Source: Escherichia phage kvi
Sequence record: MN850615.1
Direction: 5' to 3' (one strand)
Length of the DNA: 64,000 nt
The notes under the pieces were generated by a model. The model was not told where the DNA came from, did not search any database, and worked only from the letters and a program-made list of their open reading frames with translations. This document shows positions 1 through 64,000 of the stretch, in pieces (position 1 is the first letter of the stretch; each line of letters opens with the position of its first letter). Both the position numbers and the translations under genes were made by a program.

Positions 1-1
1 C

Positions 2-1600
2 ATGAAAACTACCAAAGAACTGATGGAAAAATGGTCCCCGCTGCTGGAGAACGAAAAACTGCCGGAAATCGCAACTGCGTCTAAGCAGAAACTGGTTGCT
101 AAAATTCTGGAATCTCAGGAAGCGGATTTTGCTGTAGACCCGATCTATAAGGATGAAAAAGTTGTTGAAGCATTCGGTGGCTTTATCGCAGAAGCCGAAG
201 TTGCTGGCGACCACGGTTATGACGCATCTCAGATCGCGGCTGGTCAGACTACTGGTGCAATCACTAACGTAGGTCCGGCTGTTATCGGTATGGTTCGCCG
301 TGCTATTCCTAACCTGATCGCATTTGATATTTGTGGCGTTCAGCCGATGAGCACTCCGACTAGCCAGATCTTTGCAATCCGTTCTGTATACGGTCCAGAT
401 CCGCTGGCAGGTGGCAATGCTCAGAATGTTCGTGAAGCATTCCATCCGATGTATGCACCTGATGCATTCCATAGCTCTCTTGCTGCTAAAGGTGCAACTG
501 TAGGTTCTCCGACCGGGACTCCGTTTGCTAAACTAACTATCAATACTCAGATTGATGCAGGTGATATTGTACACCACACCTTCGCAGAAACTGGCATTGC
601 ATATCTGCAAAACGTTACCGCAGGACAAGTAACCCCGACCAAATCTGGCAGCGAGTCAGATGATGAAGTTGTCATGAAGCTGATTGAAGAAGGTAAACTG
701 GCTGAAATCGCTTTCGGTATGGCTACCTCTATCGCTGAAATTCAGGAAGGCTTTAATGGTTCAACTGGAAACCCGTGGGCTGAAATGTCAATGCGTATTG
801 ACAAACAGGTTGTTGAAGCGAAATCTCGCCAACTGAAAGCTCGTTATTCTATCGAAGTTGCGCAGGATCTGCGTGCTGTACACGGTATGGATGCTGACGC
901 TGAACTGAATGCTATCCTGGCTAACGAAGTTCTGCTGGAAATCAACCGTGAAATCGTTGACGTGATCAACTTTACCGCTCAGGTTGGTAAGACTGGTATG
1001 ACTCAGACCGTTGGTTCTAAAGCTGGTGTATTTGACCTGCAAGACCCGATCGATACTCGCGGTGCTCGTTGGGCTGGTGAATCCTTCAAATCTCTGATCT
1101 ACCAGATCGACAAAGAAGCTGCTGAAATCGCTCGTCAGACTGGTCGCGGTGCTGGTAACTTTGTTATCGCTTCCCGTAACGTTGTAAACATTCTGGCTTC
1201 TGCTGATCAGGGTATCAGTCTTGCTATGCAGGGTGCTGCAAAAGGTCTGAATACCGACACCACTAAAGCTGTTTTCGCTGGTGTTCTGGCTGGTAAGTAC
1301 AAAGTGTTCATCGACCAGTATGCTCGTCAAGACTACTTCACCGTAGGTTACAAAGGCGACAACGAAATGGATGCTGGTATCTACTATGCTCCGTATGTTG
1401 CTCTGACTCCGCTGCGTGCAACTGATCCGCAGTCTTTCCACCCGGTTCTGGGCTTCAAGACTCGCTACGGCATCGGTATTAACCCGTTTGCAGACAGCAA
1501 ATCCCAGGCACCGTCCGCTCGCATCACCTCCGGTATGTTGAGCAAAGACAGCGTAGGTAAAAACGCATACTTCCGTCGTGTATGGGTTAAAGGTTGCTAA
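2..1600 (+). CDS. 23: Major capsid protein gp23
   Basis: 532 aa; recalled T4 gp23 matches along the whole length (PEIA, GDHGY, AIPNLIAFDICGVQPM, NAYFRRV.VKG); ATG at 2. Confidence 0.95.
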   Translation: MKTTKELMEKWSPLLENEKLPEIATASKQKLVAKILESQEADFAVDPIYKDEKVVEAFGGFIAEAEVAGDHGYDASQIAAGQTTGAITNVGPAVIGMVRRAIPNLIAFDICGVQPMSTPTSQIFAIRSVYGPDPLAGGNAQNVREAFHPMYAPDAFHSSLAAKGATVGSPTGTPFAKLTINTQIDAGDIVHHTFAETGIAYLQNVTAGQVTPTKSGSESDDEVVMKLIEEGKLAEIAFGMATSIAEIQEGFNGSTGNPWAEMSMRIDKQVVEAKSRQLKARYSIEVAQDLRAVHGMDADAELNAILANEVLLEINREIVDVINFTAQVGKTGMTQTVGSKAGVFDLQDPIDTRGARWAGESFKSLIYQIDKEAAEIARQTGRGAGNFVIASRNVVNILASADQGISLAMQGAAKGLNTDTTKAVFAGVLAGKYKVFIDQYARQDYFTVGYKGDNEMDAGIYYAPYVALTPLRATDPQSFHPVLGFKTRYGIGINPFADSKSQAPSARITSGMLSKDSVGKNAYFRRVWVKGC

Positions 1601-1685
1601 TATAAGCCAATTCCTGAAAACTCCGGTCGGGTGCAATACCCGACTTATCATAAACCTTATGACAGTGTAAAGTGTTAATTCCAAA

Positions 1686-1715
1686 GGGAAGACTCGAAAG
1701 GGTCTTCCCTTTTTG
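1686..1715 (+). terminator. Rho-independent terminator after gene 23
   Basis: GGGAAGAC / GTCTTCCC stem with 8-nt loop followed by TTTTTG; a weaker hairpin at 1626-1644. Confidence 0.7.
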
Positions 1716-1730
1716 CGTATTATAACCCGT

Positions 1731-1738
1731 TATAAATA
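1731..1738 (+). promoter_or_regulatory. T4-type late promoter motif TATAAATA
   Basis: Exact TATAAATA upstream of the small + ORFs at 1915 and 2100. Confidence 0.4.
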
Positions 1739-1914
1739 AGGTTGCAAGCCTATATTCTATTGGGAGCGAAAATAGATACACACAACAAAGACAGGAAGAT
1801 GCAGAACATCGGTGGGTTGCTAGCCTAAATCCGGTGTCTATGATATGTGATTGATTTTGATGCTGGATTTATTAAAACACAACAAACAATTCCACCAATT
1901 TTCGTAGTAACTGC

Positions 1915-2103
1915 ATGGCAAAGGGACCAATGAATGAAATGAGCGTTCATGTTGATATTGGGTCGGATAGATTTGGTAGATATACAGATCTGGTGTATGC
2001 CGACCTTGTTATGACATTCCAGTGTGACGCTAGCGGTAATTTTTGGTTTTGGTACGCTGTTCCCCGAATTAACCCAAAATTCTCCATAAGGAGGAATGCA
2101 TGA
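1915..2103 (+). CDS. Hypothetical small protein
   Basis: 62-aa ORF from track; no clear SD at first ATG (alternative ATG at 1930 has AAGGGA). Confidence 0.3.
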   Translation: MAKGPMNEMSVHVDIGSDRFGRYTDLVYADLVMTFQCDASGNFWFWYAVPRINPKFSIRRNA

Positions 2104-2252
2104 GTAAGAAAGAAAACAGCTATGTTATGACTCGTAAGGAATACAACGAATTGATGTTAGCATTAGCTTATGCAATTATTCGTTCTGATCATGCAATTAA
2201 TCTGGTAAACAAAGTTAACCGTAGCGTTGATAATGTTTCTAGGAAGAAGTAA
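2100..2252 (+). CDS. Hypothetical small protein (50 aa)
   Basis: Not in ORF track; AAGGAGG 7 nt upstream of ATG; stop overlaps preceding ORF (ATGA). Confidence 0.45.
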   Translation: MSKKENSYVMTRKEYNELMLALAYAIIRSDHAINLVNKVNRSVDNVSRKK

Positions 2253-2291
2253 GTTTATTTTTGGAATCCTTTGGATTCCTTTTTCTTTTTG

Positions 2292-2299
2292 TATAAATA
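2292..2299 (+). promoter_or_regulatory. T4-type late promoter motif TATAAATA for gene 24
   Basis: Exact TATAAATA about 38 nt upstream of the gp24 ATG. Confidence 0.5.
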
Positions 2300-2336
2300 T
2301 GATATATCCATTAAGGCAAATACAGGATTCATAAAC

Positions 2337-3578
2337 ATGACTCATATTTTTACTGAACTGTTGCGGGAATCTACTTCCTCAGTAGCTAACCAGACAGCGC
2401 GACCGCAACTATTATCATTAACTCGCGCGGTAAACAACCTGATTTTCTCTGATCTGGTAGCAATCCAGCCAACGGATCAACCAGTATCTGCATTGTACGG
2501 CCTACGTTATCTTAATCGTGATGGTCAGATGACTTTCCGAACTGCTGCGACCTACGGTGGCGCGGCTGGTGATCGCACAGAGATTGAAGAGTTTTCAAAA
2601 GAAAAATCTTATGACGAAGGCGCACTATTCAAATCAGGCGATGTTGTATACGAAGTTGTGACCGCTGGTACAGTCGGTGAAGATGCCGAAACTCCAGAAG
2701 CTGCAATCTTTAAAGGCGTAATGACAAACAAAATTCGTTTCTACAGCGATTGTGCATCGGTAGAATACTTTGAAGATAAAAACACCGAAATTTCGTCTAC
2801 CTCTATGCAGTTTGATAAATGGCAGGTTAATGTAGGTTCTCGTAAACTGAAAACCTCATTCACGACCGAATTGATGCAGGATCTTGAGGCAAGCCAAATC
2901 AACTCTGAAAACTCTGTAATTGATCTTCTGGCTACTGTTGCTTCCGAAGAGATCAACAAAGATATTATTCAGAAGTTGATCACTGTATCATCTCGCTATA
3001 AAATTAAAGGGATCACCCCTGATGGCGTACTTTCTCTCGTTAGCGTTCAGGATGCACCAACACAAGCGCGTGAACTTTACCGCTACGCGTGCGAAATGAG
3101 CAATCAAATGTTGCGTACTTCCTCCTTTGCTGGTACATACGTTTTGGCTTCTTCTCGCGTGGTTGGCCTCCTGCAATCTACCGGGTGGATGGAAGAAACC
3201 GACAATGCTCTAAGCGAAGGTCGTCTACGTTGCGGTCTGGAAGTGTACGCAGACACGACAACACCTTTCGATTATATGCTCGTTGGTTGTAAGCACATGA
3301 TCGGTGATATGGAGAGTGTAGGTTCTCTGTTCTACTCCCCATATACAGAAGCCGACGGCGCTGGCGCGTATAAGAGCGTAATTGACCCTAATAGCTTCCA
3401 GCATCATGTAGCTATTATGAATCGTTATTCACTCTCTGTCAACCCATACACATCAAAAGTTGATCAGGAAGAACACCAGGTCATCAAGGGTGACGATTGG
3501 GGTAAAATGGCTGGACGTTCAGAAATGTCCTACATTTTAGGAATCGAACTGCCACCGCTTGAGATTGACAACGCTTAA
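2337..3578 (+). CDS. 24: Head vertex protein gp24
   Basis: 413 aa from ATG 2337 (track ORF starts earlier at an alternative codon); gp23-paralog similarity, position directly after 23. Confidence 0.9.
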   Translation: MTHIFTELLRESTSSVANQTARPQLLSLTRAVNNLIFSDLVAIQPTDQPVSALYGLRYLNRDGQMTFRTAATYGGAAGDRTEIEEFSKEKSYDEGALFKSGDVVYEVVTAGTVGEDAETPEAAIFKGVMTNKIRFYSDCASVEYFEDKNTEISSTSMQFDKWQVNVGSRKLKTSFTTELMQDLEASQINSENSVIDLLATVASEEINKDIIQKLITVSSRYKIKGITPDGVLSLVSVQDAPTQARELYRYACEMSNQMLRTSSFAGTYVLASSRVVGLLQSTGWMEETDNALSEGRLRCGLEVYADTTTPFDYMLVGCKHMIGDMESVGSLFYSPYTEADGAGAYKSVIDPNSFQHHVAIMNRYSLSVNPYTSKVDQEEHQVIKGDDWGKMAGRSEMSYILGIELPPLEIDNA

Positions 3579-4166
3579 CTAAATATCTAACCAAGACAAG
3601 TCAGATCCGCCCAAGATTTTTTCGACGGCGGATCTATTTTCTTGATGATATAAGTTAAAACATGGTATCCCATGTCTACGGGCAACATAAACAGCAATTC
3701 GAGTTCCTCCCGAAACGATTCCATTAACTTCTTTCGCCCAGAATATCACACAATCTACAGGATCATCAAGTGTCTCACCTAAGACTTGAGCAACATTTCT
3801 AGAAAACAGATTTTGCATGTATAACGGTATAGAACGAGGATTATCATAAACGTGTTCTAATTCATCCATCGCCAGATTCTTTTGTTCTAAGGTTTGCCAT
3901 GCAATAACATCATGACCGTTATGCTTATGGTCATAAAACTTCCAATTTGGAATGAAAATTTTTCTATAATCTGGATCGTAATACTTCATGAAAGCATTGT
4001 CCATACCGTAAGCCCCTCCAGAATGCGCTACAACGCGATTTTCTGACAATACCCTCCCAATGGTACTAGCCATTATCAAAATGTCGCTAGGCGCTTTTCT
4101 AGAGCCTATTAAAGCACATCTACGAAGTGGTTTTACTCCAAATAGATCTTGTAACTGGTCAAACAT
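3579..4166 (-). CDS. DprA/Smf-like (SLOG-type Rossmann fold) protein
   Basis: 195 aa; ALIGSRKAPSD...VVAHSGGAYGMDNAF and IVSGGTRIAVYVARRHGIPCF resemble the DprA Rossmann core; GGAGG SD. Confidence 0.5.
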   Translation of the reverse strand: MFDQLQDLFGVKPLRRCALIGSRKAPSDILIMASTIGRVLSENRVVAHSGGAYGMDNAFMKYYDPDYRKIFIPNWKFYDHKHNGHDVIAWQTLEQKNLAMDELEHVYDNPRSIPLYMQNLFSRNVAQVLGETLDDPVDCVIFWAKEVNGIVSGGTRIAVYVARRHGIPCFNLYHQENRSAVEKILGGSDLSWLDI

Positions 4167-4190
4167 AATATTTCCTCCATAGAAAGCAAT

Positions 4191-4219
4191 ATCATACTAC
4201 AAGTTAATAACAAATGCAA
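4191..4219 (-). promoter_or_regulatory. Putative sigma70-like promoter (TTGCAT-17-TATGAT)
   Basis: On - strand upstream of 3579..4166; weaker match than the PeSL promoters. Confidence 0.3.
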
Positions 4220-4320
4220 GTATCCGCGTAGCGGAAGCGAGCACAGCGAGCAATAAAAACACTTCCAGTAATTGATTAATAAATGTTCGAAACAAATTTT
4301 TATTATTCTATAAGATAAGT

Positions 4321-4345
4321 CTTCGTTTTGATCATAATTTAATCA
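4321..4345. repeat. Direct repeat copy 1 (25 bp, CTTCGTTTTGATCATAATTTAATCA)
   Basis: Identical 25-mer recurs at 4470-4494 inside a 410-bp non-coding stretch. Confidence 0.6.
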
Positions 4346-4469
4346 TACATGTAAAAACTACACAAAAGGATATCGCTTCGCGAACCCCTACGGAGTATAA
4401 CATTTGTGTTACAATATGTAGTGATTAATAATTAACCAAAGATACATTTTCTATGTTCTAAAGATCTTT

Positions 4470-4494
4470 CTTCGTTTTGATCATAATTTAATCA
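4470..4494. repeat. Direct repeat copy 2 (25 bp)
   Basis: Identical to 4321-4345; flanks also similar (CATGTAAA..ACTA). Confidence 0.6.
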
Positions 4495-4547
4495 AACAGT
4501 ATTAATATTGTGCACATGTAAACTAAAATTATGTTAATAACAGATAC

Positions 4548-4572
4548 AAAAAAGCCGCCCAGAAGGACGGCT
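4548..4572 (-). terminator. Rho-independent terminator (- strand)
   Basis: GC hairpin AGCCG..CGGCT followed on - strand by TTTTTT; just downstream of ORF 4581..5018. Confidence 0.5.
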
Positions 4573-4580
4573 AATGTTAA

Positions 4581-5018
4581 TTATTTGTTGATAACGATCT
4601 GATTTCGGCGAATGGTAACATTACTCTTAGAGATGATCAGATCATCCGGCACTACGTTAGTTTTGTATGGTTGGAATCGAACAAGCATCTGATTGCGTTT
4701 AGACCCTTCCTTAATCTTGATTTCCATCTGGATATTGTTGCCTACGTGAGCAACCGCAATTTCACCTTTATTCTCATAGACCCACTTGCTGGTAACGTCT
4801 CCAGCAAAAGCCTTAATAACTTGCAATGCTTCGTCGTATGCGGTAGAGCTGTGAACTTTCAGAAGGCCAGCCGTAGCAAGACGGGAGCAGGTGATCGCCG
4901 GAGATTGCCAAACATCAACATTAATTTGCTCAATCAGAGTAACACCGCCCTGATCAACTGCTTTGAATGCTTCGAACATTGCCTTTTTCATTGCTACGTG
5001 GTTTTTACGGAATTTCAT
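4581..5018 (-). CDS. Hypothetical protein
   Basis: 145 aa; ATG with GAGGTG SD; no recognisable motif. Confidence 0.6.
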   Translation of the reverse strand: MKFRKNHVAMKKAMFEAFKAVDQGGVTLIEQINVDVWQSPAITCSRLATAGLLKVHSSTAYDEALQVIKAFAGDVTSKWVYENKGEIAVAHVGNNIQMEIKIKEGSKRNQMLVRFQPYKTNVVPDDLIISKSNVTIRRNQIVINK

Positions 5019-5064
5019 AATTAGTCACCTCTATTGATTAGTTATTCAGAATATTAATTACAAA

Positions 5065-5340
5065 TCAGGACATTGCCCGTTTGAATGCGTCCATTATAAC
5101 AGTGTTATTTGGCTTGTCAACACGTTTTTGAACTTTATTTTTAAATTTTTTGTTGATGTGGTGTTTACGATAAACAACCTTTTCACGATTGGCGTAAGAC
5201 TCTCGTGCATCTTTTACCATCAACCATGCCTTAGCCGCATCTTGTCCGCTGATCCCGCCAATCTTCTTAGCAATATCAACAAAATTAAGACCGTGGTCTT
5301 CGCGTAGCATGTAAACCATTAACGCTGTTTTCTTGTCCAT
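5065..5340 (-). CDS. Hypothetical basic protein
   Basis: 91 aa, lysine-rich C-terminus; start overlaps upstream stop (TAATG). Confidence 0.55.
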   Translation of the reverse strand: MDKKTALMVYMLREDHGLNFVDIAKKIGGISGQDAAKAWLMVKDARESYANREKVVYRKHHINKKFKNKVQKRVDKPNNTVIMDAFKRAMS

Positions 5341-5537
5341 TACTTCGCCTCATTGACGATTAACAGGATAGTGATCAGTACCGGAAACTGGATCATGACA
5401 GTACCAAAAAACCGGATAAACGCATTTTCTGACTTCCACACATGACATGCGACTAGCTGATAGACCATTGTTGCAACCAAAGCCAGAAAATACATCTCGA
5501 TTGGTGCTTCTTTGATCAATCGTACAATCTCATTCAT
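5340..5537 (-). CDS. Small hydrophobic (membrane) protein
   Basis: 65 aa, largely hydrophobic; GAGGTG SD. Confidence 0.5.
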   Translation of the reverse strand: MNEIVRLIKEAPIEMYFLALVATMVYQLVACHVWKSENAFIRFFGTVMIQFPVLITILLIVNEAK

Positions 5538-5664
5538 ACTTCACCTCATACATTCATAAACACAACAACGAATAATACAGTAACAGTTATCAACGCCATT
5601 TTCAACCCCATATTCATAATATTTTCTTCGCCTCACTATGGACAGTAGCATGTCGATGCGTGCC

Positions 5665-5692
5665 ATTATAGGCATCTAAATCGCTCTGTCAA
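5665..5692 (-). promoter_or_regulatory. Early promoter (TTGACA-16-TATAAT)
   Basis: rc of TGTCAA at 5687-5692 and ATTATA at 5665-5670. Confidence 0.5.
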
Positions 5693-5702
5693 GCACAAAA
5701 AC

Positions 5703-5727
5703 AAAAAAGCCACCCCGAAGGATGGCT
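5703..5727 (-). terminator. Terminator downstream of hoc
   Basis: AGCCACCCC..GGATGGCT hairpin followed on - strand by T-run. Confidence 0.5.
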
Positions 5728-5738
5728 GATAGATTTCA

Positions 5739-6953
5739 TTAAGCAGGATGCGTTTCACGAATGCGTAGAACTCGCTCTAACGTCTCTCGGTCCAGTTTAT
5801 GTAACTCTTTGGAATGATACATGAAACCATTGCGAGATTCCATGCAAGTGCAATCACTATATTTTTCTTCCGCTGCCGCGATTGTCTCCAGATCTTTGGC
5901 GTACTTGCTGGTTGAATAAACTTCTCGGTTACGCCACTCTAACCCAGCCTCATTGAATTTAACAATCTCGTCAAATACCCACCATCCAATGTAGATAAAT
6001 GAAGTTTTGCGCCACGGGATCGGGTGTACGTAACGAAACATTTTAACAACTTCCATTGAACATTTTCTACTTGTACTTGTTGCAACTTCTACTGTTTCAT
6101 CTTCGATCTGTTGATATAGTTTAGCAACACACCAGAATTTGGCTGTGTCATCGTAAGTAGCACTCTCTTTGAACAGATGACCGTCTGGAGTGATAGAAAA
6201 TCCTTCCAGTGCTTCGCCAACCTCACTACCGATCAGAGTCGGTGACATTTGCCCTTCGCGCTGCAAATACCAGTTATATTTGATCGTCAATTCAGGCATA
6301 CCGCTAGAATCGCCTACAATGTTCTCTGACACAACATAATTAAGTAAGATCTCATTACCTAGTGCCACGGTCTTTGATTCCACCACATCCTGATCTACGT
6401 TCATTGTTGCCAGCATGATTTTAGTCGATGCGCTAGCGGCTGAATCTTCCGACTCACCCCACACTTTTACAGTATACACGCCGTTTTTATCTGCTGTAAA
6501 TTCTTGGATCGTAATATCCTTTTTTGTGTCTATAACGTCATCGCCCTTACTCCAACTATAATGTAGTTCATAGTTGTCTGATGGAGTCTTCCCACCAGAA
6601 AATTTTACTGTTGCATGTAATTCTACGTTTGTTTGTGATGATACGTAGAAATGCTGCGGTTCGGTGATATTTACGATTAATTCAGCTTCTTCCATGAGGA
6701 AAACTTCAGATTCTACTGATGTCATCGTATCGGTATCCTGTACCGTTACTTTATAGCTACCCGCATTTTCACTTGTTGCGTCTGCTACAGTTAGCGTAGC
6801 TGTGCTATTTTCATGCGGTTGGTCGTCTTTTGTCCATGTATATGTCAAATTGCTGGGTAATGGTTCGTCACCCGCTACAGTCGCCGTTAAGGTGAAACCA
6901 TCTCCAGCAAGAAAACATCTTTTGTCAGATTTAATTGATACTGTGAAAGTCAT
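5739..6953 (-). CDS. hoc: Hoc, highly immunogenic outer capsid protein
   Basis: 404 aa; Ig-like repeats then C-terminal YVHPIPW..IGWWVFDEI..ESRNG motif as in recalled T4 Hoc. Confidence 0.85.
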   Translation of the reverse strand: MTFTVSIKSDKRCFLAGDGFTLTATVAGDEPLPSNLTYTWTKDDQPHENSTATLTVADATSENAGSYKVTVQDTDTMTSVESEVFLMEEAELIVNITEPQHFYVSSQTNVELHATVKFSGGKTPSDNYELHYSWSKGDDVIDTKKDITIQEFTADKNGVYTVKVWGESEDSAASASTKIMLATMNVDQDVVESKTVALGNEILLNYVVSENIVGDSSGMPELTIKYNWYLQREGQMSPTLIGSEVGEALEGFSITPDGHLFKESATYDDTAKFWCVAKLYQQIEDETVEVATSTSRKCSMEVVKMFRYVHPIPWRKTSFIYIGWWVFDEIVKFNEAGLEWRNREVYSTSKYAKDLETIAAAEEKYSDCTCMESRNGFMYHSKELHKLDRETLERVLRIRETHPA

Positions 6954-7122
6954 ATAAAGCCACTCCCATAGAAAATCCGAATTTAATTAATTGAAATAGT
7001 TGATTGCCATCAACCAGATAACCATTGCGAGATTCCAATACATGAGTATTAGAATAGTGATGCAACGAGGCCGAAATAGTATCGATCTCGTCTGGGTATT
7101 TGTTCTGTTTGATGTAATACAT
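6931..7122 (-). CDS. Hypothetical small protein with Hoc C-terminal-like motif
   Basis: 63 aa; YYIK..ESRNGY resembles the Hoc C-terminal region; overlaps hoc start by 23 nt. Confidence 0.3.
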   Translation of the reverse strand: MYYIKQNKYPDEIDTISASLHHYSNTHVLESRNGYLVDGNQLFQLIKFGFSMGVALYDFHSIN

Positions 7123-7218
7123 TGATTTTGTTAGACATGTAGTATCCTCTTTTTAATTGCATAACGGAACTACAATTAAAATTATAACAAATATTTCACA
7201 ACTTTTATCACCCAAAAA

Positions 7219-7944
7219 TTACTTGAGTGTGTGGAATTGGCTGTGTTTAGTCTCTCGCACCTTGACAGACCCATCGCGTTTGATATAATAGATCAGTGAC
7301 TTGAGGGTGTCGTGTACATACGCGTGCGGGAAACGCTCTGGATACTTCTTCCAATCTGGAGTATTAACGATCCAGTCGAAAATCCACCACGGGCAGGAGT
7401 AGTAACCACGACCGCCACCGATCAAGCAAATGGTCGGACGGAAGCCAGTAAGATCGCAAAATGAATCAGTGTCATGTGCTGGGGAACGATGCTCTGCTTC
7501 GTTAGAGAAAATGTTGGCTACCGGAGATTCCACTTTAACTTCCGGTGCTTCTTCAACATCTGACTTAACTTCTTCGACCACTGGTTCAACTGCCGGAGAT
7601 TCTTCTTTTGTTTCTTCAATGACGATCTCAGGTTCTTTCATTGCTTCAACCAGAGACGGATCAACTTCGTCGAATACCACTTTATCATCTGCGGTGTCTG
7701 CTGCCAGAATAAGATCGTTAATACTGGTTCCTTCTGCCGGAGTTTCTTCTTCCATTTCGGAAGCCAGTTTAGTTAATTCTGTTTCTACGAACTCGATCAT
7801 GTTCTCTAGCGAGAGCGTCTTTTTGACCTTTATATCAAATTGTTTTGCGTAGTCCGCTAATTCTGTTTTAGCGGCTTTCTGTGATTCTTTGTCGTCGGAC
7901 GCCGCAATAGCGCGGAGTTCTTCGAAATATTCTTTATCAAACAT
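7219..7944 (-). CDS. inh: Acidic protein, Inh-like by position, with Hoc-like C-terminal motif
   Basis: 241 aa; Glu-rich linker; C-terminal PWWIFDWIV..YYIKRDG resembles Hoc capsid-binding motif; sits where T4 has inh. Confidence 0.45.
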   Translation of the reverse strand: MFDKEYFEELRAIAASDDKESQKAAKTELADYAKQFDIKVKKTLSLENMIEFVETELTKLASEMEEETPAEGTSINDLILAADTADDKVVFDEVDPSLVEAMKEPEIVIEETKEESPAVEPVVEEVKSDVEEAPEVKVESPVANIFSNEAEHRSPAHDTDSFCDLTGFRPTICLIGGGRGYYSCPWWIFDWIVNTPDWKKYPERFPHAYVHDTLKSLIYYIKRDGSVKVRETKHSQFHTLK

Positions 7945-7970
7945 GTTATTCTCCTGATTGGGGGTGTTTG

Positions 7971-7978
7971 TATAAATA
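7971..7978 (+). promoter_or_regulatory. Late promoter motif TATAAATA for uvsW
   Basis: Exact TATAAATA about 37 nt upstream of ATG 8015. Confidence 0.5.
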
Positions 7979-8014
7979 TTTGTATACTGTATTTATTGAG
8001 TGAGGCTATTCGCT

Positions 8015-9517
8015 ATGCAAGATATTAAAATTCACTTTCTGAACTACTCCCATGTTCAAATTGAATGTAGCGATTCAATTTTATTAGAAATGCGAGATTA
8101 TTTTAGTTTTGAAGTCGAGGGAGCGCGGTTTCAAAAAAGATTTAAGTATGGTGGATGGGATGGGCGTATTCGTCTTTTAGATTACAACGGAAAGCTGCCA
8201 ATCGGCCTAACTAAAACCGTGGGAATCTTCGCTAAAAATATGGGCTATAGCGTATGGGTAGATCCTCGCTTATTCGAAAAAGAACAAGTTACAGAAGAAG
8301 AAATTACAAAATGGTGTAATGACTTAGAATTATATTCCGGTGCTAACAGGATCACCCCGCATTGGTATCAATCAAAGGCCGTCTTTGAAGGTATTCATCA
8401 TAAACGCCGTATGTTAGTTTTGCCTACGTCCGCTGGTAAATCTGCGATTGCTTGTATGTTGTCTCGTTGGTACTTAGAGAACTACGAAGGGAAAGTGTTG
8501 ATCATCGTTCCTACCACGTCGCTAGTGCTGCAAATGCGTGATGACTTTGTTGATTATCGCCAGTTTCCTTATGAAGCAATTCATACTATCATGAGCGGTA
8601 CTAGTAAACACGTAGGTGATCGCCTGATCGTTGTTAGTACGTGGCAATCTGCATGTAAACAACCTCGTGAGTGGTTCCAACAATTCGGGATGGTTATTGT
8701 TGACGAATGTCATAAAGCCACTGCTAAAAACCTGCTAAACATCGTTACTGATATGGATCATTGCCAATTTAAGATCGGCATGACTGGTTCCCCTCGTGAC
8801 GGGAAAGCTAACATGATGCAGTATGTCGGGCTTTTCGGTGATATTTCTAAGATCGTGAGTATTGACCGCCTGATGGAAGAAGGTCAGGTGACAAAACTGA
8901 AAATTAACTGTCTTTTCCTTCGTTATACCGATGAGGAATGTAGCGCGGTTAAGGGGCGAGAATATGCGGAAGAGATCAAGTATATTACGTCTAACCCACG
9001 ACGAAATAAGTTTGCTTGTAATTTGGCGCTAAAACTCGCTAAGAAGGGCGAAAACGTATTCCTGATGTTCCGCAATACTAAGCACGGAAAACTTATGTAT
9101 GACGCGTTACAGAAGGTACACGACAAGGTTTATTATATTGACGGTGGAGTTAAGACAGAAGAACGTGATGAATTTAAGAAAATGGCGGAGGGTGACACCG
9201 GGATCATTTGTGTTGCGTCTTATGGTGTGTTCTCTACTGGTGTTTCAATTAAGAATTTGCACCATGTTATTTTCGGTCATCCAGTGAAGGAATCAACTAT
9301 CGTTCGTCAGAGTATCGGTCGTGCATTGCGCAAACATGGTTCTAAGGATATTGCAACGGTCTGGGATCTTATAGATCATCTGGCGGTGAAGACAAAGAGC
9401 AAGAATGCTAAGAAACAGTTTAGTCACCTTAATTATGCTCTTAAACATGCCCTTGAAAGAATAAAAATTTACAACACCGACCGATTTGAATATGTCACGA
9501 AAACCATCGAGATTTAA
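8015..9517 (+). CDS. uvsW: UvsW DNA/RNA helicase
   Basis: 500 aa from ATG 8015 (track start 8000 is GTG); close match to recalled T4 UvsW (RFKYGGWDGRIRLLDY, LPTSAGKS, DECH, KHGSKDIATVWDL). Confidence 0.95.
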   Translation: MQDIKIHFLNYSHVQIECSDSILLEMRDYFSFEVEGARFQKRFKYGGWDGRIRLLDYNGKLPIGLTKTVGIFAKNMGYSVWVDPRLFEKEQVTEEEITKWCNDLELYSGANRITPHWYQSKAVFEGIHHKRRMLVLPTSAGKSAIACMLSRWYLENYEGKVLIIVPTTSLVLQMRDDFVDYRQFPYEAIHTIMSGTSKHVGDRLIVVSTWQSACKQPREWFQQFGMVIVDECHKATAKNLLNIVTDMDHCQFKIGMTGSPRDGKANMMQYVGLFGDISKIVSIDRLMEEGQVTKLKINCLFLRYTDEECSAVKGREYAEEIKYITSNPRRNKFACNLALKLAKKGENVFLMFRNTKHGKLMYDALQKVHDKVYYIDGGVKTEERDEFKKMAEGDTGIICVASYGVFSTGVSIKNLHHVIFGHPVKESTIVRQSIGRALRKHGSKDIATVWDLIDHLAVKTKSKNAKKQFSHLNYALKHALERIKIYNTDRFEYVTKTIEI

Positions 9518-9522
9518 TAAAT

Positions 9523-9546
9523 AGGGGCTTTAATGCCCCTTTATTC
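9523..9546 (+). terminator. Terminator after uvsW
   Basis: AGGGGC..GCCCCT hairpin followed by TTATTC. Confidence 0.55.
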
Positions 9547-9560
9547 TACGGAGATTAAAA

Positions 9561-9797
9561 ATGATTAGCTTTAAACGTTTTTTGGTTGAGGCCGCTATTG
9601 ACGGTTTCATGCGTAAGATTTATTCTTGTAATACTATCGAGGGATTAAATGAACTTGAGGCATATTATGAGAAGCGCAAGAAAGAAACAGAATTGAAACC
9701 TGCTGATGATATTTCGATCCGTGATGCCATCGCTGGACGCCGTAAGCAACTGGAAGCGGACAACGAGCCGGAAGAGGAGCCGGAAGAGGATTTTTAA
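9561..9797 (+). CDS. uvsW.1: UvsW.1-like small protein
   Basis: 78 aa directly after uvsW; GGAG SD; acidic C-terminus. Confidence 0.55.
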   Translation: MISFKRFLVEAAIDGFMRKIYSCNTIEGLNELEAYYEKRKKETELKPADDISIRDAIAGRRKQLEADNEPEEEPEEDF

Positions 9798-9801
9798 GAT
9801 A

Positions 9802-9828
9802 TAAAAAAAGCCCCATCAATGATGGGGC
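9802..9828 (-). terminator. Terminator-like hairpin (- strand orientation)
   Basis: GCCCCATC-AAT-GATGGGGC with T-run only on the - strand side. Confidence 0.45.
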
Positions 9829-9861
9829 AAAATAAACCAATTAAAATCGGTTATCAACAAA

Positions 9862-10038
9862 TTACATTAACAGCATTGTTTGCTCTACGAGTTGTTCTTG
9901 TTCTTCGCCGTTCGCATCTTCACTAATCGAACGTTCTGTTACTAGCTGTAAGCAGTAGCCAGTGTGAACAACGCCGTTTTCTGTCTGGACGGATAACGCA
10001 TCCTCGACAGGTTGTTTACAACAAATACAGATTTTCAT
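9862..10038 (-). CDS. Small Cys-rich protein (uvsY.-2-like by position)
   Basis: 58 aa, not in track; MKICICCKQP...; between uvsW and uvsY. Confidence 0.35.
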   Translation of the reverse strand: MKICICCKQPVEDALSVQTENGVVHTGYCLQLVTERSISEDANGEEQEQLVEQTMLLM

Positions 10039-10059
10039 AAAAATTCCTCCTGCATGTAT

Positions 10060-10467
10060 TTAGCGACCAGATTCCAGCATACGCAATTCTATAGCATTCT
10101 TGATCGCAAAGCCACGAGATTTAACGATATCAAGTGCGCGACCAGAAAAATCCATTACCATCTGGTAATATGCAATTTTCGTATCAAGCGGTAAGATCTC
10201 GTCGTCTGCTGCCATGACAACTTTCAATTCTGATTTCTCATATTCAGCACGACACCAGTCATCACTACGGTTAGTGTAAAAATCAAGACGATTTTTCATA
10301 GCCTTTTTCTTTTTAGCCTCAAGAGCAATCGTCTCTCTTTTCGCCTCGCTGTAAATCCTTAACCACTTTGAGTATACTACCGGATTATTCAGCGCCTCCC
10401 ATTGCAACTTAGTCGCATCGATCTTCATGTCAGCTTCTAATTGTTCTTTCAAATCGTTTAGGTCCAT
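10060..10467 (-). CDS. uvsY: UvsY recombination mediator
   Basis: 135 aa; matches recalled T4 UvsY (KSRGFAIK, YSKWL, RLDFY). Confidence 0.9.
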   Translation of the reverse strand: MDLNDLKEQLEADMKIDATKLQWEALNNPVVYSKWLRIYSEAKRETIALEAKKKKAMKNRLDFYTNRSDDWCRAEYEKSELKVVMAADDEILPLDTKIAYYQMVMDFSGRALDIVKSRGFAIKNAIELRMLESGR

Positions 10468-10514
10468 AATATCCCCTTATTCACACTAAGACCTATATCA
10501 TATCACACACAAAA

Positions 10515-10901
10515 TCACTTTGCAAGTCTTATGCGTAGTTGTTCAAGATCATCTGGGTTATCTATTACTGAAAAGTAGATTGATACTATGATTGAGTTAT
10601 CGTCGTACTGCGGAGTTACTTCTACTGTCAGGTTTCGGACCCGTGGTTCATAGTTTCGGATCGCCTCATTGATGTTTTTTGATAAAGTATCCACCGTCAG
10701 TGGGTTCATGTTCTCAAACAAAGATTTATTGAGATCGCATCCAAACAGTGGATCAAATGGACGAGATCCCTTGCGAGTAGTCACGATCAGTAGAATAGAA
10801 TCCTTAACCGCTTTAATCCCTATGTTCTTTTTAACGTCGTTATTCCACGATCTGGATATATTGAGATCCAAATCAGTATACATCTGATTAATAGTTGCCA
10901 T
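10515..10901 (-). CDS. 25: Baseplate wedge protein gp25
   Basis: 128 aa from ATG 10901 (track start 10913 is TTG); TTRKGSRPFDP.FGCDL and FSVIDNPDD match T4 gp25. Confidence 0.9.
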   Translation of the reverse strand: MATINQMYTDLDLNISRSWNNDVKKNIGIKAVKDSILLIVTTRKGSRPFDPLFGCDLNKSLFENMNPLTVDTLSKNINEAIRNYEPRVRNLTVEVTPQYDDNSIIVSIYFSVIDNPDDLEQLRIRLAK

Positions 10902-10909
10902 GTTATACC

Positions 10910-11539
10910 TCAAAGAATTTTAAGGAAACTGGATAGACCTGATAATGAATATACACCAGATTCCCCGCATTCGCACTTGATCGGTACTGCCAGCGTGATT
11001 TGATTTCTTGTTAGCTCGTCGATCACTTCTTCCACTTTATCCGTGGTAAGCATATCCAGCACGCGGTCAAAGTCCTGTGCGTTCAGGTCGTCTATATTGA
11101 ATTGCTGATCGCCGATCACGATATATTCGATACATGCAATTACCATCTGCATAATATCAACATCTTCTGTAAACTTAGGTTGACGAAACTTGATTTTTAC
11201 TTGTCCTAAGTCTAGAATATATGGTTCAACTTCTGGTATCTGTGTGCGTGAAACATCAAGAGAGTATACTTTCTCTTTATTGCATACACCACACACCCAA
11301 GTAGCATCAATTTTCATCTTATTGAGGCTGTGACACCATAAGAGAAGAAAAATATATTCTGCTTCGCATTTCTCTAGCTCTAATGCATTGATCCCCGTAC
11401 ATTCATGTATGATCTCTATAACAACCTCTGACAGCTTGCCAGTCTCTTTTGCTGCTACCAGTTTTTGAAATTCGCCGAAGGTGAAAGCACGGGCGTGTAT
11501 CAACTTTTCGCCTAATTGGATCTTGAAAAAGTATTGCAT
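10910..11539 (-). CDS. 26: Baseplate hub subunit gp26
   Basis: 209 aa; position and size as T4 gp26; CxxC pairs. Confidence 0.8.
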   Translation of the reverse strand: MQYFFKIQLGEKLIHARAFTFGEFQKLVAAKETGKLSEVVIEIIHECTGINALELEKCEAEYIFLLLWCHSLNKMKIDATWVCGVCNKEKVYSLDVSRTQIPEVEPYILDLGQVKIKFRQPKFTEDVDIMQMVIACIEYIVIGDQQFNIDDLNAQDFDRVLDMLTTDKVEEVIDELTRNQITLAVPIKCECGESGVYSLSGLSSFLKIL

Positions 11540-11581
11540 AATAAAACACCCTTTATAAACACATAGAATTATTTAGTATTT

Positions 11582-11589
11582 TATAAATA
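11582..11589 (+). promoter_or_regulatory. Late promoter motif TATAAATA for the 51-27-28-29-48-54 operon
   Basis: Exact TATAAATA 21 nt upstream of gp51 ATG. Confidence 0.5.
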
Positions 11590-11609
11590 CCCGAAAGGGG
11601 GATTATACC

Positions 11610-12380
11610 ATGAATATTATCCGAATAAAACTACCGGAAGGTGTGCAGAGATTTAAACCATTCACGGTAAAAGATTATAGAGATTTCCTTCTGGTGTCAA
11701 CTGAAATTAAGATGAATCCAGAAGAAGAACAAACGATTCTTGATGAGCTATTAGAAGAAATATATCCAGACGTAGATCCGGCATTTCGTGAATATATTTT
11801 CCTGAATGTCTTTACTAGTTCAATTGGTAAAACTAAGATACCGCTTTGTTTTACTTGCCCGACTTGCAACAAAGAAAGAAGAATGTTGCTTAACTTACAG
11901 GTTGAAGCACTAAAACCAATCGTTCTAGAGGCCGCAGGGCTTAAAATAACTTTCCGGTATGTTAAACCATCAACCGACTATGCAAAAACGTTTCTGGATG
12001 CGATAGAGCGTGTATCTGATGGTATTAATGACTATCTATGGACTGAATTGCCGGAAGAAGTTAGAGAACAGGTTATCGATTCAATCTCATTTTCTGAATT
12101 TGAAGAAGTTGTTAAGCAGATGCACACAATCAAGATCGAACAAAAGATATCTTGTTGTGAGAGTCATGACCTGAAATACATAGGTCTTCTTCCATTATTC
12201 AAATTGTTGTTGAATCCAGATGAGTTATTCATCTTTTATCGAATAAACCATCTATTGGCAAAATCAAATTATTCTATCAGTGATCTTATGGACATGTTAC
12301 CCGTCGAGAGAAACATTGCACTGACACTGGTCGAGAAAGACGTAAAAGAGGCAAACAATGCAAAGAACGGGGTTTCCTAA
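11610..12380 (+). CDS. 51: Baseplate hub assembly catalyst gp51
   Basis: 256 aa; gene order and size as T4 gene 51; CPTC motif. Confidence 0.8.
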   Translation: MNIIRIKLPEGVQRFKPFTVKDYRDFLLVSTEIKMNPEEEQTILDELLEEIYPDVDPAFREYIFLNVFTSSIGKTKIPLCFTCPTCNKERRMLLNLQVEALKPIVLEAAGLKITFRYVKPSTDYAKTFLDAIERVSDGINDYLWTELPEEVREQVIDSISFSEFEEVVKQMHTIKIEQKISCCESHDLKYIGLLPLFKLLLNPDELFIFYRINHLLAKSNYSISDLMDMLPVERNIALTLVEKDVKEANNAKNGVS

Positions 12381-13467
12381 TGTCTCAATAAAACTTTATC
12401 AGGATTATGAGGCATTTCTAAATCATCGCTTTATAGAATTGGGTGCTACCTTTGTTACAATGACTCTGCGTGATTCGATTCGTGGGGTGAACGAAGGATT
12501 GTTGCAATTCTATGATAATAAGGCGATGCATACAAAATTAAACGGGAGAGAGATCATTCAGATTTCGCTATCCACTGCTAATACAGATGAAGTGTTTAAC
12601 CGAATCTATGGGATCTCTCATAGTAATGTAACAATTGACCAAAAATCTGACAACATTTTAACATTCCAGTTAAAGAGCTATCACGAAACATTAAACCTTA
12701 AATTTTCTCGCTCATTGACAAATAACGCGGTTAATAACGTAACTAGCATGATTGATGCTATCTATAAGGAAGTTCCTTTATGGAAACCTACTATAAAGGG
12801 TGATAACGTTGTTATTCCTCGTTGTCCGTGGGTTAGTACCATAAATGACTATATGGATTTTGTGAGGGCATACGGGCAAAGCGTAGAAACCGAGTCTTTC
12901 GTGTATTGCTGGGAAGATTTTGATGGTATAACGATCGCTGGACACGATACAATATTAAAAAATGAGCCAATACCAGCTATAATCTGTGAGCCTAGACTCA
13001 TGGGGCAGTTTATTGATATGTCGCCTAATCTGATGGTTTTTAATTTCGAGTGGCAGACTAAGAGTAATGCTAAAGTTAAAAATTCATTTAGCAATGTGAC
13101 ATACACAACTATTGATTTTGTTACTAAGCAGTATAATAAAATTATTGTTGGTAATGGGGATAACATTGCACACTTTGCTCATGGTGGCGCTTATGGCGAT
13201 TTAACTTATAAGAATGCGTTTTTGGAAGGTTCTAAACTTGCCACAATAGAACAATATGATTCATATGCTACCGCCGTGTGTCACGGTAATTTTTCGTTGC
13301 GCCCCGGTATGGTTATTCGATTCTTTGATGAGAAGCAACAAGCACGCAATGATTTTATTGTTGACGAAGTGGTGCATGAAATTAGCCGAGAGCAATCATT
13401 AACTCACCTGTATATGATCGGTAACAGCGAAGAATTACAGGAAGTCAAATTTGAAGGTAAGATATAA
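12358..13467 (+). CDS. 27: Baseplate hub subunit gp27
   Basis: 369 aa; MTLRDS..GLLQFYD..NGREIIQIS matches recalled T4 gp27 N-terminus. Confidence 0.9.
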   Translation: MQRTGFPNVSIKLYQDYEAFLNHRFIELGATFVTMTLRDSIRGVNEGLLQFYDNKAMHTKLNGREIIQISLSTANTDEVFNRIYGISHSNVTIDQKSDNILTFQLKSYHETLNLKFSRSLTNNAVNNVTSMIDAIYKEVPLWKPTIKGDNVVIPRCPWVSTINDYMDFVRAYGQSVETESFVYCWEDFDGITIAGHDTILKNEPIPAIICEPRLMGQFIDMSPNLMVFNFEWQTKSNAKVKNSFSNVTYTTIDFVTKQYNKIIVGNGDNIAHFAHGGAYGDLTYKNAFLEGSKLATIEQYDSYATAVCHGNFSLRPGMVIRFFDEKQQARNDFIVDEVVHEISREQSLTHLYMIGNSEELQEVKFEGKI

Positions 13468-13985
13468 TGACAGAAACTAAACCTATGTTAAAATTTGTTG
13501 TTCCTGTAAAAAAATTAGAGATAAACGGGAAACATATCAAGATCCCAAAAATGGGGATTAAGCAACATCGATTATTAAAAGATGTTCGTAGCTGTGATGA
13601 AACATTAAAGATTCTTCTTGATTCAATCTGTCCTGGGTTAAACGCTGCCGAGTCTGAATTGGTTATGCTTAACCTTTGTGCGTTTAATGGTAAGTGTCTG
13701 GAAGAAAAAGATGGTCTTAAGCTGTCTGATGTGTATATTTGTACAGAGACTGAATTTACTTTAAATGGTAAAGTCTTTAAATTTAAAAATCCAATGTATA
13801 CTTCTGACCCCATTATCGATGACGCTGATTTCTTGAGTCATCATTATCACGATCCTAGCGTAGACTTCCATGATTTCCCAGCTTTTATTATGGATTGGGC
13901 TACAGGATTAAGAAAAACTATTGCACTGGATACACCGGAAGGTACTATCTATGGTGGAATTAACATATTGGATCGCCTATCATGA
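13467..13985 (+). CDS. 28: Baseplate hub distal subunit gp28
   Basis: 172 aa; TAATG overlap with gp27; position. Confidence 0.8.
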   Translation: MTETKPMLKFVVPVKKLEINGKHIKIPKMGIKQHRLLKDVRSCDETLKILLDSICPGLNAAESELVMLNLCAFNGKCLEEKDGLKLSDVYICTETEFTLNGKVFKFKNPMYTSDPIIDDADFLSHHYHDPSVDFHDFPAFIMDWATGLRKTIALDTPEGTIYGGINILDRLS

Positions 13986-15715
13986 ATGACGCATTAACAT
14001 CATTTCGCGGGATGCGCAAGGAAGCGGAAGAAAACCCGATTGATAAACTTAACAAATTAGATAAACTTGATTCTATTGATAATTTGCAAGCCGCTACCGA
14101 ATTGGTGGCTGAGACAGTGGAACAAAAATCTAATGAAGTTGTTGGTGCGGTAGAGGATAACACCGCAGCCAATGAATTGACGGCAGAAAATACACAATCT
14201 ACCGCTGGCAATACCCAAAAAACTTATGAAGAATTGCAAAAACTCAATAATTTCTCTTCTCAGATGAATGAGAAATTACGTGGTTTTGGTGTTATGATGG
14301 AACGTAGATTTGGTGTTGTCAGTAAAATGGCTAGCGGTATTGGTGCGATTGAAGAAGCACTGAAAAAACCGGAACAACCGCAAACAATGCCATCACCTCA
14401 GCCAGTTTTGCCTACTGTACCGGAACAGCCTAATAATGACAACTATCAAGGTCTTCCAAAGAAAAAACCAGATGTTGAGGAACGGAAGAAAAAGAACGCC
14501 GCAGATAAGCGCGATGCGGATTCTATGGAAAATCTTCTTAAAGTTGTTCGTGGAGGATTTAAAGAAACCATAGGTATCTCTAATAAGGTCTTAGGGATGT
14601 TATTTAAGATCACCTTGACCGCTATGGCAGAAGCCGCAAAATGGGGCGCTATTTTGATGGGTATTGTTTTTGCCATTGATACCCTTATGATTCATTTCAG
14701 ATATTGGAGTGATTTATTCGAAACAAAATTTGATGAATTTATGGATAAGGCCGGAGAATGGGCTGGACCAATTAGCGATATCTTAACCACGATTCGTCAA
14801 GTTCGAGATTATTGGTCTAAAGGCGAATATGGAGAATTAATTAAATCTCTTGTTATGGGTATTGGTGATGCATTCTATAAAACCTTTATCCAACTTGATC
14901 GAATTATCACTACTGGTATTGCTAAAATTCTTCGCATGATCCCCGGTATGGGTGATTATGCCGATAAGTTAGAATACGGTGCTTTAAAGTCTGCTGTTGC
15001 TAAAGGCTATAAGCCAAATGAAAGAGAACTCGAATTAATGGATAAGGTCGAGTCTGAACACGAAGAAGACAAATATGGAGAGCGCACAGGATGGACAGGA
15101 AAAGCCCGTGATATTGGCGAAGCTATTGGGGATTCTATTAAGGATAAAGTTAACGAAGGTCTTGTTAGTCTGGGCTGGAGAGATCAAAAGGATGTTGACG
15201 CAGAGAAACGACAAGAAGAATTAAAACGCGGGGAATACAAGTCTGTTTCTGCTGAACAACGATCTGCTAGTCGTAAACTTAAAATTAAAAGCGAGGGAGC
15301 GATCAATAATATTAATGAAGTTATGGAGAATTTGAGCGGTGACTATGACAAAGAAAGAATGGAAGAGTTGAAAAAGGATATTGATGTTTACCGTGAGCAA
15401 GTTCAAGATCCTACATTAGTTGAAAGTGATCGTTCTCAGTTAGAGCGTCTTATTGAAAAATTTGATGAGATGTATGCTGATAAAACTAAGGGTGTGGTTC
15501 CAACCAAACCTGTTCCTGCAACTGAAACGGAAACAGCAAAACAAGCGGAACGTACTGAACAAATGCAGAAACAAGCTGCAATCCAGCAACAAACGACAAA
15601 TCAGACCTCAAACGTAAATAATACACAAATTGTAACAAACAATAGAACTATTAAACAGGGTGCACCAACAACTAGAATTGATGCCCCTGGTACAATTAAT
15701 ATGGGGAACTTTTAA
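13982..15715 (+). CDS. 29: Baseplate hub / tail length determinator gp29
   Basis: 577 aa; coiled-coil and Q-rich; position and size as T4 gp29. Confidence 0.85.
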   Translation: MNDALTSFRGMRKEAEENPIDKLNKLDKLDSIDNLQAATELVAETVEQKSNEVVGAVEDNTAANELTAENTQSTAGNTQKTYEELQKLNNFSSQMNEKLRGFGVMMERRFGVVSKMASGIGAIEEALKKPEQPQTMPSPQPVLPTVPEQPNNDNYQGLPKKKPDVEERKKKNAADKRDADSMENLLKVVRGGFKETIGISNKVLGMLFKITLTAMAEAAKWGAILMGIVFAIDTLMIHFRYWSDLFETKFDEFMDKAGEWAGPISDILTTIRQVRDYWSKGEYGELIKSLVMGIGDAFYKTFIQLDRIITTGIAKILRMIPGMGDYADKLEYGALKSAVAKGYKPNERELELMDKVESEHEEDKYGERTGWTGKARDIGEAIGDSIKDKVNEGLVSLGWRDQKDVDAEKRQEELKRGEYKSVSAEQRSASRKLKIKSEGAINNINEVMENLSGDYDKERMEELKKDIDVYREQVQDPTLVESDRSQLERLIEKFDEMYADKTKGVVPTKPVPATETETAKQAERTEQMQKQAAIQQQTTNQTSNVNNTQIVTNNRTIKQGAPTTRIDAPGTINMGNF

Positions 15716-16773
15716 TGAAAATTAGTGTTATCAATGATGCCGTTGATAGCTTTAAAGCGGGGGTTAAAACCTCCGCTGGTTTTACCTCAAAAAATAAAGG
15801 GAAAACATTAACCGCTCAATTCCCCGCTGAACGTGCTAGCGGTAATGATGCTAGCGGTTATTATATCAACGACTTATATAATAATGGTCTGTTATTCACT
15901 GCATACGATTATACATCTCGTACTACCGGATCGTTGCGTGATTTCAGGAAAAAGAAAAATGTTGCTAGTGGTTTTGGTGGTAGCGTTAATATCGCTGGTT
16001 TTGATTTAAATTTGGGTGGGAGAAATGCTGCATTTGACCGAGAGGCAATTGCTAATATTCTTCTTCCTCGTAGTCAATCTGACGTTGACGCTGCTAGCCA
16101 TAAGTTTAATGATGTTGGTGAATCTGTCATTTCTCGCGGCGGTGGTACTTTAGGCGGTGCTCTTTCTAATATGGCATCTACTGCCGTTTTTGGTGGTATC
16201 GAAAGTATTACTGGTGGATACCTTGCCGATCACGGTGAACAGATTTATAATACTGCGCGAAGCATGTATGCTGGTGCTGACGCACGAACTAAAAACTACG
16301 TATGGCATCTAACCCCACGTAGTATTGAAGACCTTCGCAATATTCTGATCATATACGAAACGTTTTTAGAATTGTCTTATGGTTCTAGTGGTATTTCCAG
16401 CACCGCAAAAGAATTAAAAGCGGAAGTTGATGCGTGGTATAAAAATACACTATTGAGAAAATCCACTCCAGAGGAAGCGAAGAGAAATGATACTCTTTTT
16501 GAAGGGATCACCGATTTTCTATCAAACGCAATTACTGTATCTAACCCGACAATATGGATGATCTCTAACTTCGGCAAGCGTACATCGTTTGAAGGGCGTA
16601 GCGATGCATTTGGTCCCGCTCAGATCTCAAGTGTACGTCTGGACAAGTCGCCTGATGGTAAGTTTAATGGCCTTGCTATTTCTCCTAACTTGCCGAGTAC
16701 CTTTGTTCTGGAAGTATCATTTAGAGAGATCTTGACACTTTCCCGTGGTACTATATTTGGGAGTGCGGCATAA
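15715..16773 (+). CDS. 48: Baseplate tail tube cap gp48
   Basis: 352 aa; ATGA coupling to 29; position. Confidence 0.85.
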   Translation: MKISVINDAVDSFKAGVKTSAGFTSKNKGKTLTAQFPAERASGNDASGYYINDLYNNGLLFTAYDYTSRTTGSLRDFRKKKNVASGFGGSVNIAGFDLNLGGRNAAFDREAIANILLPRSQSDVDAASHKFNDVGESVISRGGGTLGGALSNMASTAVFGGIESITGGYLADHGEQIYNTARSMYAGADARTKNYVWHLTPRSIEDLRNILIIYETFLELSYGSSGISSTAKELKAEVDAWYKNTLLRKSTPEEAKRNDTLFEGITDFLSNAITVSNPTIWMISNFGKRTSFEGRSDAFGPAQISSVRLDKSPDGKFNGLAISPNLPSTFVLEVSFREILTLSRGTIFGSAA

Positions 16774-17705
16774 TGTTTGATTTAAATGACTTTAACGAAC
16801 AAGCCGCTAACCTTGACTTTCAGCGATCTAACTTATTCAGCGTGGCATTTGCCACCACTCCAAGTAATAAGACACAAGCGATCCTAGAAAGTATGGGCGG
16901 TGCGGTATATGATATTATACCAAATGCATTAAATGACTATTTCGGGATTACTCGTGGTGATTATACTGACGCATTAACAAATCTTGCTGTGCAGGGTGTT
17001 AGGCGTGCTGTTGATTCATCTGGTGTCAAAAAGTATCTTTTAGGTGCAATGTCATCCCGCGTAGTTCAATCTCTTCTGGGGCAATTTGATGTTGGTACAT
17101 ATGCGCTTGATTGGTTCAATATGGCATATAAGACAAGCGGTCTTCTGGTGTATGCTGTTAAGGTTCCAGAAAACAGATTGAATTATGAAATGGACCGTAA
17201 CCACAATGCGCCAAACATTCGAATTACCGGACGTGATTTTGATCCGCTTGTATTGAGCTTTAGAATGGACTCTAGCGCATCAAACTATAGAGCAATGCAG
17301 GATTGGGTTAACTCAGTAGAAGACCCCGTTACAGGGCTTCGTGCGCTTCCTGTTGACGTTGAAGCAGATATTCAGGTTAACTTACATAACCGAATGGGAG
17401 TTCCTCACACGATCATGATGTTTAATGGTTGTGTTCCTGTTGGTGTGAGTGCACCGGAATTAACCTATGAAAACAACAACGAAATTACAACATTCGATGT
17501 TACTTTTGCGTATAGGACTATGCAAACTGGTGCTGTAGGAGAGCAAGCCGCGCGAGAATGGATTGAGGATAAGGCAATAAACGCAATAACAAACACTTTC
17601 GGCAATAATTTACTTGATAGTGGGTTATCTGCTGCTGGTAATGCTTTATCGCGTCTAAATGGCGTTGGTGGGCGTGTGGTGAATACTGTCACTAACTGGT
17701 TCTGA
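16773..17705 (+). CDS. 54: Baseplate tail tube initiator gp54
   Basis: 310 aa; position; TAATG coupling to 48. Confidence 0.85.
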   Translation: MFDLNDFNEQAANLDFQRSNLFSVAFATTPSNKTQAILESMGGAVYDIIPNALNDYFGITRGDYTDALTNLAVQGVRRAVDSSGVKKYLLGAMSSRVVQSLLGQFDVGTYALDWFNMAYKTSGLLVYAVKVPENRLNYEMDRNHNAPNIRITGRDFDPLVLSFRMDSSASNYRAMQDWVNSVEDPVTGLRALPVDVEADIQVNLHNRMGVPHTIMMFNGCVPVGVSAPELTYENNNEITTFDVTFAYRTMQTGAVGEQAAREWIEDKAINAITNTFGNNLLDSGLSAAGNALSRLNGVGGRVVNTVTNWF

Positions 17706-17714
17706 TAAGCGAAA

Positions 17715-17745
17715 GGCGGGGATTATCCCCCGCCTTTTTATTTTG
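17715..17745 (+). terminator. Terminator after gene 54 (convergent junction)
   Basis: GGCGGGGGA-TTA-TCCCCCGCC followed by TTTTTATTTT. Confidence 0.7.
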
Positions 17746-18223
17746 CTAAATCATTGCAATATTTTAGTGCCTTAGTTTGAAATTCTGCGCTGTTAAGTTC
17801 TTCATAACGGTCATAATCACCGTTTAATGCTGCCTTTCTTGCTTCTTGCTCTATCTGCATGTCAGACATGATAATACAGCGATCCCGTGCTTTCATCTTC
17901 TCAAGTTGTATAGACTCTTCTTTCTGCTTGCGCAATTCTTCTTGACGCTTCTTTTCTTCTTGTGCTTTCTCTTCCTGCGCTTCTTTGATTGCATCCTTGA
18001 ACATCTGCGTTTGTGGTGCTAAACCAACTTTAACGCGATCCACGTCTCGACGTTCCATTTTAGAAATAAAGCACGATTCGATCTGATCATCACTTGCATA
18101 TGCTGCTTTACATTCACGAAGCAAGAAAACCGGATCTGATTTAGCATTCATCATAGCTTCCATGTTGGCACAACCAGTAAGCATGAATGCAGCCGCAAGA
18201 CCAATCAGTTTAATCATTTTCAT
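17738..18223 (-). CDS. Predicted lipoprotein
   Basis: 161 aa; signal peptide with lipobox LTGC; Glu/Lys-rich coiled segment. Confidence 0.6.
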   Translation of the reverse strand: MKMIKLIGLAAAFMLTGCANMEAMMNAKSDPVFLLRECKAAYASDDQIESCFISKMERRDVDRVKVGLAPQTQMFKDAIKEAQEEKAQEEKKRQEELRKQKEESIQLEKMKARDRCIIMSDMQIEQEARKAALNGDYDRYEELNSAEFQTKALKYCNDLAK

Positions 18224-19044
18224 TTAGTCACCTCACCGAAAATTGTAAATTGTCTACGATTCTCATCGCCGAAAGATTCTACTACGTCGTTTACCTTGAC
18301 GCAAGTCCCGCGCGGTAAAATTACTTCACATTCGCAAGGGTTCCATGCAATTGACCCAACAACAAAACCTTTATGATCTTTTACGTCAATTACCCATGAT
18401 ACATTACAAGAATGCTGCATCTTTCCGGTCATTGATTCATATCGATTCTCACAATAAAGGCTAGTGCTGTTTGATAGCCATCCTCCAAAGATGATTGGTG
18501 TCATGCTGGTCGATACAAAGTTTTTAAAGGTAAACTCCTTATCTTCAATGATGCGCTCTATTGTCTGAATGTCAAGATGTTGACCGCGATAAAGAGTACC
18601 GTTTAACTTTTCGGTTTTATCCATGACACAATCCATCAAATCAACAATCTCTGATATCTCATCGGTCATGTCTTCTTCCCCTAAGAGAGCACCATTTACC
18701 CATTCGTATTGCTCAGACACATAATCACAGATTGCATTATATTCTGCTGGTGTTATGTTGTTATGTTTGTAATGTTTGAATACATTATCTCCAAAGTCTT
18801 CGGAGTGTACTTCATACATCACATTAATGATTTTCTTGACAAATCCATAATCTTGTGTCTCACGCTCAAGGAAGCGGATAACCTTCACATAATCATCAAA
18901 GTTAATCTGATCGCTGATCATCTCAGTGATCATGTAGCCATTAATCCCCTCAATGTCATATGTTTCGATGTAATTATCCATACGTTCCATCATTGATTCG
19001 CGTGATTCTTCCGAAAGACGAAAATCCTGTAATTTCTTGAACAT
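18220..19044 (-). CDS. ADP-ribosyltransferase, Alt/Mod family (second copy)
   Basis: 274 aa; R-S-E triad: LYRGQ, FVSTS, ECEVILPRG; paralogous to Alt C-terminal domain. Confidence 0.8.
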   Translation of the reverse strand: MFKKLQDFRLSEESRESMMERMDNYIETYDIEGINGYMITEMISDQINFDDYVKVIRFLERETQDYGFVKKIINVMYEVHSEDFGDNVFKHYKHNNITPAEYNAICDYVSEQYEWVNGALLGEEDMTDEISEIVDLMDCVMDKTEKLNGTLYRGQHLDIQTIERIIEDKEFTFKNFVSTSMTPIIFGGWLSNSTSLYCENRYESMTGKMQHSCNVSWVIDVKDHKGFVVGSIAWNPCECEVILPRGTCVKVNDVVESFGDENRRQFTIFGEVTK

Positions 19045-19061
19045 TTTAAACCTCCCATATA

Positions 19062-19095
19062 ACAGAAAACGGGGCTAGTATAAAACTAGTCCCCG
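19062..19095 (-). terminator. Hairpin/terminator between alt and downstream ART gene
   Basis: CGGGGCTAGT..ACTAGTCCCCG stem, T-run on - strand. Confidence 0.45.
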
Positions 19096-19122
19096 TTTGA
19101 GTCAACCATTATTTCTTAAAAA

Positions 19123-21174
19123 TTACATTTTAAATTTATCTGGCATTGCGTCTACAGATACCAGATCAGCGATAAGCTGACGTAGAGTTGCCTTATCTGC
19201 TTTCTTACGTTCGGTTTTAGCTTCGCTAATGAAGCTGGAGAAAGACAGGTCAGAAGCAGGTTTAACAACACCTTCACGGATGAATGCATCACCGTCCGCG
19301 ATCATCTCGCCAGATTCTTGTAATGCTGCCAGTTCATTTTTGTTCATAATATGTGCCTCAATGTAATAAGTTTCTTGTGAATCCGTCGATGCCGTAGCAC
19401 GAGTTACCGTATCAAAGGATAACACAACACCGCGAGGAAGTAAAATCTCGCATTCTTTGTAAGCAAATGCTTTGTTACCTACTGGCAAGACAGGGATGTT
19501 TTCCGCGCCAGCAATGGAGAAAGCAACATTAGCGCCACCTTCACCACGAGAGCCAGCCATAGAATCAACACCAGCAACGGCACTAGCCACGTTTGCATTC
19601 CAGCCGCCAAAAATGTTAGGTGCAAGGGAAGTGCTCACATAGTTTTTAAAGTAAAACGCTTTTTGCTTACGTGCAGTTTCCCACATTTGCGACCGGAAGT
19701 CCATACCACGATACAGAATAGTACCCGGATCAAGTTTAACTCCATAGTTGGAGAAGGCATTATCCAGTGCATCACACATCTTGACCAATTCTTCTGGATC
19801 TGCGATGCCTTCAAACTCTTCCAGCTTACGGTCGGTTAGGAAGTTGTTCATATTGATGTATGCTGCATCGGCATATTCGCTCAACACAAAACCTTCCGCG
19901 CCCGGCAGATCAAGATCAATATCTGCCATCATTTCACCCATGTTGCTAGCAATTGCTTCAAACATACCGGAAGCAACATTACGTAGGGCATCGGTTTTAA
20001 TCTGGGTGATGTGACTACGCAGCATTTCAGCTTTTACATCTGCTGGCATAGACTGGTCTACTCGATCCATTGCCAGGGCGGTGATCTTGTTTTCGAATAC
20101 TTCCTCGCTCATGATTTCTTTTAAGCGTTTGATTGATGCTGCGATAACTTCCGCAGACAATGGATCATATTGATCCTGAACTTTTACCAGTTCGCTTACT
20201 GCGTATTTTGCATCGGCTTCGCTTTCAAAAATAGTACGCATGAAACCATAGCGAGTGATAATATCACTTGTCCAGTCATTCAGAGAACGAGCGGTTGAAC
20301 GTTCTAAGGCTTGACGGTCAATCAGAGTATTAAACTGTTTCTTAGGTTCTGCTTCGGTGATATCTTCTTCCGGTTTAAGATTAATTTTTTCTGGATGATT
20401 CACATAGTCGCTGTTATAGGTCGCTTGAGTTTTCAGCATTTCTTCTTTAGTCAAACGAGATTTAGCCGCTACGCGTTGTTCTGCTTCCGCGTTTCGTTCT
20501 TCTTCTGACACAAGACTAGCCGCATATGCCTCATCTTTAGTCAGAGATTCACCAGTAGCCTTAGATACCCAGCGATCACCTAAATCACTTTCTACTTTAG
20601 TGAACAAGGATTCATCAAGTTTAATCCCTTTAATCTTATCAATCGCCATCCCGCGACGCTTGACAACAACTAAAGCGATCTTTTTGCTGGTCATTACTTC
20701 CTGCTGGAATACTTCAAACTTCGGTGTACGACGCACCAAACGCTCTATAACGCGCTTAACCAGTTCGGTCTTACCTTTCATGCGGGATACGTTAAAACGG
20801 AACATAACAGCGTCTAATTGCGCTTTACGGGCTGTTTCCATAACCACATCAAAAGCACTTGACATAACTGCAATCGGGTTATCGCCTAGACCATTTTTAA
20901 GCTGTACAATACGACCGCTTTTGTTCATTTCGCACAGTACAACATGTGCGGTCTTGTCACCCATACGAATGATTTTAGGTGTTTTGTTGGTGAAGTTACA
21001 AAGACGGACAATCACATCTTTATCGCGTGTCTGTACTGCAAAAAGCTGTTTAGGATTCTGCTTAGGCTTTAAGCACTGTACCGGAGCAATACTGCCAAAG
21101 TTTTCTTCCTCTTCCGTCAACAGCCATTTCTCGAAAGATTCAATCATTAGATCGTCGATTTCTAAGTTAAACAT
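19123..21174 (-). CDS. alt: Alt ADP-ribosyltransferase
   Basis: 683 aa (T4 Alt 682 aa); ILYRGMD, YVSTSLAPNIFGG, ECEILLPRG. Confidence 0.9.
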   Translation of the reverse strand: MFNLEIDDLMIESFEKWLLTEEEENFGSIAPVQCLKPKQNPKQLFAVQTRDKDVIVRLCNFTNKTPKIIRMGDKTAHVVLCEMNKSGRIVQLKNGLGDNPIAVMSSAFDVVMETARKAQLDAVMFRFNVSRMKGKTELVKRVIERLVRRTPKFEVFQQEVMTSKKIALVVVKRRGMAIDKIKGIKLDESLFTKVESDLGDRWVSKATGESLTKDEAYAASLVSEEERNAEAEQRVAAKSRLTKEEMLKTQATYNSDYVNHPEKINLKPEEDITEAEPKKQFNTLIDRQALERSTARSLNDWTSDIITRYGFMRTIFESEADAKYAVSELVKVQDQYDPLSAEVIAASIKRLKEIMSEEVFENKITALAMDRVDQSMPADVKAEMLRSHITQIKTDALRNVASGMFEAIASNMGEMMADIDLDLPGAEGFVLSEYADAAYINMNNFLTDRKLEEFEGIADPEELVKMCDALDNAFSNYGVKLDPGTILYRGMDFRSQMWETARKQKAFYFKNYVSTSLAPNIFGGWNANVASAVAGVDSMAGSRGEGGANVAFSIAGAENIPVLPVGNKAFAYKECEILLPRGVVLSFDTVTRATASTDSQETYYIEAHIMNKNELAALQESGEMIADGDAFIREGVVKPASDLSFSSFISEAKTERKKADKATLRQLIADLVSVDAMPDKFKM

Positions 21175-21214
21175 TTTATATCCTCTAGTTGATAACCTAT
21201 AAACCTATATTTAT

Positions 21215-21236
21215 GAAAAAGGGGCTTAACGCCCCC
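21215..21236 (-). terminator. Terminator closing the accessory early block
   Basis: GGGGC-TTAAC-GCCCC with flanking A/T runs. Confidence 0.5.
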
Positions 21237-21241
21237 ATTTA

Positions 21242-21454
21242 TTATAATGCACCATCGAGCAATTGCTCTAAGGTGTATCCTGAATAGTCTTTTTCAATAA
21301 GGGTATATTTTCCTACTCGTTTAATCCAGCCACGCATTTCAACGTATTCTGCGTAGTTGATGGTGCGAGTTGTTCCATCTTCCAGTAATGCAGTACCGAT
21401 TTCGTTAATGCGGTCATAAGTTACGTCGGTAATGATGATTTCGATGTTAGCCAT
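21242..21454 (-). CDS. Hypothetical protein
   Basis: 70 aa; AAGGAG SD; downstream of promoter at 21491. Confidence 0.5.
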   Translation of the reverse strand: MANIEIIITDVTYDRINEIGTALLEDGTTRTINYAEYVEMRGWIKRVGKYTLIEKDYSGYTLEQLLDGAL

Positions 21455-21490
21455 TTGATACTCCTTAGTAGTTCGTTTCGGTATGGGTGT

Positions 21491-21519
21491 ATTATGATAT
21501 ACACCATCTGTTATGTCAA
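21491..21519 (-). promoter_or_regulatory. Early promoter cassette (TTGACA-17-CATAAT)
   Basis: rc of TGTCAAC..ATTATG plus conserved leader CGAAACGAA..GGAG. Confidence 0.6.
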
Positions 21520-21525
21520 CAACTT

Positions 21526-21690
21526 TTAGAACATTTTTGAAATTAATTCTGCTTTGATTTCGCAGAGAACATCTAAAGATTTCTCGTCACCCGCTTTTGC
21601 TGCTTCTGCTTGCATTTTTGAAATGGCTTCAATGTCAGTGCAATTATAAGCCGCTTGAACTTTAGCGATTGCGATGATTAAGTGTTTCAT
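21526..21690 (-). CDS. Hypothetical small protein (54 aa)
   Basis: Not in track; AGGAGA SD; immediately downstream of promoter at 21723. Confidence 0.4.
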   Translation of the reverse strand: MKHLIIAIAKVQAAYNCTDIEAISKMQAEAAKAGDEKSLDVLCEIKAELISKMF

Positions 21691-21722
21691 GTTTGATTCT
21701 CCTTTCGTTTCGGTATGTGTGC

Positions 21723-21752
21723 ATTATGGGGGATCACCGATCCCCCTGTCAA
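21723..21752 (-). promoter_or_regulatory. Early promoter with palindromic spacer (PeSL-like)
   Basis: TTGACA-GGGGGATCGGTGATCCCC-CATAAT on - strand. Confidence 0.65.
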
Positions 21753-21759
21753 CAATTTT

Positions 21760-22278
21760 TTAGTTATTTTTTAATTGCTCATCTTGCAATAGGGCAATCA
21801 CATGCTGGCGATGTTCTTCCGATTGAGGCACACCGAAAAAGTTTGTTTTGTAGAAATACTCTAATCGGTCTTCTCGTGTGCTCTCTTCCATCATGATCGC
21901 GGGTAGTCCGAGATTTCTGAAACGTCGCTTTTCTGCTGGCGTAAAATCACTGTAATACAACATAGAATCATCATTACAAGCAATGCTAAACTCATCATTC
22001 ATAAAGGAGAATATTGCGTTTAAACGCTGTTTACCGTCCACGATTTCGATCTCATAGCGAGAGCCATCATCAATCTTAGCCATTGCGATAGCACCAACCG
22101 GAAAATCATTAATAAGGTTTTCGATAAACATACGTTTGTTTTCGGTGTCCCATACTAAAGGACGCTGATAATCTGGGTTCATGTTGATATAGCCATCTTC
22201 TAACCATGCATCATAAACAGAGATGACAAAGTTTTTAGTATTGGTATAGTAACGGCGTTTAGGCGTTAAACGGTTCAT
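21760..22278 (-). CDS. DUF262 / ParB-like (GmrSD N-terminal-type) domain protein
   Basis: 172 aa from ATG 22278; PDYQRPLVW and IVDGKQRLNAI match DUF262 signature; no nuclease domain. Confidence 0.6.
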   Translation of the reverse strand: MNRLTPKRRYYTNTKNFVISVYDAWLEDGYINMNPDYQRPLVWDTENKRMFIENLINDFPVGAIAMAKIDDGSRYEIEIVDGKQRLNAIFSFMNDEFSIACNDDSMLYYSDFTPAEKRRFRNLGLPAIMMEESTREDRLEYFYKTNFFGVPQSEEHRQHVIALLQDEQLKNN

Positions 22279-22279
22279 G

Positions 22280-22612
22280 TTATAGTCTCCTGAATGGATC
22301 ATCACGTAAATCAATATCTTTTAAGAACTCATCCCATGAATGCCGGATATTGTTCTTAATTCTCCAGATAAGCGCAGGGATTGAACGCTCTCCCATCTGG
22401 AAGTATGGATCATATGATCCGTATGCCCAATATGCTACTACAATTCCACAATCAGCGCAATAGTATTCTATTTCACTGGCTGGCGACCAAAGTCCATCAA
22501 TATGATCGGTGATCTTGCTTTCGATGTTATGGCTATGACAATCAGGGCAACGGATGCAATGACCTTGTTTATCGTAATTTGACGTTAGCGAATACTTAAA
22601 CAATCTCATCAT
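22280..22612 (-). CDS. Zinc-ribbon protein
   Basis: 110 aa; CIRCPDC ... CADCG; ATGATGA overlap with upstream gene. Confidence 0.55.
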   Translation of the reverse strand: MMRLFKYSLTSNYDKQGHCIRCPDCHSHNIESKITDHIDGLWSPASEIEYYCADCGIVVAYWAYGSYDPYFQMGERSIPALIWRIKNNIRHSWDEFLKDIDLRDDPFRRL

Positions 22613-23325
22613 AGATCCTTATTTGCTTCAAATACTGCCTTTGCGAATCCTCGCGGGGTAAGTGACCTGATAGTCTTTGTTTTCGTTCCTTTCCCGCCTA
22701 GCTTAGAATGCTGTTTACTGTACCCTTTATTAATCTGCAACGGTTTCTTTTCTGGCATTATAAAGCCTTGTCCGGTCCATAAGCAAGTCTTTTTCGGGTA
22801 CATATCACGGGCGGCGATATACTCAGGAAAAGTAGGATGTTTATCATCTTCCGGCAAATAACCGCCATATTCCCACGGGTGGAACATGTAATCAGGCTTA
22901 CGCCACATGCTAGAGATAACGCTTACAGGATTCTCTATCATGTAGGGAACTCCTAGCCATTCACCCAAATAAGCGGTTATTTTAGCTGCCCTTACATCAT
23001 GAACTTGAATCAATGGTCCTTGTTCTCGTTTCTTTCGTTCAAAGTGTGCAGCGCCACTAACAGCTAAATTGGTGCACGGTGGGAATGCAAAGATAATATC
23101 CGGTTTCCCCCATTCAAGGTCCATTGCTCTTTCCAGCCAGTTCAAATCAATCCAGGTGTTTACATAGGTAATGTTTGGATGTTCAAATCTGGTATTATAC
23201 TTTTTGTATGTGCCGTGGTCGCCATCATCAGCATTAAAGCAGATCACCTTATGACCTGCTTTAGCCCATTCTAGCCCCATTATCCCCGATCCGTCAAAGT
23301 TACAGAATATTAATTTTTGTTTCAT
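22609..23325 (-). CDS. Compact DNA C5-cytosine methyltransferase-like protein
   Basis: 238 aa; motif I FCNFDGSG, motif IV FPPCTN, motif VI MIENPV, C-terminal RSLTPRGFAKAV; very short variable region. Confidence 0.6.
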   Translation of the reverse strand: MKQKLIFCNFDGSGIMGLEWAKAGHKVICFNADDGDHGTYKKYNTRFEHPNITYVNTWIDLNWLERAMDLEWGKPDIIFAFPPCTNLAVSGAAHFERKKREQGPLIQVHDVRAAKITAYLGEWLGVPYMIENPVSVISSMWRKPDYMFHPWEYGGYLPEDDKHPTFPEYIAARDMYPKKTCLWTGQGFIMPEKKPLQINKGYSKQHSKLGGKGTKTKTIRSLTPRGFAKAVFEANKDL

Positions 23326-23567
23326 ATACGCCCCTTTAATCCAACACAGATTTTAGAAGGTTCTTTGCCGTGCCACATTAAGTAAAGTCCGTTAATGCGG
23401 CCTTGTTTTGTATATGATTCTTTTCTGATCTTCTTATAGTGTCGTGTTTCCTCAACTGATTGTTTAGAATACCAATCATAAAGGAAGAGGCACAAAGGCC
23501 AACCATTAGCGGCCTTAATGCAGTTATTAAGAAATTCCTTATTGCGTTTAATTAATTTTCTTTTCAC
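23322..23567 (-). CDS. Hypothetical protein (GTG start, translationally coupled)
   Basis: 81 aa; GTGA overlap with upstream stop. Confidence 0.4.
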   Translation of the reverse strand: MKRKLIKRNKEFLNNCIKAANGWPLCLFLYDWYSKQSVEETRHYKKIRKESYTKQGRINGLYLMWHGKEPSKICVGLKGRI

Positions 23568-23815
23568 GCTGCCCCCATTGGTTTGATAGTAACAGAATCT
23601 AAAAGACCTTTGTTAGCCAGTTCGCGGCAAGTTTTCAGATCCGCAACTTCCCAGCCAGCCGCAATCAGGTTATCAATGAGGCTGTTAGCAACTTCTTCGC
23701 TCATGAAAGAGCACTGTTTGCCGATGGTGTAGCGTACACGCTGTAATTTCAGTTTACGGAAGCCTTTAACGTTCAGGTCTTTAGCGATTTTCTTTGCGGT
23801 TTCGATGTTAGCCAT
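23564..23815 (-). CDS. Hypothetical protein (first gene of 5-gene operon)
   Basis: 83 aa; AGGAGA SD; preceded by promoter at 23856. Confidence 0.5.
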   Translation of the reverse strand: MANIETAKKIAKDLNVKGFRKLKLQRVRYTIGKQCSFMSEEVANSLIDNLIAAGWEVADLKTCRELANKGLLDSVTIKPMGAA

Positions 23816-23855
23816 TGTTTGATTCTCCTAAGTGGTATCTCGTCTTGATGGTTGT

Positions 23856-23884
23856 ATTGTAGGGGAGTTATCCTCCCCTGTCAA
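23856..23884 (-). promoter_or_regulatory. Early promoter with palindromic spacer
   Basis: TTGACA-GGGGAGGATAACTCCCC-TACAAT. Confidence 0.6.
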
Positions 23885-23898
23885 TACTTTTTATAAAA

Positions 23899-24066
23899 TT
23901 ATTTGTTAATTTCTGGTGCGTTGCTAGGATAGTAACCTTCTTTAACACCCAGATATTTTGCAACCATTCCTACAATCTTCTGTGCTACTACAATGTCAAA
24001 TTTCAGATAATCTTCGCCGTGGGTTTCAATGATATATGCTTCACATGCTGCTTTAGTCTCGAACAT
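23899..24066 (-). CDS. Hypothetical 55-aa protein, paralog A
   Basis: MFETKAACEAYIIETHGEDYLKFDIVVAQK...; near-identical to 27180..27347. Confidence 0.45.
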   Translation of the reverse strand: MFETKAACEAYIIETHGEDYLKFDIVVAQKIVGMVAKYLGVKEGYYPSNAPEINK

Positions 24067-24099
24067 TTTGATTCTCCTATTTCGTTTCGGTATGTGTGT

Positions 24100-24128
24100 A
24101 TTATAGGGGATCTCCCGATCCCCGTCAA
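24100..24128 (-). promoter_or_regulatory. Early promoter with palindromic spacer
   Basis: TTGACG-GGGATCGGGAGATCCCC-TATAAT. Confidence 0.65.
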
Positions 24129-24142
24129 CAACTTTTTTAAAA

Positions 24143-24424
24143 TTATTCGTGATTAGTTTCGATGTTGTACATTTTGCACCAGTTCAGCCAATCGCCCAGA
24201 TCTTGATAGTTGATGCTTTTATCTGCTGCCATCGTTTTTGTCTTGATACCCATATGTGCGTTATGAGTAAGCATTTTTACAGTGAACTCAATTTTATCGC
24301 CTTTAGCTTTAACATCAACCAGTTTGGTCCACTGGCTACCAGCGCCGCGAATGTTCATACCAACGATGTTTCCGATGTATGCTTCTTTGTTTTTCAGGAT
24401 TTCGGTTGCTTTGATGAATTTCAT
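24143..24424 (-). CDS. Hypothetical protein
   Basis: 93 aa; conserved leader/SD. Confidence 0.55.
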   Translation of the reverse strand: MKFIKATEILKNKEAYIGNIVGMNIRGAGSQWTKLVDVKAKGDKIEFTVKMLTHNAHMGIKTKTMAADKSINYQDLGDWLNWCKMYNIETNHE

Positions 24425-24457
24425 TTTTGATTCTCCAGTTCGTTTCGGTATGTGTGT

Positions 24458-24486
24458 ATTATGCTATGTTCTTACTTTGGTGTCAA
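24458..24486 (-). promoter_or_regulatory. Early promoter (TTGACA-17-CATAAT)
   Basis: rc of TGTCAA..ATTATG with conserved leader. Confidence 0.6.
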
Positions 24487-24494
24487 CAACTTTT

Positions 24495-24764
24495 TTAGAT
24501 ATTTTCAGAAATAAATTTTAAAACTTGACGTAAATGTTTCTCATCTTTGATAGACGCCGGAAGTTCTTCTTTTACTTCCTGTGCAAGATAGATATTTCCG
24601 TTCCAAGTGAAAGATCCGTCTTCGTTTACGCGATAGCTGAACATCCACTCGCAATCATTTTCGATTTCATATACACACAGAAGGGTGTAATCGTTAAAGC
24701 TATTGATTTCAAGGTCGAAGCCGTGACGTTTTGCAAAGTTGGTAGTGGTTTTAGTCAGCGCCAT
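24495..24764 (-). CDS. Hypothetical protein
   Basis: 89 aa; AGGAGA SD. Confidence 0.55.
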   Translation of the reverse strand: MALTKTTTNFAKRHGFDLEINSFNDYTLLCVYEIENDCEWMFSYRVNEDGSFTWNGNIYLAQEVKEELPASIKDEKHLRQVLKFISENI

Positions 24765-24804
24765 TGTTTGATTCTCCTAAGTGGTATCTCGTTTCGATGG
24801 GTGT

Positions 24805-24833
24805 ATTATGCTATAGGCGTGATCTGGTGTCAA
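24805..24833 (-). promoter_or_regulatory. Early promoter (TTGACA-17-CATAAT)
   Basis: rc of TGTCAA..ATTATG. Confidence 0.6.
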
Positions 24834-24854
24834 TGTTTTTTTTAATTTTATGCA

Positions 24855-24881
24855 ATAAAAAAGCCGACGCTAAGGTCGGCT
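24855..24881 (-). terminator. Rho-independent terminator (- strand)
   Basis: AGCCGAC-GCTAAG-GTCGGCT followed on - strand by TTTTTTATT. Confidence 0.6.
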
Positions 24882-24938
24882 AATAAAATCATTTAGACAA
24901 ATAATCATTCTGCGCAATCCGGTCGGCGTATGCTGGTG

Positions 24939-25196
24939 TTATGTCAATCGCCAGCACTTTAACGCGTGCTTTCTTACGACCTGGTTTTCTCGTAACCAGT
25001 GCTCATGACCGTGAACATTTTTATACTGCGATGCTTCTTCGAAGGTACGGATCGGACCTGGGTAATCAGCGTAAAGGATCTCTAGATCTTCGGTGATGTA
25101 AAAATATACATCATAATGGCTGTTCTCTAGTTTAAGCAGAGAGTTGCGAAATTGTGGTAAATTCTCGCGGGTAAATTCAACTACAAGATTTTTCAT
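24939..25196 (-). CDS. HxHW-family small protein, apparently frameshifted/truncated
   Basis: 85 aa from ATG 25196; family motif HGHEHW present but conserved VLAIDI tail is in another frame ending at 24889. Confidence 0.4.
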   Translation of the reverse strand: MKNLVVEFTRENLPQFRNSLLKLENSHYDVYFYITEDLEILYADYPGPIRTFEEASQYKNVHGHEHWLRENQVVRKHALKCWRLT

Positions 25197-25219
25197 AGTG
25201 ATATCCTCATTCAGATAGA

Positions 25220-25243
25220 TTAAAAGGGGGGCGTTAATCCCCC
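25220..25243 (-). terminator. Terminator-like hairpin
   Basis: GGGGG-CGTTAAT-CCCCC with A/T flanks. Confidence 0.4.
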
Positions 25244-25248
25244 ATATA

Positions 25249-25536
25249 TTAAAACAGTCCTTCCTGTACACCGTAGTAGAGTTCGTCGCTGATAATTTCA
25301 TTAATGCGACGGTGTGCATATTCCTGATTTGCGAAGTTGTCAGCAAGTTCTACTTTAGTTTCGCCGTCATGAGTCCATTTAGTGATAACTTTACCATCTG
25401 CAAATTTGAAGTTGAACTCTTTAGCTACTGCATCGCGTACCAGACGTGCGAACTTGTTGTTACGGATTGCATTGTCTGTTTCGTTTGCAGCGTGAGCAAA
25501 TTTGTTAACTTTCAGAGTGATAGTAATGTATGCCAT
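25249..25536 (-). CDS. Hypothetical protein (AKEFN family)
   Basis: 95 aa; RLVRDAVAKEFN; paralog of 28564..28875. Confidence 0.55.
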   Translation of the reverse strand: MAYITITLKVNKFAHAANETDNAIRNNKFARLVRDAVAKEFNFKFADGKVITKWTHDGETKVELADNFANQEYAHRRINEIISDELYYGVQEGLF

Positions 25537-25582
25537 AATTTTATTCTCCTAGTTAGAAAGTGTATCTCGTTTCGATGGGGAT

Positions 25583-25611
25583 ATTATGCTATATCCCCGA
25601 TCCGGTGTCAA
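25583..25611 (-). promoter_or_regulatory. Early promoter (TTGACA-17-CATAAT)
   Basis: rc of TGTCAA..ATTATG. Confidence 0.6.
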
Positions 25612-25617
25612 CACTTT

Positions 25618-25896
25618 TTATAAAATAATTTTTTGATATTTTTCTATGATGTTCGTGTAAGTCACATCAACCGCTAGCACCGTTGCTTCGAATCCACCGT
25701 TTAGCCAATGGCTATGATCATGATCGTGAAAGAAACCTAGACCAGTACGAAGACCTTCTTTATATTCTGCGCGTACATTCAGTTTGTCGTCGATAAACAG
25801 ATAAAACCATGAATTTTTACTAGGATTGATGATACAACCTTTCAGATTAGGGAGAATATCACGACTAAGAATAAACTTATCACCTACTTTGAACAT
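25618..25896 (-). CDS. HxHW-family small protein
   Basis: 92 aa; FHDHDHSHW..VLAVDV. Confidence 0.5.
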   Translation of the reverse strand: MFKVGDKFILSRDILPNLKGCIINPSKNSWFYLFIDDKLNVRAEYKEGLRTGLGFFHDHDHSHWLNGGFEATVLAVDVTYTNIIEKYQKIIL

Positions 25897-25900
25897 AATA

Positions 25901-26221
25901 TTAGTCCTCACTTATAAGGTCAAACCAATTGTTTTTCGCATAATGCTTAATGCGTGCTTGATCTGCTTCCGCTGGTGATAGATTCCATGCAACCACTACA
26001 ACTTCTGACGCATCGTCATCCGTTTCTGATACCCAATGATTGTGATTCATACAGTTATTTGCTATCGAGTGAGCAAATGATTTCATCACTGGAGACGTAT
26101 AATCATAGTAACGGATTTTCAGATTTTCATCAACGTACAAATAGATCGTATAAGGTTTATATTCAGTAACCAGTAACAGACAGTTACGCAATTCTGGGAA
26201 AATCTTTTTAGTTAATTTCAT
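25901..26221 (-). CDS. HxHW-family small protein
   Basis: 106 aa; NHNHW..VVVVAWN; N-terminus similar to 24939 member. Confidence 0.5.
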   Translation of the reverse strand: MKLTKKIFPELRNCLLLVTEYKPYTIYLYVDENLKIRYYDYTSPVMKSFAHSIANNCMNHNHWVSETDDDASEVVVVAWNLSPAEADQARIKHYAKNNWFDLISED

Positions 26222-26222
26222 T

Positions 26223-26441
26223 TTATAATCCTCGGTCGCGGCTATAGTACACGGTACGCCATACAATTTCATGTTTCGTGTCGCTCCAGCACACGATCTC
26301 ATTTACTCTTAAATCTTTGTTATCAACAAAAGATGAACATTGTGACGCTTCTTTCATCATTTTATATGCTGTTTTCTCATCAAATACAGCACAGATTTCT
26401 TTATACACTCGATAATCTTTGAATTGACTCTGGATACCCAT
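26223..26441 (-). CDS. Hypothetical protein (paralog pair with 26401..26658)
   Basis: 72 aa from ATG 26441; FKDYRVYKEI..KMMKEASQC. Confidence 0.45.
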   Translation of the reverse strand: MGIQSQFKDYRVYKEICAVFDEKTAYKMMKEASQCSSFVDNKDLRVNEIVCWSDTKHEIVWRTVYYSRDRGL

Positions 26442-26658
26442 AATTAACACCATTCCAACCAATTGTTTTTGAGAAAACGTTTATCCACTGTTGAGTGTAG
26501 CATGTTTCTTTCCATGATACAATACGAGTAGAATAATGGTTTTTGTTTCCAGAAAAGGACGGGCATTTTGATGCATCTTCCATCATCTTTTCGGCGAACT
26601 CTGGTGCGTATACTCGCAGGATCTGTTGATATGCTTTGTATTCTTTAAATTTGCTCAT
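26401..26658 (-). CDS. Hypothetical protein (paralog pair)
   Basis: 85 aa; FKEYKAYQQI..KMMEDASKC; 3' end overlaps next gene in another frame. Confidence 0.45.
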   Translation of the reverse strand: MSKFKEYKAYQQILRVYAPEFAEKMMEDASKCPSFSGNKNHYSTRIVSWKETCYTQQWINVFSKTIGWNGVNYGYPESIQRLSSV

Positions 26659-26923
26659 AATCATTCACTACCTTATCAGCTTCTTTTGTTGTTTTTACAT
26701 CAACTGCGATAACTCGTAAATGTTCGTCATGGTTCCACCAGTGGTCATGAATATCAGCTTGTGATTTATCACCAAAGGAATCACGAATATCATTTTTACA
26801 TTTATAGCTAATGTGACCTTCATAGTCAACATAAAGGTAATTATCGAAAATCGGCGTTTTTAAGATCATACCGAAAAATCTTTCTTTGTGTGTCTTATCC
26901 AGCGTTGCAGTAATTCGCATCAT
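26645..26923 (-). CDS. HxHW-family small protein
   Basis: 92 aa; IHDHWWNHDEHLRVIAVDV. Confidence 0.5.
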   Translation of the reverse strand: MMRITATLDKTHKERFFGMILKTPIFDNYLYVDYEGHISYKCKNDIRDSFGDKSQADIHDHWWNHDEHLRVIAVDVKTTKEADKVVNDYEQI

Positions 26924-26935
26924 AATATATTCCTC

Positions 26936-27115
26936 TTAGAAAGGGATGGTCATTTCTTGAGCTTGTACATTCTCGTTAGGATTAAACTTCATCCAACCGA
27001 TATTGTCTACCAGCATATGCACATTTTTATCATATCCTACGTGGGTAGTCAATACTGTATGTGCTTTACCTTCAATGATGAGTTCCATGTACTTCTGAAC
27101 TTCGATAGCTTTCAT
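26936..27115 (-). CDS. Hypothetical small protein (59 aa)
   Basis: Not in track; conserved leader; downstream of promoter at 27148. Confidence 0.4.
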   Translation of the reverse strand: MKAIEVQKYMELIIEGKAHTVLTTHVGYDKNVHMLVDNIGWMKFNPNENVQAQEMTIPF

Positions 27116-27147
27116 TTTGATTCTCCGTTTGTTGTCTTGATGGGAGT

Positions 27148-27176
27148 ATCTTACTACTCCCTTTAATCATTGTCAA
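27148..27176 (-). promoter_or_regulatory. Early promoter variant (TTGACA-17-TAAGAT) with hairpin over -10
   Basis: GGGAGTAGTAAGATACTCCC palindrome overlaps -10. Confidence 0.5.
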
Positions 27177-27179
27177 CTA

Positions 27180-27347
27180 TTATTTGTTAATTTCTGGTGC
27201 GTTGCTCGGATAGTAACCTTCTTTAACACCAAGATATTTTGCAACCATTCCGGTGATCTTCTGTGCTACTACGATATCGAATTTCAGGTAGTCTTCACCG
27301 TGGTTTGCTACAATGTACGCTTCGCATTCTGCTTTAGTCTGGAACAT
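27180..27347 (-). CDS. Hypothetical 55-aa protein, paralog B
   Basis: MFQTKAECEAYIVANHGEDYLKFDIVVAQK...; duplicate of 23899..24066. Confidence 0.45.
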   Translation of the reverse strand: MFQTKAECEAYIVANHGEDYLKFDIVVAQKITGMVAKYLGVKEGYYPSNAPEINK

Positions 27348-27381
27348 TTTTGATTCTCCTATATCTCGTTGGTATGTGTGC

Positions 27382-27410
27382 ATTATAGGGGATCGGTGAT
27401 CCCCTGTCAA
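27382..27410 (-). promoter_or_regulatory. Early promoter with palindromic spacer
   Basis: TTGACA-GGGGATCACCGATCCCC-TATAAT. Confidence 0.65.
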
Positions 27411-27415
27411 CAACT

Positions 27416-27709
27416 TTATAATGCTTTATATGCGTATTTCATAAATTTGTCTGCCACTTCATTGGCATGTTCAGATTCTACGCCTGATTCGAGAACAATA
27501 GCTAGGTCGGTTTCGTCATTCCCGCCGTACCAATGATTTGATGTTCGATTTTTTTCAATTGGAAATTGGTCACTTTTATCTGTGCGACAAAATACATCTA
27601 AATGCTCGTCGATGTAAAAGATCCAATCTTCATAAAGAATAACGGTATTAGAAAGATTTTTATTGCCTTCAACGAAAGGTTCGGCTACAAACAAATTAGT
27701 ATGTTCCAT
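27416..27709 (-). CDS. HxHW-family-like small protein
   Basis: 97 aa from ATG 27709; YIDEHLD..NHWYGG..LAIVLESGV; GAGGA SD. Confidence 0.45.
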   Translation of the reverse strand: MEHTNLFVAEPFVEGNKNLSNTVILYEDWIFYIDEHLDVFCRTDKSDQFPIEKNRTSNHWYGGNDETDLAIVLESGVESEHANEVADKFMKYAYKAL

Positions 27710-27725
27710 AGTATTTTCCTCAAAA

Positions 27726-27917
27726 TTATACAGCTTCGTAAACTTCCCAATGTCCAACACCAGCACGCTTAACGAAAAGGTTTTCTTTGATGTTATTCAT
27801 AAACGTCTGGATGGATTTAATGCGATTTGAAGGTTTCCAGTCTTCGTTGGCATTGCGTCGATACATCATAACATTACCAGTTCGCTTATATTCAGCAACC
27901 ATTTTAAGACCACACAT
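27726..27917 (-). CDS. Hypothetical protein
   Basis: 63 aa; GAGGA SD. Confidence 0.45.
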   Translation of the reverse strand: MCGLKMVAEYKRTGNVMMYRRNANEDWKPSNRIKSIQTFMNNIKENLFVKRAGVGHWEVYEAV

Positions 27918-27966
27918 AATATTATCCTCAATTTGTGGGAGAGTATTACCCCTCCCAATGATTGTT

Positions 27967-27995
27967 ATGTTATATCACACAAAATGGCGTGTCAA
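27967..27995 (-). promoter_or_regulatory. Putative early promoter (TTGACA-17-TAACAT)
   Basis: -35 lies within the 3' end of the upstream gene. Confidence 0.4.
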
Positions 27996-28295
27996 TGCTT
28001 CTTTTGCGGTTCCGCTAAGACTTTCGATCTCGCCTGGCATAACATCAACCGCCAGAACTTCTACAACATCCTCGGACCCTAACCAGTGAGTATGACCTTT
28101 GTAGAACTTAATAACCAGACTACCTTCCTCGTCCCATTTAACGCTATCGCTAGCCCACCACACATCACCGTCGATAAAGTTGATGTAAAGCACACTACGC
28201 CACATTGAATTAATTACTTTCAATACTGCGCCTTTCATCTCTTCCACGGTATGGTCTTCCATTTTGAAGACCTCACCTACCTGAACTTTTGCCAT
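27975..28295 (-). CDS. HxHW-family small protein
   Basis: 106 aa; GHTHWLGSEDVVEVLAVDV; GAGGTG SD. Confidence 0.5.
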   Translation of the reverse strand: MAKVQVGEVFKMEDHTVEEMKGAVLKVINSMWRSVLYINFIDGDVWWASDSVKWDEEGSLVIKFYKGHTHWLGSEDVVEVLAVDVMPGEIESLSGTAKEALTRHFV

Positions 28296-28312
28296 TTAGT
28301 CACCTCTCTTTA

Positions 28313-28492
28313 TTACATAACAATCACGCCAGCCGTTGAAAGTTGATGTTTCAACTGAGCATTTTCTGCTACCGTCAAATCAATGATTTCTTGTGACGCT
28401 GCAATCATATAGCCATTGGTGATATTGTTTTGCATCAGTTCAATGGTTTCTTCGTTGTAGCGGATTTTAGCGATGATTTCGTTGAAGTTCAT
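28313..28492 (-). CDS. Hypothetical small protein (59 aa)
   Basis: True ATG at 28492; track ORF is extended upstream through the promoter palindrome. Confidence 0.45.
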   Translation of the reverse strand: MNFNEIIAKIRYNEETIELMQNNITNGYMIAASQEIIDLTVAENAQLKHQLSTAGVIVM

Positions 28493-28526
28493 AATTGATT
28501 CTCCTAGTTCGTTTCGGTATGTGTGT

Positions 28527-28555
28527 AGTATAGGGGATCGGTGATCCCCTGTCAA
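28527..28555 (-). promoter_or_regulatory. Early promoter with palindromic spacer
   Basis: TTGACA-GGGGATCACCGATCCCC-TATACT. Confidence 0.6.
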
Positions 28556-28563
28556 CAACTTTT

Positions 28564-28875
28564 TTAAAGTTTTTCCATGATAACGGTCATAATTACATCT
28601 TCTGCGCGAGTGGTTAGATTATCAGCGTCAGCATGTGGGCGGTTGGTTGTTACAGAGATAACACCGTTGCGCACTGGTTTGATGTTGATATCAAGATGAT
28701 CCGCGAAACGTTCGCCAGTTACAGAATGAATTTTGGTGTTAAATTCTTTTGCCAGTGCCTTGCGAACTTCACGAATCAGGGTAGCGTTTTTCAGTTGGTT
28801 CTCCGCGCTCATGGTCTTCTGGGTGTTCATGGTTCCGTCGAAGTCAATCATTGGCAGCGTTACGATGTATTTCAT
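28564..28875 (-). CDS. Hypothetical protein (AKEFN family)
   Basis: 103 aa from ATG 28875; LIREVRKALAKEFN. Confidence 0.5.
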   Translation of the reverse strand: MKYIVTLPMIDFDGTMNTQKTMSAENQLKNATLIREVRKALAKEFNTKIHSVTGERFADHLDINIKPVRNGVISVTTNRPHADADNLTTRAEDVIMTVIMEKL

Positions 28876-28920
28876 TTTTGATTCTCCGTTTAAGAAAGTG
28901 TGTTTCGTTTTGATGTGTGT

Positions 28921-28949
28921 AGTATAGGGGATCACCGATCCCCTGTCAA
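28921..28949 (-). promoter_or_regulatory. Early promoter with palindromic spacer
   Basis: TTGACA-GGGGATCGGTGATCCCC-TATACT (loop inverted relative to 28527 copy). Confidence 0.6.
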
Positions 28950-28961
28950 CAACTTTTTGAA

Positions 28962-29438
28962 TTATTTTTCTTGATGCTCGCGATCGTACTTTTCGAAATA
29001 AAATTCTACTGGCTGGTCGTGGATTGACAGCAAGCCAAAGCGTTTAGCCGCTCGCAATCCCATATTGCGCTGAATGTACTTCTGGAAGTTCTCGCGTATA
29101 CACTTACGCCAGGATTCTAAGCCCATGCAGCTTTTATAAAGATTGCATTGCACACATGCCGGATTCATGTTATCAAGTATATCATGCTCCGGTTTATGCA
29201 TTCCTACAACCTTATACTTCCACGATCCATCATCATTACGGGCAATTCGTCCATTTTCATCATAGACAACCTTTGAGCGTCGTAATACTGGTTTGATATG
29301 GTCTGCGTGCCAGCGATCCCCTAGTTCCTCGCCACAATAGGCACAACGTCCACCGTATTTCATTTTCAGGATCTGACGTTGCTCTTTCTTTGACAATTTT
29401 TTAGGTTTAGGGGCTTTCGCCCCTTCATTATCACACAT
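28962..29438 (-). CDS. HNH endonuclease
   Basis: 158 aa; CAYCGE..WHADHIKPV..NMNPACVQCN; start overlaps ligase stop by 8 nt. Confidence 0.8.
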   Translation of the reverse strand: MCDNEGAKAPKPKKLSKKEQRQILKMKYGGRCAYCGEELGDRWHADHIKPVLRRSKVVYDENGRIARNDDGSWKYKVVGMHKPEHDILDNMNPACVQCNLYKSCMGLESWRKCIRENFQKYIQRNMGLRAAKRFGLLSIHDQPVEFYFEKYDREHQEK

Positions 29439-30927
29439 CGAATACCTCTTTTACTGTATTTGCAGCGGTCTTGTCGTAGCGAATACGTTTGATGATCGGG
29501 AGAAATAAAGAGAACTCCGGTTCATCTTCTTTACGTGATTTGCTGCGAATGTACCCGTTGCATGTCATCTCGATGACTTTTCCAATCAGGTTATGACGGT
29601 CAGCCCATAACATTTCTCGGTCAAGTTCATTTCGACGATCGAACGGAATTACACGTTCGATACCATCATCACCTTTTTCGGTTGTAGTGTCGGTTAATCC
29701 CGATCCGGTGTTAGTCATCATTCGTCCACACGCACTACGGACAGTAAAACCGCCTACCTTATTGGGGTCTTTACTATGCGGATATACATCAACAATTTCC
29801 GCGTCGAAGTCAATCACTTCTTTAAATTTAACCTGATCTTTACTACGGCGATCTTCAAATACACCATGTAAATTTTTAAGGATAATACCTTCTAAGCCCA
29901 TGTTGACATAACGATGATATACTTCGCGAGCTTCATCGATATTGTTAACTACAGTGTTTTCGATGATCTGAACACGAGGATCGTTAAGTTCTTCAACAAT
30001 CTGTTTTAGTTCTTCAAATCGATCTTTATATTGCTTCGTTGCTTTCTCGTTTCCGTAGTACACATCACGGTCGATAACATCCCAGACAGTGTAAACAATA
30101 CATTGGGCTTCTTCTTTTGGAATAGTTCCTTTCAGTGATTTGTTGAGGATACCATTTCCGGTCTGACGGTCTGCAACAACGGATTCTTTCACTGCTTCCG
30201 CTACTGGCGTTAATGGCATTTCCTCTTCTTCAAATATCCATGACAGAGTACCATCATAAACGCTCTCAACGAAGTTCTGCGCTGGTGTTTGCGAAAGGGT
30301 AGGCATATATACCAATTCACCATCTAGAACAATTCCACGGCCTCGTAGACGCTCTAAAACCGCAAACAAATCATCAAGTCCTTGATAGGTATTACCTGAG
30401 CGGGTATAGATTGCTAATGTTTCCCCGTCAATATCAGCCATACCACGAGCGCCATCGCTTTTAAGTTGTGCATACGCCGGATACTTGATATTAGCAATAG
30501 TCTTATCAGAACATGACGATGCAAGGTGACACGGTTGCTGGGGGATCAGTTTCTTCCATACCTTGTTTGCAGTGGTAGCGGAACAACCACATTCCAGATC
30601 ACGATTCAGGACCATCATTGCAACTTTAGCATCATCTTCTGACAAGCAAGTCAGAGTATCGGTAACTAGCTGTAATGCTGCGTTACCAGTTACTTGACGC
30701 GTGGCAAGTTTATTTTTAAAGACCTGTAATGCACCGGATAAAGACAATACAGACGAATAGCGAGATGGTTTATCGTATTTCTTTACGCCAAACGTAACCT
30801 GTTTGCAATATGCCAGATAAAAGCATTCTTTCAGTGTTTCATTGCTTGCAGATTCTTTCAGGATCTTTTCTTTCAGCGATGTTTTGTCGGTCGCTGCAAG
30901 CTGGTTAATGATATTAAGAATTGACAT
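29431..30927 (-). CDS. 30: ATP-dependent DNA ligase gp30
   Basis: 498 aa from ATG 30927; KVW..LIPQQP..LASS, AQLKSDGAR (KxDG), LDGELVY, EGIILKN, KFKEVID as in T4 ligase. Confidence 0.9.
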   Translation of the reverse strand: MSILNIINQLAATDKTSLKEKILKESASNETLKECFYLAYCKQVTFGVKKYDKPSRYSSVLSLSGALQVFKNKLATRQVTGNAALQLVTDTLTCLSEDDAKVAMMVLNRDLECGCSATTANKVWKKLIPQQPCHLASSCSDKTIANIKYPAYAQLKSDGARGMADIDGETLAIYTRSGNTYQGLDDLFAVLERLRGRGIVLDGELVYMPTLSQTPAQNFVESVYDGTLSWIFEEEEMPLTPVAEAVKESVVADRQTGNGILNKSLKGTIPKEEAQCIVYTVWDVIDRDVYYGNEKATKQYKDRFEELKQIVEELNDPRVQIIENTVVNNIDEAREVYHRYVNMGLEGIILKNLHGVFEDRRSKDQVKFKEVIDFDAEIVDVYPHSKDPNKVGGFTVRSACGRMMTNTGSGLTDTTTEKGDDGIERVIPFDRRNELDREMLWADRHNLIGKVIEMTCNGYIRSKSRKEDEPEFSLFLPIIKRIRYDKTAANTVKEVFDV

Positions 30928-31393
30928 TTTCACCTCGTTTTGTTAAACGTTCACGAATATCATTGAGGATACTACAAAATTCCGATTCAGTCAATATAGT
31001 CTTTAACGGATCAGTTCCACCTATGCTATGACGCAATTTCTTATTTCCGGTAGCGAGTAATGCTTTACAAAATTCTGGGTTATTCCGTGCCATCGTAACA
31101 AATGCCAGATGTACCAGTCTGTAATAATGCTCACTCATTCGATGAATAGGGCGACCCTGAAAATATAACATGTGATTCTCAATCTTTTCAGTTCTTCCGG
31201 TTCTTTTTGCTTTGCCACCGTGCATCAAAAAGATTTCTCTTTGTCTCTGAGGGTTCTTAAATCTTAGCCCCTGTAAAAATCCTTCTGTGCTGTTAATATC
31301 GCAACCAAATAGACGGAATGGTCTTTTATTGAAATTACTCAATTCACCCGATGGATAAGGTCCACCCGCATAGATATCAATTTCAGAAGTCAT
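30914..31393 (-). CDS. NADAR (DUF1768)-like protein
   Basis: 159 aa; GGPYPSGELSNFNKRPF..EGFLQGLRF..EHYYRLVHLAF fits the NADAR/YbiA pattern. Confidence 0.55.
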   Translation of the reverse strand: MTSEIDIYAGGPYPSGELSNFNKRPFRLFGCDINSTEGFLQGLRFKNPQRQREIFLMHGGKAKRTGRTEKIENHMLYFQGRPIHRMSEHYYRLVHLAFVTMARNNPEFCKALLATGNKKLRHSIGGTDPLKTILTESEFCSILNDIRERLTKRGENVNS

Positions 31394-31547
31394 TGAAACT
31401 AATCTCGCTAATCAGAGAGAACGGATCATAATCGTCATTAGGAATATCGATAGTAATCGAATGAGGGTTTACCCATACACCAAACTGGTCTTCTTCGGTG
31501 AATACTTCGGTATGGATTTCGTGGATGTTTACATTCATAGTTTTCAT
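31383..31547 (-). CDS. Hypothetical small protein (54 aa)
   Basis: Not in track; AAGGA SD; 3' end overlaps NADAR start. Confidence 0.3.
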   Translation of the reverse strand: MKTMNVNIHEIHTEVFTEEDQFGVWVNPHSITIDIPNDDYDPFSLISEISFNDF

Positions 31548-31590
31548 AATAAAATTCCTTAATAATCAATAACTTACAAAATCATATAGC

Positions 31591-31618
31591 CAAAATATAG
31601 GCGGGATTATTACCCGCC
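31591..31618 (-). terminator. Terminator after gene 31
   Basis: GGCGGG-ATTATTA-CCCGCC with T-run on - strand. Confidence 0.5.
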
Positions 31619-31629
31619 GTTTAAAATCA

Positions 31630-31953
31630 TTAACCGTAAACTACCACAATATTCTGTTTGTGTGTTACAGTCCATTTCAGGTCGATCTCTTCTTCCTTCT
31701 TAACGCCGTTAATAACGTCTGGATGAGGAACTTTATTCATCTTGCCATGTGGCAGTAAAACAGTTTTACCCAGCAATTCTTTATCTACCGTTTCACCGAT
31801 ATCAATAATCTTACCTACCAGCGGAATCTCGCCCATAGTGCGCTTTTGCTCAATAATGATCCCCATAGAGCTTTTTACTTCTGTCCCTGCGCTTTCTGCT
31901 TTAGCTTCAATAATCACATAGTCACCAAGTGCTTTAGGAGTTTTAACGGTCAT
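31630..31953 (-). CDS. 31: gp31 co-chaperonin (GroES-like)
   Basis: 107 aa; GDYVIIEAKAESAG and NKVPHP loosely match recalled gp31; position. Confidence 0.8.
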   Translation of the reverse strand: MTVKTPKALGDYVIIEAKAESAGTEVKSSMGIIIEQKRTMGEIPLVGKIIDIGETVDKELLGKTVLLPHGKMNKVPHPDVINGVKKEEEIDLKWTVTHKQNIVVVYG

Positions 31954-31994
31954 AATTTTATTACCTCTTCAAATCAATACAGTTTAATGATGAA

Positions 31995-32309
31995 TTATTT
32001 ATAAATTTCGACGATCTGCGCTGGAGTCAGCCCGTCTACATTAATCAGACTATCAAGCCCAAAACTACGGAAACCTTCAACTGCAATTTCATATACTGGC
32101 AAAGATGTTTCTGATTCTTTACGCGGTTTTTCAACATTCGGAACTAACCACTTTTCGTATGTTTCAAACGGCATCAGTGCCGGATCTCGCGTGGCGATCA
32201 TCTCACGGACAGTACCATCTTTCTTAGTAAACTGCAAAGAGTGAGTACCGACCGAAAACATTTTCTTTAGTGCTTCACGAAGTGCGATATTATCAACTTG
32301 TTCAGTCAT
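31995..32309 (-). CDS. Hypothetical protein
   Basis: 104 aa from ATG 32309; position between 31 and cd. Confidence 0.5.
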   Translation of the reverse strand: MTEQVDNIALREALKKMFSVGTHSLQFTKKDGTVREMIATRDPALMPFETYEKWLVPNVEKPRKESETSLPVYEIAVEGFRSFGLDSLINVDGLTPAQIVEIYK

Positions 32310-32808
32310 TATCAATACCCTTCAAATCAGTCAATAATGCTTTTGGAATACGCGTGATTGTAATATCTGCATTATTCAGAATATCAGCCCAATCACGCCC
32401 ACCATTTCGATCATATGTGTCGCAATAGTATAGATGTTTAATACCACTGTTTGCAATTGCTTTAGCGCAATCTGGACACGGTGAAGCAGTACACCACATA
32501 CTAGCGCCTTCAATCGATACACCGCTACGGGCAGCAAACAAAATAGCATTTAATTCAGCGTGGATCTCGTTTTTCTGTGACCATGCACTATGCTCTGGTC
32601 GTTTTTCTGGGATCATTTTGCCGTCATCATCCAGCCAACCGTTTTTATGTGCATGACAGCTACAATTTACTTGCCCTGCTGGAGTTCCGTTAAATCCAGT
32701 AGAAATGATTCGCCCGTCTTTTTCAATTAGTGCGCCTACCTTCCACGAAACGCATTTAGAGTTCTTTGCGATTAGATAGGCGATCTGCATGTAAGTTTGT
32801 GACAACAT
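32302..32808 (-). CDS. cd: dCMP deaminase
   Basis: 168 aa; HAELNAI and PCPDCA zinc-binding motifs. Confidence 0.9.
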   Translation of the reverse strand: MLSQTYMQIAYLIAKNSKCVSWKVGALIEKDGRIISTGFNGTPAGQVNCSCHAHKNGWLDDDGKMIPEKRPEHSAWSQKNEIHAELNAILFAARSGVSIEGASMWCTASPCPDCAKAIANSGIKHLYYCDTYDRNGGRDWADILNNADITITRIPKALLTDLKGIDND

Positions 32809-32834
32809 AATATAATCCTCACATCACATATTAA

Positions 32835-33038
32835 TTAACCGTATACGCGAAAGTATTCTACTGATCCGTCGCTATACTGTTTTACATTGAATGTATTCAC
32901 ACCATGATTATTTCTCATGATGACATATACACTGCGACGTTCATCGCTAAACGGCATAACTGGCGCTGGTTCAATATCAACACTAAAACCACGTTTAGCA
33001 AGTGCTTCGCCTAATTGCTTGAGTTTATCGGTAAACAT
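32835..33038 (-). CDS. Hypothetical protein
   Basis: 67 aa between cd and pseT. Confidence 0.45.
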   Translation of the reverse strand: MFTDKLKQLGEALAKRGFSVDIEPAPVMPFSDERRSVYVIMRNNHGVNTFNVKQYSDGSVEYFRVYG

Positions 33039-33916
33039 TAAAAGTCTCCGTAGTTAACCTGAAAACATTCTACACCAATTGAGCGGTACATGTCAACCAC
33101 TTGATCACGGTCATCTACTGCCAACACAACATGATAACGCGGTGCAATTTCAGAGAAGAAGATCTCTTTCTTCACTTCATGATCAGGACGACGATCATTA
33201 GTTTCACGTTGAAAGTGATCGCTAGGTTCAATACCCTGTTCACGCAGCCATTGCAGAGTATCTTCTTCGCAAACATCCTCACGCCCTGAGCATGTAATGA
33301 TACGATAACCATTATCACGATACAGTTTAAGCATTTCGATCACTTGCGGACGCGGTTTATCTTCTTTGACCTTTGTCCAGTCAAACGGATGACGACCGCC
33401 CTTATCCGCTAATGTTCCATCAATATCAAAGATCACTGCCTTCGGCAGCATGGTATTCGGTTTGTATACTTCTTGACCCATATATTCCTGCATCAGATAA
33501 AATTGGTTGCGCAAATGAGAAAGTGGGATTGCTTTCTCTCCGCGATAGAAATTACGTTTCTTTAGTGTCTCAAATGATTCATTGAACACTTGTTCAGTAT
33601 ACACCGCGTTAAATTCTTTTGCAAGTTCTTTGTAGAATACACGATGTTTTTCTTTCAGGTTAGTATCAGAGATAATGATACTTAATCCGCGTGATAGAGT
33701 CTCACGAGCAATCATTCTCTGAATAGACTCTACCAGCTTTTCTTTTTCCTTAGTATACTTGTATTTCAAATGTGAGTCAACGCCAAACAACATAAGACGA
33801 AGATCATCGCGATTCACATTACGATAATTACTAAACCGTTTACATGTTTCCATAGCCCATGTAGTTTTACCGGACCCAGAACAACCAACGGTTAAAATCA
33901 CTTCACATTTCGGCAT
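33038..33916 (-). CDS. pseT: Polynucleotide 5'-kinase / 3'-phosphatase
   Basis: 292 aa from ATG 33916 (AAGGAG SD); Walker A GCSGSGKTT; DxDGT phosphatase motif. Confidence 0.85.
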   Translation of the reverse strand: MPKCEVILTVGCSGSGKTTWAMETCKRFSNYRNVNRDDLRLMLFGVDSHLKYKYTKEKEKLVESIQRMIARETLSRGLSIIISDTNLKEKHRVFYKELAKEFNAVYTEQVFNESFETLKKRNFYRGEKAIPLSHLRNQFYLMQEYMGQEVYKPNTMLPKAVIFDIDGTLADKGGRHPFDWTKVKEDKPRPQVIEMLKLYRDNGYRIITCSGREDVCEEDTLQWLREQGIEPSDHFQRETNDRRPDHEVKKEIFFSEIAPRYHVVLAVDDRDQVVDMYRSIGVECFQVNYGDF

Positions 33917-34368
33917 TATTTCTCCTTCGGTTTGCACCGTTCCTCATTAAGTTCTTTTCGATAATAACACATGATCAACTTACTTTCAAGTGTATATCTC
34001 TTAATATCCGCAAGCCAGACTCTGAATTTTTGGGAGTCCTCCCACGACATAGAAACTCTAGGTTTACCGTCTATTGTATCCACTTTCAGGTCAATGTCAA
34101 CTTTTTCTATTGGTGCTGGTAGTGGTGGATGTAATTTCGGTTCCTGTGAATAATGGTCCATTGTACACGAAGAAAGCGCAAATACAATAGGCACAGCGAA
34201 GACATGGATTATGGAGGTCTGAAAATTCTTATGTGCTTTCTTAAACATCCAGTGTATCACGAAAATTGAAAACACCATCAGGATAATAATGCTTGCACCT
34301 ATCCCCAGATAATCAACCAGATTAAAATTGCTTATCTGCTCTTGTGTAGGCAATATTTCTATGCTCAT
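33916..34368 (-). CDS. Putative o-spanin (lipoprotein) / membrane protein
   Basis: Lipobox-like ALSSC then Pro-rich HPPLPAP; start uncertain (34368 with AAGGAGG SD, or internal ATG 34248). Confidence 0.45.
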   Translation of the reverse strand: MSIEILPTQEQISNFNLVDYLGIGASIIILMVFSIFVIHWMFKKAHKNFQTSIIHVFAVPIVFALSSCTMDHYSQEPKLHPPLPAPIEKVDIDLKVDTIDGKPRVSMSWEDSQKFRVWLADIKRYTLESKLIMCYYRKELNEERCKPKEK

Positions 34369-34688
34369 TTAGTAGCCTCCTTTAATTCTTCGGTAAACTC
34401 CTTAAATGAATCATTAAGCTGTTTCTCTACCAACTTTGGTTTTTGTGCTACTACATAGCCTCGTGTAGCGTCTTTCATTGCTTTGTTTTGTTCTTCTGCA
34501 AACTTAGTTCTTATTCCGTACATCTCCTTTTGTAGTGAGTCTACGACCTTCATCTTTTCATCTGTCTTTTTCTTATATTCTGTAAATTCCTGATTCAGCC
34601 GATCTACCTCCTTTTTATTTTCCCACCACATATTGCCACCTACCCCCAGCAATACAGATATGATAACAATGTATATCAGCTTTGACAT
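34365..34688 (-). CDS. Putative i-spanin
   Basis: 107 aa from ATG 34688; N-terminal TM helix then charged coiled-coil; position beside pseT as in T4. Confidence 0.5.
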   Translation of the reverse strand: MSKLIYIVIISVLLGVGGNMWWENKKEVDRLNQEFTEYKKKTDEKMKVVDSLQKEMYGIRTKFAEEQNKAMKDATRGYVVAQKPKLVEKQLNDSFKEFTEELKEATK

Positions 34689-34701
34689 ATTACCCCCAAC
34701 G

Positions 34702-34726
34702 ACAAAAGGCGGGGAACTAGCCCCGC
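34702..34726 (-). terminator. Terminator after rnlA
   Basis: GCGGGG-AACTAG-CCCCGC with T-run on - strand. Confidence 0.5.
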
Positions 34727-34732
34727 TTATTA

Positions 34733-35902
34733 TTACCAATCAATCTTATCAGCCGGAATAAGTTTCTTATAATTCCGTAGATAGTAAGTTTTCATTGAAT
34801 CCAGAATACGGTCATAATCAAGACCATCAAATGCAATCATCAGACACATGAAAATATATGCTTGTGCATCACCATGTTTACGTGATTCGATAGTCGCATT
34901 TGATGCATATGTCTTTCTGTCTTCTCCCGCGTGTGCGTTATAAAATTCTGTTGCTGTCGTGAAGGCATTGCGAAGAATAGACCTGAATGCTTCCTCGAAT
35001 AGCTCGATTCGTTCCAGTGCTTCCGGTTCGCCTTCATATGCAGCACGCAAATCATCGGTTTCGCTTTCTACGACATAGTAGATCAGGTTATTAGGAAACA
35101 TCGATGTGTTTTTAATGTTATGCACACCAATATACCATTCACTCTTCACTTTGAACATTTGACCGTCTTTAGTGCGTGCAACAATTCCTTCGATACCTTC
35201 TGCGGTCCGAACTTCATCAAGAATATTGCTAAAACGCGCTGAATCAACCTGTAACGCATTTACCAGATGAGGACGTAGGATTGCGTCAGCAAATAGCATT
35301 TGATGCGGTACGTACTCTCCTGTGACGTTATGGCGTACATTCAGAAGTGTTAGCGACGGTTCAGAATATTCTACAACAATTCGGTTGCTGGGTGCTGTAT
35401 ATTCAAAGTTGAAAGTATAATCAGACCCAATATCAGCAATCTTAGCGCGTAGATCCGCATACTTCTCTGAATACAGAAGACCGTTTGCTCTCTCTGCCTG
35501 GCTTGAGTACAAGGCCGCTTTAGACTTCAACTGAACATAGCCGTTATCAATGTATGTGCTTACTAGACTACCGTCCATTTTGTCCATGACCATTTCCACA
35601 TCTTCCGGCTTAAAGCGAGCGCGATCATTCTCACCCAAATTAAAAAACTTCTCCATAGGACGAGATGCGATGCGGACCGGACGACCTTTATCGTCAATTT
35701 CAAACATGATCCCGCGACACTCTAACGCATCTGGTTTATTCCACATTTCCGGTTTGCTCAAGTACAGATAGCTAAAAATGCGCATACGGGTTTGCATCGC
35801 CGTAATTTCATCTTTGTAATAGAACGTATCAGATCCGTCACATAGTGCCATCAGATTTTTGAACAATGCTAAAACTTTTTTGTTGTTTTCTTTTGTTGAC
35901 AT
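34733..35902 (-). CDS. rnlA: RNA ligase 1
   Basis: 389 aa; RIASRPMEKFFNLGEN, KMDGSLVS match T4 RnlA. Confidence 0.85.
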   Translation of the reverse strand: MSTKENNKKVLALFKNLMALCDGSDTFYYKDEITAMQTRMRIFSYLYLSKPEMWNKPDALECRGIMFEIDDKGRPVRIASRPMEKFFNLGENDRARFKPEDVEMVMDKMDGSLVSTYIDNGYVQLKSKAALYSSQAERANGLLYSEKYADLRAKIADIGSDYTFNFEYTAPSNRIVVEYSEPSLTLLNVRHNVTGEYVPHQMLFADAILRPHLVNALQVDSARFSNILDEVRTAEGIEGIVARTKDGQMFKVKSEWYIGVHNIKNTSMFPNNLIYYVVESETDDLRAAYEGEPEALERIELFEEAFRSILRNAFTTATEFYNAHAGEDRKTYASNATIESRKHGDAQAYIFMCLMIAFDGLDYDRILDSMKTYYLRNYKKLIPADKIDW

Positions 35903-36299
35903 AATTTGTGTTCCATTCTGGTTTAAATTTGGTGATCAAAACAGGTTCTTCGATATCGGCAGTGCTTATAATATCCTTGCCCGTTGGATTCTCAATATAT
36001 AACTCAAAGCACTGGCGGTAATAGAATGTTACTGTCTTACCTTCCTCTAGCGCCTTATGAATATTCTTACTCTTGCGAGTATCCGCTGTTGGTGTTTGTC
36101 TGTTAATGCTAGTCCGGTAATAATTGATCCGCTTTCTGAGATTGACAGTCTGACCAATGTATACCAGTTCATCATCAACCGAAATAGCGTAAAGAACATT
36201 TAAACGGTTCTTCTGAGGCGGTAGAATCACGTCACCATCTTTACACTCTAAACATGAATATTTAACGAATCCATAGTTTTCTATTAGCTCATTAATCAT
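35838..36299 (-). CDS. denA: Endonuclease II (GIY-YIG)
   Basis: 153 aa; VLYAISVDDELVYIGQTVNLRKRINYYRTSINR near-identical to recalled T4 DenA; C-terminal extension overlaps rnlA. Confidence 0.85.
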   Translation of the reverse strand: MINELIENYGFVKYSCLECKDGDVILPPQKNRLNVLYAISVDDELVYIGQTVNLRKRINYYRTSINRQTPTADTRKSKNIHKALEEGKTVTFYYRQCFELYIENPTGKDIISTADIEEPVLITKFKPEWNTNYVNKRKQQKSFSIVQKSDGTM

Positions 36300-36317
36300 T
36301 ATCCTTTCCTCACGTCA

Positions 36318-36342
36318 CAACAAAGGCGGGATTTCTCCCGCC
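36318..36342 (-). terminator. Terminator-like hairpin
   Basis: GGCGGGA-TTTC-TCCCGCC. Confidence 0.45.
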
Positions 36343-36349
36343 CACCTTA

Positions 36350-36748
36350 TTAACTTTCCAGAATATCGCGAGCTTCGTTACGCTCCTTGATGATTTTCAG
36401 GACAAATTCCAGTTTTTCTTTGTTTAGTGTTCCGTTTTCCATTGCTTCTTTGACGGTAAACACTCCGCCACCTTGACCGTATACAGTGACAGTGATTTCA
36501 CCTAACATCGTGGTATGAAAACCGCCAATTTTCGGTGATTCGAAAGAAACAATTACCTCGCGGACAGTATTACCGTCGTTGATTTCTGAGAGGGTAATGT
36601 CGTTTTTGTAGGCGGTTGCTTTAACCATACGGATCAGCATAGTCTGATCTGGGGAGATGGTCATTTTGTCCATTGCATGTTGCAATGCAGCGTAACCGAA
36701 AACTTTAACGAAGTCCAGAACGTCTTTGCGAGTTTGAAATTTAATCAT
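36350..36748 (-). CDS. Hypothetical protein
   Basis: 132 aa; downstream of promoter at 36782. Confidence 0.55.
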   Translation of the reverse strand: MIKFQTRKDVLDFVKVFGYAALQHAMDKMTISPDQTMLIRMVKATAYKNDITLSEINDGNTVREVIVSFESPKIGGFHTTMLGEITVTVYGQGGGVFTVKEAMENGTLNKEKLEFVLKIIKERNEARDILES

Positions 36749-36781
36749 CTTGATACTCCTTAGTTGTTTTGGTATGGGAGT

Positions 36782-36810
36782 ATCTTACTACTCCCGTGAT
36801 ATGCTGTCAA
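36782..36810 (-). promoter_or_regulatory. Early promoter variant (TTGACA-17-TAAGAT) with hairpin over -10
   Basis: Same GGGAGTAGTAAGATACTCCC element as at 27148. Confidence 0.5.
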
Positions 36811-36818
36811 CTGCTTTT

Positions 36819-36968
36819 TTATGCAACCGCAAACATCAACATTTGAACATTCTTGGCTGTCTGGCTTTCAAAGTTCTGACATTCTTTGATAATGTCCTCT
36901 ACTTTCTCGCCGGAGATCTCCGCGTAAGTTTCGATTGCCATTTTCAGTACCGCGTCAAAGTTGTTCAT
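36819..36968 (-). CDS. Hypothetical small protein (49 aa)
   Basis: Not in track; conserved leader/SD. Confidence 0.4.
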   Translation of the reverse strand: MNNFDAVLKMAIETYAEISGEKVEDIIKECQNFESQTAKNVQMLMFAVA

Positions 36969-37006
36969 TTGATTCTCCTTAAAGTGTATTTCGTTTCGAT
37001 GGGGGT

Positions 37007-37035
37007 ATATTAATACCCCCGTTATTCAGTGTCAA
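37007..37035 (-). promoter_or_regulatory. Early promoter variant with hairpin over -10
   Basis: TTGACA then GGGGTATTAATATACCCCC palindrome. Confidence 0.45.
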
Positions 37036-37254
37036 CTACTTTTTAATGACAATTTCGAATTTTGCTACCTTTCGTCCTCGTTTATTGAAAGCAACCCACG
37101 GACGGTTTTCAATATAGAACAATTCTTCGCCAATAATGAATACTGGCTGATTGTAAAGGCGACCCATCAGGTCACGCTGGCGAATGGTAGTAGATTCGTA
37201 TACTTCGCCTACTACAAAGTGTTTGCTGATAGAGTCGGTGCAAGTAAATTTCAT
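37036..37254 (-). CDS. Hypothetical protein
   Basis: 72 aa. Confidence 0.5.
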   Translation of the reverse strand: MKFTCTDSISKHFVVGEVYESTTIRQRDLMGRLYNQPVFIIGEELFYIENRPWVAFNKRGRKVAKFEIVIKK

Positions 37255-37283
37255 TTTGATTCTCCTTTGTTTCTTGGTGGGGT

Positions 37284-37313
37284 ATATTACTACCCCCCGT
37301 TATTCAGTGTCAA
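37284..37313 (-). promoter_or_regulatory. Early promoter variant with hairpin over -10
   Basis: TTGACA-18-TAATAT, GGGGGGTAGTAATATACCCC. Confidence 0.45.
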
Positions 37314-37320
37314 CTACTTT

Positions 37321-37539
37321 TTACTTGTTGTATTCATTCCACCATTGAGTGAGCTTATCAATTATTTTTGTGTTTCTATCCAACTTATCCCACCGTTTTC
37401 TAGGGTTTATCAACCGGAATAGGTAAGGTGTACTTGTTAAGTGAACTCGGTCAATGTAGTGATTGATGTACTGCTTTTCGATTCTAAGTTTCATCTTTTT
37501 ACGATGAAAATATGCAATGACTTGTTCTTCTGTTTCCAT
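37321..37539 (-). CDS. Hypothetical protein
   Basis: 72 aa. Confidence 0.5.
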   Translation of the reverse strand: METEEQVIAYFHRKKMKLRIEKQYINHYIDRVHLTSTPYLFRLINPRKRWDKLDRNTKIIDKLTQWWNEYNK

Positions 37540-37563
37540 ATGTTCCTCCGTTTCGATGTGCGT

Positions 37564-37592
37564 ATTATGCTATGGCAAGATCAGATTGTCAA
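37564..37592 (-). promoter_or_regulatory. Early promoter (TTGACA-17-CATAAT)
   Basis: rc of TGTCAA..ATTATG. Confidence 0.6.
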
Positions 37593-37603
37593 CACCCAAT
37601 AAC

Positions 37604-37628
37604 AAAAAAAGTCGCCACTATGGGCGAC
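37604..37628 (-). terminator. Rho-independent terminator
   Basis: GTCGCC-ACTATG-GGCGAC followed on - strand by TTTTTTT. Confidence 0.55.
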
Positions 37629-37640
37629 TTTGAACAAACA

Positions 37641-38117
37641 TTAATCATGACCGTGATTTGCAATATCCGCTCGCGTCTTATCTTTGTGATTTCCTACGTC
37701 AAAGACACGATAACCATTTTCACGCAAAACTTTAATCACTTCTGGGTTATCCTCAAAGACTCCGACAACTTCATCTTTATCAAAGGATTTAATTACCTCT
37801 AATTTGATGTGATAGTCTTTACGGGAATCTGTACGGCCTCTCATAAAGATTTTATCAAAACACACCCCGTTAGAAATTAACCAATCAATTGTTTCCATGT
37901 AAGCATGTGAACTTCGTCCGGTGAGGATGTAAATCAAATGCCCGTTGTCGGAAAGAGCATTAATAACACGAATTACATCGTAAATGGGGGAATCTCCCCC
38001 ACATGCCTTGTTATATTCGATCCATGACTCGACTTTATCAAGATTTTCGGTTGGCATCTTTGCTAGTCGATGCGTTGGATCTGTGATCGTAAAATCTAAA
38101 TCGACAAAATATATCAT
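37641..38117 (-). CDS. HAD-superfamily phosphatase-like protein
   Basis: 158 aa; N-terminal FVDLDFTI (DxD motif), ILTGR. Confidence 0.45.
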   Translation of the reverse strand: MIYFVDLDFTITDPTHRLAKMPTENLDKVESWIEYNKACGGDSPIYDVIRVINALSDNGHLIYILTGRSSHAYMETIDWLISNGVCFDKIFMRGRTDSRKDYHIKLEVIKSFDKDEVVGVFEDNPEVIKVLRENGYRVFDVGNHKDKTRADIANHGHD

Positions 38118-39274
38118 AGATATTTCCCGAATCGGTTGTAGTCATCGTCTGTTAAATCGGTATTAACCTGAGATACCAGATACATGATCTCTACTTCTTG
38201 CGCCGCGTTTTGAACTTCGTCAGAGTTCAACCATTTACGCATCCACGGTAACGGATGACGACGAACACTAAACGGGCTTTTCAGTCCGGCAGCACGCATA
38301 CGGGAATCTGCCAGGTATTCTACATAGGTTTTCAGAATTTCCGGTGACAGGTTAGGAATTGCCCCCATTGCGAATAGGTGGTCTACCCATTCTTTTTCTT
38401 GCTCGACAACATCCAGAAAGATTTTCGTTGCTTCGCCTTCAAGTTCTTCCGCAATCTGTTTCCACTCATCACCATCAACCCCCGTTTGCCATTGACGAAT
38501 AATGTATTGTGTGCCTTTTAAGTGAAGTTGTTCATCACGCGCAATAAATTTCATGATCTTCGCGTTACCTTCCAGTAAACCACGTTCGGCAAAGCTGAAA
38601 GTACATGCAAAGGACACATAAAAACGAATTGCTTCCAGTGCATTGACGCAGTGTGCACACAGATAAATCGAAGCCATCAGATCTCGTTTTGTATCTTCAA
38701 AAAATCTTCTTGCATCATCTAATGCTGTCTGGTCGTCTCGTTCTTCCCAATAACGGAGATCTTCTTTTGCATTCTCATACTTACGAATCCAATAAAGAAC
38801 ATCATCATAATATTTCCCGATAGATTCCGCTCGCTTCATGATAGCAGGGTTATCGATGATCTGGTCGAACTCACTAGCCGGATCAATGAAACAGTTACGC
38901 ATAATGTGTGTATAGCTTCGGCTATGAATCGTTTCGCTGAATGTCCATGTTTGCAACCATGTATCGAGAGTTGGATCAGATACAATTGGACCAAATGCTG
39001 CGGACGGTGCGCGACCTTGAATAGAATCAAGTAATGTCTGATACTTCAAGTTTTCAGTAAAGAAACGCTTTTCAACGTCACCCATATTAAGATATTGAAT
39101 GCGGTCGGTTGCAAGTGAAATTTCTTCTGGACGCCAGAAAAATGACAATTGCTTTTCGATCAGTTCTTCAAATACTTGATGACGCTGAATATCATAGCGA
39201 GCTATACCCAACCCACTACCCAGAAACATCGGTTCGTTCATAATATCAACATGTTCGCGGTTAAATACGCTCAT
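38114..39274 (-). CDS. nrdB: Ribonucleotide reductase beta subunit
   Basis: 386 aa; di-iron motifs (CAHCVNALEAIRF, ARDEQLH). Confidence 0.95.
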   Translation of the reverse strand: MSVFNREHVDIMNEPMFLGSGLGIARYDIQRHQVFEELIEKQLSFFWRPEEISLATDRIQYLNMGDVEKRFFTENLKYQTLLDSIQGRAPSAAFGPIVSDPTLDTWLQTWTFSETIHSRSYTHIMRNCFIDPASEFDQIIDNPAIMKRAESIGKYYDDVLYWIRKYENAKEDLRYWEERDDQTALDDARRFFEDTKRDLMASIYLCAHCVNALEAIRFYVSFACTFSFAERGLLEGNAKIMKFIARDEQLHLKGTQYIIRQWQTGVDGDEWKQIAEELEGEATKIFLDVVEQEKEWVDHLFAMGAIPNLSPEILKTYVEYLADSRMRAAGLKSPFSVRRHPLPWMRKWLNSDEVQNAAQEVEIMYLVSQVNTDLTDDDYNRFGKYL

Positions 39275-39289
39275 TAATTCACCTCACTA

Positions 39290-39457
39290 TCACTTTTTAA
39301 CACAAAAGAACTTAGTATTTCTGTTTATTTCGCTATCCTGCTGCAATTCCTGCACAGCTTCAAAACAATTTTGATATGATGAAAACTCTACGCTGGTAAC
39401 AGTTCCTTTATTATATACGCCTACGCTAACGGAAAGCAATAACCATAATGTAGTCAT
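39290..39457 (-). CDS. Small protein X1 (55 aa), tandem paralog
   Basis: Not in track; MTTLWLLLSVSVGVYNKG..; GAGGTG SD. Confidence 0.4.
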   Translation of the reverse strand: MTTLWLLLSVSVGVYNKGTVTSVEFSSYQNCFEAVQELQQDSEINRNTKFFCVKK

Positions 39458-39630
39458 TAGTTCACCTTTTGTTTTTCAACGCAATATAGATTCATAAAGC
39501 GTTTATTGTCTTCGCTGATAATCTCGCGAGCTTTAACGCAATCCTGCTTTGTTGCAAACTCAATGCTTGACATATTTCCGTAATTATACATTGAATTGCT
39601 TATTGCAATCAATAACCATACAGTAGCCAT
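39457..39630 (-). CDS. Small protein X2 (57 aa), tandem paralog
   Basis: Not in track; MATVWLLIAISNSMYNYG..; TAATG coupling both sides. Confidence 0.4.
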   Translation of the reverse strand: MATVWLLIAISNSMYNYGNMSSIEFATKQDCVKAREIISEDNKRFMNLYCVEKQKVN

Positions 39631-39797
39631 TATCCGACAACCTCAAAACATTTATCATCAGGAAGAATCGCCCATTCTACACCGTATTCATCCTCGACGT
39701 AGTAGCAAGTCCCATCATGTCGAGCATCATATTCATCACCAACAACAAAGCTATCAGCTAGTTCAAAATCTACAGCAACACATTTTAATTTGGTCAT
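39630..39797 (-). CDS. Hypothetical small protein (55 aa)
   Basis: True ATG at 39797 downstream of promoter; track ORF extended upstream. Confidence 0.4.
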   Translation of the reverse strand: MTKLKCVAVDFELADSFVVGDEYDARHDGTCYYVEDEYGVEWAILPDDKCFEVVG

Positions 39798-39828
39798 AAT
39801 AAAATCCTCACTTGTTTTTGATGGTTGT

Positions 39829-39857
39829 ATTATAGCGGGGATTTCTCCCCGCGTCAA
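39829..39857 (-). promoter_or_regulatory. Early promoter with palindromic spacer
   Basis: TTGACG-CGGGGAGAAATCCCCGC-TATAAT. Confidence 0.6.
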
Positions 39858-39865
39858 CACTTATT

Positions 39866-42109
39866 TTACAGCTTGCAAGATGAGCACTCGCTAGAGTCTT
39901 CCGTACCATCTGCACCGTCGCGAACGTTCGCATAATACAGGGTTTTCAGACCGTAATATTGAGCAAACAACATATCATCTAAAACATCAGCAATATCGAC
40001 TTTACCCGTCTTATAAGTGCTTGGATCGTAGGATGTGTTGGAACTAATCGCCTGATCTACAAACTTCTGCATGATCGCTGCCAGTGTCAGATAAGGCTTG
40101 TTACCTTTCTTGATCAGTGTCCAAAGCAGGTCAATAACATCAGCATTATTCTCTACGTTCGGAATAACCTGATTAAATTGCCCTTCTTTCGATCCTTTAA
40201 CCGATACAATACCGCGAGGCGGTTCAATACCGTTTGTGCTGTTAGATACCTGAGAAGACGACTCACAAGGCATCAGAGCCGAAAGCGTACTGTTACGAAT
40301 GCCATATTTTTTCAGGTCTTCGCGCAGTTCTTCCCAATCCATCTCATATACCGGATCAACCAGTTCATCTACTGTCTTTTTGTACCAGTCGATAGGCAGT
40401 TCACCGCGTCCATAACGTGTTTCGTGCATCAGTTCGCAAGCACCCTTCTCTTTAGCCAGTTGCACACTAGCCTTAATCAGAGCATATTGCAAGCGTTCAA
40501 ACGTTTTATGCGTAAACTCGTTAGCGTCTTCATATGTGAAGAAATTATCCGCGAGATACGATGCAAAGTTAGTCACCCCAACACCCAGAGAGCGACGTTT
40601 TTTGGATGTCAGAGCTTGCTCTACAGGATAATCCTGGTAATCTAACAGGTTGTCAAGTGCACGCACCATAACCATAGCAATGCGTTCTACTTCTTCCATA
40701 TTTTCGATATCAAAGTTTCCTAAAACATATGCTGCCAAAGTACATAGGCTGATCTCTGAATCATCACGACCCATCGGTTTTGTAGGCAGAGCAATTTCAC
40801 AACACAGGTTGGATTGTTTAATCGGTGCTACATTACGAATAAACGCCCCGTGATTGTTCATGTTGTCTGTGAACGTTGGGTAGATTCGACCAGTGTTAAA
40901 ACGTTCAATTGCCACCGCTAAAAACAGGTCTTCGGCTTTAACACGAGTTTTACGAACACTCGGATCTTTTTCCAGTTTTTCGTAAAGCTGGCGGAAACCT
41001 TCCTCATCTCGGAAGTATAGATCCCACAACAAGCCACCTGCAACATCTGGACTAAACAGAGTAATGTAATCCCGTTTAAGGAATCGCTCTACCATCAGGT
41101 TATTAATCTGTACGCCGTAATCAAGATGACGAATGCGGTTATCTTCCACCCCCTTATTGTTCTTTAACACAATCAGACTTTCAAACTCTAAATGCCACAT
41201 TGGGTAATAGAGAGTCGCCGCCCCGCCACGAATACCGCCTTGTGAGCATGACTTAACGGCAGTCTGAAAATGTTTCCAGAATGGGATAACGCCAGTATGA
41301 CGAACTTCACCATGCCCGATCTTAGATCCTTCCGCGCGAATCATACCAGCATTGATACCGATACCAGCACGCTTGCTAATATACTTGATGATTGCATTTG
41401 CTGTTTCGTTGATGCCCTGCAATGAGTCATCACTTTCAATCACCACACACGAACTAAATTGGCGTGTTGGGGTACGCACACCAGCCATAATCGGAGTAGG
41501 CAGAGATATTTGCTTATTCGCAACAGCATTATAAAAATCAATCACATGTTCAAGTCGATTTTCTGTCTCTTCTTGATGCAAGCACATACCGATCAGCATA
41601 TACGCAAATTGCGGTGTTTCGATGATTTTCTTAGTGCTGCGATCCTGAACAAGATATTTCTCTTTTAACTGCATAGCACCAGCATAGGTCATTTTAAAAT
41701 CAAGTTTATGGTCGATGAATTTCTCCAGATATTCCACTTCTTCACGGGAATACTTTTGCAGAATTTCGCGATCATATTTTCCGGTTGCAATATTACGCTC
41801 AATATGGCTGTAAAAATCAATCGGTTGGAATTGACCGTATACTGATTTGCGAAGCGCGAACATTGCAAGGTTACTTGCTACATATTGATAATCGGGTGTT
41901 TCTACAGTAATGTTATCTGCGGCGACCTTAATCAATACTTTCTGGATATCATTGGTAGACATACCTTCTGTCAGAAGTGGTTCAACCATATCAAACAATT
42001 CATATGGATCAACGTTATGACCTTCGGCTGCCGCTTCCAGAATTTTCATTACTTTTTCTTTTTCAAACGGAACAGTCAGACCGGAAGACTTAACAACATT
42101 TTTAATCAT
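39866..42109 (-). CDS. nrdA: Ribonucleotide reductase alpha subunit
   Basis: 747 aa; ATP-cone N-terminus; class Ia catalytic region. Confidence 0.95.
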   Translation of the reverse strand: MIKNVVKSSGLTVPFEKEKVMKILEAAAEGHNVDPYELFDMVEPLLTEGMSTNDIQKVLIKVAADNITVETPDYQYVASNLAMFALRKSVYGQFQPIDFYSHIERNIATGKYDREILQKYSREEVEYLEKFIDHKLDFKMTYAGAMQLKEKYLVQDRSTKKIIETPQFAYMLIGMCLHQEETENRLEHVIDFYNAVANKQISLPTPIMAGVRTPTRQFSSCVVIESDDSLQGINETANAIIKYISKRAGIGINAGMIRAEGSKIGHGEVRHTGVIPFWKHFQTAVKSCSQGGIRGGAATLYYPMWHLEFESLIVLKNNKGVEDNRIRHLDYGVQINNLMVERFLKRDYITLFSPDVAGGLLWDLYFRDEEGFRQLYEKLEKDPSVRKTRVKAEDLFLAVAIERFNTGRIYPTFTDNMNNHGAFIRNVAPIKQSNLCCEIALPTKPMGRDDSEISLCTLAAYVLGNFDIENMEEVERIAMVMVRALDNLLDYQDYPVEQALTSKKRRSLGVGVTNFASYLADNFFTYEDANEFTHKTFERLQYALIKASVQLAKEKGACELMHETRYGRGELPIDWYKKTVDELVDPVYEMDWEELREDLKKYGIRNSTLSALMPCESSSQVSNSTNGIEPPRGIVSVKGSKEGQFNQVIPNVENNADVIDLLWTLIKKGNKPYLTLAAIMQKFVDQAISSNTSYDPSTYKTGKVDIADVLDDMLFAQYYGLKTLYYANVRDGADGTEDSSECSSCKL

Positions 42110-42156
42110 ATTACCTCACTTCATATTTTAGCAGGAACAAGTTTATCCTCCATATT

Positions 42157-42180
42157 GGGGGCTTTCGCCCCCTTTGTTTA
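42157..42180 (+). other. GC hairpin with + strand T-tract in a - strand gene gap
   Basis: GGGGGC-TTTC-GCCCCC followed by TTTGTTTA. Confidence 0.4.
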
Positions 42181-43398
42181 TACTGCCATTTGAGCGGTGA
42201 TCGCTGGATGGCTTTGATAGTTGTGAATTTTAAAGTCTTTCGGAGTCTTTGTCAATACCTCATCTAAAGATTTAAATTCCGGCAACTCAATTGTTGGTTT
42301 ATCAAACGGAACACGGCTTAACTGTTCCATAACTTGATCAAAGTGGTTTTTGTAAATGTGAGTATCTCCACCAGAGAAAATCAGTTCTCCTACCTCAAGA
42401 TCACACATTTTCGCTATGATGTGAGTTAACAGCGCATAGCTGGCAACATTAAAGGGCAAGCCCAAAAAGCTGTCTACGCTTCGCTGAAACCACATACAAG
42501 ACAGTTTACCTTCATTGACGTAGAATTGCACGAAAGGATGACATACACCTAATACAGCATTATGTGTTCCCTGTACGTTCCATGAGTCAATAATGATCCG
42601 GCGATCCGTTGGATTGTTTTTAATTTGTTCAATCACGTTTTGTAACTGGTCTTCCCAAATCTTCGGGCGATAGACATATTCTTCATCGTCTTTAGTGCTT
42701 GATGTGTCTACGTCCATACTAACAAACATCGTGGTATCCGGTGCTATAATATCCCCACCCAGATAATCACTATCAAGCAGATAACCGAAATAACCATCAT
42801 CTACCCATTCCTGGAATCCCCACAAGCAATATGCATCATTAACAAAATTAGATTGAGTCTTCCAGTGGTCTGCTACCAGAATATAATCAAACTCTTCATA
42901 ACGCATACCACGCCAGATAGCACATAAACGGTCTTCTGTGTCATTGGTTGGCGTAAAGTCTTCTACCCACGGGTGCTTAAATGTATGTGTATATTTGCTC
43001 TTAACGCGCTTAATTTTGATTTCACCATGTGGATGAATCGGTTTGCGTCGCCACGCCATACCATACATATTGCCGACATTATAACCATTGAATCGCAAGG
43101 GATTCTTTTCTTTCATATCAAGACAGTTGCCGCGCCAAATATCAAAGGCTTCCTCGTCAAACTTGCCGCGTGTAATTTCCTGTAAGCGACGGCGGTCAAG
43201 TGATCCCTCCATAAACCATAGCAATTCGCCAATTACAGAGGCTGTAGCCATCTTTTTAGTGGTCAGTAATGGGAAACCCTTGCTTAAATCAATTCGCATC
43301 TCTGCGCCGAATTTAGAGAGCGTACCTACCCCCGTGCGGTCTTCACGAGGACAGCCATTATCAAGAACATCACGCAATAGTTTCAAATATTCTTTCAT
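42178..43398 (-). CDS. td: Thymidylate synthase with large internal insertion
   Basis: 406 aa; conserved TS blocks (FPLLTTKK, DSWNV, CH, GLPFNVASYALLTHIIAKMCDLEVGE) split by about 130 extra residues. Confidence 0.8.
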   Translation of the reverse strand: MKEYLKLLRDVLDNGCPREDRTGVGTLSKFGAEMRIDLSKGFPLLTTKKMATASVIGELLWFMEGSLDRRRLQEITRGKFDEEAFDIWRGNCLDMKEKNPLRFNGYNVGNMYGMAWRRKPIHPHGEIKIKRVKSKYTHTFKHPWVEDFTPTNDTEDRLCAIWRGMRYEEFDYILVADHWKTQSNFVNDAYCLWGFQEWVDDGYFGYLLDSDYLGGDIIAPDTTMFVSMDVDTSSTKDDEEYVYRPKIWEDQLQNVIEQIKNNPTDRRIIIDSWNVQGTHNAVLGVCHPFVQFYVNEGKLSCMWFQRSVDSFLGLPFNVASYALLTHIIAKMCDLEVGELIFSGGDTHIYKNHFDQVMEQLSRVPFDKPTIELPEFKSLDEVLTKTPKDFKIHNYQSHPAITAQMAV

Positions 43399-43639
43399 CC
43401 CACATCACCTTTTTCTTATTGATTGCTTTCTTACGCAGTTTTGCTACTGTCTCGTCAATGTCTATAAAGATAACACCACGGTCGAATATAGTAGCAGGTC
43501 TTGATATATCGCTATTTTCTTGCACAGGAAACCATGATGCGCTCGCTTCATCATAGAGATATTGTAAACCGTAATAATCTACGGCTACTGCGTAGTTTTC
43601 ACTGGTAGCTGTCCATAATTGAATAATACCGACTTTCAT
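43370..43639 (-). CDS. Hypothetical protein
   Basis: 89 aa from ATG 43639. Confidence 0.45.
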   Translation of the reverse strand: MKVGIIQLWTATSENYAVAVDYYGLQYLYDEASASWFPVQENSDISRPATIFDRGVIFIDIDETVAKLRKKAINKKKVMWDERIFETIA

Positions 43640-43731
43640 TATTGTTCCCGTCCGCAATGTAAGCACCGACTACCAGCAAACATTAAAGATTCACCACAAT
43701 GTTTGCACTCATAATCTGTCAGAATTTTCAT
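43639..43731 (-). CDS. Tiny zinc-ribbon ORF (30 aa)
   Basis: Not in track; CKHCG..CLHCG; TAATG coupling. Confidence 0.25.
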   Translation of the reverse strand: MKILTDYECKHCGESLMFAGSRCLHCGREQ

Positions 43732-43732
43732 G

Positions 43733-44314
43733 TTACGCCTTCTTACGTTCTAAAATTTGTTCGCTGATCAGGTAATTATCAAGGAAGTAATTATGTTCTT
43801 CTTTGGTTACAAAGTCAAAATACAATTCCTGAATCATTTCCTTAGATATACCAACATCATATTCAAATGGATCGTTGATCCCTGAACGTTTAACATACGT
43901 TAACACAATACGGTCCGCAAAGTCAACTGCTTTTTCAATCAGGGAAGGTCCACCAATAACGCTTACCAAACCTTGCAATTTCTCTATGACTTCTAATAAT
44001 TCCTTCAATCCACCATCATTAGTAATCGCGGTATACACATCAGGTTGTTCGCCGTTTTTTGCTTTCGGTGCTGGCTTACTAGTATCGGTACTAACAACCA
44101 CATTCACACGACCTTCCAGTGCTTTAGGGAGACTTTCAAAGGTATTACGTCCCATTACAACCGCCGCAAGATCAACATCTCCCATAGTGCGCATTTTAAA
44201 GTTTTCCATGTCCTTTTTAATTGGACGCCCCCAGGGTAAACCGCCTTTAAAACCAAAAGCCCAATTTTCATCTGACATTTTAGTGTCACCAATCGCAAAT
44301 ACACATTGAATCAT
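43733..44314 (-). CDS. frd: Dihydrofolate reductase
   Basis: 193 aa; GLPW motif; position next to td. Confidence 0.85.
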   Translation of the reverse strand: MIQCVFAIGDTKMSDENWAFGFKGGLPWGRPIKKDMENFKMRTMGDVDLAAVVMGRNTFESLPKALEGRVNVVVSTDTSKPAPKAKNGEQPDVYTAITNDGGLKELLEVIEKLQGLVSVIGGPSLIEKAVDFADRIVLTYVKRSGINDPFEYDVGISKEMIQELYFDFVTKEEHNYFLDNYLISEQILERKKA

Positions 44315-44329
44315 AATATAAATCTCCCA

Positions 44330-44659
44330 TCAAATCAGTTTGAAATAGTTTTCGTTTACATTTTCTTCTGTGATTGCTGTCTTAAATTCTTGACCGTTAT
44401 CCGGTGTGATGAAATAACGGTCAGAATAATCACGAAAACGTTTTAAGTGAGATACCCCAACATTAACACCATGTTCCCAAAAACGAAAGGTAATCATTTT
44501 TGGTTCATATCGATAGTCGCTGGTTAACACAGTACCATCACCGCGACGGGCTTCATAAACCGTAATACATTCACGATTAGCGGCTTTAAGGCATTCTTCA
44601 ATAGTGCCGCACGAGATAATACTTACTTTTTCATCTACGATTTGTTCTACAGTCCACAT
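44330..44659 (-). CDS. Hypothetical protein
   Basis: 109 aa; downstream of promoter at 44691. Confidence 0.5.
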   Translation of the reverse strand: MWTVEQIVDEKVSIISCGTIEECLKAANRECITVYEARRGDGTVLTSDYRYEPKMITFRFWEHGVNVGVSHLKRFRDYSDRYFITPDNGQEFKTAITEENVNENYFKLI

Positions 44660-44690
44660 AATATAATCCTCTCTTTGTTTTGATGTTTGT

Positions 44691-44719
44691 ATTATACACT
44701 ATTGCGTTACGCTGTCAAC
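44691..44719 (-). promoter_or_regulatory. Early promoter (TTGACA-17-TATAAT)
   Basis: rc of TGTCAA..ATTATA. Confidence 0.6.
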
Positions 44720-45044
44720 CTTTTTGTTCCATGAAAAGCGGTGCTGTTTCTTCTTTCAGTTTAATAACTAGCGCGGAAACTTCATCAAGAAAATCTTTTT
44801 CCATATGAGCAAGCATTGATTTAGAATCTTTGATGACTTTCAAAGAATATTCACTTAGATTTCCTTTTCCTAACAATAATGCAGGATACACACTATGTGG
44901 GATCTCGATTTCATGATATTCGCTCATAGTATAATATTTGTGAATTTTTAAATCTATATTTCTTCGTTGTACGTCCACATCAGCAATGACATACAGAAGT
45001 TCGATTTTATCGCTTTTCTGGGAAAGGGTAGCATTCAAAAACAT
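44715..45044 (-). CDS. Hypothetical protein
   Basis: 109 aa; downstream of promoter at 45074. Confidence 0.5.
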   Translation of the reverse strand: MFLNATLSQKSDKIELLYVIADVDVQRRNIDLKIHKYYTMSEYHEIEIPHSVYPALLLGKGNLSEYSLKVIKDSKSMLAHMEKDFLDEVSALVIKLKEETAPLFMEQKG

Positions 45045-45073
45045 TGTTAATCCTCCTTTGTTTCGATGTGTGT

Positions 45074-45101
45074 ATTATACATTACCGCGCCAGCATGTCA
45101 A
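45074..45101 (-). promoter_or_regulatory. Early promoter (TTGACA-16-TATAAT)
   Basis: rc of TGTCAA..ATTATA. Confidence 0.55.
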
Positions 45102-45163
45102 TATATTTTTCATAAAAATTTAGGCAATAAAAAAGCCTCCCCGAAGGGAGGCTGTAAAATTCA

Positions 45164-46138
45164 TTACATCGCTAACAGAGAGTCCAGGTCATCCAGATCA
45201 GAAGCGGAGGAAGTACCGCCACCCAGGTCCAGAGATGCCATCAGGTCATCAGCGGAAGAATCTAACGCCGTGCTAGCTGCGTTAATACCAACTACAGTGC
45301 TAGCTGCGGTCATACCAGAATCGAATGCATTCATCTGTGCGTCAAAATCGTCAAGCTGGCTGTTAATCGCTGCCGCAGCACTGGAAGCCGCAGCACCAGC
45401 TACCATAGAAACGCCCATAGTTTTCTTAAATTTGGTTTCCAGTTCATCGAACGGTTTAAACTGGCTAGGCGCTACAATCTCACTCAGATCAACCATGTTT
45501 TCCATCAGATATTTCTGATATGCTTCGTCTTCAATTTTCGGAAGCTGTGATTGCTGCATGAAACGAGAATCATCATAGTTCTGGTGTTTATCAACCTTCT
45601 TAGCTTTCAGGAGGAAGTTAGCACCGGAGAACACACAAGTTACATCTACCGGAACTTCGCCCATATCGGTATTCACGTTCACCATCGCAACGATCTTATC
45701 ATAAATTTTCTGACCGAAGCGGAATTTGAATACCTTACCTTCATTTTCTGGCGCTTGAGGATCTTTCAGTACCAGAATATTTGCGTAGTAAGAGGCTTTA
45801 CGCTTAATCAGTTGCCATTCGGTTTTATCGGTATTGTACAGGTCTTTTTCGTTAATATATTTGCACACAGGGCAAGAATCAAAATCACCGTGGGTGCTGG
45901 AGCAGTTTTCCCAATACCATTTACCATTAACTTTGAAGGAATGGTTTACCAGTTTCACAATCGGCAGACCGTCTTCTGTCTTAGACGGCAGGAAGCGAAT
46001 CAGGGCTTCACCGTTACCTGCTGCATCAGTCTTAATCTTCCACTCTTTCGGATCTTCTTTGGAGAAACCGTTGCCACCTTTCAGTGCGGCCAGTTGAGCT
46101 TGCAGTTTGGAGCTATCTTGACGACGAAACATGTTCAT
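45164..46138 (-). CDS. 32: Single-stranded DNA-binding protein gp32
   Basis: 324 aa; [19 protein letters not shown] zinc site, acidic C-terminus. Confidence 0.95.
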
Positions 46139-46198
46139 AATTATACCTCTTTATACATTAACTATTGATTAATTTACGTTTTATACTATATCAGATAC

Positions 46199-46795
46199 TT
46201 AATTGCTTGTCAATACTTTATCAATTATATCTAACAGTTTTGGCTTTCTATTTTCAAATTCTAACATCTCTTCGGGAGAAATGTCAACTACTTCTGTTTT
46301 GTTGAAAAAGTTTGGGTCTATAGCATCAGCAACAAAGTTTCTCGCAAGTGCTGCCGCTTTCTCATGAACATATATTCCCAAATATATCAACTTCTTTCTT
46401 TCGACCTGAATATTGGCAACATATTTACCATCTCGTTTATAAAGACTAACACCGATATATTCAGACGATCGGCCTTTCTGTTTACCCATATTTCTTGAGT
46501 TTTGTTGCTCGTTCGCATCTCTCAAGTTTTCAATCCGATTATCTGTTATAATTCGGTTAACATGGTCAACGTATTTTGGCATGTATCCATGATGCATAAA
46601 GAAAATTATTCTATGCTCTTTATGATGTTTACCATCGATACACACCAATCTGTATCCATGACTAGGATTAACTCCACCCGCTCTAGATCCGACTTTATGC
46701 TTTCTGTTTGTCGATATCTTGCGAATCAGCTTACCGTTATCATATTTAAAGAGTTCATGACAACGAGCATACAATTCAGGATCATATGTTTTCAC
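46199..46795 (-). CDS. HNH homing endonuclease with AP2-like DNA-binding domain
   Basis: 198 aa, GTG start; HNH block (DHVNRIITDNRIENLR) and AP2-like (SEYIGVSLYKRDGKYVANIQ); inserted between 32 and 59. Confidence 0.7.
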   Translation of the reverse strand: MKTYDPELYARCHELFKYDNGKLIRKISTNRKHKVGSRAGGVNPSHGYRLVCIDGKHHKEHRIIFFMHHGYMPKYVDHVNRIITDNRIENLRDANEQQNSRNMGKQKGRSSEYIGVSLYKRDGKYVANIQVERKKLIYLGIYVHEKAAALARNFVADAIDPNFFNKTEVVDISPEEMLEFENRKPKLLDIIDKVLTSN

Positions 46796-47459
46796 CTTTT
46801 AACCTCGATATTTCTTTACACTCTTTAACTACTTTAACAAATAATGCTCTTGCTTTTGCGGCGTCAATAACAAGTAGTTTCTTGTACGCCTTCATTTTAA
46901 CACTATAAGTTTGCCAAATCAAGTCTTTGGCTACCTTGTCGTGTTCGTCGATTATATTTAGAAAGCTATCTAACAACATAAACGACTCAAACGATATAAT
47001 CCGATTTTGCAGTAGTTTAAAGATACCGCTAGTTTCGGTTGCGGGATTGTATGTAATTAGCTCTTTAAGAGTAACCCCGCGTTTCTCTGAGAAGTATACC
47101 AGACTTTTAATGTCATCGTCAAATCGTGTTGCCGCATCAGTGATTTTACCGATGTACTCCATGTAAAACCCGTATGCGTCAACATCGGTGATTTCACCTA
47201 CCCATGCATCGGTATTAGATACCAGATTGCTTAGGAATAGGAAGTATAATTCTCTTAGATTGTACTTTTCCGCTAATTTTGCGAAATAATACTTATCTCT
47301 GCGTTTATTGAATGCGGCATCAGATAACCGCATCCTCCAATTATATTTTACGCAATCATAACGCCCGTTCATATGAGCTTTCATCATGCAATATAACATA
47401 TACACAGATTTAGCATTAATTCGCATATCTGGTTCTGGAGGAAGACGGTTTCTGATCAT
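46782..47459 (-). CDS. 59: Helicase loader gp59
   Basis: 225 aa; KYNWRMRLSDAAFNKRRDKYYF, IISFESFMLLDSFLNIID match T4 gp59. Confidence 0.9.
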   Translation of the reverse strand: MIRNRLPPEPDMRINAKSVYMLYCMMKAHMNGRYDCVKYNWRMRLSDAAFNKRRDKYYFAKLAEKYNLRELYFLFLSNLVSNTDAWVGEITDVDAYGFYMEYIGKITDAATRFDDDIKSLVYFSEKRGVTLKELITYNPATETSGIFKLLQNRIISFESFMLLDSFLNIIDEHDKVAKDLIWQTYSVKMKAYKKLLVIDAAKARALFVKVVKECKEISRLKGENI

Positions 47460-47468
47460 ACATACCCC

Positions 47469-47738
47469 TTAAATATCGAGAGTGTTGGTCGGTTCGTCGA
47501 TCACTCCCTTCCTGAGTGTTCTATTTACTATACATTCTTGTGTGATCTTGTCAATAATGGACACCGGAATATACTTCTGATAGTGACCATATTCGATAGA
47601 GTTTTCCTCTACAAACTGCGTTGTCGCTTCAAGATAAGTCAATCCCTCTTCAACAACCAGTTTTTCGATTGCAAGACCGTTTGCTGTTTTATTCGCGGCT
47701 TTTACCGCATGTTCATTAAGCATTGAACACCCGATCAT
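47469..47738 (-). CDS. 33: Late transcription accessory protein gp33
   Basis: 89 aa (ATG at 47738 or 47723); LTYLEATTQFVEENSI matches T4 gp33. Confidence 0.75.
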   Translation of the reverse strand: MIGCSMLNEHAVKAANKTANGLAIEKLVVEEGLTYLEATTQFVEENSIEYGHYQKYIPVSIIDKITQECIVNRTLRKGVIDEPTNTLDI

Positions 47739-47991
47739 AGAGTTCTACCGCTTCGTCGCGTTCTGCTTCGAAGGTTTCGCGCTGTTGCTGGTGATACAGT
47801 TTAAACAGAATGCCCCACATTTTACCATCTACGCCTAATTCTTCTTTAGCACGCTGTTTGATCTCTTTGATCTTATCGCCATATGCTTCTTGAATGGTTT
47901 TCTGATCGCTGGCTTCTTTAATCAGTTGCGCCAGGGTATTTCCGTGTACATTTTCATCGAATACTACTTTTTCTTTTTTCTGTTCAGTCAT
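47716..47991 (-). CDS. dsbA: DsbA-like dsDNA-binding protein
   Basis: 91 aa; position between 33 and rnh. Confidence 0.7.
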   Translation of the reverse strand: MTEQKKEKVVFDENVHGNTLAQLIKEASDQKTIQEAYGDKIKEIKQRAKEELGVDGKMWGILFKLYHQQQRETFEAERDEAVELYDRVFNA

Positions 47992-47996
47992 AATAT

Positions 47997-48596
47997 TTAA
48001 CCCTCTTTCGTCATTAATTGAAAACCACGTTCAGCTTTTGAAATTTCGCTAGGACTTAAATCGTCACCAACATATTCTAGCATCATTTCTCGGATAATGT
48101 CAAGTGCTTTTTCATCACCTGATTTTAACTCGAACTCAAGTTCATAATGAGCAGTGTTTCCCAATCCTTCGCCTACTTTGCCATAATAGAAAGTGTCTTT
48201 GCACATTTCCACTATACCACAACCCATATCTAGAGTCAATGACTTGCGATATGTCATTACTTGCATTATTGCAGTGATATAGTCGGAGTTTACCCCTAGA
48301 CTATCAATAAAATGGACGAACTCATCCCAATTTGAAAATGTCATTTCCTCGCGGTTGAATAGTCCAGATTCATTATCACCCATTTTGACCATGATCTCTG
48401 ATTTTCTACAGTCAAGTCGTGCATAAATTCCTTTTTGACGTAGCGCATGATCTTCGGTATCATAATAAAATTCGTGTTTTAATATGTTATCTCGGTCTAA
48501 GAGATTGTACCCGTCATACATTGCCACCCACAAATCACAGATGGTTTCGACGCCAATTTGTGAGTGTGCATAGTATTTTAATTCAAGTTCTTTCAT
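47997..48596 (-). CDS. CYTH (triphosphate tunnel metalloenzyme)-like protein
   Basis: 199 aa; N-terminal ELELK (ExExK), YYDTED, C-terminal HYELEFELK. Confidence 0.5.
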   Translation of the reverse strand: MKELELKYYAHSQIGVETICDLWVAMYDGYNLLDRDNILKHEFYYDTEDHALRQKGIYARLDCRKSEIMVKMGDNESGLFNREEMTFSNWDEFVHFIDSLGVNSDYITAIMQVMTYRKSLTLDMGCGIVEMCKDTFYYGKVGEGLGNTAHYELEFELKSGDEKALDIIREMMLEYVGDDLSPSEISKAERGFQLMTKEG

Positions 48597-48606
48597 GTGT
48601 CAACCC

Positions 48607-49554
48607 TTAGAACTCACCAATTTTCTGTAACATTTTAACTAACGCATTTGTTACAAAATAGTTATAAATTTTACCGCGTGGTGCTGGTTTAGATTTTTCC
48701 CATGCTAACAAAATTTCATATTCGATGTTATCAGGAATAAATTCAAAATCAATAAGTTCGCGGTTTTCGTCAAAGCGTCGTGCTTCTTCCTCTGTCATCA
48801 AAGACTTTGGATCTTCGGCATCGAAAATTTGCTCTAACCATTTGGTTGCAATTGGTTTAGCTCGTTCTCCTTCCAGTCGTGAGATAATGAAATCACTACG
48901 GCACTTGATAGAAGCTACACCGTCTTTTGCGTCACCCTTAACACATTTTACCATAAGGTCTTTGTAAGGGCTACCATATTTGCATTTCTTCCACGCTTTC
49001 TGTACTGGCGACCACTGTTTCACGTTTTTGTATTTGTGCAACTGTGTGTAGTCACCATCGCCGGAGTTGATTAGCACCTGGCGACCTTCTACAGAAAACT
49101 TTTTAGTTAATACAGCGATTATATCATCCGCTTCAACTTTGTCAACCTTAATAACGTGATAAGGCATGTTCTCTTTAAACTCTTCGGTGATCTTATTGAT
49201 CGCAGCAAAGATCATCTCCCAATCACGCGGATCTGCGTCTCGTTTTTCCTTACGGTTGCGTTTATAGTAAGGTGCGATATCACGTCGCCAGTAACCTTTG
49301 CTTGAATCAAAGGCAAGTACCGTAATTGGGTATTGCTCTTTGAATTTTGTCATATTATAACGCATGGTGTCAAGGATAAGATGACGGATCATACCTTCAT
49401 TAATAGGATCTTCCGGTTTAAAGGTATGTGAGATAGTAGCAATCATAAGCTGCGACATATCAATCAAATGCACACCTTCCGGCAGTTTATCTTCTGGATC
49501 ATCGAAGAAATCATTAAGTGTAGCGGTCGTTTTTGTAAATGGGTTATACGTCAT
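48607..49554 (-). CDS. rnh: RNase H (FEN-family 5'-3' exonuclease)
   Basis: 315 aa; GYWRRD, VEADDIIAVL, SGDGDYTQLHKYKNVKQWSP match T4 RNase H. Confidence 0.9.
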   Translation of the reverse strand: MTYNPFTKTTATLNDFFDDPEDKLPEGVHLIDMSQLMIATISHTFKPEDPINEGMIRHLILDTMRYNMTKFKEQYPITVLAFDSSKGYWRRDIAPYYKRNRKEKRDADPRDWEMIFAAINKITEEFKENMPYHVIKVDKVEADDIIAVLTKKFSVEGRQVLINSGDGDYTQLHKYKNVKQWSPVQKAWKKCKYGSPYKDLMVKCVKGDAKDGVASIKCRSDFIISRLEGERAKPIATKWLEQIFDAEDPKSLMTEEEARRFDENRELIDFEFIPDNIEYEILLAWEKSKPAPRGKIYNYFVTNALVKMLQKIGEF

Positions 49555-49556
49555 AA

Positions 49557-49742
49557 TTAAGTTCTCTCCACTCTCACAACAACATATTCGCCAAACGAGT
49601 TAGATACTTCACGGTCATACCCGTACTTCTCCATAACTCGCAGAATTGCATTGTTTAATTCGGCGCGGAAATAATTGTAATCCTTATCAGGGATTCTGTC
49701 AACTACCCATTTTGCACCTTCTGACAAATCAACTTTAACCAT
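49557..49742 (-). CDS. Hypothetical protein
   Basis: 61 aa upstream of rnh. Confidence 0.45.
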   Translation of the reverse strand: MVKVDLSEGAKWVVDRIPDKDYNYFRAELNNAILRVMEKYGYDREVSNSFGEYVVVRVERT

Positions 49743-49780
49743 AATATATCATCCTCTTTTGTTTCTATCAAGCCTTATTT

Positions 49781-49788
49781 TATAAATA
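49781..49788 (+). promoter_or_regulatory. Late promoter motif TATAAATA for gene 34
   Basis: Exact TATAAATA 29 nt upstream of gp34 ATG. Confidence 0.5.
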
Positions 49789-49816
49789 TGAACATACTAT
49801 AAAAGGAGACCCAATA

Positions 49817-52800
49817 ATGGCAGATTTTTCTCAACATTTCAAGGCCACATTTGGCTTTGACGCTGGTAATGAAAAGGTCGTCAATGTAGCATTGGCTGAT
49901 AAGAATGTCAACACCGATGCGGTCAACGTTGAATTTTTCAATTACCATAATGGTATTACTCAGTATGACACAACTCGCGGTTATGATCAATACGGAACTA
50001 CAATCTATCAAAACCGTCCGTATTATGCAAAAGAAGATATCACAAAGCCAGCAGGTGATTTTGACCCGACTAAATGGCAAGCACTGCGCACGGACCCACG
50101 TTGGGATTATATTGCAGCAACTTCCGGTGATACTCCTTTACAGTCTGGTGATTATATCGCAGCAGATGGTCAATTTGCAAACTTGACTTTCTCTATGCCA
50201 ACTAAACCAGCAGAGGGAGACACTATAACAGTAAAAGATATCGGTGGCAAGTGTGGTGTTAACGAATTATCGTTCTTGAGTACAGGACATGAGTTTTACC
50301 ATAACGGTAATGTGTACAACCGAAAATGGTATTGCACTACCCCGTATGCAATGAACTATTTCATCTTTGTTCGTAATCGTTGGCATGTTTATCAGACAGG
50401 AACAGAGCCACGCGGTGTGTACGCACAGCCAGCGATTGATGCTATTCAAATGCAGAATGGTGATCAGGTATTTCGTCGTAGTTCGTTGGGTAATATTACC
50501 TTAGTGCTTCCTAAGTTTGCCAACAATGGCGACATGATCCAGACTACAGACCTTGACGGATTAACCGCAACCAACCACGTTACGGTTAAAGTTCATGAGC
50601 ACGCAGAAGAACAATCAATTGGCACGTCCGGTCTAAAAGAGATTATCGGTAAGCGTAGCGGTCATGGTGTATTCATCTTTGACAAGACGGAAAACTTATG
50701 GCGTTTGTGGGATGGTGATCAGTCTGTTCGTCTTAAACCGATCATCGATGACACTCGCTTGCAACCTAATAGCTATGTTGCTGTATTTGGTGATCGTGAT
50801 GTTACTCTGACGCTGCCGACCAATGTCGAGCCGGGTGATCGTATTCAAGTTTCTATGCAGTATATGAACGGAAACCAGAATTGCCGTATTATCACCGCCA
50901 CAGAGGATACAAAAATCCTTATGCAGAAAAACATGGTTCAGTTTCCTAAGCGTAGCGAGTACCCATTCAATGGGACCGATACATGGACGGGAGTATCTGA
51001 ATTATCTTTCAACGCTGCAAATGATTATGTACCTTATCTGGAGTTCTCTTATTCAGAAGGTGATGATGGTAAGAAATACTGGTTGGTGGCACATGCTCAC
51101 CCGATTGTAGAACGAGTAGATCCGACTCGTAAAGATCGTGTTGGTGTAATTGCACTGGCTACCCAGACTGAAACGAATAAAAATCATGAAGATAATCCTA
51201 GCGACGAAGTTGCGGTGACTCCAAAGGTTCTGGCTAATAAAACAGCCAACGAAACTCGACGCGGTATTGCTCGCATTGCGACTCAAGCGGAAACGCATCA
51301 AGATACTGGTTCCAACTTCCTGGATGATGTTATCGTTACGCCTAAAAAGTTAAATGACTGTGTTGCTACCGAAGCCCGTCGTGGTGTGATGGAAATTGCA
51401 ACTCAACATGAAACCAATGAAGGTTTAGACGATACCCGCGCTATTACTCCTAAGAAATTAGAAGAACGTCGCGCTTCCGAAGATCTCGCTGGTATTGCTG
51501 AAATTGTTCAGGCTGGCGGCAGTGCTGCCGCTCGACGTGGCGAAGCTGGTACAGGGATCTATAACATCAATGACCATGCTAAAATTGTTACGCCAAAAAA
51601 CATCAACGAAGTCAAGGCGACCGAAACTTCCCGTGGTGTTGGCTATCTGGCAACTGACGCGGAAGTGCAAGGGGCTACAGAATCAACCCCGCAAGATGCT
51701 TTACTCATCACGACTCGCACGCTAACGAAACGTACTGCTACCGAATCGCGCACTGGTATCGCTGAAATTGCAACTCAGGAAGAAACAAACTTAGGTCAAA
51801 GTGATAACCATATCATCACGCCTAAAAAGCTGCATACTCGCCGCGCAACGGAAACTTTACACGGTTTAGCAGAAATTGCAACTCAGCCGGAATTTGACGC
51901 AGGTCGTGACGATTCTCGCATTTCTACCCCATTGAAGATTAAAACCTTCTTTGAGAATGCACAGCGTTTGAAAGTAGATCCGACTCAGGGGCTTAACCTT
52001 ACTGGTGATTTGTGGCAAGGTATCATGATCAGCGGTCTGGATGCAACCGAAGACACAAAAGGTGTCGCTAAAGTTGCTACTACTCAGCTTACGGATGCGG
52101 GTCAAGATGATACTACAATCATCACGCCTAAAAAGCTGCAAGGCAAAAAGGCAACCGAAGGTAAAGAAGGTATTATCCGAGTTGGTACTCAAGCCGAAAC
52201 CGTGGCTGGTGCACTGGCTAATGTAGCAATTTCTCCGAAGAACTTCAAATATGTTGTTCAGACAGAGGATACATGGAAAGCAACCGAATCGCGTCGTGGC
52301 TTCTTGAAAGTTGCTACTCAGGAAAACTGTTTTGTTGGTGATAATCTGCAAGGTTCTACTCAAGAACTAGGAAACTACCAGCATGACGGAATTGCTGTTA
52401 CCCCGAAAGGATTAAACTACGCACTTGCTAATTTCTTACCTAAGATGGCAACCGCTCAGAATAGTTTGAAATTGGGTAACGTAGAGGCCGCTAAATGGGC
52501 GCGTAGAGACATTGACCAGACCATAGAGAGCAATTACACGTTTAATAAAAAAGTTAACGTGAAGGGCGATTTAGAGTGCTTAAAATCAGGTTCCTTTGAA
52601 ACTCTGTCTGTGACTAAGAACTCGACCGATGTTCCGAGTAATGGTCATCTGGTGTTGGGTGAGCGTGGAGTTGACGGTCACACCGGAATTACTCTGCATG
52701 GCACAACCGCATCGGAAGGCATGAAAAACTCTTGGTCTATTATCGTTGGTGGTACTGGAACAGCGCAAGTTGTTGATAGTGATGCTATCGCTTTCGGTAA

Positions 52801-53557
52801 AATCAATGATGGTGGAGTCGTTGAGCATTACGCCTTTGCTATGAAACACAATGGCGACGCGACAGCATATAGAGACTTTATTGCAGGTCGTAACCTGTAT
52901 GCGAAACAAGGCGGTTTATACATTGTTGACCAGTCTAATCCGGCAATGACTCGTTCCCCAGATGGTATGCTGAATATCGGTCACGGTGGAAGTGTTAACA
53001 TCAAGGCAGGGCATCAAACGTTAACTACAGAGATCGCCGGACAGAAGTATCAGATCGTACACGCAGGAAACGCTGACGAAGTTCTTAACCGTCAGTTTGT
53101 TAAGAATGCTGGCGATACAATGGTCGGTAAGCTGACTATGGATAATGCGCCTATTGTTTCTGTTAAGCATGAAGCTAGCGCGGCAACCGCTCCGGCAATC
53201 GGTAACATCGGTTTCTGGAATATGCGAGTTACTACCCAGAACATCAAAGAAACTTATCCAGAGAAGAAAAACGGTACTCTGATGCAATGGGGTACTGACG
53301 CGGACGGGCTTACCCAGCTTTGGTCCCCTGATGGTACTCATAAACATTATATCCGTTCCGGTACTGGTGGTCAATGGACCGCATGGGGTGAAATTTACAC
53401 CAAACAGAATAAGCCTACCGCTCAGGAAATCGGGGCAGTAGTTGCAGAAGGTGGTTTAATGAACTCTATGACGGTTCGTGACTGGATCAAAGTTGGTAAT
53501 GTTAAAATCATCGCCAATAATCTGACTCGTACCGTAGACTTTATTTGGGAAGACTAA
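49817..53557 (+). CDS. 34: Long tail fibre proximal subunit gp34
   Basis: 1246 aa; repeated ATQAET/IATQ motifs; size and position. Confidence 0.9.
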   Translation: MADFSQHFKATFGFDAGNEKVVNVALADKNVNTDAVNVEFFNYHNGITQYDTTRGYDQYGTTIYQNRPYYAKEDITKPAGDFDPTKWQALRTDPRWDYIAATSGDTPLQSGDYIAADGQFANLTFSMPTKPAEGDTITVKDIGGKCGVNELSFLSTGHEFYHNGNVYNRKWYCTTPYAMNYFIFVRNRWHVYQTGTEPRGVYAQPAIDAIQMQNGDQVFRRSSLGNITLVLPKFANNGDMIQTTDLDGLTATNHVTVKVHEHAEEQSIGTSGLKEIIGKRSGHGVFIFDKTENLWRLWDGDQSVRLKPIIDDTRLQPNSYVAVFGDRDVTLTLPTNVEPGDRIQVSMQYMNGNQNCRIITATEDTKILMQKNMVQFPKRSEYPFNGTDTWTGVSELSFNAANDYVPYLEFSYSEGDDGKKYWLVAHAHPIVERVDPTRKDRVGVIALATQTETNKNHEDNPSDEVAVTPKVLANKTANETRRGIARIATQAETHQDTGSNFLDDVIVTPKKLNDCVATEARRGVMEIATQHETNEGLDDTRAITPKKLEERRASEDLAGIAEIVQAGGSAAARRGEAGTGIYNINDHAKIVTPKNINEVKATETSRGVGYLATDAEVQGATESTPQDALLITTRTLTKRTATESRTGIAEIATQEETNLGQSDNHIITPKKLHTRRATETLHGLAEIATQPEFDAGRDDSRISTPLKIKTFFENAQRLKVDPTQGLNLTGDLWQGIMISGLDATEDTKGVAKVATTQLTDAGQDDTTIITPKKLQGKKATEGKEGIIRVGTQAETVAGALANVAISPKNFKYVVQTEDTWKATESRRGFLKVATQENCFVGDNLQGSTQELGNYQHDGIAVTPKGLNYALANFLPKMATAQNSLKLGNVEAAKWARRDIDQTIESNYTFNKKVNVKGDLECLKSGSFETLSVTKNSTDVPSNGHLVLGERGVDGHTGITLHGTTASEGMKNSWSIIVGGTGTAQVVDSDAIAFGKINDGGVVEHYAFAMKHNGDATAYRDFIAGRNLYAKQGGLYIVDQSNPAMTRSPDGMLNIGHGGSVNIKAGHQTLTTEIAGQKYQIVHAGNADEVLNRQFVKNAGDTMVGKLTMDNAPIVSVKHEASAATAPAIGNIGFWNMRVTTQNIKETYPEKKNGTLMQWGTDADGLTQLWSPDGTHKHYIRSGTGGQWTAWGEIYTKQNKPTAQEIGAVVAEGGLMNSMTVRDWIKVGNVKIIANNLTRTVDFIWED

Positions 53558-53590
53558 TTAAAGGGGGCGAAAGCCCCCTATGGGGTTATT

Positions 53591-54730
53591 ATGACACAAG
53601 AGATAGAATTACGCAACACTGGAATTAGGTTTGCGCATTTCGACGAAGACTCTGCGACATTTACCAGCATTTCAGAAAATAACTCTGTGATGTATAAGCT
53701 GGAAGTGCGCGGATCTAATGCGGATTCTACCAAACCAGCAAGAATTAGATTTAATGGAGTGGAGATCGTCGGGACTGGCTATGAGACTGGCCTAAACTTT
53801 AAAGTTTTTACTCCAACTGGACAATTGCACGAAGAAAAGGTATTCTATGGTCGTGGTGCTGTATTGGCAATGCGTGATTATCTTTATTTGCTAAAAGGCG
53901 ACTATATCATTGCGATGGCAACGCATGGAGAATTGTTTGCAGATCCGATAAGTGATGATATATTTTCTAAGCTGGGATCTGTATCATTCCCGAATCACAT
54001 TTTGCTACAGCAAATGCCTCGTGTATCCTATGCAGCAATTTATTCTACTAAAATGGGTAAAATTGTGTGCGAAGGGATGCAAGCAACTCACGGGGAAGGT
54101 CAAGATTCGTCTATACAGATCGAGAAAGTTTATGATACTATAGACGATCTTGCAATAACAGGAACACCACAACGATTTTTAGATTATCCGGTTGAGTATG
54201 TTAGCGAAGATTCCGAACATTTCGAGCTAATACAATGGCCTCGTGATGAGACCAGCGCCCCACTTGAGGATTTTAACATAAAGGCAGGTGACAAACTATC
54301 AATATCCTTTGAATTGTTCCGTGATAGTGCCGCAGCCGCAGCCAACGTAACAGCGCGTTTCTATCACAACTACTTCACCGATGGACAATATCAAACTGGT
54401 GTTCGATACAATGCCAGCAAAAAAGACCAATGGGAAAAGTTTGAAGCCGTCTATACCGTACCGGAAGGAGTTGATAGTGTAGTAACTGGTTGTATCAGAT
54501 ATCCAACCAACTCCAATGAAGGTATTGTTAAAATTAGAAACATACTAATAACGCCGATCAGTGGAGTCGTCAAAACTACTGGTCCTACTTCATTTGGTGT
54601 TAATGGTGTTAGAACAACTCATATTCAGGATAACGGTGATTTTACTAACCCTGTAATGAGTCTTCTTAAACTACCCAGAGATAATAAACACATCACATCC
54701 AACAACTTTAAAGAGTTCGATGTTGATTAA
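53591..54730 (+). CDS. 35: Long tail fibre hinge gp35
   Basis: 379 aa; position and size. Confidence 0.8.
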   Translation: MTQEIELRNTGIRFAHFDEDSATFTSISENNSVMYKLEVRGSNADSTKPARIRFNGVEIVGTGYETGLNFKVFTPTGQLHEEKVFYGRGAVLAMRDYLYLLKGDYIIAMATHGELFADPISDDIFSKLGSVSFPNHILLQQMPRVSYAAIYSTKMGKIVCEGMQATHGEGQDSSIQIEKVYDTIDDLAITGTPQRFLDYPVEYVSEDSEHFELIQWPRDETSAPLEDFNIKAGDKLSISFELFRDSAAAAANVTARFYHNYFTDGQYQTGVRYNASKKDQWEKFEAVYTVPEGVDSVVTGCIRYPTNSNEGIVKIRNILITPISGVVKTTGPTSFGVNGVRTTHIQDNGDFTNPVMSLLKLPRDNKHITSNNFKEFDVD

Positions 54731-54741
54731 CATTTTTAACA

Positions 54742-54770
54742 AGCCGATCCATGTGGTCGGCTTTATTTTT
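54742..54770 (+). terminator. Terminator after gene 35
   Basis: AGCCGATC..GGTCGGCT hairpin followed by TTTATTTTT. Confidence 0.55.
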
Positions 54771-54892
54771 ATACAGTTGGTTAAATTGTAACCAAAACGA
54801 AGAAAGATCTTTAGAATAATAGAAAATTTGTTTCGGTTAAAAAGTAGTCAGTGCCTACGGCACGTCGCGAAGCGATATTTTGTTAACATTCT

Positions 54893-54900
54893 ATAAATAC
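54893..54900 (+). promoter_or_regulatory. Late promoter motif TATAAATA for gene 36
   Basis: Exact TATAAATA 32 nt upstream of ATG. Confidence 0.5.
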
Positions 54901-54932
54901 TCGGAACTATAACTAATTTTTGAGGTTACTTT

Positions 54933-56423
54933 ATGGCAGATTTGAAATATGGATCTACTGTAGGTGGATCTCCCATTTGGACGCAAGGAAACTTGACGAT
55001 CCAGCCAGCGGGGGATCAGCTTTTCTACAAAGGTCATAAAATCTATACCGCTTTTGATAAACCTTCGGCTGCCGATTTTGATGCTGTTAGTGCATCCGAA
55101 GGTGGCACATTTCAAAAGCAAGTTCATTTCGAGGAAGGTTTAAGCGTAGGTAGCGCATCGGCTGGAGAAACCAAAAAGAACGGGATCTTTAAAGGAAATA
55201 GTGATGCGGCTAACTTTGATGGTGTAAGTTGGGGTTTGCATTCGTGGAAATCTATTGGTTTTGTTAATGCCCGTGATGGCGTTATCATGGCTTATATTGA
55301 CACTACCACAGGTGATTTTAAAACTAAAGGGACTATCGAAGGGACAACCATTAAAGACACAGGTCAACGCGTCTATAGCCCTGTTAATAAACCAACGAAT
55401 AATGATTTAGATTTGGTGTCTCGTCGCGGTGATACCCTCACAGGAACATATAATTTAAACACTGTCACTGTTAAACTATCGGTTGATTCGAAATTAATTG
55501 CAAGGGAACGTGATTTAATTAATTTTGATGCGACTAAGATCTATTATGGTAACGTTCTTGATACGTTGGTCTTCCGAAGTAAAGATGAGCCTACCATTTT
55601 TGTTAATGGTAAAGAAGGTCGTTTTTATCACACCAACAATAAACCAACTAAAGCCGATGTGGGACTAGGCAATGTCACCAATGATGCACAGGTTAAACGT
55701 GCTGGTGATATTATGGAAGGTAACTTGCAAGCGCCTAGAATGTTGGCGACAAACGATCCGGCTGGTCCTAATGAATTGGTTCGTTTGAGCTACTTTGAGA
55801 AAAAATCAATGGTAGCAAATCCATCCATCATTGGAAACGTTGATTGGAACACTCTTATTAATCGCGGTATCTATCGTGTGGAAAATGCTGGGTCGGGTAC
55901 TAATAAACCGTCTGATAGCTATTATAACGGCGTTTTGATGGTATATCGCCCAGAAGATGCTGTCGGTACTCGTCGAATTGTTCAGGTATACTATCCTGAA
56001 TCTATTGATCATCCGATGTGCTGGCGTTCTTGTTCTAATGAATCATGGACTGTATGGAACTATGTAGATCACCGTAAATTGGCTGATATTCGCTATGTTA
56101 ACGTAACTGGCGATACCATGACAGGACCGTTAACTGTTCCGGCGGCAAATGGCGTTAAAACGGCTAGCGGTGCATATAATGGTGATAACTACTATGCTGG
56201 ACTTAATAGCTTAAATGGTACAGCAATGATTCATCGTGTTAGCGATATTAAAGCGCACGAGAAACTAGGAATCACACATGATTCTAAAATTATTTTCGTT
56301 AAATCTCGTGGCAATACTCAGGACACCGATACCTTTGAATTATACCACGAAGGACATAAACCAACTCCTGATGAGGTTGGCGCGGTTCCGCTCAATGCGG
56401 TAATTGATTTTGGTACTTTCTAA
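54933..56423 (+). CDS. 36: Long tail fibre distal connector gp36 (enlarged)
   Basis: 496 aa; N-terminus MADLKYGSTVGGS.IW.QGN matches T4 gp36, which is only 221 aa. Confidence 0.8.
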   Translation: MADLKYGSTVGGSPIWTQGNLTIQPAGDQLFYKGHKIYTAFDKPSAADFDAVSASEGGTFQKQVHFEEGLSVGSASAGETKKNGIFKGNSDAANFDGVSWGLHSWKSIGFVNARDGVIMAYIDTTTGDFKTKGTIEGTTIKDTGQRVYSPVNKPTNNDLDLVSRRGDTLTGTYNLNTVTVKLSVDSKLIARERDLINFDATKIYYGNVLDTLVFRSKDEPTIFVNGKEGRFYHTNNKPTKADVGLGNVTNDAQVKRAGDIMEGNLQAPRMLATNDPAGPNELVRLSYFEKKSMVANPSIIGNVDWNTLINRGIYRVENAGSGTNKPSDSYYNGVLMVYRPEDAVGTRRIVQVYYPESIDHPMCWRSCSNESWTVWNYVDHRKLADIRYVNVTGDTMTGPLTVPAANGVKTASGAYNGDNYYAGLNSLNGTAMIHRVSDIKAHEKLGITHDSKIIFVKSRGNTQDTDTFELYHEGHKPTPDEVGAVPLNAVIDFGTF

Positions 56424-56427
56424 TATT

Positions 56428-56451
56428 AGCGGGGATTCTCCCCGCTTTTCT
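56428..56451 (+). terminator. Terminator after gene 36
   Basis: GCGGGGA-TTC-TCCCCGC followed by TTTTCT. Confidence 0.6.
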
Positions 56452-56491
56452 AAATAATATTATTCTAATAACCGTTTAAGGATTTTATAAA

Positions 56492-59260
56492 ATGGCAGAT
56501 TTAAACAGAATCCAGTTTAAACGCACTAGCGCAGCCGGACGTAAACCGGATGCTGGTACGATGAATCCGGGAGAGTTGGCAATTAACTTAGCAGACCAAT
56601 ATCTGCTTACAAAAAATGATGATGGGCAAATTGTTAATTTAAGCTGCCCTCCTGTTTATGATAAAGGCTTTAATGTAAACGGTCGTGTTGTTGTAGATGA
56701 CCTTGTGTGGAGTAATACCGCAAACTATTTCGATGATCCGACCGCACGAAATCTTGATAAATTTGGGGCGTTTCGTACTAATGATATGGATGGTCATCTA
56801 GCATTGGCTTTGCATATTCCCCATCCTAGCGGTATAAATCATGCTCGTGGGTTGGATTTTACTTATGGTTCTAACGTTGTTCCTACTGTAAAAACCTATG
56901 GTTATAACGCTGATGGTGTATTGGCATATTCATATCGCATGTATCACGAAGGTGATAAGCCTAGTCCGTCAGAATTGAATGTGTACAGCAAACAAGAAGT
57001 AGATCGGATGTTCCAGAAGACCATCAACTTTGGTGTAGAAACTGGATGGTTTAAAATTGCTACCGCCATTATTCCGCAAAATGATGGACGTAGCTTGAAA
57101 ATTAGATTGATTGGTGGAAATGGGTGGAACGTAGGACAAACTGGACAATGTAATATTATTGAACTTGTTATAAGGACTAGCAACGGTTCGCCTAAAGGAA
57201 TTAACTTTGTTGCGTATCATCATGTTTCTGGTTACGAGAATCAATTTTGTGCCATTAATACAAGTGATGACACTTATGATATCTATGCATATTACTTCGA
57301 ATTTACTAATATGGTAATGGCTGAATATCAAGCGTCTACCGGTGTTAATTTAACTGTACTTGATCGACCTGAATATGTAGGCGAAAAACCTGTAGCTGAT
57401 CATATCTATGATGCATATACAATACACTCCTTTAACAGTTTCAGTAACCGTGGGACATTAAATTTTGCTGGAAACCATCAAGGCCAATATGACATTGAGC
57501 ATATGAACGAACAACCGACAAATGCTAAAAATATGTTGCGTCGGTTTAGAAGCTCTGCTCTTGCCACTATCTGGCATGAAACCGTTGATGACCAGAATTA
57601 TCGTCTTGCCACTGGCAGTACAGATTCAGGTCAACAATTATTGCTGACAACAACCGGGTTACATGTCAAGAGATTAACATTGGATGGTGGTGCTGCGGGT
57701 GGAAATGCTGGTATTGATATTCGTCGAGGACCAAACGAAGCAAGCCATTTTAATTTTATGGATTATCGCACTGGTCAAGATGTTCGTAATGGCTGGTTTG
57801 GTTTTGGTGATTTGACGACCAAAGATTTTATTTGGTGGAACGATAACGGTCAAAACTCGATAAACTTGGTCGAAAACGGTGAATTACAGATTTCTGGTGG
57901 TAAAGGCCAGAAAATTGTAATGAATAGCGAAGTTGCATTATCTGAAAATGCTCGTTTGGCTGTTAGAGGTGGTAATTATGGCGTGATATTCCGTAATGAT
58001 GGAACGAGCTTTCATCTGCTTACTACCGATTTAAAAGATTCTTTTGGTAATTGGAATAATCGCAGACCGTTCAGTTATGATTTCGCCACTGGTGGATTAT
58101 ATTTAGGTGGTACTGACACCGCACGTTGTTTGCATCTGGGAATTGATGGTAGTACCCGTATCGAGGATAACTTAGTTTTCAGGGCGGGATCTCGTCAATC
58201 AATGGACTACTTAGAATTTGTTCATTGGGGGGCAAGCAATGTAGGTCGAAATAACGTTTTAAGTCTTCGTGACTCAAAAGGGTTTTTAGCAGAATTTGAG
58301 CGTAAAGGTGATAACACCATTCAAAATACATTCTTCGGAAGATTTAAAGTCAATGGTGATTCTAACGTTATTACCATTAATGCTCCTACTGATTCTGATG
58401 CTGTTTATGTGAAAGGTACTTGTAATGATGTAGATAACTGGTATATCGGTAAAGGTGGTGCTGGTAATGGATTAGTTTTTTGTAGTTATAAGACTAATGC
58501 GGCTGTTCATCTCACAGATAATGGTGAGATAGCACTTGCGCCACAAAATTTTAATAATGTTAGTATTAGCAAAGACCGCATCTATATAAACGCTACACAG
58601 TGGGTTGCTAATCATTCCGGTGCATGGGACGGACAATGGCGCGAAGAAGCACCTATCTTTGTTGATCAGGGTAGTGTTGGAGAAGATAGCTATTATCCAC
58701 TTATTAAAGGACATAGCCAGATCACAGGTCAAGGTTATTCTACTAAGGTTGACTTTGGCTTACGTCGTACTCCCCAAACATGGGGACAAGCTGTTATTCG
58801 TGTTGGTTCTGCGGAAAACTCGCCAGCGGCTGGTCATCCTCAAGCTGTATTCGAGTTCCATCATGATGGTACTTTCTATTCTCCGGGTAATGGTAACTTT
58901 AACGATGTTTATATTCGTTCTGATGACCGTCTTAAGATTAATAAAGAAGAGTTAGAAAACGGAGCACTTGAAAAAGTATGCCGTCTGAAAGTTTATACTT
59001 ACGATAAAGTTAAGTCTATTAAAGATCGTAGTGTGATTAAACGTGAAGCTGGTATTATTGCTCAGGATCTTGAAAAAGAATTGCCGGAAGCTGTATCGAA
59101 AGTTGAAGTTGATGGATCTGACGTACTGACAATTTCTAACTCGGCAGTGAATGCTCTTTTAATTAAGGCTATTCAGGAAATGAGTGAAGAAATTAAAGAA
59201 TTGAAAACTCCTTTCTTTACTAAAATTGCTCGCAAAATTAGTAAATATTTTAAATTCTAA
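56492..59260 (+). CDS. 37: Long tail fibre distal subunit gp37 with C-terminal S74-type chaperone
   Basis: 922 aa; N-terminus MADLNRIQFKRT matches gp37; C-terminus SDDRLKINKEEL..VYTYD resembles the intramolecular chaperone. Confidence 0.85.
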   Translation: MADLNRIQFKRTSAAGRKPDAGTMNPGELAINLADQYLLTKNDDGQIVNLSCPPVYDKGFNVNGRVVVDDLVWSNTANYFDDPTARNLDKFGAFRTNDMDGHLALALHIPHPSGINHARGLDFTYGSNVVPTVKTYGYNADGVLAYSYRMYHEGDKPSPSELNVYSKQEVDRMFQKTINFGVETGWFKIATAIIPQNDGRSLKIRLIGGNGWNVGQTGQCNIIELVIRTSNGSPKGINFVAYHHVSGYENQFCAINTSDDTYDIYAYYFEFTNMVMAEYQASTGVNLTVLDRPEYVGEKPVADHIYDAYTIHSFNSFSNRGTLNFAGNHQGQYDIEHMNEQPTNAKNMLRRFRSSALATIWHETVDDQNYRLATGSTDSGQQLLLTTTGLHVKRLTLDGGAAGGNAGIDIRRGPNEASHFNFMDYRTGQDVRNGWFGFGDLTTKDFIWWNDNGQNSINLVENGELQISGGKGQKIVMNSEVALSENARLAVRGGNYGVIFRNDGTSFHLLTTDLKDSFGNWNNRRPFSYDFATGGLYLGGTDTARCLHLGIDGSTRIEDNLVFRAGSRQSMDYLEFVHWGASNVGRNNVLSLRDSKGFLAEFERKGDNTIQNTFFGRFKVNGDSNVITINAPTDSDAVYVKGTCNDVDNWYIGKGGAGNGLVFCSYKTNAAVHLTDNGEIALAPQNFNNVSISKDRIYINATQWVANHSGAWDGQWREEAPIFVDQGSVGEDSYYPLIKGHSQITGQGYSTKVDFGLRRTPQTWGQAVIRVGSAENSPAAGHPQAVFEFHHDGTFYSPGNGNFNDVYIRSDDRLKINKEELENGALEKVCRLKVYTYDKVKSIKDRSVIKREAGIIAQDLEKELPEAVSKVEVDGSDVLTISNSAVNALLIKAIQEMSEEIKELKTPFFTKIARKISKYFKF

Positions 59261-59297
59261 CAACAAGGGGGCAACGCCCCCCTTTGGAGTATAAATT

Positions 59298-60077
59298 ATG
59301 GCAGTAGTTGGTGTTCCTGGTTGGATTGGAAGTTCAGCCGCAAATGAAACAGGGCAACGATGGATGAGTCAAGCGGCTGGTCAATTAAGATTGGGTGTTC
59401 CTTGCTGGATGAGTCAATTTGCAGGTCGCTCGCGAGAAATTATTCATACACTTGGTGCAGACCATAACTTCAATGGTCAGTGGTTCCGTGATAGATGCTT
59501 TGAAGCAGGTAGTACACCTATAGTGTTTAATATCACTGGAGATTTAGTATCATATTCTAAAGATGTTCCTTTATTCTTTATGTACGGAGATACACCGAAT
59601 GAATATGTTCAGTTGAATATACACGGCGTAACGATGTATGGACGTGGCGGTAATGGCGGTAGCAATGGTCCTGGATCAGCCGGGGGGCATTGTATTCAAA
59701 ATGATATTGGTGGGAGACTAAGAATTAATAATGGTGGAGCTATTGCAGGTGGCGGTGGCGGTGGCGGTGGCGGTAACAGGGGTCGACTAGTATTTGGTGG
59801 TGGCGGTGGTCGCCCATTCGGTGCTGGTGGGTCTTCCTCGAATATGGGTTCTGGTGCAACCGCTGGCACTATTTACGCTCCGGGTCAAGGATCTGTTGGT
59901 TCGGGGTCTCTTAGTGCATATACAGGCGGTGCGGGCGGTAACGTTGGTGCTGCTGGAGGAAGATGTAATACTCACGGTAACGGTACAGAATATAACGGCG
60001 GAGCTGCTGGTTATGCTGTTATAGGGTCTGCTCCAACGTGGCAAAATCGCGGAGCTATTTACGGACCGGCTGTTTAG
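59298..60077 (+). CDS. 38: T2-type receptor-recognising adhesin gp38
   Basis: 259 aa; N-terminus [17 protein letters not shown] and glycine-rich motifs. Confidence 0.85.
59748..59776 (+). repeat. (GGTGGC)n codon repeat in gp38
   Basis: Tandem GGCGGTGGC units encoding poly-Gly. Confidence 0.6.
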
Positions 60078-60140
60078 ACGCAATTATAAAAAGAATTAAG
60101 GAAAACTCCCACGGAAGGGAACTACTAAGGAGAAACGGCT

Positions 60141-60380
60141 ATGGTCTATAATATCGTCATTGGTGCTTTGTCTAATTTCGGAATGAAACTATTGTCAAAG
60201 TTAATTAGTGAAAAGATGCTCACTAAAATTTTCTTCTATTGCGCTCGTCGTCTTGCGGCTTATACCAATACGCCAATTGATGATCGTTTTGTGGAAGAAC
60301 TTTATAAGGAGTTTAATAAAGATCAGTCAGAAGATAGTAACGAGCAAGATAAACCTAGTGATAGTCAACTACCTAAATAA
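60141..60380 (+). CDS. Hypothetical protein between 38 and t
   Basis: 79 aa; AAGGAG SD; hydrophobic N-terminus, acidic tail. Confidence 0.45.
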   Translation: MVYNIVIGALSNFGMKLLSKLISEKMLTKIFFYCARRLAAYTNTPIDDRFVEELYKEFNKDQSEDSNEQDKPSDSQLPK

Positions 60381-60413
60381 GAGTACACTGTCATAGTTAT
60401 CTTAGGGCATTAT

Positions 60414-61070
60414 ATGCAAGTTTCTGAAAAAGGGAAAGACTTTGCTATCTCAAATGTCCTGCGCGCTATTTTCACAACTAAAAGCACGGAGTTGCTCGTA
60501 CTTCGTGTTTTTGCTGCCGTCGTGTTGTCCATATTAGCATTTGTCGTTTATAGTAAAAACGAGTTATTTGCGCTTTATAAAGAGACTCGTTATGAGACTT
60601 ATGCTCACATTCTCCAGGTAGAGAAAGACCGCAATTTTGATAATGCAGCACAGGAGCAGTTACAGATAGTTCATGTGTCGGCTGATGCCGATTTTTCTGC
60701 TGTTTTTAGTTTTCGTCCGAAAAACCTAAACTATTTTGTTGATTTGGTGGCATATGAAGGAAAGCTACCGCATACAATCGATGAAAAAAATTTAGGTGGA
60801 TTCCCTATCAATAAAACGAGTGAAGAATATCGTAGGCATCTTTTAGGTAAATCCTATTTTACCGATAAAGATTTCCAGTATATTCCATCAAGAGAAAAGA
60901 AATTAGAGAATATCGATATAGGTTTCATGTATTCTTGTCCTATATTCAATCTCGATAATGTCTATTCTGGTAGTATCGCCATTTCATGGAAGAATAAACC
61001 GGATATTGACATTGAGAATTTAGATACTCTTTGCAATCAATCTGCCAGAATCCTCGGAAGGATTAGATAA
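60414..61070 (+). CDS. t: Holin T
   Basis: 218 aa; LQIVHVSADADFSAVFSFRPKNLNYFVDLVAYEGKLP and LCNQSARILGR match T4 holin. Confidence 0.9.
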   Translation: MQVSEKGKDFAISNVLRAIFTTKSTELLVLRVFAAVVLSILAFVVYSKNELFALYKETRYETYAHILQVEKDRNFDNAAQEQLQIVHVSADADFSAVFSFRPKNLNYFVDLVAYEGKLPHTIDEKNLGGFPINKTSEEYRRHLLGKSYFTDKDFQYIPSREKKLENIDIGFMYSCPIFNLDNVYSGSIAISWKNKPDIDIENLDTLCNQSARILGRIR

Positions 61071-61076
61071 CTTAAA

Positions 61077-61108
61077 GGGGAAGCCTTTCGGCCTCCCCTT
61101 CTTTTTAT
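61077..61108 (+). terminator. Terminator after t (convergent junction)
   Basis: GGGGAAGCC-TTTC-GGCCTCCCC followed by TTCTTTTTATT. Confidence 0.6.
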
Positions 61109-61353
61109 TGGCGCATAGACGCGCCTGAATCGCATTTTGACGCTGTATGATGAAAACAGGTAGCGTACCAGTCATCGGCTTGTTTGTCTTCGTCAGAAAA
61201 CGCGTAATTGCGTTGTATGCCGTTTTCTACTTTGACCAGTGCAATAGCTGTTTCTGGAAGATCAATCAATCGGACAAAATCGCCATCTTCCCATTCTACA
61301 CGAGCAATATCATAACCCATCTCAAAATAAACAATCGCTTGCTCTAATCTCAT
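61105..61353 (-). CDS. Hypothetical protein
   Basis: 82 aa. Confidence 0.45.
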   Translation of the reverse strand: MRLEQAIVYFEMGYDIARVEWEDGDFVRLIDLPETAIALVKVENGIQRNYAFSDEDKQADDWYATCFHHTASKCDSGASMRQ

Positions 61354-61697
61354 TCTGGAAACTTCCCGTAAACATTCTCTGCCAACTTACGTGCATCGCT
61401 AATAATATCTTTCATGTGATGGTCGTATTGCTTTGCCATAATAAGAATACAATCAATGAAGAATGAATAACGTCTAGAATTTACTAAAAAGTTTTTACCT
61501 AGTGAATCAAACGGATCTGGATCATCAAGTTCGATAGATTCTCTAACTTTAGACAATTCTTTCATTACAAGGTTTACATCGTTTATAATATCTTTTGATT
61601 TATATGCGCCTTTCTTTAACAATATGGCGGTCAATTCTGACGCAGTTTCTTGAAATTCTTTCTGATAAGCTGAGTTTACATCATCGATATTAAACAT
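61350..61697 (-). CDS. Hypothetical protein, tandem paralog 1
   Basis: 115 aa; MFNIDD...ENVYGKFPE. Confidence 0.5.
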   Translation of the reverse strand: MFNIDDVNSAYQKEFQETASELTAILLKKGAYKSKDIINDVNLVMKELSKVRESIELDDPDPFDSLGKNFLVNSRRYSFFIDCILIMAKQYDHHMKDIISDARKLAENVYGKFPE

Positions 61698-61706
61698 AAT
61701 CGCCTC

Positions 61707-62039
61707 TCAAATATTGCCGTAAATGTTTTCAGTCATGGTTCTTGCTTCTTCCAGCATTTTGGTCATGCTCATGGTGTAGTTGTTATCTCGTACAGACTTA
61801 ATAACGACAAGCAAGGAATCTAGGAAAACTTTATATACTCTCCATTTTACGCTATTGTTGAATAGTTTTATATCTTCTACTTTATCGATCAGATAACCTA
61901 AAACAGATAGCGCCTCGTTCACTTCTTCCGTTACTTTACTGCCACTAAACCAGATGGGGTAAAGCTGGATTGACAGCGACCGTGCTGCCTCTTTCAGTTC
62001 GGTCGCCTTCCATGATTCATATTGATCAAAGTTAAACAT
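61707..62039 (-). CDS. Hypothetical protein, tandem paralog 2
   Basis: 110 aa; MFNFDQ...ENIYGNI. Confidence 0.5.
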   Translation of the reverse strand: MFNFDQYESWKATELKEAARSLSIQLYPIWFSGSKVTEEVNEALSVLGYLIDKVEDIKLFNNSVKWRVYKVFLDSLLVVIKSVRDNNYTMSMTKMLEEARTMTENIYGNI

Positions 62040-62051
62040 TATAGAATACCA

Positions 62052-62384
62052 TTACAGATGAAAACCTGTTACGATCACCGCATCGATCATACCGCTAGGA
62101 ATAAACGGTTCGCCCTCTTTTATTTCAACTTTGAATTGATGCCATTTCGCTAATACTTCTTCCGGTACACCCAGCGATTTGGCGTCTGCTTTAGTTTCAT
62201 CCATAATCCAACTAGGCTGCATGAGAGCATAGTTTACATAGTCCATTTCTGGGGTCATGTCATCAATGTTAATATATTTGCAGTTGACGCGTTTCAGAAT
62301 TTCAAATTCTTTATTGTCAACCTGTACCATGTATAATTCAGTAGTTTCTGGAATCAGTTCCCACACAATCAGTACATTTTTCAT
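62052..62384 (-). CDS. Hypothetical protein
   Basis: 110 aa. Confidence 0.5.
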   Translation of the reverse strand: MKNVLIVWELIPETTELYMVQVDNKEFEILKRVNCKYINIDDMTPEMDYVNYALMQPSWIMDETKADAKSLGVPEEVLAKWHQFKVEIKEGEPFIPSGMIDAVIVTGFHL

Positions 62385-62392
62385 AGTTCACC

Positions 62393-62761
62393 TCACTTAA
62401 CAAAGATTTTCTTTAATGCTTTCAGGATCGTTGCTTCCGGTGCTTCTTCCGGTGGAGGAAGCAATTCTACCACTTCCTCTTCCAACTCGATATAGTCTAC
62501 CAGATATTCTACATAGAATGCAAGTGCTTCCATGAAATTAGATGCTACATCCGATTCACCACAAGCGCCTACATGCATTGTATAAACATCACTGCGATCA
62601 AGTTTGTGGATGCTTCCCAGATAGTTTCGGTTATACCAGACTTCCCACACTTTCAGCTTTCCGGTTTTGGTTGCTGTTTTATAATCGGTTTCGTAATGAT
62701 GCAATTGACGTTGCAGATCATTGATAATAACACATTTTTCGTAATTGTTTTGAATTTCCAT
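62393..62761 (-). CDS. Hypothetical protein
   Basis: 122 aa; acidic C-terminus. Confidence 0.5.
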   Translation of the reverse strand: MEIQNNYEKCVIINDLQRQLHHYETDYKTATKTGKLKVWEVWYNRNYLGSIHKLDRSDVYTMHVGACGESDVASNFMEALAFYVEYLVDYIELEEEVVELLPPPEEAPEATILKALKKIFVK

Positions 62762-62771
62762 GATGTAATCC

Positions 62772-62963
62772 TCACTTATCGTTAAGAAGTTCTAAAACTT
62801 TCTGTCGTACTTTGTCAATATTAGTTGATTCAAAAACTGTACGGTATCCCCAGCTTTGACCGTATGATCGCGAGCAATCCCCATATCCCCATTGTTCAAT
62901 CTGATAGTATTCAAGGAATGGGTGCTGCCGAACTATGATACCATCGCGATTAAAAATTACCAT
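62772..62963 (-). CDS. Hypothetical protein
   Basis: 63 aa. Confidence 0.4.
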   Translation of the reverse strand: MVIFNRDGIIVRQHPFLEYYQIEQWGYGDCSRSYGQSWGYRTVFESTNIDKVRQKVLELLNDK

Positions 62964-62986
62964 AATATAATCCTCACGTCAACAAC

Positions 62987-63274
62987 TTATTTTCGGTTGT
63001 GGTCACGATATGTTTTAAAATATCCCTCGTACCACGGTAAAATATCTGGATTTTTACCACTATACAGACCTTTAACCATCATGTCAATAAGGCCACCTGG
63101 TGTTTGATAGTTTCCAGCTTTTATAAGCTCTCTGATTAAAATCTCTCTGTATATGTCTTTCGGATCTTCGTAATCAACTTGTATTGTGGTTGTGTTCTCA
63201 TTCAATTTGGTTTCTGGAGTATCTCGCATCGCATCCCACCAATCTTTTGTGATCTTCATGTTATTGAATTGCAT
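62987..63274 (-). CDS. Hypothetical protein
   Basis: 95 aa. Confidence 0.45.
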   Translation of the reverse strand: MQFNNMKITKDWWDAMRDTPETKLNENTTTIQVDYEDPKDIYREILIRELIKAGNYQTPGGLIDMMVKGLYSGKNPDILPWYEGYFKTYRDHNRK

Positions 63275-63285
63275 AATTTAACCTC

Positions 63286-63894
63286 TTACTTGCAAACGTA
63301 TTGATCTACATCAATTGCGCCACCGAATGTAGGATGACGTTTTTCGAATCGAATAGTTCCGTCGTTTGGTTCGAAAACGGAGTATTCATATAGATCTTTC
63401 TTGCCAACATTCTTATAAAACCCGCCTTTAGTCATAACGGTTTCTTGTACGTTTGCTTTGTGTACGTTGTATTCGTCAATGTATACAAAATCAACCATCT
63501 TCCCATTTTTAATGGTTACTTTAAGATCTCCTGGTTGATTTCCATATTTGGCATACAGTGGCGCTTCTTTAATTTTTGTGGAAATTCCATCTTTCATACT
63601 CCACTCATAACGAACGGTGCATTGATAGGTAAAAGTTTCGACCTTCGGTTCTTCTACCACTTTTGCTTCCTGTTTCGGTTGTTCTTCTTCAACCTTCGCA
63701 GAAGTCTCTGAATCGCTTTCTGACGCGGTTTCTTCTTTAGGTAATACATTCATCAAGTTTTGGATTTGAGCGTTGTATACAGCCTCCAGTGGCTGAATCT
63801 GCCCGATATTGATCATTGTATCACGAACAGTTTTATTCCAGTTTCGTTGCTCTTGTTTCAGAGACGGATCAATCTTAACAGCCTTAACATACAC
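63286..63894 (-). CDS. Hypothetical protein with acidic linker
   Basis: 202 aa; likely GTG start; helical N-domain, Glu/Lys linker, beta-rich C-domain. Confidence 0.45.
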   Translation of the reverse strand: MYVKAVKIDPSLKQEQRNWNKTVRDTMINIGQIQPLEAVYNAQIQNLMNVLPKEETASESDSETSAKVEEEQPKQEAKVVEEPKVETFTYQCTVRYEWSMKDGISTKIKEAPLYAKYGNQPGDLKVTIKNGKMVDFVYIDEYNVHKANVQETVMTKGGFYKNVGKKDLYEYSVFEPNDGTIRFEKRHPTFGGAIDVDQYVCK

Positions 63895-64000
63895 CTCATG
63901 AAGTTTAGAGTCCAGTGCGGAGATAGACTCATTAGCACAAATAAACTTCTCTGATTTGGTAGTAGCTTTAGCGCAATCAAAGGACGCAGCGTTAGCACCG

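Follow-up and report, generated by a model that had tools for sequence, protein, structure and literature searches.

The 8.2-kb interval between alt and the DNA ligase gene in this phage genome is very probably the Krischvirus (RB49-like) HPR3 in its phi1-type layout, a set of small early genes that is conserved across the genus and probably non-essential. The initial annotation had treated it as an inserted accessory block and the likeliest site of undescribed functions. RB49-like coliphages are already known to carry the alt–ligase block as a hyperplastic region, "HPR3", whose promoter/stem-loop cassettes (PeSLs) are mobile, and it is therefore ordinary for the genus Krischvirus. HPR3 and its PeSLs were defined, and in part tested experimentally, in RB49 and phi1 (Arbiol et al. 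2010, PMC2839356), and the description of PeSLs was later extended to further T4-like phages (PMC4122927). Here, we computed the identity of the region, its cassettes and stems, its indel junctions, and the purifying selection on its genes; the gene products may act in host takeover or counter-defence.

Position and conservation of the alt–ligase block

We analyzed a window of 64,000 nucleotides, within which the block occupies positions 21242–29438. Its lower flank is alt, which encodes the RNA polymerase ADP-ribosyltransferase (19123–21174, minus strand; Pfam ADPrib_exo_Tox, 2.2e-09) and corresponds to phi1/RB49 alt, and its upper flank is gene 30, which encodes the ATP-dependent DNA ligase gp30 (29431–30933, minus strand; Pfam DNA_ligase_A_M, 2.8e-22) and is followed by gp30.3. 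The tightly packed, leftward block of small genes reported at the outset is confirmed, although it contains 25 genes of 54–238 aa rather than about 27 of 49–238 aa; all lie on the minus strand, and the block is ~87% coding. The phi1 annotation likewise lists 25 coding sequences in the equivalent block. In T4, alt and gene 30 had been described as adjacent, which is nearly right given that only alt.1 (62 aa, 189 nt) separates them. No T4 homologs of the block genes were detectable in the 150 kb of T4 searched (best E-value, 0.022).

The source genome is a Krischvirus of the RB49/phi1/GEC-3S type, and positions 19000–31000 share 98.1% identity with phage FL37 and 95%–97% with phi1, GEC-3S, and ECD7. 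RB49, phi1, GEC-3S, and Delraymugoa each carry orthologs of all 25 genes at this location and in unchanged order (amino acid identity 56%–100%, mostly 86%–100%); the genes match ORF185–ORF212 of phi1 and RB49 one for one, and 64 deposited phage genomes match the region. This conservation refutes, for the block as a whole, a recent genome-specific insertion of a mobile island between alt and gene 30, a reading we consider highly improbable. The presence of only alt.1 at this position in T4, a slightly lower GC content mid-block (0.35–0.38 at 25500–28000) than in the flanks, and the occurrence of g05, g10, and g04 in unrelated phage families would fit such an insertion, but repeat and profile searches found no integrase, transposase, or terminal repeats at the block bounds. 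The description of an inserted accessory block thus survives in the sense of an expansion relative to T4, not as something peculiar to this genome; the same gene content occupies the same place in well-studied relatives, although functions are not assigned to it there.

Within this conserved framework the block is plastic, as initially proposed. RB49 ORFs 192, 195, 196, 196.1, and 211 are absent, as in phi1, through three indels (ORF192, ORF195–196.1, and ORF211), and these missing ORFs are exactly the RB49-unique cluster reported in PMC2839356. The ORF192 deletion junction (24143–24147) lies just upstream of the g08 PeSL, at a stop codon and the AT-rich PeSL edge, and RB49 carries the equivalent of window positions 24786–24880 twice, as a 95-bp PeSL-containing repeat flanking ORF195–196. 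The ORF211 junction falls at the very 3' end of the HNH coding sequence, within its final codons and not in a PeSL, so PeSLs do not mediate every indel; Delraymugoa has an additional ORF211-like gene. Alleles differ as well: g15, g17, and g20 are only 62%, 56%, and 69% identical to their phi1 counterparts, whereas g17 is 99% identical to that of RB49.

Coding content of the block

Several observations establish that these small frames are genes. A GGAG-type ribosome-binding site precedes most of them, all 25 fall into PHROG families, and block-wide pN/pS is 0.12–0.25 (versus RB49, phi1, and Delraymugoa). Together with the single coding strand and AlphaFold2 (AF2) models of two block proteins (pLDDT 88 and 93), they refute, for the gene set as a whole, the idea that the block is a spacer of no function in which many ORFs arose by chance or are pseudogenes in decay. 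We regard that idea as extremely improbable, even with 21 of 25 genes lacking a characterized homolog, a frameshift in g11, and antisense ORFs on the plus strand, the longest of 103 aa, in its favor.

Functional assignment was possible for few proteins, in line with the initial expectation of undescribed functions. Only two of the 25 passed a Pfam cutoff, PHROGs label 23 as "unknown function", and PADLOC and NCBIfam scans yielded no further assignments. The assignable proteins are g03 (GmrSD_N/DUF262), g05 (C5-methyltransferase-like), g25 (HNH nuclease), and g04 (zinc ribbon); Pfam and PHROG profile searches found no characterized homologs for the other 21. Although the region itself is known, few of the 25 small genes in it have a described function.

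The genes (g01–g25, numbered from alt toward the ligase and named below with their phi1/RB49 ORF homologs; all minus strand) begin with g01 (70 aa, phi1 ORF185; 21242–21454; phrog_10679; 99%–100% amino acid identity in relatives) and g02 (54 aa, ORF186; 21526–21690; phrog_20811). An operon follows in which start and stop codons overlap or abut from g07 to g03. It is led by g07 (83 aa, ORF190; 23564–23815; phrog_14908) and continues through g06 (81 aa, ORF189.1, GTG start; 23322–23567; phrog_7065), g05 (238 aa, ORF189; 22609–23325), and g04 (109 aa, ORF188; 22280–22609) to g03 (172 aa, ORF187; 21760–22278).

g03 is a stand-alone GmrSD_N/DUF262 (ParB-like) protein (PF03235, 6.5e-20; 72.5 bits, cutoff 33.2). 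It aligns to positions 9–183 only of the 417-position phrog_1583 profile, and a second domain, the C-terminal DUF1524/HNH-type nuclease of GmrSD-type enzymes, is absent by Pfam and PHROG profiles. PADLOC matches to NsnA and PD-T4-2_A, from a pooled scan whose output does not name the member, probably correspond to g03. g04 carries a CxxC...CxxC zinc ribbon (phrog_2993; Pfam Zn_Ribbon_TF, 5.6e-4, under the cutoff) and has homologs in Nonagvirus and FelixO1-like phages. g05 resembles a short C5-cytosine methyltransferase (phrog_757 "DNA methyltransferase", 2e-90) and contains FDGSG, PPC, and ENP motifs; its PF00145 match, covering motifs I–IV only, stays below the family threshold (14.4 bits, cutoff 22), and it has no match among PDB sequences. 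Its family comprises 7310 clusters, mostly of ~230 aa, across many phages. At 238 aa it has little room for a target-recognition domain; it could methylate DNA. The g03-g04-g05 trio is not conserved as a module elsewhere.

Four paralog families were found in the block, where several had been predicted. g08 (55 aa, ORF191; 23899–24066) and g19 (55 aa, ORF205; 27180–27347), both phrog_8009, share 89% amino acid identity and a 172-nt DNA repeat at 87%. g12 (95 aa, ORF198; 25249–25536) and g24 (103 aa, ORF210; 28564–28875) are paralogs within phrog_7474. g15 (72 aa, ORF201; 26223–26441) and g16 (87 aa, ORF202; 26401–26664), both phrog_8471, are 40% identical and overlap by 41 nt, as they do in RB49. 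The largest family, HxHW, has six copies: g11 (85 aa, frameshifted ORF197 homolog; 24939–25196; phrog_9345 positions 1–76 of 106), g13 (92 aa, ORF199; 25618–25896), g14 (106 aa, ORF200; 25901–26221), g17 (92 aa, ORF203; 26645–26923), g20 (97 aa, ORF206, the weakest member; 27416–27709), and g22 (106 aa, ORF208; 27975–28295). It is found in the Krischvirus lineage only, and its confident predicted fold (AF2 model of g13, pLDDT 88) returned no structural match.

The remaining genes are g09 (93 aa, ORF193; 24143–24424; phrog_10521), with homologs at 40% identity in KP15-like T4-type phages; g10 (89 aa, ORF194; 24495–24764), which has a predicted RWD-like alpha/beta fold and is common to many coliphages; g18 (59 aa, ORF204; 26936–27115; phrog_15082); g21 (63 aa, ORF207; 27726–27917; phrog_16334); g23 (59 aa, ORF209; 28313–28492; phrog_14803); and the HNH endonuclease g25 (158 aa, ORF212; 28962–29438; phrog_2118, 1e-54), whose HNH motif is present by PF01844 (Pfam HNH, 5e-06; 27 bits, cutoff 21.4) and which shares 8 nt at its start with the end of the ligase gene.

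This inventory bears on whether the block is mainly a dedicated counter-defense island, in which the small proteins, among them the six HxHW copies, the DUF262 protein g03, and the methyltransferase-like g05, would inhibit or evade host immunity. We hold this to be a possible but rather unlikely account. Early promoters, small genes, the replacement of g15, g17, and g20 alleles among close relatives, an expanded and lineage-restricted HxHW family, a protein that has the N-terminal domain of GmrSD-type defense enzymes but no nuclease, and a potential methyltransferase speak for it; against it, general-purpose sequence and fold searches matched no block protein to a characterized anti-defense protein, and the g03-g04-g05 genes do not form a conserved module elsewhere. 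Such a role would be a functional layer over the HPR3 identification rather than an alternative to it.

Promoter cassettes and terminators

Many genes had been credited with their own promoter cassette, and we found 11 near-identical sigma70 promoter/stem-loop cassettes in the block, all on the minus strand. In each, an AT-rich tract precedes sigma70-consensus −35 and −10 boxes, and a Shine-Dalgarno sequence then leads into the start codon. The cassette pattern matched 14 times in the 64-kb window against 0.04 expected, always on the minus strand, with 10 matches inside the block; the eleventh block cassette, which has an 18-nt spacer, lies outside these 10. These are early-type promoters, and no late-promoter consensus occurs within the block, which supports the designation of its genes as early.

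Nine of the 11 cassettes fold into stems (−9.8 to −19.4 kcal/mol). In the coordinates that follow, the upper number is the −35 start. The stem overlaps the −10 box upstream of g01 (21455–21519), g12 (25537–25611; −15.1 kcal/mol), and g18 (27116–27176; −12.2 kcal/mol), the last heading a g18–g13 operon. Upstream of g02 (21691–21752; 18-nt spacer), a GGGGGATC..GATCCCCC stem lies between −35 and −10 (−15.9 kcal/mol). Further stems occur in the cassettes upstream of g07 (23816–23884; −19.4 kcal/mol) and g23 (28493–28555; −14.0 kcal/mol), and the g08 cassette (24067–24128) was identified by pattern match and folding. The cassette upstream of g19 (27348–27410; 12/12 consensus) is the counterpart of PeSL206/205 of phi1, and that upstream of g24 (28876–28949) is the counterpart of PeSL211/210. 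Folding gave no convincing stem for those upstream of g09 (24425–24486), a promoter without a strong stem, and g10 (24765–24833), a pattern match.

Both internal terminators of the initial annotation were recovered: an intrinsic terminator downstream of g11 (24881–24862, minus strand), also annotated in GEC-3S, and a computed terminator-like stem-loop downstream of g12 (25243–25227, minus strand). A third, terminator-like stem-loop lies between g01 and alt (21236–21220, minus strand); the corresponding site of GEC-3S is also annotated as a terminator.

Promoter and terminator activity and mini-circle formation are reported for the homologous phi1/RB49 elements and, by analogy, may extend to those described here. 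lacZ promoter/terminator assays covered PeSL206/205, 193/192, and 211/210; phi1 PeSL206/205 gave high lacZ expression, and the PeSL211/210 stem had terminator activity (PMC2839356). Inverse PCR detected mini-circles of ORF192 and ORF210, the latter being counted among the mini-circle ORFans (PMC2839356).

We propose that, right after infection, host sigma70 RNA polymerase would initiate at the 11 strong consensus promoters, and that the GC-rich stem-loops of most PeSLs, together with the three separate terminators, would yield ~12 short leftward transcription units and block read-through into alt. Because the cassettes are mutually similar 60–100-bp direct repeats, they would double as sites of homologous recombination at which the gene cassettes between them could be deleted, inserted, or swapped, and cassette recombination would therefore underlie most differences among relatives.

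Relation to known systems

g03 shares the N-terminal DUF262/GmrSD_N domain of GmrSD-type restriction enzymes but is without their nuclease domain. The block as a whole shares its flanking genes and leftward early orientation with the alt–alt.1–30 interval of T4, which holds one 62-aa gene where the block holds 25, and small early gene clusters of T4 (30.1–30.9, nrdC.x, mobD.x, and others) follow the same theme of small, non-essential early ORFs.

The closest likeness is to HPR3 of RB49 and phi1, with which the block has in common its position from alt to gene 30, its 25 genes, its cassette architecture, and its cassette-bounded indels. The HPR3 cassette plan is also present here: an AT-rich tract, TTGACA, 17 nt often with a GGGGATC..GATCCCC stem, a TATAAT-like box, a conserved leader, GGAG, and ATG. 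The differences are confined to allelic detail. The block combines the phi1 layout with RB49-type alleles of g15–g17 and g20, its ORF197 homolog (g11) has a 1-nt deletion and frameshift relative to both phages, and its ORF186 homolog (g02) is 5 aa shorter than the 59-aa proteins of relatives.

Integron and superintegron arrays consist of small ORFan cassettes between repeated recombination sites, and by analogy the block resembles them in this arrangement. Excised circular cassette intermediates, an integron-like trait, are reported for PeSLs (PMC2839356). Unlike integrons, the block has neither an integrase nor attC sites; every PeSL brings a promoter with it, and PeSL recombination presumably uses the general homologous recombination machinery of the phage.

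Gene content of the alt–gene 30 interval

The interval between alt (19123–21174; Pfam ADPrib_exo_Tox) and the gene 30 DNA ligase (29431–30933; Pfam DNA_ligase_A_M), the latter followed by gp30.3, is occupied at 21242–29438 by a block of 25 small genes encoding proteins of 54–238 aa, all on the minus strand, which we designate g01 (beside alt) to g25 (beside gene 30). These were counted after start codons had been re-set by ribosome-binding sites and the phi1 annotation. The figure of about 27 genes of 49–238 aa in the initial annotation was thus slightly high; the tight, single-strand packing it described was borne out, with about 87% of the block coding. Shine-Dalgarno sequences of the GGAG type precede most of the genes, all 25 proteins fall into existing PHROG families, pN/pS across the whole block is 0.12–0.25 relative to RB49, phi1, and Delraymugoa, and two modelled proteins have confident predicted folds (pLDDT 88 and 93). 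On this basis, we conclude that the block ORFs are real genes. tRNA and Rfam scans of 20500–30000 detected no RNA genes. Directly downstream of alt lies a second, shorter ADP-ribosyltransferase gene (18220–19044; 274 aa; ADPrib_exo_Tox, 4e-16), the counterpart of RB49 ORF183; T4 has the alt.-1 and alt.-2 remnants in its place.

Compared with T4, in which alt was stated to be followed directly by gene 30, the interval is truly expanded. The statement on T4 is essentially right, save that the 62-aa alt.1 intervenes (order 30, alt.1, alt). A tblastn search of the 25 block proteins against 150 kb of T4, comprising the whole genome minus the late structural genes at 98–118 kb, gave nothing significant (best E-value 0.022, off-frame), and profiles built for g10 and for a family of six block paralogs sharing a His-x-His-Trp site (HxHW family) had zero matches in the same 150 kb. 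Because the searched T4 regions hold no detectable homolog, T4 genetics cannot annotate the 21 block genes to which no function is assigned.

Promoter cassettes and transcription units

Eleven minus-strand cassettes in the block share a common layout, consisting of an AT-rich tract, TTGACA, a spacer of 17 nt (in one cassette 18 nt), a box resembling TATAAT, a conserved leader (ACACACATACCGAAACGA...), GGAG, and ATG. Their −35 elements start at 21519, 21752, 23884, 24128, 24486, 24833, 25611, 27176, 27410, 28555, and 28949. A pattern spanning the promoter and the first part of the leader matched 14 times in the 64 kb window, against 0.04 matches expected by shuffling; every match was on the minus strand, and 10 were within the block. 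With the 18-nt-spacer cassette included, 11 of 15 fall in 13% of the window, and an independent repeat search clusters the cassettes into repeat families of 58–73 nt. Nine carry a GC-rich stem, typically GGGGATC..GATCCCC (−9.8 to −19.4 kcal/mol), located either between the hexamers or overlapping the −10 box; folding of the cassettes at 24486 and 24833 yielded no stem. Elements of this kind are known as promoter-early stem-loop cassettes (PeSLs). Beyond the block, further PeSL-type cassettes are found on the minus strand at 36774–36810, 36999–37035, 37556–37592, and 39821–39857, defining a second, smaller PeSL-bearing stretch about 7–10 kb further along.

Two internal terminators are present on the minus strand at 24881–24862 and 25243–25227, and a third (21236–21220, minus) divides the block from alt. 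The promoter cassettes and both internal terminators had been proposed in the initial annotation, and each was recovered here. The late-promoter motif TATAAATA has zero occurrences in the block. From the arrangement of cassettes and terminators, about 12 short transcription units running leftward are predicted, with g07–g03 and g18–g13 the longest.

Paralog families and genes with assignments

The several paralog families previously claimed for the block resolve into four, all restricted to it. The largest, the HxHW family (g11, g13, g14, g17, g20, and g22), is tied together by a BLASTP network (3e-12 to 7e-3) and has the common signature Y...HxHW...V(L/I)AVDV. The others are g08/g19 (89% amino acid identity and a 172-nt DNA repeat), g15/g16 (40% identity; both phrog_8471), and g12/g24 (both phrog_7474). 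The potential of the block for novelty is limited to individual gene families, chiefly HxHW, whose function is hypothetical. One rather unlikely proposal is that its members are lineage-specific, diversifying early inhibitors, each copy directed at a different host protein or defence system, with the HxHW site possibly binding a metal or ligand.

Two observations concern this family. Relative to RB49 and phi1, g11 (24939–25196; ORF197 homolog in the RB49/phi1 numbering) lacks 1 nt of a C-run near 24975; the protein is thereby cut to 85 aa instead of 102 and loses the conserved VLAIDI strand. Since an 85-aa form also exists in phage kvi, the deletion reflects either natural inactivation of the allele or a homopolymer sequencing error that recurs. 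Separately, the HxHW profile distantly matched three far longer proteins, P0308 (203 aa), P0316 (1034 aa), and P0317 (1217 aa), at 2–7 stretches each; these may be tandem or repeat-containing relatives.

Only g03 and g25 passed a Pfam cutoff. The g03 protein matches GmrSD_N/DUF262 (6.5e-20), and as it is only 172 aa in length, it is an N-terminal ParB-like domain with the nuclease half missing. The g25 protein matches the Pfam HNH family (5e-06). Its gene starts 8 nt ahead of the ligase stop codon (29431–29438, overlap ATGTGTGA), and given this overlap and the lack of a PeSL of its own, g25 probably shares a transcript with gene 30 and is probably also translationally coupled to it. Two assignments are weaker: g04 as a putative zinc ribbon, and g05 as a putative short C5-methyltransferase-like protein. 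The latter matches phrog_757 (2e-90), yet falls under the PF00145 cutoff; FDGSG, PPC, and ENP motifs are visible, and its family is a very large one of phage proteins of about 230 aa (7310 clusters). A pooled PADLOC and NCBIfam scan of the 25 proteins, in which matches are not attributable to individual block proteins, returned only matches consistent with DUF262, HNH, and methyltransferase-like proteins.

In g07, g06, g05, g04, and g03 (21760–23815), start and stop codons overlap or abut, and one PeSL is common to all. These five genes form an operon combining the DUF262 domain with the putative zinc ribbon and C5-methyltransferase-like protein. We considered g03-g04-g05 as a travelling DNA-modification or anti-restriction module and rejected this, as the genes are not kept together outside Krischvirus: in both the rV5-like phage SSE121 and a T1-like contig, the g05 homolog stands alone, with homologs of g03, g04, g06, and g07 absent nearby. 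The 22 remaining block proteins were searched by tblastn against 50,697 phage genomes. The g10 protein is widespread beyond the genus, including in T1-like and rV5-like phages (45–70% identity), and g04, g09, g12, g01, and g06 are shared sporadically beyond it; among the matches listed (60 of 656 records), the remaining proteins are confined to Krischvirus and close relatives.

The block among Krischvirus genomes and published regions

The sequence at 19000–31000 is 98.1% identical to Escherichia phage FL37 and 95–97% identical to Ec_Makalu_001, JEP8, GEC-3S, ECD7, and phi1, all members of Krischvirus (Straboviridae); in total, 64 records match, 55 of them in the 95–99% identity band. The block genes also occur, in unchanged order, from alt to gene 30 (ORF185–ORF212) in the annotations of phi1, GEC-3S, Delraymugoa, and RB49; RB49 and Delraymugoa have an extra gene, ORF211 (114 aa), after the HNH gene. 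The region was aligned with four relatives, and orthologs were found for all 25 block proteins (56–100% identity). Compared with RB49, the window is collinear apart from three absent segments: ORF192, ORF195–196 (with 196.1), and ORF211. The ORF192 junction lies where the PeSL preceding g08 has its stop codon and AT-rich border; the RB49 ORF195–196 segment lies between two copies of a 95-bp unit (terminator plus PeSL) that is single-copy in the window; and the ORF211 junction, in the final codons of the HNH gene, has no PeSL association.

The g15–g17 and g20 genes are 97–99% identical to RB49 and 56–87% identical to phi1 and GEC-3S, which points to a putative localised allele replacement within otherwise near-identical genomes. 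In the tracts containing these genes (26223–26923 and 27416–27709), pS reaches up to 0.7; their neighbours are 98–100% identical to both RB49 and phi1/GEC-3S.

The initial annotation correctly read the block as accessory, plastic, and early, with functionally undescribed genes. It is not an insertion peculiar to kvi, given that the same genes occupy the same place in phi1, GEC-3S, Delraymugoa, and RB49, and the region is not undescribed, its architecture and shuffling mechanism having been published in 2010 (PMC2839356). It is one more isolate's copy of an already known hyperplastic region, with nothing new as a region. A literature search for Krischvirus anti-defence work found nothing relevant. 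What remains of value is the catalogue: 21 early genes, conserved and evolving under purifying selection, to which no library assigns a function. Within it, the six HxHW paralogs, the widely distributed g10, and the nuclease-less DUF262 protein offer concrete targets for Krischvirus therapeutic-phage screens aimed at host-takeover or counter-defence factors.

Arbiol et al. compared phi1 and RB49 and named the repeated promoter/stem-loop cassettes PeSLs; they placed ORFan192 "within a cluster of ORFans in HPR3," the hyperplastic region from alt to gene 30, where eight PeSLs occur within about 5 kb, and gave ORFs 192, 195, 196, 196.1, and 211 as the cluster unique to RB49, reporting a likeness of ORF211 to a Vibrio superintegron ORF (PMC2839356). 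In their experiments, the PeSL211/210 stem was about as effective a transcription terminator as rrnB T1, PeSL206/205 drove lacZ to about 13,000 Miller units, and mini-circles carrying ORF192-193, ORF191-194, or ORF210 arose by recombination of neighbouring PeSLs (PMC2839356). PeSLs were extended to other T4-like phages in 2014 (PMC4122927). The published experiments concern elements homologous to those of the window; the homolog of PeSL206/205 is the cassette upstream of g19, and that of PeSL211/210 the cassette upstream of g24. The window therefore contains the phi1-type layout of a known region, with RB49-type alleles of g15–g17 and g20.

Follow-up and report, generated by a model that had tools for sequence, protein, structure and literature searches.

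Leftward promoter cassettes in the hyperplastic region of a Krischvirus coliphage: probable PeSLs with a polymorphic hairpin loop

Genomic Context

We analyzed a window of 64,000 nucleotides from the genome of Escherichia phage kvi (MN850615.1). Genome comparison gave 97–99% identity between the window and the Krischvirus genomes FL37, TB34, and SAP; the window belongs to a Krischvirus, an RB49/phi1-like coliphage. Positions 21491–28949 form a hyperplastic region flanked by alt and the DNA ligase gene gp30. This region aligns to ORF185–212 of phi1/RB49, the HPR3 block, in which PeSLs (promoter-early stem-loops) were defined. The gene content of the isolate was phi1-like, without ORF192 and ORF211, and the combination of loop states described below was its own. 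The cassettes of the region stand upstream of ORFans: none of the six scanned ORFs driven by cassettes belonged to a Pfam family, and the Pfam hits in the block (ORF187, ORF188, and ORF212) were not located directly behind a cassette.

Cassette Architecture

Eleven full leftward cassettes were found within 21491–28949, and at least eight more were present elsewhere in the window (36810, 37035, 37312, 37592, 39857, 44718, 45101, and 5692). This gives 19 cassettes and thus upholds the estimate of at least 18 leftward promoters made in the sequence-only reading. Cassettes of the region consist of an AT-rich stretch, TTGACA, 17–18 nt, a TATAAT-like −10 hexamer, a conserved leader, GGAGAATCAAA, and ATG. 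Sequences agreeing with TTGACA-N16-18-TATAAT in at least 11 of the 12 positions numbered 29 on the minus strand vs. 1 on the plus strand; random sequences from a first-order Markov model gave an expectation of about 2.8 for the two strands combined. Ten of the eleven region cassettes matched this near-consensus sigma-70 promoter at 11–12 of 12 positions, and cassette 27176 matched at 10. The AT content of the 25 nt upstream of −35 was 75% vs. 60% in the window; the stop codon of the upstream gene lies in this stretch. The 3′ end of the cassette carries a Shine–Dalgarno (SD) sequence and a start codon. The predicted conserved leader and SD were confirmed by GGAGAATCAAA, which occurred 10 times on the minus strand and never on the plus strand (0.03 expected). 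An nhmmer profile recovered 17 cassette copies in the window (E < 0.01). All positions previously proposed for these elements (27148, 36782, 37007, 37284, 5665, 23856, 24100, 37564, 39829, 44691, 45074, 21491, and 28949) fell on promoter-hexamer ends, either the last base of −10 or the first base of −35.

Stem-loops were located in the spacer (28949, 28555, 27410, 24128, 23884, 21752, and 39857), over −10 (27176, 25611, 21519, 36810, 37035, and 37312, with the same architecture also at 19105), or upstream of −35 (24833, 37592, 5692, and 45101). Folding and the terminator scan found no hairpin in cassettes 24486 and 44718. Hairpins in 13 of the 19 cassettes folded at −9 to −19 kcal/mol, and four more cassettes had a canonical terminator 10–30 nt upstream. 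The hairpins previously placed over −10 at 27148, 36782, 37007, and 37284 were borne out by folding energies of −12 to −15 kcal/mol (z = −3 to −4.5) in cassettes 27176, 36810, 37035, and 37312.

All cassettes lie on the minus strand. Cassette 28949 (28873–28961, upstream of ORF210), the ortholog of PeSL211/210, reads TTGACA-GGGGATCGGTGATCCCC-TATACT, followed by a 48-nt leader and GGAGAATCAAAAATG; its hairpin folds at −13.0 kcal/mol (z −2.9). The spacer of cassette 28555 (28490–28568, upstream of ORF209), GGGGATCACCGATCCCC, has a loop opposite to that of its neighbour. Cassette 27410 (27345–27421, upstream of ORF205), the ortholog of PeSL206/205, combines a perfect TTGACA-17-TATAAT with the loop ACC. 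The promoter of cassette 24128 (24064–24141, upstream of ORF191) is TTGACG-GGGATCGGGAGATCCCC-TATAAT, and the 18-nt spacer of cassette 21752 (21688–21762, upstream of ORF186) contains GGGGGATC-GGT-GATCCCCC. Hairpins without GATC occupy the spacers of cassettes 23884 (GGGGAG-GATAA-CTCCCC; 23813–23897, upstream of ORF190) and 39857 (CGGGGAG-AAAT-CCCCG; 39795–39868).

Hairpins around −10 are formed by GGGAGTA/TACTCCC in cassette 27176 (27113–27180, upstream of ORF204; −10 TAAGAT), by GGGGATAT/ATATCCCC in cassette 25611 (25534–25624, upstream of ORF198; −10 CATAAT), and by GGTGTAT/ATACACC in cassette 21519 (21452–21532, upstream of ORF185). The three consecutive cassettes at 36746–37322 (−35 at 36810, 37035, and 37312) each have a hairpin over −10. 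Cassette 24833 (24762–24881, upstream of ORF194) has no internal hairpin; a canonical intrinsic terminator (AGCCGAC...GTCGGCT + T6, 24862–24881) stands 28 nt upstream of its −35. Intrinsic terminators also precede the cassettes with −35 at 37592 (AGTCGCCCATAGTGGCGACT + T7; 37537–37630), 5692 (GCCATCC-TTCG-GGGTGGC + T6; 5614–5740), and 45101 (GCCTCCC-TTCG-GGGAGGC + T6). The last of these and the cassette with −35 at 44718 both lie within 44657–45150. Cassette 24486 (24422–24498, upstream of ORF193) consists of promoter, leader, and SD only.

Identity with PeSLs

PeSLs were defined by a sigma-70 consensus, an AT-rich upstream region, a stem-loop in one of five positions, SD, and ATG; stem-loops are often polyG/polyC, and conservation over ~100 bp is among the criteria (Arbiol et al. 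2010, PMC2839356). There are 52 PeSLs in phi1 and 51 in RB49 (PMC2839356). The cassettes of the window show no essential difference from the PeSLs of Arbiol, Comeau, Kutateladze, Adamia, and Krisch (2010): the genus, the HPR3 block, the architecture, and the sub-classes of hairpin position are alike. They are also orthologous to the cassettes tested for promoter activity (PeSL206/205, ~13,000 Miller units in phi1), for terminator activity (the stem-loop of PeSL211/210), and for mini-circle formation (mini-circles of ORF192 and ORF210 were detected) (PMC2839356). PeSL-like motifs of T4/PST and KVP40/nt-1 are likewise composite terminator/promoters and exchange points in hyperplastic regions; they differ from the cassettes in conforming to the early-promoter consensus of the phage concerned (Comeau et al. 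2014, PMC4122927).

The promoter cassettes are real, and earlier work on the RB49/phi1 group has already described such units and tested them in part. The cassettes of our isolate very probably represent PeSLs, the repeated intergenic expression units of RB49/phi1-type T4-like phages, with their function predicted from the orthologs. The resemblance noted in the sequence-only reading holds, since the window comes from an RB49-type phage and the region corresponds to the HPR3 block ORF185–212.

Gene-Content Differences among Relatives

Comparison with 16 relatives, run because cassette boundaries had been expected to coincide with gene-content breakpoints, supported this expectation: in four of six gene-content differences, the breakpoints lay in cassettes or no more than ~5 nt from them. 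Both breakpoints of the ORF186 deletion (KFS-EC, ECD7, and PHB13) and of the ORF210 deletion (AV108, SFHK24, and Skers) were inside cassettes. In KFS-EC and PHB13, the cassette at the deletion is chimeric, its spacer being of the 21752 type and its leader of the 21519 type; in AV108, a 28949-type loop was joined to a 28555-type leader. The ORF192 module was inserted at the upstream edge of cassette 24128 in RB49 and FL38. These natural deletions and this insertion match the published PeSL model. Homology between the paralogs ORF191 and ORF205 begins exactly at the cassette and stops at the stop codon, and such a cassette-bounded duplication also fits the breakpoints described for PeSLs. There were two exceptions: the breakpoint of ORF195/196 in RB49 was 32 nt from a cassette, at a terminator, and the loss of ORF189.1 in E26 was not at a cassette.

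Loop Orientation

Exact GGGGATC-N3-GATCCCC palindromes were found at 21729, 27388, 28533, and 28927, compared with none in 100 shuffles. On the sense (minus) strand, the loop was GGT in cassettes 28949 and 21752 and ACC in cassettes 28555 and 27410; the claim that such spacers occur with both loops is therefore correct, with two copies of each. A fifth, register-shifted copy, GGGATC-GGGA-GATCCC, is present in cassette 24128. The palindrome was not restricted to this part of the genome, as relatives carried more copies outside the equivalent of the window. At megablast sensitivity, a search of 50,697 phage records located the GGT form 91 times (53 records) and the ACC form 54 times (45 records), in each case in coliphages of the Krischvirus type.

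ACC is the exact reverse complement of GGT, and the stems and flanks are unchanged between the two forms. Five orthologous sites each show both orientations. In one of these cases, the ORF205 site, RB49 (GGT) and KFS-EC (ACC) have one other mismatch, 399 of 400 nt being identical. One explanation is that template switching within a strand, or processing of a cruciform at the hairpin, inverted the loops in place recurrently; if so, the hairpins would be active mutational or recombinational hot spots rather than passive homology only. Mutations that invert a loop by template switching have been documented as a class in RNA hairpins (Monttinen and Loytynoja 2022, PMC8794818), and the exact reverse-complement loop with an unchanged stem is common to these inversions and our cassettes. 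Unlike those cases, the cassettes have multiple paralogous donors within the same genome, so exchange between copies explains the flips equally well. Most genomes carry both forms at several paralogous cassettes, and in every genome several paralogous cassettes of both orientations could act as gene-conversion donors across identical flanks. The apparent flip at site 28555 in AV108 is the recombinant left by the ORF210 deletion. Within a single genome, rare loops were shared by separate sites with their orientation unchanged, a pattern indicative of exchange between cassettes. GCC/GGC and ACA/TGT form two additional reverse-complement pairs of loops and agree with inversion, but they were not significant by a hypergeometric estimate (p ~0.23), and the flipped form of the 4-nt loop GGGA was never seen among 20 copies. 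We consider recurrent inversion in place rather unlikely. The ACC/GGT flip is polymorphic, and in-place inversion is inseparable from exchange between paralogous cassettes. We infer that the loop of a perfect hairpin was inverted at least once, giving the two forms, and that this change later spread to other cassettes or happened again in them.

Hairpin Function

At site 28555, GGGGAGGTTAAACTCCCC replaced the GATC stem in 7 of 17 genomes. Changes of stems at orthologous sites included a compensatory T-A to G-C pair and G·U wobble variants; the hairpin structure is conserved, and its sequence is not.

Like rho-independent terminators, the cassettes place a G/C-rich hairpin at the upstream gene's 3′ end, and in four of them, the upstream hairpin has the textbook form with a U-run. 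In contrast, the in-promoter hairpins lack a U-run, with only three T among the first 8 nt past the stem; the −10 hexamer and ACACAC come next instead, and the terminator scan did not call these hairpins on the sense strand. Sequence alone therefore does not explain how these hairpins lower downstream expression.

Perfect inverted repeats of 7–8 bp placed exactly between the promoter hexamers, together with the absence of the hairpin from the cassette's own transcript, might suggest a DNA-level element: a dimeric protein of phage or host origin could bind it as an operator, or a cruciform could tune the −35/−10 geometry. This is very improbable. The stems differ between cassettes and orthologs, with pairing kept by compensatory and G·U-type changes, which speaks against an operator recognized by its sequence. 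With arms of 7 bp, the repeat is short for a stably extruded cruciform. The positions of the hairpin (in the spacer, over −10, or as an upstream canonical terminator) are easier to reconcile with a read-through signal in RNA than with promoter geometry; in phi1, an isolated stem-loop behind a foreign promoter lowered downstream lacZ expression (PMC2839356).

GATC Sites

The sequence-only reading had emphasized the Dam sites of the palindrome. According to this idea, paired GATCs in the spacer would make the early promoters Dam-sensitive, with strength following host or phage adenine methylation and distinguishing, for example, incoming from replicated DNA. The DNA of TB34, a Krischvirus, has canonical, unmodified bases, and Dam could act on some Krischvirus DNA. 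However, the pairing of GATCs is automatic, because the arms of a perfect hairpin are complementary and a GATC in one forces a second in the other. GATC was not enriched in the window (356 observed vs. 339 expected, ratio of 1.05), and most cassettes lack it in the spacer. Among orthologous cassettes, GATC was not conserved at a regulatory position: one GATC was lost with the stem kept (GGGGATCACGTATCCCC in 8 of 14 genomes; GGGGGTC... also), and in some relatives, the GATC stem was swapped for a GATC-free hairpin at the same site. GATCs in non-hairpin spacers (25611 and 24833) varied freely among relatives. The emphasis on Dam was thus not sustained, and regulation by methylation is highly unlikely; the GATC sites appear to be incidental to one stem variant.

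Shine–Dalgarno Block

In ten cassettes, the GGAGAATCAAA block matched 10 of 11 positions of the T4 RegB/S1 cleavage site consensus GG*AGRAYARAA (Uzan and Miller 2010, PMC3014915), and GGAGAATAAAA at 25549 matched all 11. RB49 is reported to encode an active, divergent regB whose own SD is cleaved in vivo (PMC3014915). Like the T4 sites, the block sits at intergenic positions where the translation of early genes begins; unlike them, it has C instead of A at position 8, and the specificity of the divergent RB49 RegB may differ from the T4 consensus. The conserved block may be a candidate RegB/S1 cleavage site for the shut-off of early mRNA.

Proposed Role of the Cassettes

The following model combines the anatomy, orthology, and cassette-bounded indels described here with the promoter strength, terminator effect, and mini-circles known from the literature. 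A unit of ~65–95 bp starts with an AT-rich, UP-element-like stretch just upstream of −35, in which the upstream gene has its stop codon. The near-consensus sigma-70 promoter would be read by unmodified host RNA polymerase immediately after infection; a G/C-rich hairpin lies in the spacer, around −10, or, as a true terminator, upstream of −35; and a conserved short leader with a strong GGAG Shine–Dalgarno leads to the ATG of a small gene of unassigned function. Because transcription from the cassette would start downstream of the hairpin, the hairpin would be present only in RNA from the upstream gene and would attenuate or end read-through, making each small gene its own early transcription unit. 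Since ~20 near-identical copies share one orientation, their homology would allow the highly recombinogenic T4-type replication machinery to delete, duplicate, and insert modules of cassette plus gene.

The loop flips between close relatives and the 10/11 RegB/S1 match of the SD block are absent from the PeSL papers, which mention neither GATC/Dam, loop orientation, nor RegB. A broader proposal, which we consider unlikely, is that template switching or the processing of cruciforms repeatedly inverts the loops in place in the course of T4-type recombination-dependent replication, that the hairpin is the initiating lesion for cassette-mediated gene shuffling, and that GGAGAATCAAA is a RegB/S1 site. 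If true, the cassette would be a complete unit, providing the start of transcription, insulation of the gene, translation, and then destruction of the message.

Promoter cassettes in the window

The region 21400–29000 (minus strand) was occupied by a series of small genes, many of them with a common block in front. The elements of this block followed in the order AAAAAGTTG, TTGACA, 17–18 nt, TATAAT/TATACT/CATAAT, ACACACAT(A)CCGAAACGA..., GGAGAATCAAAA, and ATG. A total of 11 cassettes were identified in the region by a regular-expression scan, with the first base of the -35 hexamer, by which we name them, at 28949, 28555, 27410, 27176, 25611, 24833, 24486, 24128, 23884, 21752, and 21519, all on the minus strand. 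The 3′ end of every one of them was the ATG of an ORF from a mechanically derived ORF list, and AT content over the 25 nt preceding the -35 was 75%. The ten best promoter sites of the region were also found by an independent scan.

Across the window, at least 19 leftward cassettes were present, in agreement with the sequence-only reading, which had claimed at least 18; the further copies to which it assigned single coordinates turned out to be cassettes of similar build, the coordinate being the last base of the -10 hexamer. A profile constructed from ten cassettes recovered 17 copies at E < 0.01, every one on the minus strand. Promoter matches of 11–12 out of 12 positions numbered 29 on the minus strand and 1 on the plus strand, with about 2.8 expected for both strands combined.

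The exact palindrome GGGGATC-N3-GATCCCC occurred four times in the window and never in 100 shuffles; its central loop on the sense strand was GGT in two copies and ACC in two, so that both loop forms noticed earlier were confirmed. The sequence-only observation thus proved accurate in all its details. Hairpins of -9 to -19 kcal/mol were located in the spacer of seven cassettes and around the -10 of six, and four cassettes without an internal hairpin carried a textbook terminator 10–30 nt upstream of the -35. Cassettes 24486 and 44718 alone lacked any hairpin. A scan of the whole window against Rfam at gathering thresholds gave zero family matches; thus, the conserved leader corresponds to no known RNA element.

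A weaker promoter-like site (TTGACA-17-TAACAT, 10/12) was observed at 27925–27995 (minus strand), followed by the hairpin GGGAG-GGGTAATACT-CTCCC just upstream of the ORF207 start. This site may be a degenerate cassette whose stem-loop follows the -10; no promoter is annotated at its equivalent in GEC-3S.

Identity of the cassettes

RB49, phi1, GEC-3S, JSE, and FL37 were among the more than 35 Krischvirus genomes with which the region aligned over its full length, at 93–98% identity. For the sub-region 27100–29000 the closest relatives were TB34 (OX001802.1) and SAP (OZ034687.1), with 99.3% identity. The region lies between alt and the DNA ligase gene gp30, corresponding to ORF185–ORF212 of phi1 and RB49, and promoters are annotated at matching intergenic positions in the GEC-3S record.

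Promoter-early stem-loops (PeSLs) were defined in phi1 and RB49 by Arbiol et al. 2010 (PMC2839356). A PeSL comprises an early promoter of sigma-70 consensus preceded by AT-rich sequence, a stem-loop, and a 3′ end formed by the Shine–Dalgarno sequence and start codon. The stem-loop is in many cases polyG/polyC and lies in the spacer, on the -35 or the -10 itself, before the -35, or after the -10; about 52 PeSLs occur per genome, mostly in hyperplastic regions upstream of ORFans (PMC2839356). All of these sequence-level features were found in the window cassettes, bearing out the likeness to PeSLs stated in the sequence-only reading. Assigned by downstream gene, cassette 27410 is the ortholog of PeSL206/205, which drove approximately 13,000 Miller units in phi1, and cassette 28949 is that of PeSL211/210, whose stem-loop lowered expression of a lacZ gene placed after it to about the same degree as rrnB T1 (PMC2839356). 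The primary paper on 5′ end mapping in RB49 is Desplats et al. 2002, as cited in PMC1524935. The window cassettes are a published and partly characterised element, found here in the genus of its discovery and at the tested loci themselves; they were already known, and the window brings no new type of element.

Hairpins and GATC sites

The sequence-only reading had stressed the two Dam GATC sites in each palindromic spacer, an emphasis that the data did not sustain: GATC was abundant in the window and not enriched (356 sites, observed/expected 1.05 by a Markov estimate), and it was not kept at orthologous cassettes. The second GATC is forced by the first, since a perfect hairpin is self-complementary outside the loop and GATC is itself palindromic. 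At site 28949, 8 of 14 genomes carried GGGGATCACGTATCCCC, in which one GATC is gone and a 6-bp stem retained. RB49 had GGGGGTCACCGATCCCC and phi1 had GGGGTCGGGAGATCCCC, both changes being G.U-compatible. At site 28555, the non-GATC hairpin GGGGAGGTTAAACTCCCC was present in 7 of 17 genomes, and in the non-hairpin spacers of 25611 and 24833 GATCs varied freely among relatives. Pairing was kept across orthologs, including a compensatory change from T-A to G-C. Because pairing is what stays conserved, control of these promoters by Dam appears unlikely, and it was rejected as the main explanation on the GATC statistics and the absence of GATC conservation.

GGCC was strongly depleted in the window (26 sites observed, 71.8 expected, ratio 0.36, compared with 1.05 for GATC), which suggests avoidance of GGCC-specific restriction or a tie to the cytosine methyltransferase-like gene that the phage itself carries. 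According to a 2026 paper, TB34 DNA contains canonical cytosine, and SAP, 99.96% identical to TB34, has glucosylated hydroxymethylcytosine made by an unknown pathway. The DNA modification state of the isolate bears on any methylation hypothesis.

Cassettes at gene-content breakpoints

The orthologous block was taken from 16 genomes, and cassettes were assigned via the downstream coding sequence. ORF186 was absent from KFS-EC, ECD7, and PHB13, and both breakpoints of the deletion fell within cassettes: in KFS-EC and PHB13, the cassette before ORF185 had the leader of 21519 (...GAACTACTAAGGAGTATCAAATG) joined to the palindromic spacer of 21752 and its GCAC/GCAA discriminator. ORF210 was absent from AV108, SFHK24, and Skers. 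In AV108, the GGT loop of cassette 28949 was fused to the leader of cassette 28555; this junction is the product expected from recombination between flanking PeSLs, the excision event proposed for the ORF210 mini-circle. Circles of ORF192 and ORF210 arising from such recombination were detected by inverse PCR (Arbiol et al. 2010). In RB49 and FL38, cassette 24128 was bordered on its upstream side by an insertion of 531–537 bp (ORF192). ORF205 (27180–27347, minus strand) and ORF191 (23899–24066, minus strand) were paralogs of 55 aa each, with nucleotide homology extending from AAAGTTGTTGAC of the cassette to the stop codon; these limits indicate that the duplicated unit was one cassette plus one gene.

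The proposed correspondence between cassette boundaries and gene-content breakpoints therefore held for the ORF186 and ORF210 deletions and the ORF192 insertion, and failed in two cases: the extra ORF195/196 block of RB49 adjoins a terminator upstream of cassette 24833, and the loss of ORF189.1 in E26 lies 250–480 nt from the nearest cassettes. ORF211, located between ORF210 and ORF212 in RB49, was absent from the window.

Loop orientation

Both loop orientations were found, in different genomes, at each of five orthologous sites. As ungapped comparison of flanks was inflated by indels at several sites, low-mismatch pairs alone were used. At the ORF205 site, RB49 (GGT) and KFS-EC (ACC) had one other difference in 400 nt, and the window and RB49 had two differences. 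Replacement of three bases by their exact reverse complement means that a true inversion took place at least once, and template-switch loop inversion is a recognised mutation class (PMC8794818). Loop orientation is a real polymorphism, which neither PeSL paper discusses.

Repeated flipping of loops in place is, in our view, the less probable course. Over all fetched loci the loops were GGT (26), ACC (20), GGGA (20), GGC (5), ATC (5), GCC (4), ACA (2), and GCA, TGT, and AGT (1 each), with three reverse-complement pairs. The excess of such pairs was dropped as proof of recurrent inversion, the two extra pairs having a chance of about 23% by our calculation, given single-step mutants. Moreover, donors in both orientations were present in most genomes, and the apparent flip in AV108 is a demonstrable recombinant. 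Rare loops were common to several sites within one genome: GGC at two sites of IMG/VR contig 3300045988_033703 and GCC at two sites of metagenome contig ERZ1034939 NODE-12, each in one orientation. Such sharing, a mark of concerted evolution in cassette paralogs, points to exchange between cassettes.

Across the whole phage collection, 53 records contained the GGT form, with 91 occurrences, and 45 contained the ACC form, with 54; every record was named as a coliphage or Shigella phage. The palindrome also lay elsewhere in the genomes of relatives, as the sequence-only reading had anticipated; Makalu_001 holds a copy outside the window's equivalent, in another small-gene block, with the hairpin annotated as a terminator. 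Scans of IMG/VR (7 stretches in 2 contigs) and metagenomes (12 stretches) for the palindromic promoter yielded additional loop variants and left the host range unchanged, cassette leaders and downstream genes being of Krischvirus type throughout.

Shine–Dalgarno block and its resemblance to RegB sites

The Shine–Dalgarno block GGAGAATCAAA was present in 10 copies on the sense strand (0.03 expected), always 10–13 nt ahead of the cassette ATG. It agreed with the strong T4 RegB/S1 consensus GG*AGRAYARAA at 10 of 11 positions, and the variant GGAGAATAAAA at 25549 agreed at all 11. Including the latter, motif matches were located at 21702, 23828, 24077, 24436, 24777, 25549, 27126, 27359, 28887, 36978, and 37265 (minus strand). 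According to the review by Uzan and Miller (PMC3014915), the regB gene of RB49 is divergent and its Shine–Dalgarno sequence is itself cleaved in vivo; the PeSL paper makes no reference to RegB. As a lead from motif similarity, the block is a candidate RegB/S1 site, a resemblance hitherto unreported.

Genes of the block

Ten ORFs of the block were scanned against Pfam; none of the six small genes among them that directly follow cassettes matched any family. ORF187 (21760–22278) carried a GmrSD_N/DUF262 domain (E 6.5e-20), and ORF188 (22280–22612) had a weak zinc ribbon match under the Pfam cutoff. ORF189 (22609–23325) had no Pfam match; its annotation in relatives is C5 cytosine methyltransferase or DNA methyltransferase. 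These three minus-strand genes, located within the hyperplastic region, may constitute a modification or anti-restriction module. ORF212 (28962–29438, minus strand), the border gene of the region beside DNA ligase, matched Pfam HNH only weakly (5e-06, 27 bits, with no single stretch passing); several relatives have it annotated as HNH endonuclease. By eye, the motif ...HW...(V/I)(L/I)AVDV was apparently common to several further small ORFs of the block, which may form one family.

Implications for Krischvirus genomes

PeSLs are among the few concrete mechanisms proposed for the swapping of small accessory genes in T4-type phages with the genome kept intact. The original model rested on two genomes; about 60 Krischvirus genomes are now available. 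The loop-flip polymorphism and the RegB-like Shine–Dalgarno block are modest, testable additions to the published system, and the chimeric cassettes left by natural deletions of ORF186 and ORF210 represent the PeSL recombination model at work in nature.

Follow-up and report, generated by a model that had tools for sequence, protein, structure and literature searches.

Five overlapping genes, g1 to g5, lie side by side in the 64-kb window (i.e., the whole stretch of Escherichia phage kvi DNA that was analysed), and three of them resemble, respectively, a cytosine methyltransferase, a zinc ribbon and the DUF262 domain of modification-dependent restriction enzymes. An earlier sequence-only reading proposed that they could form an anti-restriction or superinfection-exclusion module. 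The question raised by this locus is, then, whether these genes work together as one machine or are neighbours on a common transcript.

Anatomy and lineage of the operon

Five minus-strand open reading frames (ORFs), with overlapping stops and starts, extend from position 23815 to 21760, downstream of one consensus early promoter (Table 1). The junctions between them are, in order, GTGA, ATGA, ATGATGA and TAA-c-ATG, and a purine-rich Shine-Dalgarno-like stretch is present 5' of every start from g1 to g5. These coordinates and the four junctions had been correctly described in the sequence-only reading, and its proposal of one early promoter with translational coupling also holds. Neither the late-promoter sequence TATAAATA nor a properly spaced MotA box (middle promoter) was detected within the operon, the sole further promoter-like site being located at 23297-23268 (10/12 match). 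Scanning the window for Rfam families and tRNAs yielded no matches, and NCBIfam gave none for any of the g1 to g5 proteins.

Table 1. Coordinates of the five genes and of the two flanking promoter cassettes.
Feature	Position	Strand	Product or sequence	Size	RB49 counterpart	PHROG
g1	23564..23815	-		83 aa	RB49p190	phrog_14908
g2	23322..23567	-	GTG start overlaps g1 stop	81 aa	RB49p189.1	phrog_7065
g3	22609..23325	-	Predicted compact Dcm-like C5-cytosine DNA methyltransferase	238 aa	RB49p189	
g4	22280..22612	-	Zinc-ribbon protein	110 aa, or 109 aa from second ATG at 22609	RB49p188	phrog_2993
g5	21760..22278	-	Minimal stand-alone DUF262 / ParB-Srx-fold protein	172 aa	RB49p187	
Early sigma-70-type promoter, PeSL type	23856..23884	-	TTGACA-17-TACAAT, 11/12 matches			
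Next PeSL	21723..21752	-	TTGACA, GGGGGATCGGTGATCCCCC stem-loop, CATAAT			

The two cassettes that flank the operon are promoter-early stem-loops (PeSL), as described in RB49 and phi1 (Arbiol et al., 2010; PMC2839356). Both in RB49/phi1 and here, such a cassette has a consensus sigma-70 promoter whose -35 and -10 boxes are separated by a G-run/C-run stem-loop, and the cassettes flank accessory ORFs in a hyperplastic region; no difference between the two sets was found, and both belong to the same phage group. In the upstream cassette, the 17-nt spacer (promoter at 23884-23856) holds a GGGGAGG/CCTCCCC stem-loop, and the stem-loop pattern TTGACAGGGG..CCCC has 6 matches versus 0 expected. Promoter and terminator activities are predicted for both copies. 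Since the PeSL stem-loops of RB49 and phi1 function as terminators (PMC2839356), the cassette that follows g5 may act both as the terminator of the five-gene unit and as the promoter of the next gene.

On sequence grounds, the window is that of a Krischvirus (RB49-like) phage, the operon corresponding to the five RB49 genes listed in Table 1, and it sits in the hyperplastic region built of PeSL promoter/terminator cassettes (PMC2839356). It is true that the locus has no counterpart in T4, as had been pointed out, but this is unremarkable in an RB49-type genome. At least 80% of the region is kept in 56 records, versus 58 records with the neighbouring alt gene, and the g3-g4-g5 order, with its overlapping stops and starts, is maintained in essentially every Krischvirus genome. 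In the Krischvirus phage kaaroe, an additional unrelated ORF is found between g4 and g5. The linkage of the g3, g4 and g5 families was observed in one lineage only, whose members are ~97% identical. Values of pN/pS between 0.04 and 0.15 for g2 to g5 (reference RB49) indicate that the operon genes are under purifying selection. Regarding the first two genes, g1 and g2 are small lineage-restricted proteins: (i) g1 is 100% identical to the RB49 protein and has a weak PADLOC match to the C-terminal region of RT_UG35; and (ii) g2, with a pN/pS of 0.15, is missing from one related contig (L010).

A compact Dcm-like methyltransferase

The assignment of g3 to the C5-cytosine methyltransferases had been based on motifs I, IV and VI and an RxLTPRE-like block, all of which are indeed present and near-invariant. 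Among 26 homologues, the following elements can be distinguished: (i) motif I, FDGSG (residues 10-14), with G12, S13 and G14 conserved in at least 90%; (ii) motif IV, PPCT (82-85), in which P82-P83-C84 is invariant; (iii) motif VI, E131-N132-P133 (ENP), also invariant; and (iv) the C-terminal block IRSLTPRGF (219-227), invariant or nearly so. In addition, K178 and K179 correspond to a conserved K-K pair. The g3 protein is 53-65% identical to 25 homologues.

Of the two Pfam families suggested by the sequence-only reading, PF03235 is matched by g5 (see below), but PF00145 gives g3 a sub-threshold score of 14.4 bits (cut-off 22) over residues 10-100 only, that is, the N-terminal third. The PADLOC profile MTase_II reaches only 7e-4, and phrog_757 (PHROG 757) matches residues 1-237 at 2.1e-90. 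Because the PF00145 score lies under its cut-off, it is the fold and PHROG 757 that provide the basis for the methyltransferase call. A single-sequence search of the PDB with g3 found nothing and a profile search returned only M.HaeIII at E 0.63, so that a fold comparison was needed: the predicted fold is closest to solved C5-methyltransferases and is DNMT3-like. The compact family to which g3 belongs has more than 7300 proteins of ~230 aa and is present in ~3% of deposited phage genomes; in the BASEL phage records, g3 homologues are annotated as Dcm-like.

The g3 protein is ~90 residues shorter than canonical PF00145 enzymes (M.HhaI, M.HaeIII, E. coli Dcm) and than the DNMT3 catalytic domain. 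It had been claimed that almost no target-recognition region is left. The equivalent region is reduced but not almost absent, as ~70 residues separate the WRK block from the IX-like block. While the target-recognition segment is the most variable part of canonical C5-methyltransferases, in the g3 family this short segment is the best conserved one. With regard to potential targets, 26 CCWGG sites were observed in the window versus 64-73 expected; if all of them were methylated, ~0.2% of cytosines would carry the mark.

Actually, g3 is a methyltransferase of a known kind. The earlier reading had considered that the operon might be a conserved set of known function, and this is partly the case, in that g3 falls into a family of phage Dcm enzymes that has already been studied by experiment (bioRxiv 10.1101/2023.08.16.553469). 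In that study, the Dcm of phage K42 (KarlJaspers-like, Drexlerviridae) makes 5mC, as determined by LC-MS, and triggers retron Ec86, the CCWGG target of the phage family being assumed, not mapped (bioRxiv 10.1101/2023.08.16.553469). Ec86 is not triggered by the host's own Dcm in MG1655, so the phage Dcm must differ from it in some property.

A 51.9-kb contig (L072) encodes a 236-aa homologue to which g3 is 55% identical over its full length. This homologue has the residues C82/E128/K175/K176, which are those reported for K42 Dcm, and it was equated with that enzyme on the basis of length and residue numbers rather than accession. The counterparts in g3 are C84/E131/K178/K179. Both proteins are of the same length class (236 vs 238 aa) and have in common motifs I, IV and VI, the IRSLTPRGF block and the DNMT3-like predicted fold. 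The differences concern their surroundings: g3 belongs to the early operon of a T4-type myovirus, whereas K42 Dcm is located in the replication region of a siphovirus, and, in contrast to K42 Dcm and the wider PHROG 757 family, only in Krischvirus do the next genes encode a zinc ribbon and a DUF262 protein.

A zinc ribbon and a stand-alone DUF262 domain

The g4 gene encodes a small zinc-ribbon protein, as the sequence-only reading had it. Its cysteines C19/C22/C25 and C52/C55 (pattern CxxCxxC...CxxC, with two CxxC knuckles) are all retained in three homologues that are 39-43% identical to it, including those of JenP1 and a Proteus phage, and its match to Pfam Zn_Ribbon_TF (5.6e-4, 19.8 bits) lies under the cut-off of 29.

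The g5 protein was said to be a DUF262 protein devoid of a nuclease domain, and both parts of this claim are borne out. It contains the motifs YQRPLVW (37-43), DGKQR (81-85) and NFxGVPQSEEH, and matches Pfam GmrSD_N (PF03235) at 6.5e-20 (72.5 bits vs a cut-off of 33.2), although the match covers only profile positions 7-78 of 199. Among homologues with 35-97% identity, there is no variation at residues Y37, Q38 and R39, D81 to R85 (D81 G82 K83 Q84 R85) or G149 to H156, and the predicted fold is ParB-N/sulfiredoxin-like. No DUF1524/HNH nuclease is present in g5, whose chain ends at residue 172, right after DUF262, with no further Pfam match. Because that domain is absent, g5 is not a GmrSD enzyme: compared to GmrSD, BrxU and SspE (DUF262 plus DUF1524/HNH), it has neither the nuclease nor the insertions of the long enzymes and, unlike the Type IV restriction enzymes of the GmrSD family, its own family is encoded by phages and prophages.

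While a word-seeded search found 9 g5 homologues only, profile and exhaustive searches revealed a far larger family of short, DUF262-only proteins, which comprises 404 clusters at E<=1e-10 and includes T4-like phages and Salmonella prophages. The nearest relatives of g5 are likewise DUF262-only. Thus, RB43 ORF182c, KP27_190, ST64B Sb33 and the Salmonella prophage proteins are of the g5 size class (160-180 aa), share the same motifs and are 35-39% identical to g5 over the full length. In lambdoid prophages, the homologues are found among the accessory genes that lie between recT and xis/int.

One module or neighbouring genes

Relatives of g1, g2, g4 and g5 were found at 0 of 78 non-Krischvirus methyltransferase loci, within 4 kb of the methyltransferase (tblastn; HMM/phmmer, E<=1). 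The g5 homologues of RB43, KP27, ST64B, Salmonella prophages and metagenomic sequences have unrelated neighbours (in the first four cases, no methyltransferase and no zinc ribbon, unlike g5), and in JenP1 and a Proteus phage the g4 homologues, too, lie next to unrelated genes. Among the matches listed, Klebsiella phage VLCpiM5b is the only case with both g3 and g5 homologues, which are 94 kb apart. A ~110-aa ORF located upstream of the RB43 and KP27 g5 homologues was considered as a diverged g4, and rejected, as it has no cysteines and no similarity. The component genes do not co-occur in independent lineages in the way that marks a functional anti-restriction or defence module. Taken with the linkage in a single lineage and the insertion in kaaroe, this leaves the coupled module put forward earlier with no comparative support, and the idea of a new module is set aside here; what the comparison shows is not a new anti-restriction machine but three accessory genes, apparently independent of each other. 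An obligate complex would also be expected to show co-transcription and translational coupling. An interaction evolved within Krischvirus may be compatible with the lack of co-occurrence elsewhere.

In its most explicit form, the cooperative explanation states that methylation by g3 allows escape from Type I-III restriction, and that g5, perhaps with g4, neutralises the DUF262-type modification-dependent enzymes that attack 5mC (GmrSD/BrxU, SspE, Menshen NsnA, PD-T4-2), as a dominant-negative partner or decoy. Co-transcription, translational coupling and the g3-g4-g5 order, kept in ~56 of 58 Krischvirus records, fit this explanation, and so does the fact that BrxU cleaves 5mC DNA and yet phage TB34, which has the operon, plaques on BrxU hosts (PMC13390438). 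Nevertheless, it is decidedly unlikely: apart from the distribution described above (empty methyltransferase loci, g5 relatives with no adjacent methyltransferase, the kaaroe ORF), no modified nucleosides were detected by HPLC-MS in purified TB34 DNA, and BrxU fails to cut this DNA in vitro, where g5 is absent (PMC13390438). Therefore, no shield would be needed against BrxU. Moreover, TB34 is still sensitive to BREX (PMC11341690). Highly doubtful, too, is the broader proposal that g5 and its relatives of the RB43, KP27 and ST64B type constitute a new anti-defence class which mimics the sensor/NTPase domain of GmrSD/BrxU, SspE, Menshen NsnA and PD-T4-2, with a Dcm-like pairing in Krischvirus; if true, this pairing would let methylated Krischvirus DNA escape modification-dependent restriction. 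Alternatively, g5 could be an effector independent of g3, namely a ParB/Srx enzyme that stands alone and binds, nicks or cuts DNA in an NTP-dependent manner, either acting against competing DNA (superinfecting phages, plasmids or the host chromosome) or regulating the transactions of phage DNA; the model for such a role is Osa, a plasmid protein. The invariant Y37-R39, D81-R85 and G149-H156 blocks are as expected of a catalytic or ligand site, and the large size of a family that always ends with the DUF262 domain, together with the accessory position of its prophage members, points in the same direction. But activity cannot be inferred from sequence alone, there is no solved structure of a short DUF262-only member, and in GmrSD, SspE and BrxU the DUF262 domain serves as NTPase/sensor while a separate domain cuts, all of which makes an effector role unlikely.

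A further possibility concerns the Krischvirus phage SAP, which is reported to contain 5hmC and glucosyl-5hmC and to have fully modified DNA (PMC13390438), despite the fact that Krischvirus phages have no homologues of dCMP hydroxymethylase or glucosyltransferase. If g3 installed another C5 group, or started a post-replicative hypermodification, this modification would be explained, and the sole large difference between SAP and TB34 at the locus is a tandem duplication of the PeSL right after g5. However, this possibility is hardly credible, as TB34, with the same g3, has canonical cytosines (PMC13390438), all the SAP/TB34 differences at the locus are intergenic, the homologous K42 Dcm yields 5mC (bioRxiv 10.1101/2023.08.16.553469), and the operon has no TET, glycosyltransferase or CmoA partner. 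The g3 proteins of SAP and TB34 are each 98.7% identical to that of the window. Mapping the SAP/TB34 puzzle to the operon was rejected, the coding sequences being the same.

The explanation preferred here, which is probably the correct one, is that of one early unit of five accessory genes that are adjacent by lineage history and do not form one machine, g3 being an ordinary compact methyltransferase. Such a unit would be transcribed early from within the RB49-type hyperplastic region, bounded by the two PeSL cassettes, and its genes would be translationally coupled neighbours as a result of that history. Using SAM, Cys84 and Glu131, g3 would most likely methylate cytosine at C5, in a sparse, family-wide target, probably CCWGG-like; single-stranded or hairpin DNA might also be accepted. 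A sparse target would fit both the absence of detectable modified nucleosides in TB34 DNA and the ~0.2% of cytosines for which the CCWGG sites of the window could account. In this way, phage DNA would presumably be protected from cognate restriction while it replicates. As for g5, it belongs to a separate phage/prophage family and is a minimal ParB/Srx (DUF262) domain with no effector attached, which may bind nucleotides.

By analogy with phage K42, the cost of carrying g3 may be the triggering of retron Ec86. RB49p189 is hereby placed in a methyltransferase family with a known immune consequence. Since members of this family trigger Ec86, the Krischvirus phages TB34, RB49, phi1 and JSE, which are used in therapy or as laboratory models, may be sensed by hosts that carry this retron, such as E. 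coli BL21.

Organisation of the early operon

The coordinates (see table), the junction reads (GTGA, ATGA, ATGATGA and TAA-c-ATG, in order) and the promoter match bear out the sequence-only reading of five overlapping ORFs, g1-g5, behind one promoter. A purine-rich Shine-Dalgarno-like stretch lies upstream of every start. A scan of the operon interior detected neither a late promoter nor a MotA box with proper spacing; the sole further promoter-like site found was a 10/12 match.

Features of the operon and its surroundings in the window
Feature	Coordinates	Strand	Details
g1	23815-23564	minus	83 aa
g2	23567-23322	minus	81 aa, GTG start
g3	23325-22609	minus	238 aa
g4	22612-22280	minus	110 aa; second in-frame ATG 3 nt later
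g5	22278-21760	minus	172 aa
Operon promoter	23884-23856	minus	TTGACA-17-TACAAT; spacer forms a GGGGAGG/CCTCCCC stem-loop
Next PeSL, downstream of operon	21752-21723
Alt-like ADP-ribosyltransferase gene	19123-21174		683 aa

The operon promoter and the next promoter downstream are PeSLs (promoter-early stem-loops). In the hyperplastic regions of RB49 and phi1, PeSLs are promoter-plus-stem-loop cassettes whose stem-loops work as terminators and whose promoters are very strong (PMC2839356). The operon had also been said to lack a T4 counterpart, which is true, because it is bounded by PeSLs typical of these RB49-type regions. Across the whole window, near-consensus sigma-70 promoters (TTGAC[AGT]-16..18-[TC]A[TC]AAT) number 19 on the minus strand versus 1 on the plus strand. 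G-run/C-run stems sit in the spacer of several of these. The PeSL spacer palindrome is present in both orientations, GGGGATCACCGATCCCC and GGGGATCGGTGATCCCC (21728-21752, 27388-27410, 28533-28555 and 28927-28949), which suggests that inversion or recombination may take place inside the stem-loops.

The operon region is 97-99% identical in RB49, phi1, JSE, GEC-3S, TB34, SAP, FL37 and about 50 further Krischvirus genomes, and it has stood in the databases, with its domains annotated, since RB49, where g1, g2, g3, g4 and g5 are RB49p190, p189.1, p189, p188 and p187, respectively. It sits downstream of the alt ADP-ribosyltransferase gene; in the window, the Alt-like gene is found a short way downstream of the PeSL units and matches phage FL37, the window's closest relative, at 100% DNA identity. 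At least 80% of the operon occurs in 56 records, versus 58 with the neighbouring alt gene (counted at ≥95% identity), which makes the operon a stable trait of the genus. Compared with RB49, pN/pS is 0.04-0.15 across g2-g5 and g1 is identical, so all five are kept as genes.

The encoded proteins

For g3, Pfam PF00145 gave an N-terminal match only, below threshold, and sequence searches of the PDB returned no useful match. Nevertheless, the earlier call of a C5-methyltransferase is upheld by (i) PHROG 757 ("DNA methyltransferase", 2e-90); (ii) the fold of the AlphaFold model (pLDDT 89.8); and (iii) motifs I (FDGSG), IV (PPC84T) and VI (E131-N-P) and the C-terminal IRSLTPRGF block, all invariant or nearly so among 26 homologues. 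The family comprises over 7300 proteins with a length of about 230 aa. Of 50,697 phage records, 1521 encode a relative, the groups represented including T1-like, Dhillonvirus, rV5-like and Webervirus phages, and homologues in BASEL phage records are already labelled "Dcm-like C5 cytosine methyltransferase". The Dcm of phage K42 (711-bp gene; catalytic C82, residues E128/K175/K176) raises 5mC in the msDNA of retron Ec86 by LC-MS and triggers Ec86 defence, and dcm is encoded by 34 of 35 Ec86-sensitive phages (bioRxiv 10.1101/2023.08.16.553469). A 236-aa homologue on a 51.9-kb viral contig, sharing 55% full-length identity with g3, has C82, E128, K175 and K176 exactly as in K42 Dcm; their equivalents in g3 are C84, E131, K178 and K179. 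Given this shared identity, g3 belongs to a known, active family, with activity demonstrated for a homologue. The remark that g3 has almost no target-recognition region goes too far: the segment at that position (residues 145-192) is short, and it is the best-conserved part of the family (majority fraction 0.78 versus 0.65-0.67 for the catalytic core), from which we infer a single target common to the whole family.

Regarding g5, the predicted DUF262 domain without nuclease was recovered: the protein matches Pfam GmrSD_N (PF03235, 6.5e-20), its AlphaFold model reaches pLDDT 85.7, and its C-terminus is the end of the domain. Since it stops there, without a nuclease, g5 is not a GmrSD enzyme. 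Among defence-library models it scores best with Menshen NsnA (3.4e-20) and PD-T4-2_A. Y37-Q-R, D81-G-K-Q-R and G149-VPQSEEH remain unchanged even in homologues that are 35% identical. An exhaustive search at E≤1e-10 yielded 404 cluster representatives. Most of the 150 top-scoring ones are either 155-190 aa long or 250-290 aa long with the DUF262 domain at the C-terminus; PF03235 is the only Pfam domain in all top 120 matches of the profile search. Homologues include RB43 ORF182c, KP27_190 and ST64B Sb33 (36-39% identity), as well as proteins from metagenomic phage contigs and from lambdoid prophages of Salmonella, where the gene sits between recT and xis/int. In these prophages and ST64B the short DUF262 gene (L094 5001-5516, L091 3495-4010) belongs to an early-left accessory stretch ordered KilR, RecE, RecT, 77-aa ORF, DUF262, ..., Nmad5, Exc, Int. 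In Klebsiella phage KP27 the next gene after the homologue, overlapping it by 4 nt, encodes the 304-aa KP27_188 (L090 4004-4918), at whose position RB43 has only a 41-aa ORF. The methyltransferase family of g3 is already characterised; that of the short DUF262-only proteins is uncharacterised.

The product of g4 is a zinc ribbon, as proposed from the sequence: C19, C22, C25, C52 and C55 do not vary in the JenP1 and Proteus phage homologues, which are about 40% identical, and the ribbon of RB49ORF188c (g4) was pointed out in 2006 (PMC1524935). Both g1 and g2 match only PHROG families of unknown function; g1 also has a weak PADLOC match (E 2.6e-5) to RT_UG35, a defence reverse transcriptase, within the C-terminal part of the model (positions 722-785 of 938).

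Linkage, DNA modification and possible functions

The best-supported reading, somewhat more likely than not, is that the operon is a PeSL-driven unit in which g3 methylates sparsely and g5 acts on its own. Host RNA polymerase would read it from the PeSL promoter immediately upon infection, and transcription would halt at the next stem-loop, as PeSL behaviour implies (PMC2839356). Being a methyltransferase by fold, catalytic residues and family membership, g3 would methylate cytosine C5 at a sparse, presumably family-wide motif, an activity known from its homologue; the likely gain is protection against cognate restriction (e.g., EcoRII-type enzymes in dcm-negative hosts), at the cost of exposure to Ec86-type sensing. 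Through its QR and DGKQR motifs, g5 may bind nucleotide and act alone; that it is a self-sufficient ParB/Srx enzyme or a DNA-binding protein targeting competing DNA has a small but real chance. A coupled anti-restriction or exclusion module, or a decoy, is still less probable, and the comparative evidence speaks against a module. In 78 non-Krischvirus viral loci with a g3 homologue (4 kb per side), relatives of g1, g2, g4 or g5 were found in 0/78 by tblastn, and again in 0/78 with g4/g5-family HMMs and phmmer at E≤1. No methyltransferase or zinc ribbon adjoins the g5 homologues of RB43, KP27, ST64B, Salmonella prophages or metagenomic contigs; the canonical C5 methylase of RB43 lies 55 ORFs from its g5 homologue, and in Klebsiella phage VLCpiM5b the g3 and g5 homologues are separated by 94 kb. 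The g4 homologues of 9g-like, Proteus and FelixO1-like phages neighbour unrelated small ORFs. Phage kaaroe carries between g4 and g5 an additional 59-aa ORF (MITPQLHGKEICDLTWEEL...; L003 2193-2372), missing from the window and RB49, with the operon's junction style (4-nt overlap at each end), and g2 is missing from one related contig. Early clusters of this kind generally have overlapping starts and stops. The g1-g5 linkage was seen only in one lineage of about 97% identity and therefore lends no independent support to a module.

Among phages with this operon, published experiments cover TB34, whose g3 is 98.7% identical to that of the window. By HPLC-MS, no modified nucleoside was detected in its virion DNA. 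BrxU, which does cut 5mC DNA, left purified TB34 DNA uncut, and this DNA served as the unmodified control (PMC13390438); TB34 is also a standard BREX-sensitive phage (PMC11341690). These data exclude bulk cytosine modification by g3 and are compatible with a sparse target. Since TB34 DNA is uncut by BrxU in vitro, no protein shield against it is needed, a point against the "modify and shield" idea. In the whole window CCWGG occurs 26 times versus 64-73 expected, and methylation at all these sites would touch about 0.2% of cytosines; other GC-rich palindromes are likewise under-represented (GGCC, 26 versus 72-107; CCSGG, 14 versus 32-43), while GATC is not depleted (356 versus 231-339). SAP is reported to be 99.96% identical to TB34, yet its cytosines are fully modified and those of TB34 canonical (PMC13390438). 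That g3 feeds a hypermodification pathway relevant to this unexplained SAP modification is very improbable. Over the 6.4-kb locus, SAP and TB34 differ only in four single-base intergenic indels and a 79-bp tandem duplication in SAP (L004 2108-2186; window ~21690-21770), which spans the PeSL and the g5 3' end and produces the small annotated ORF SAP_052.
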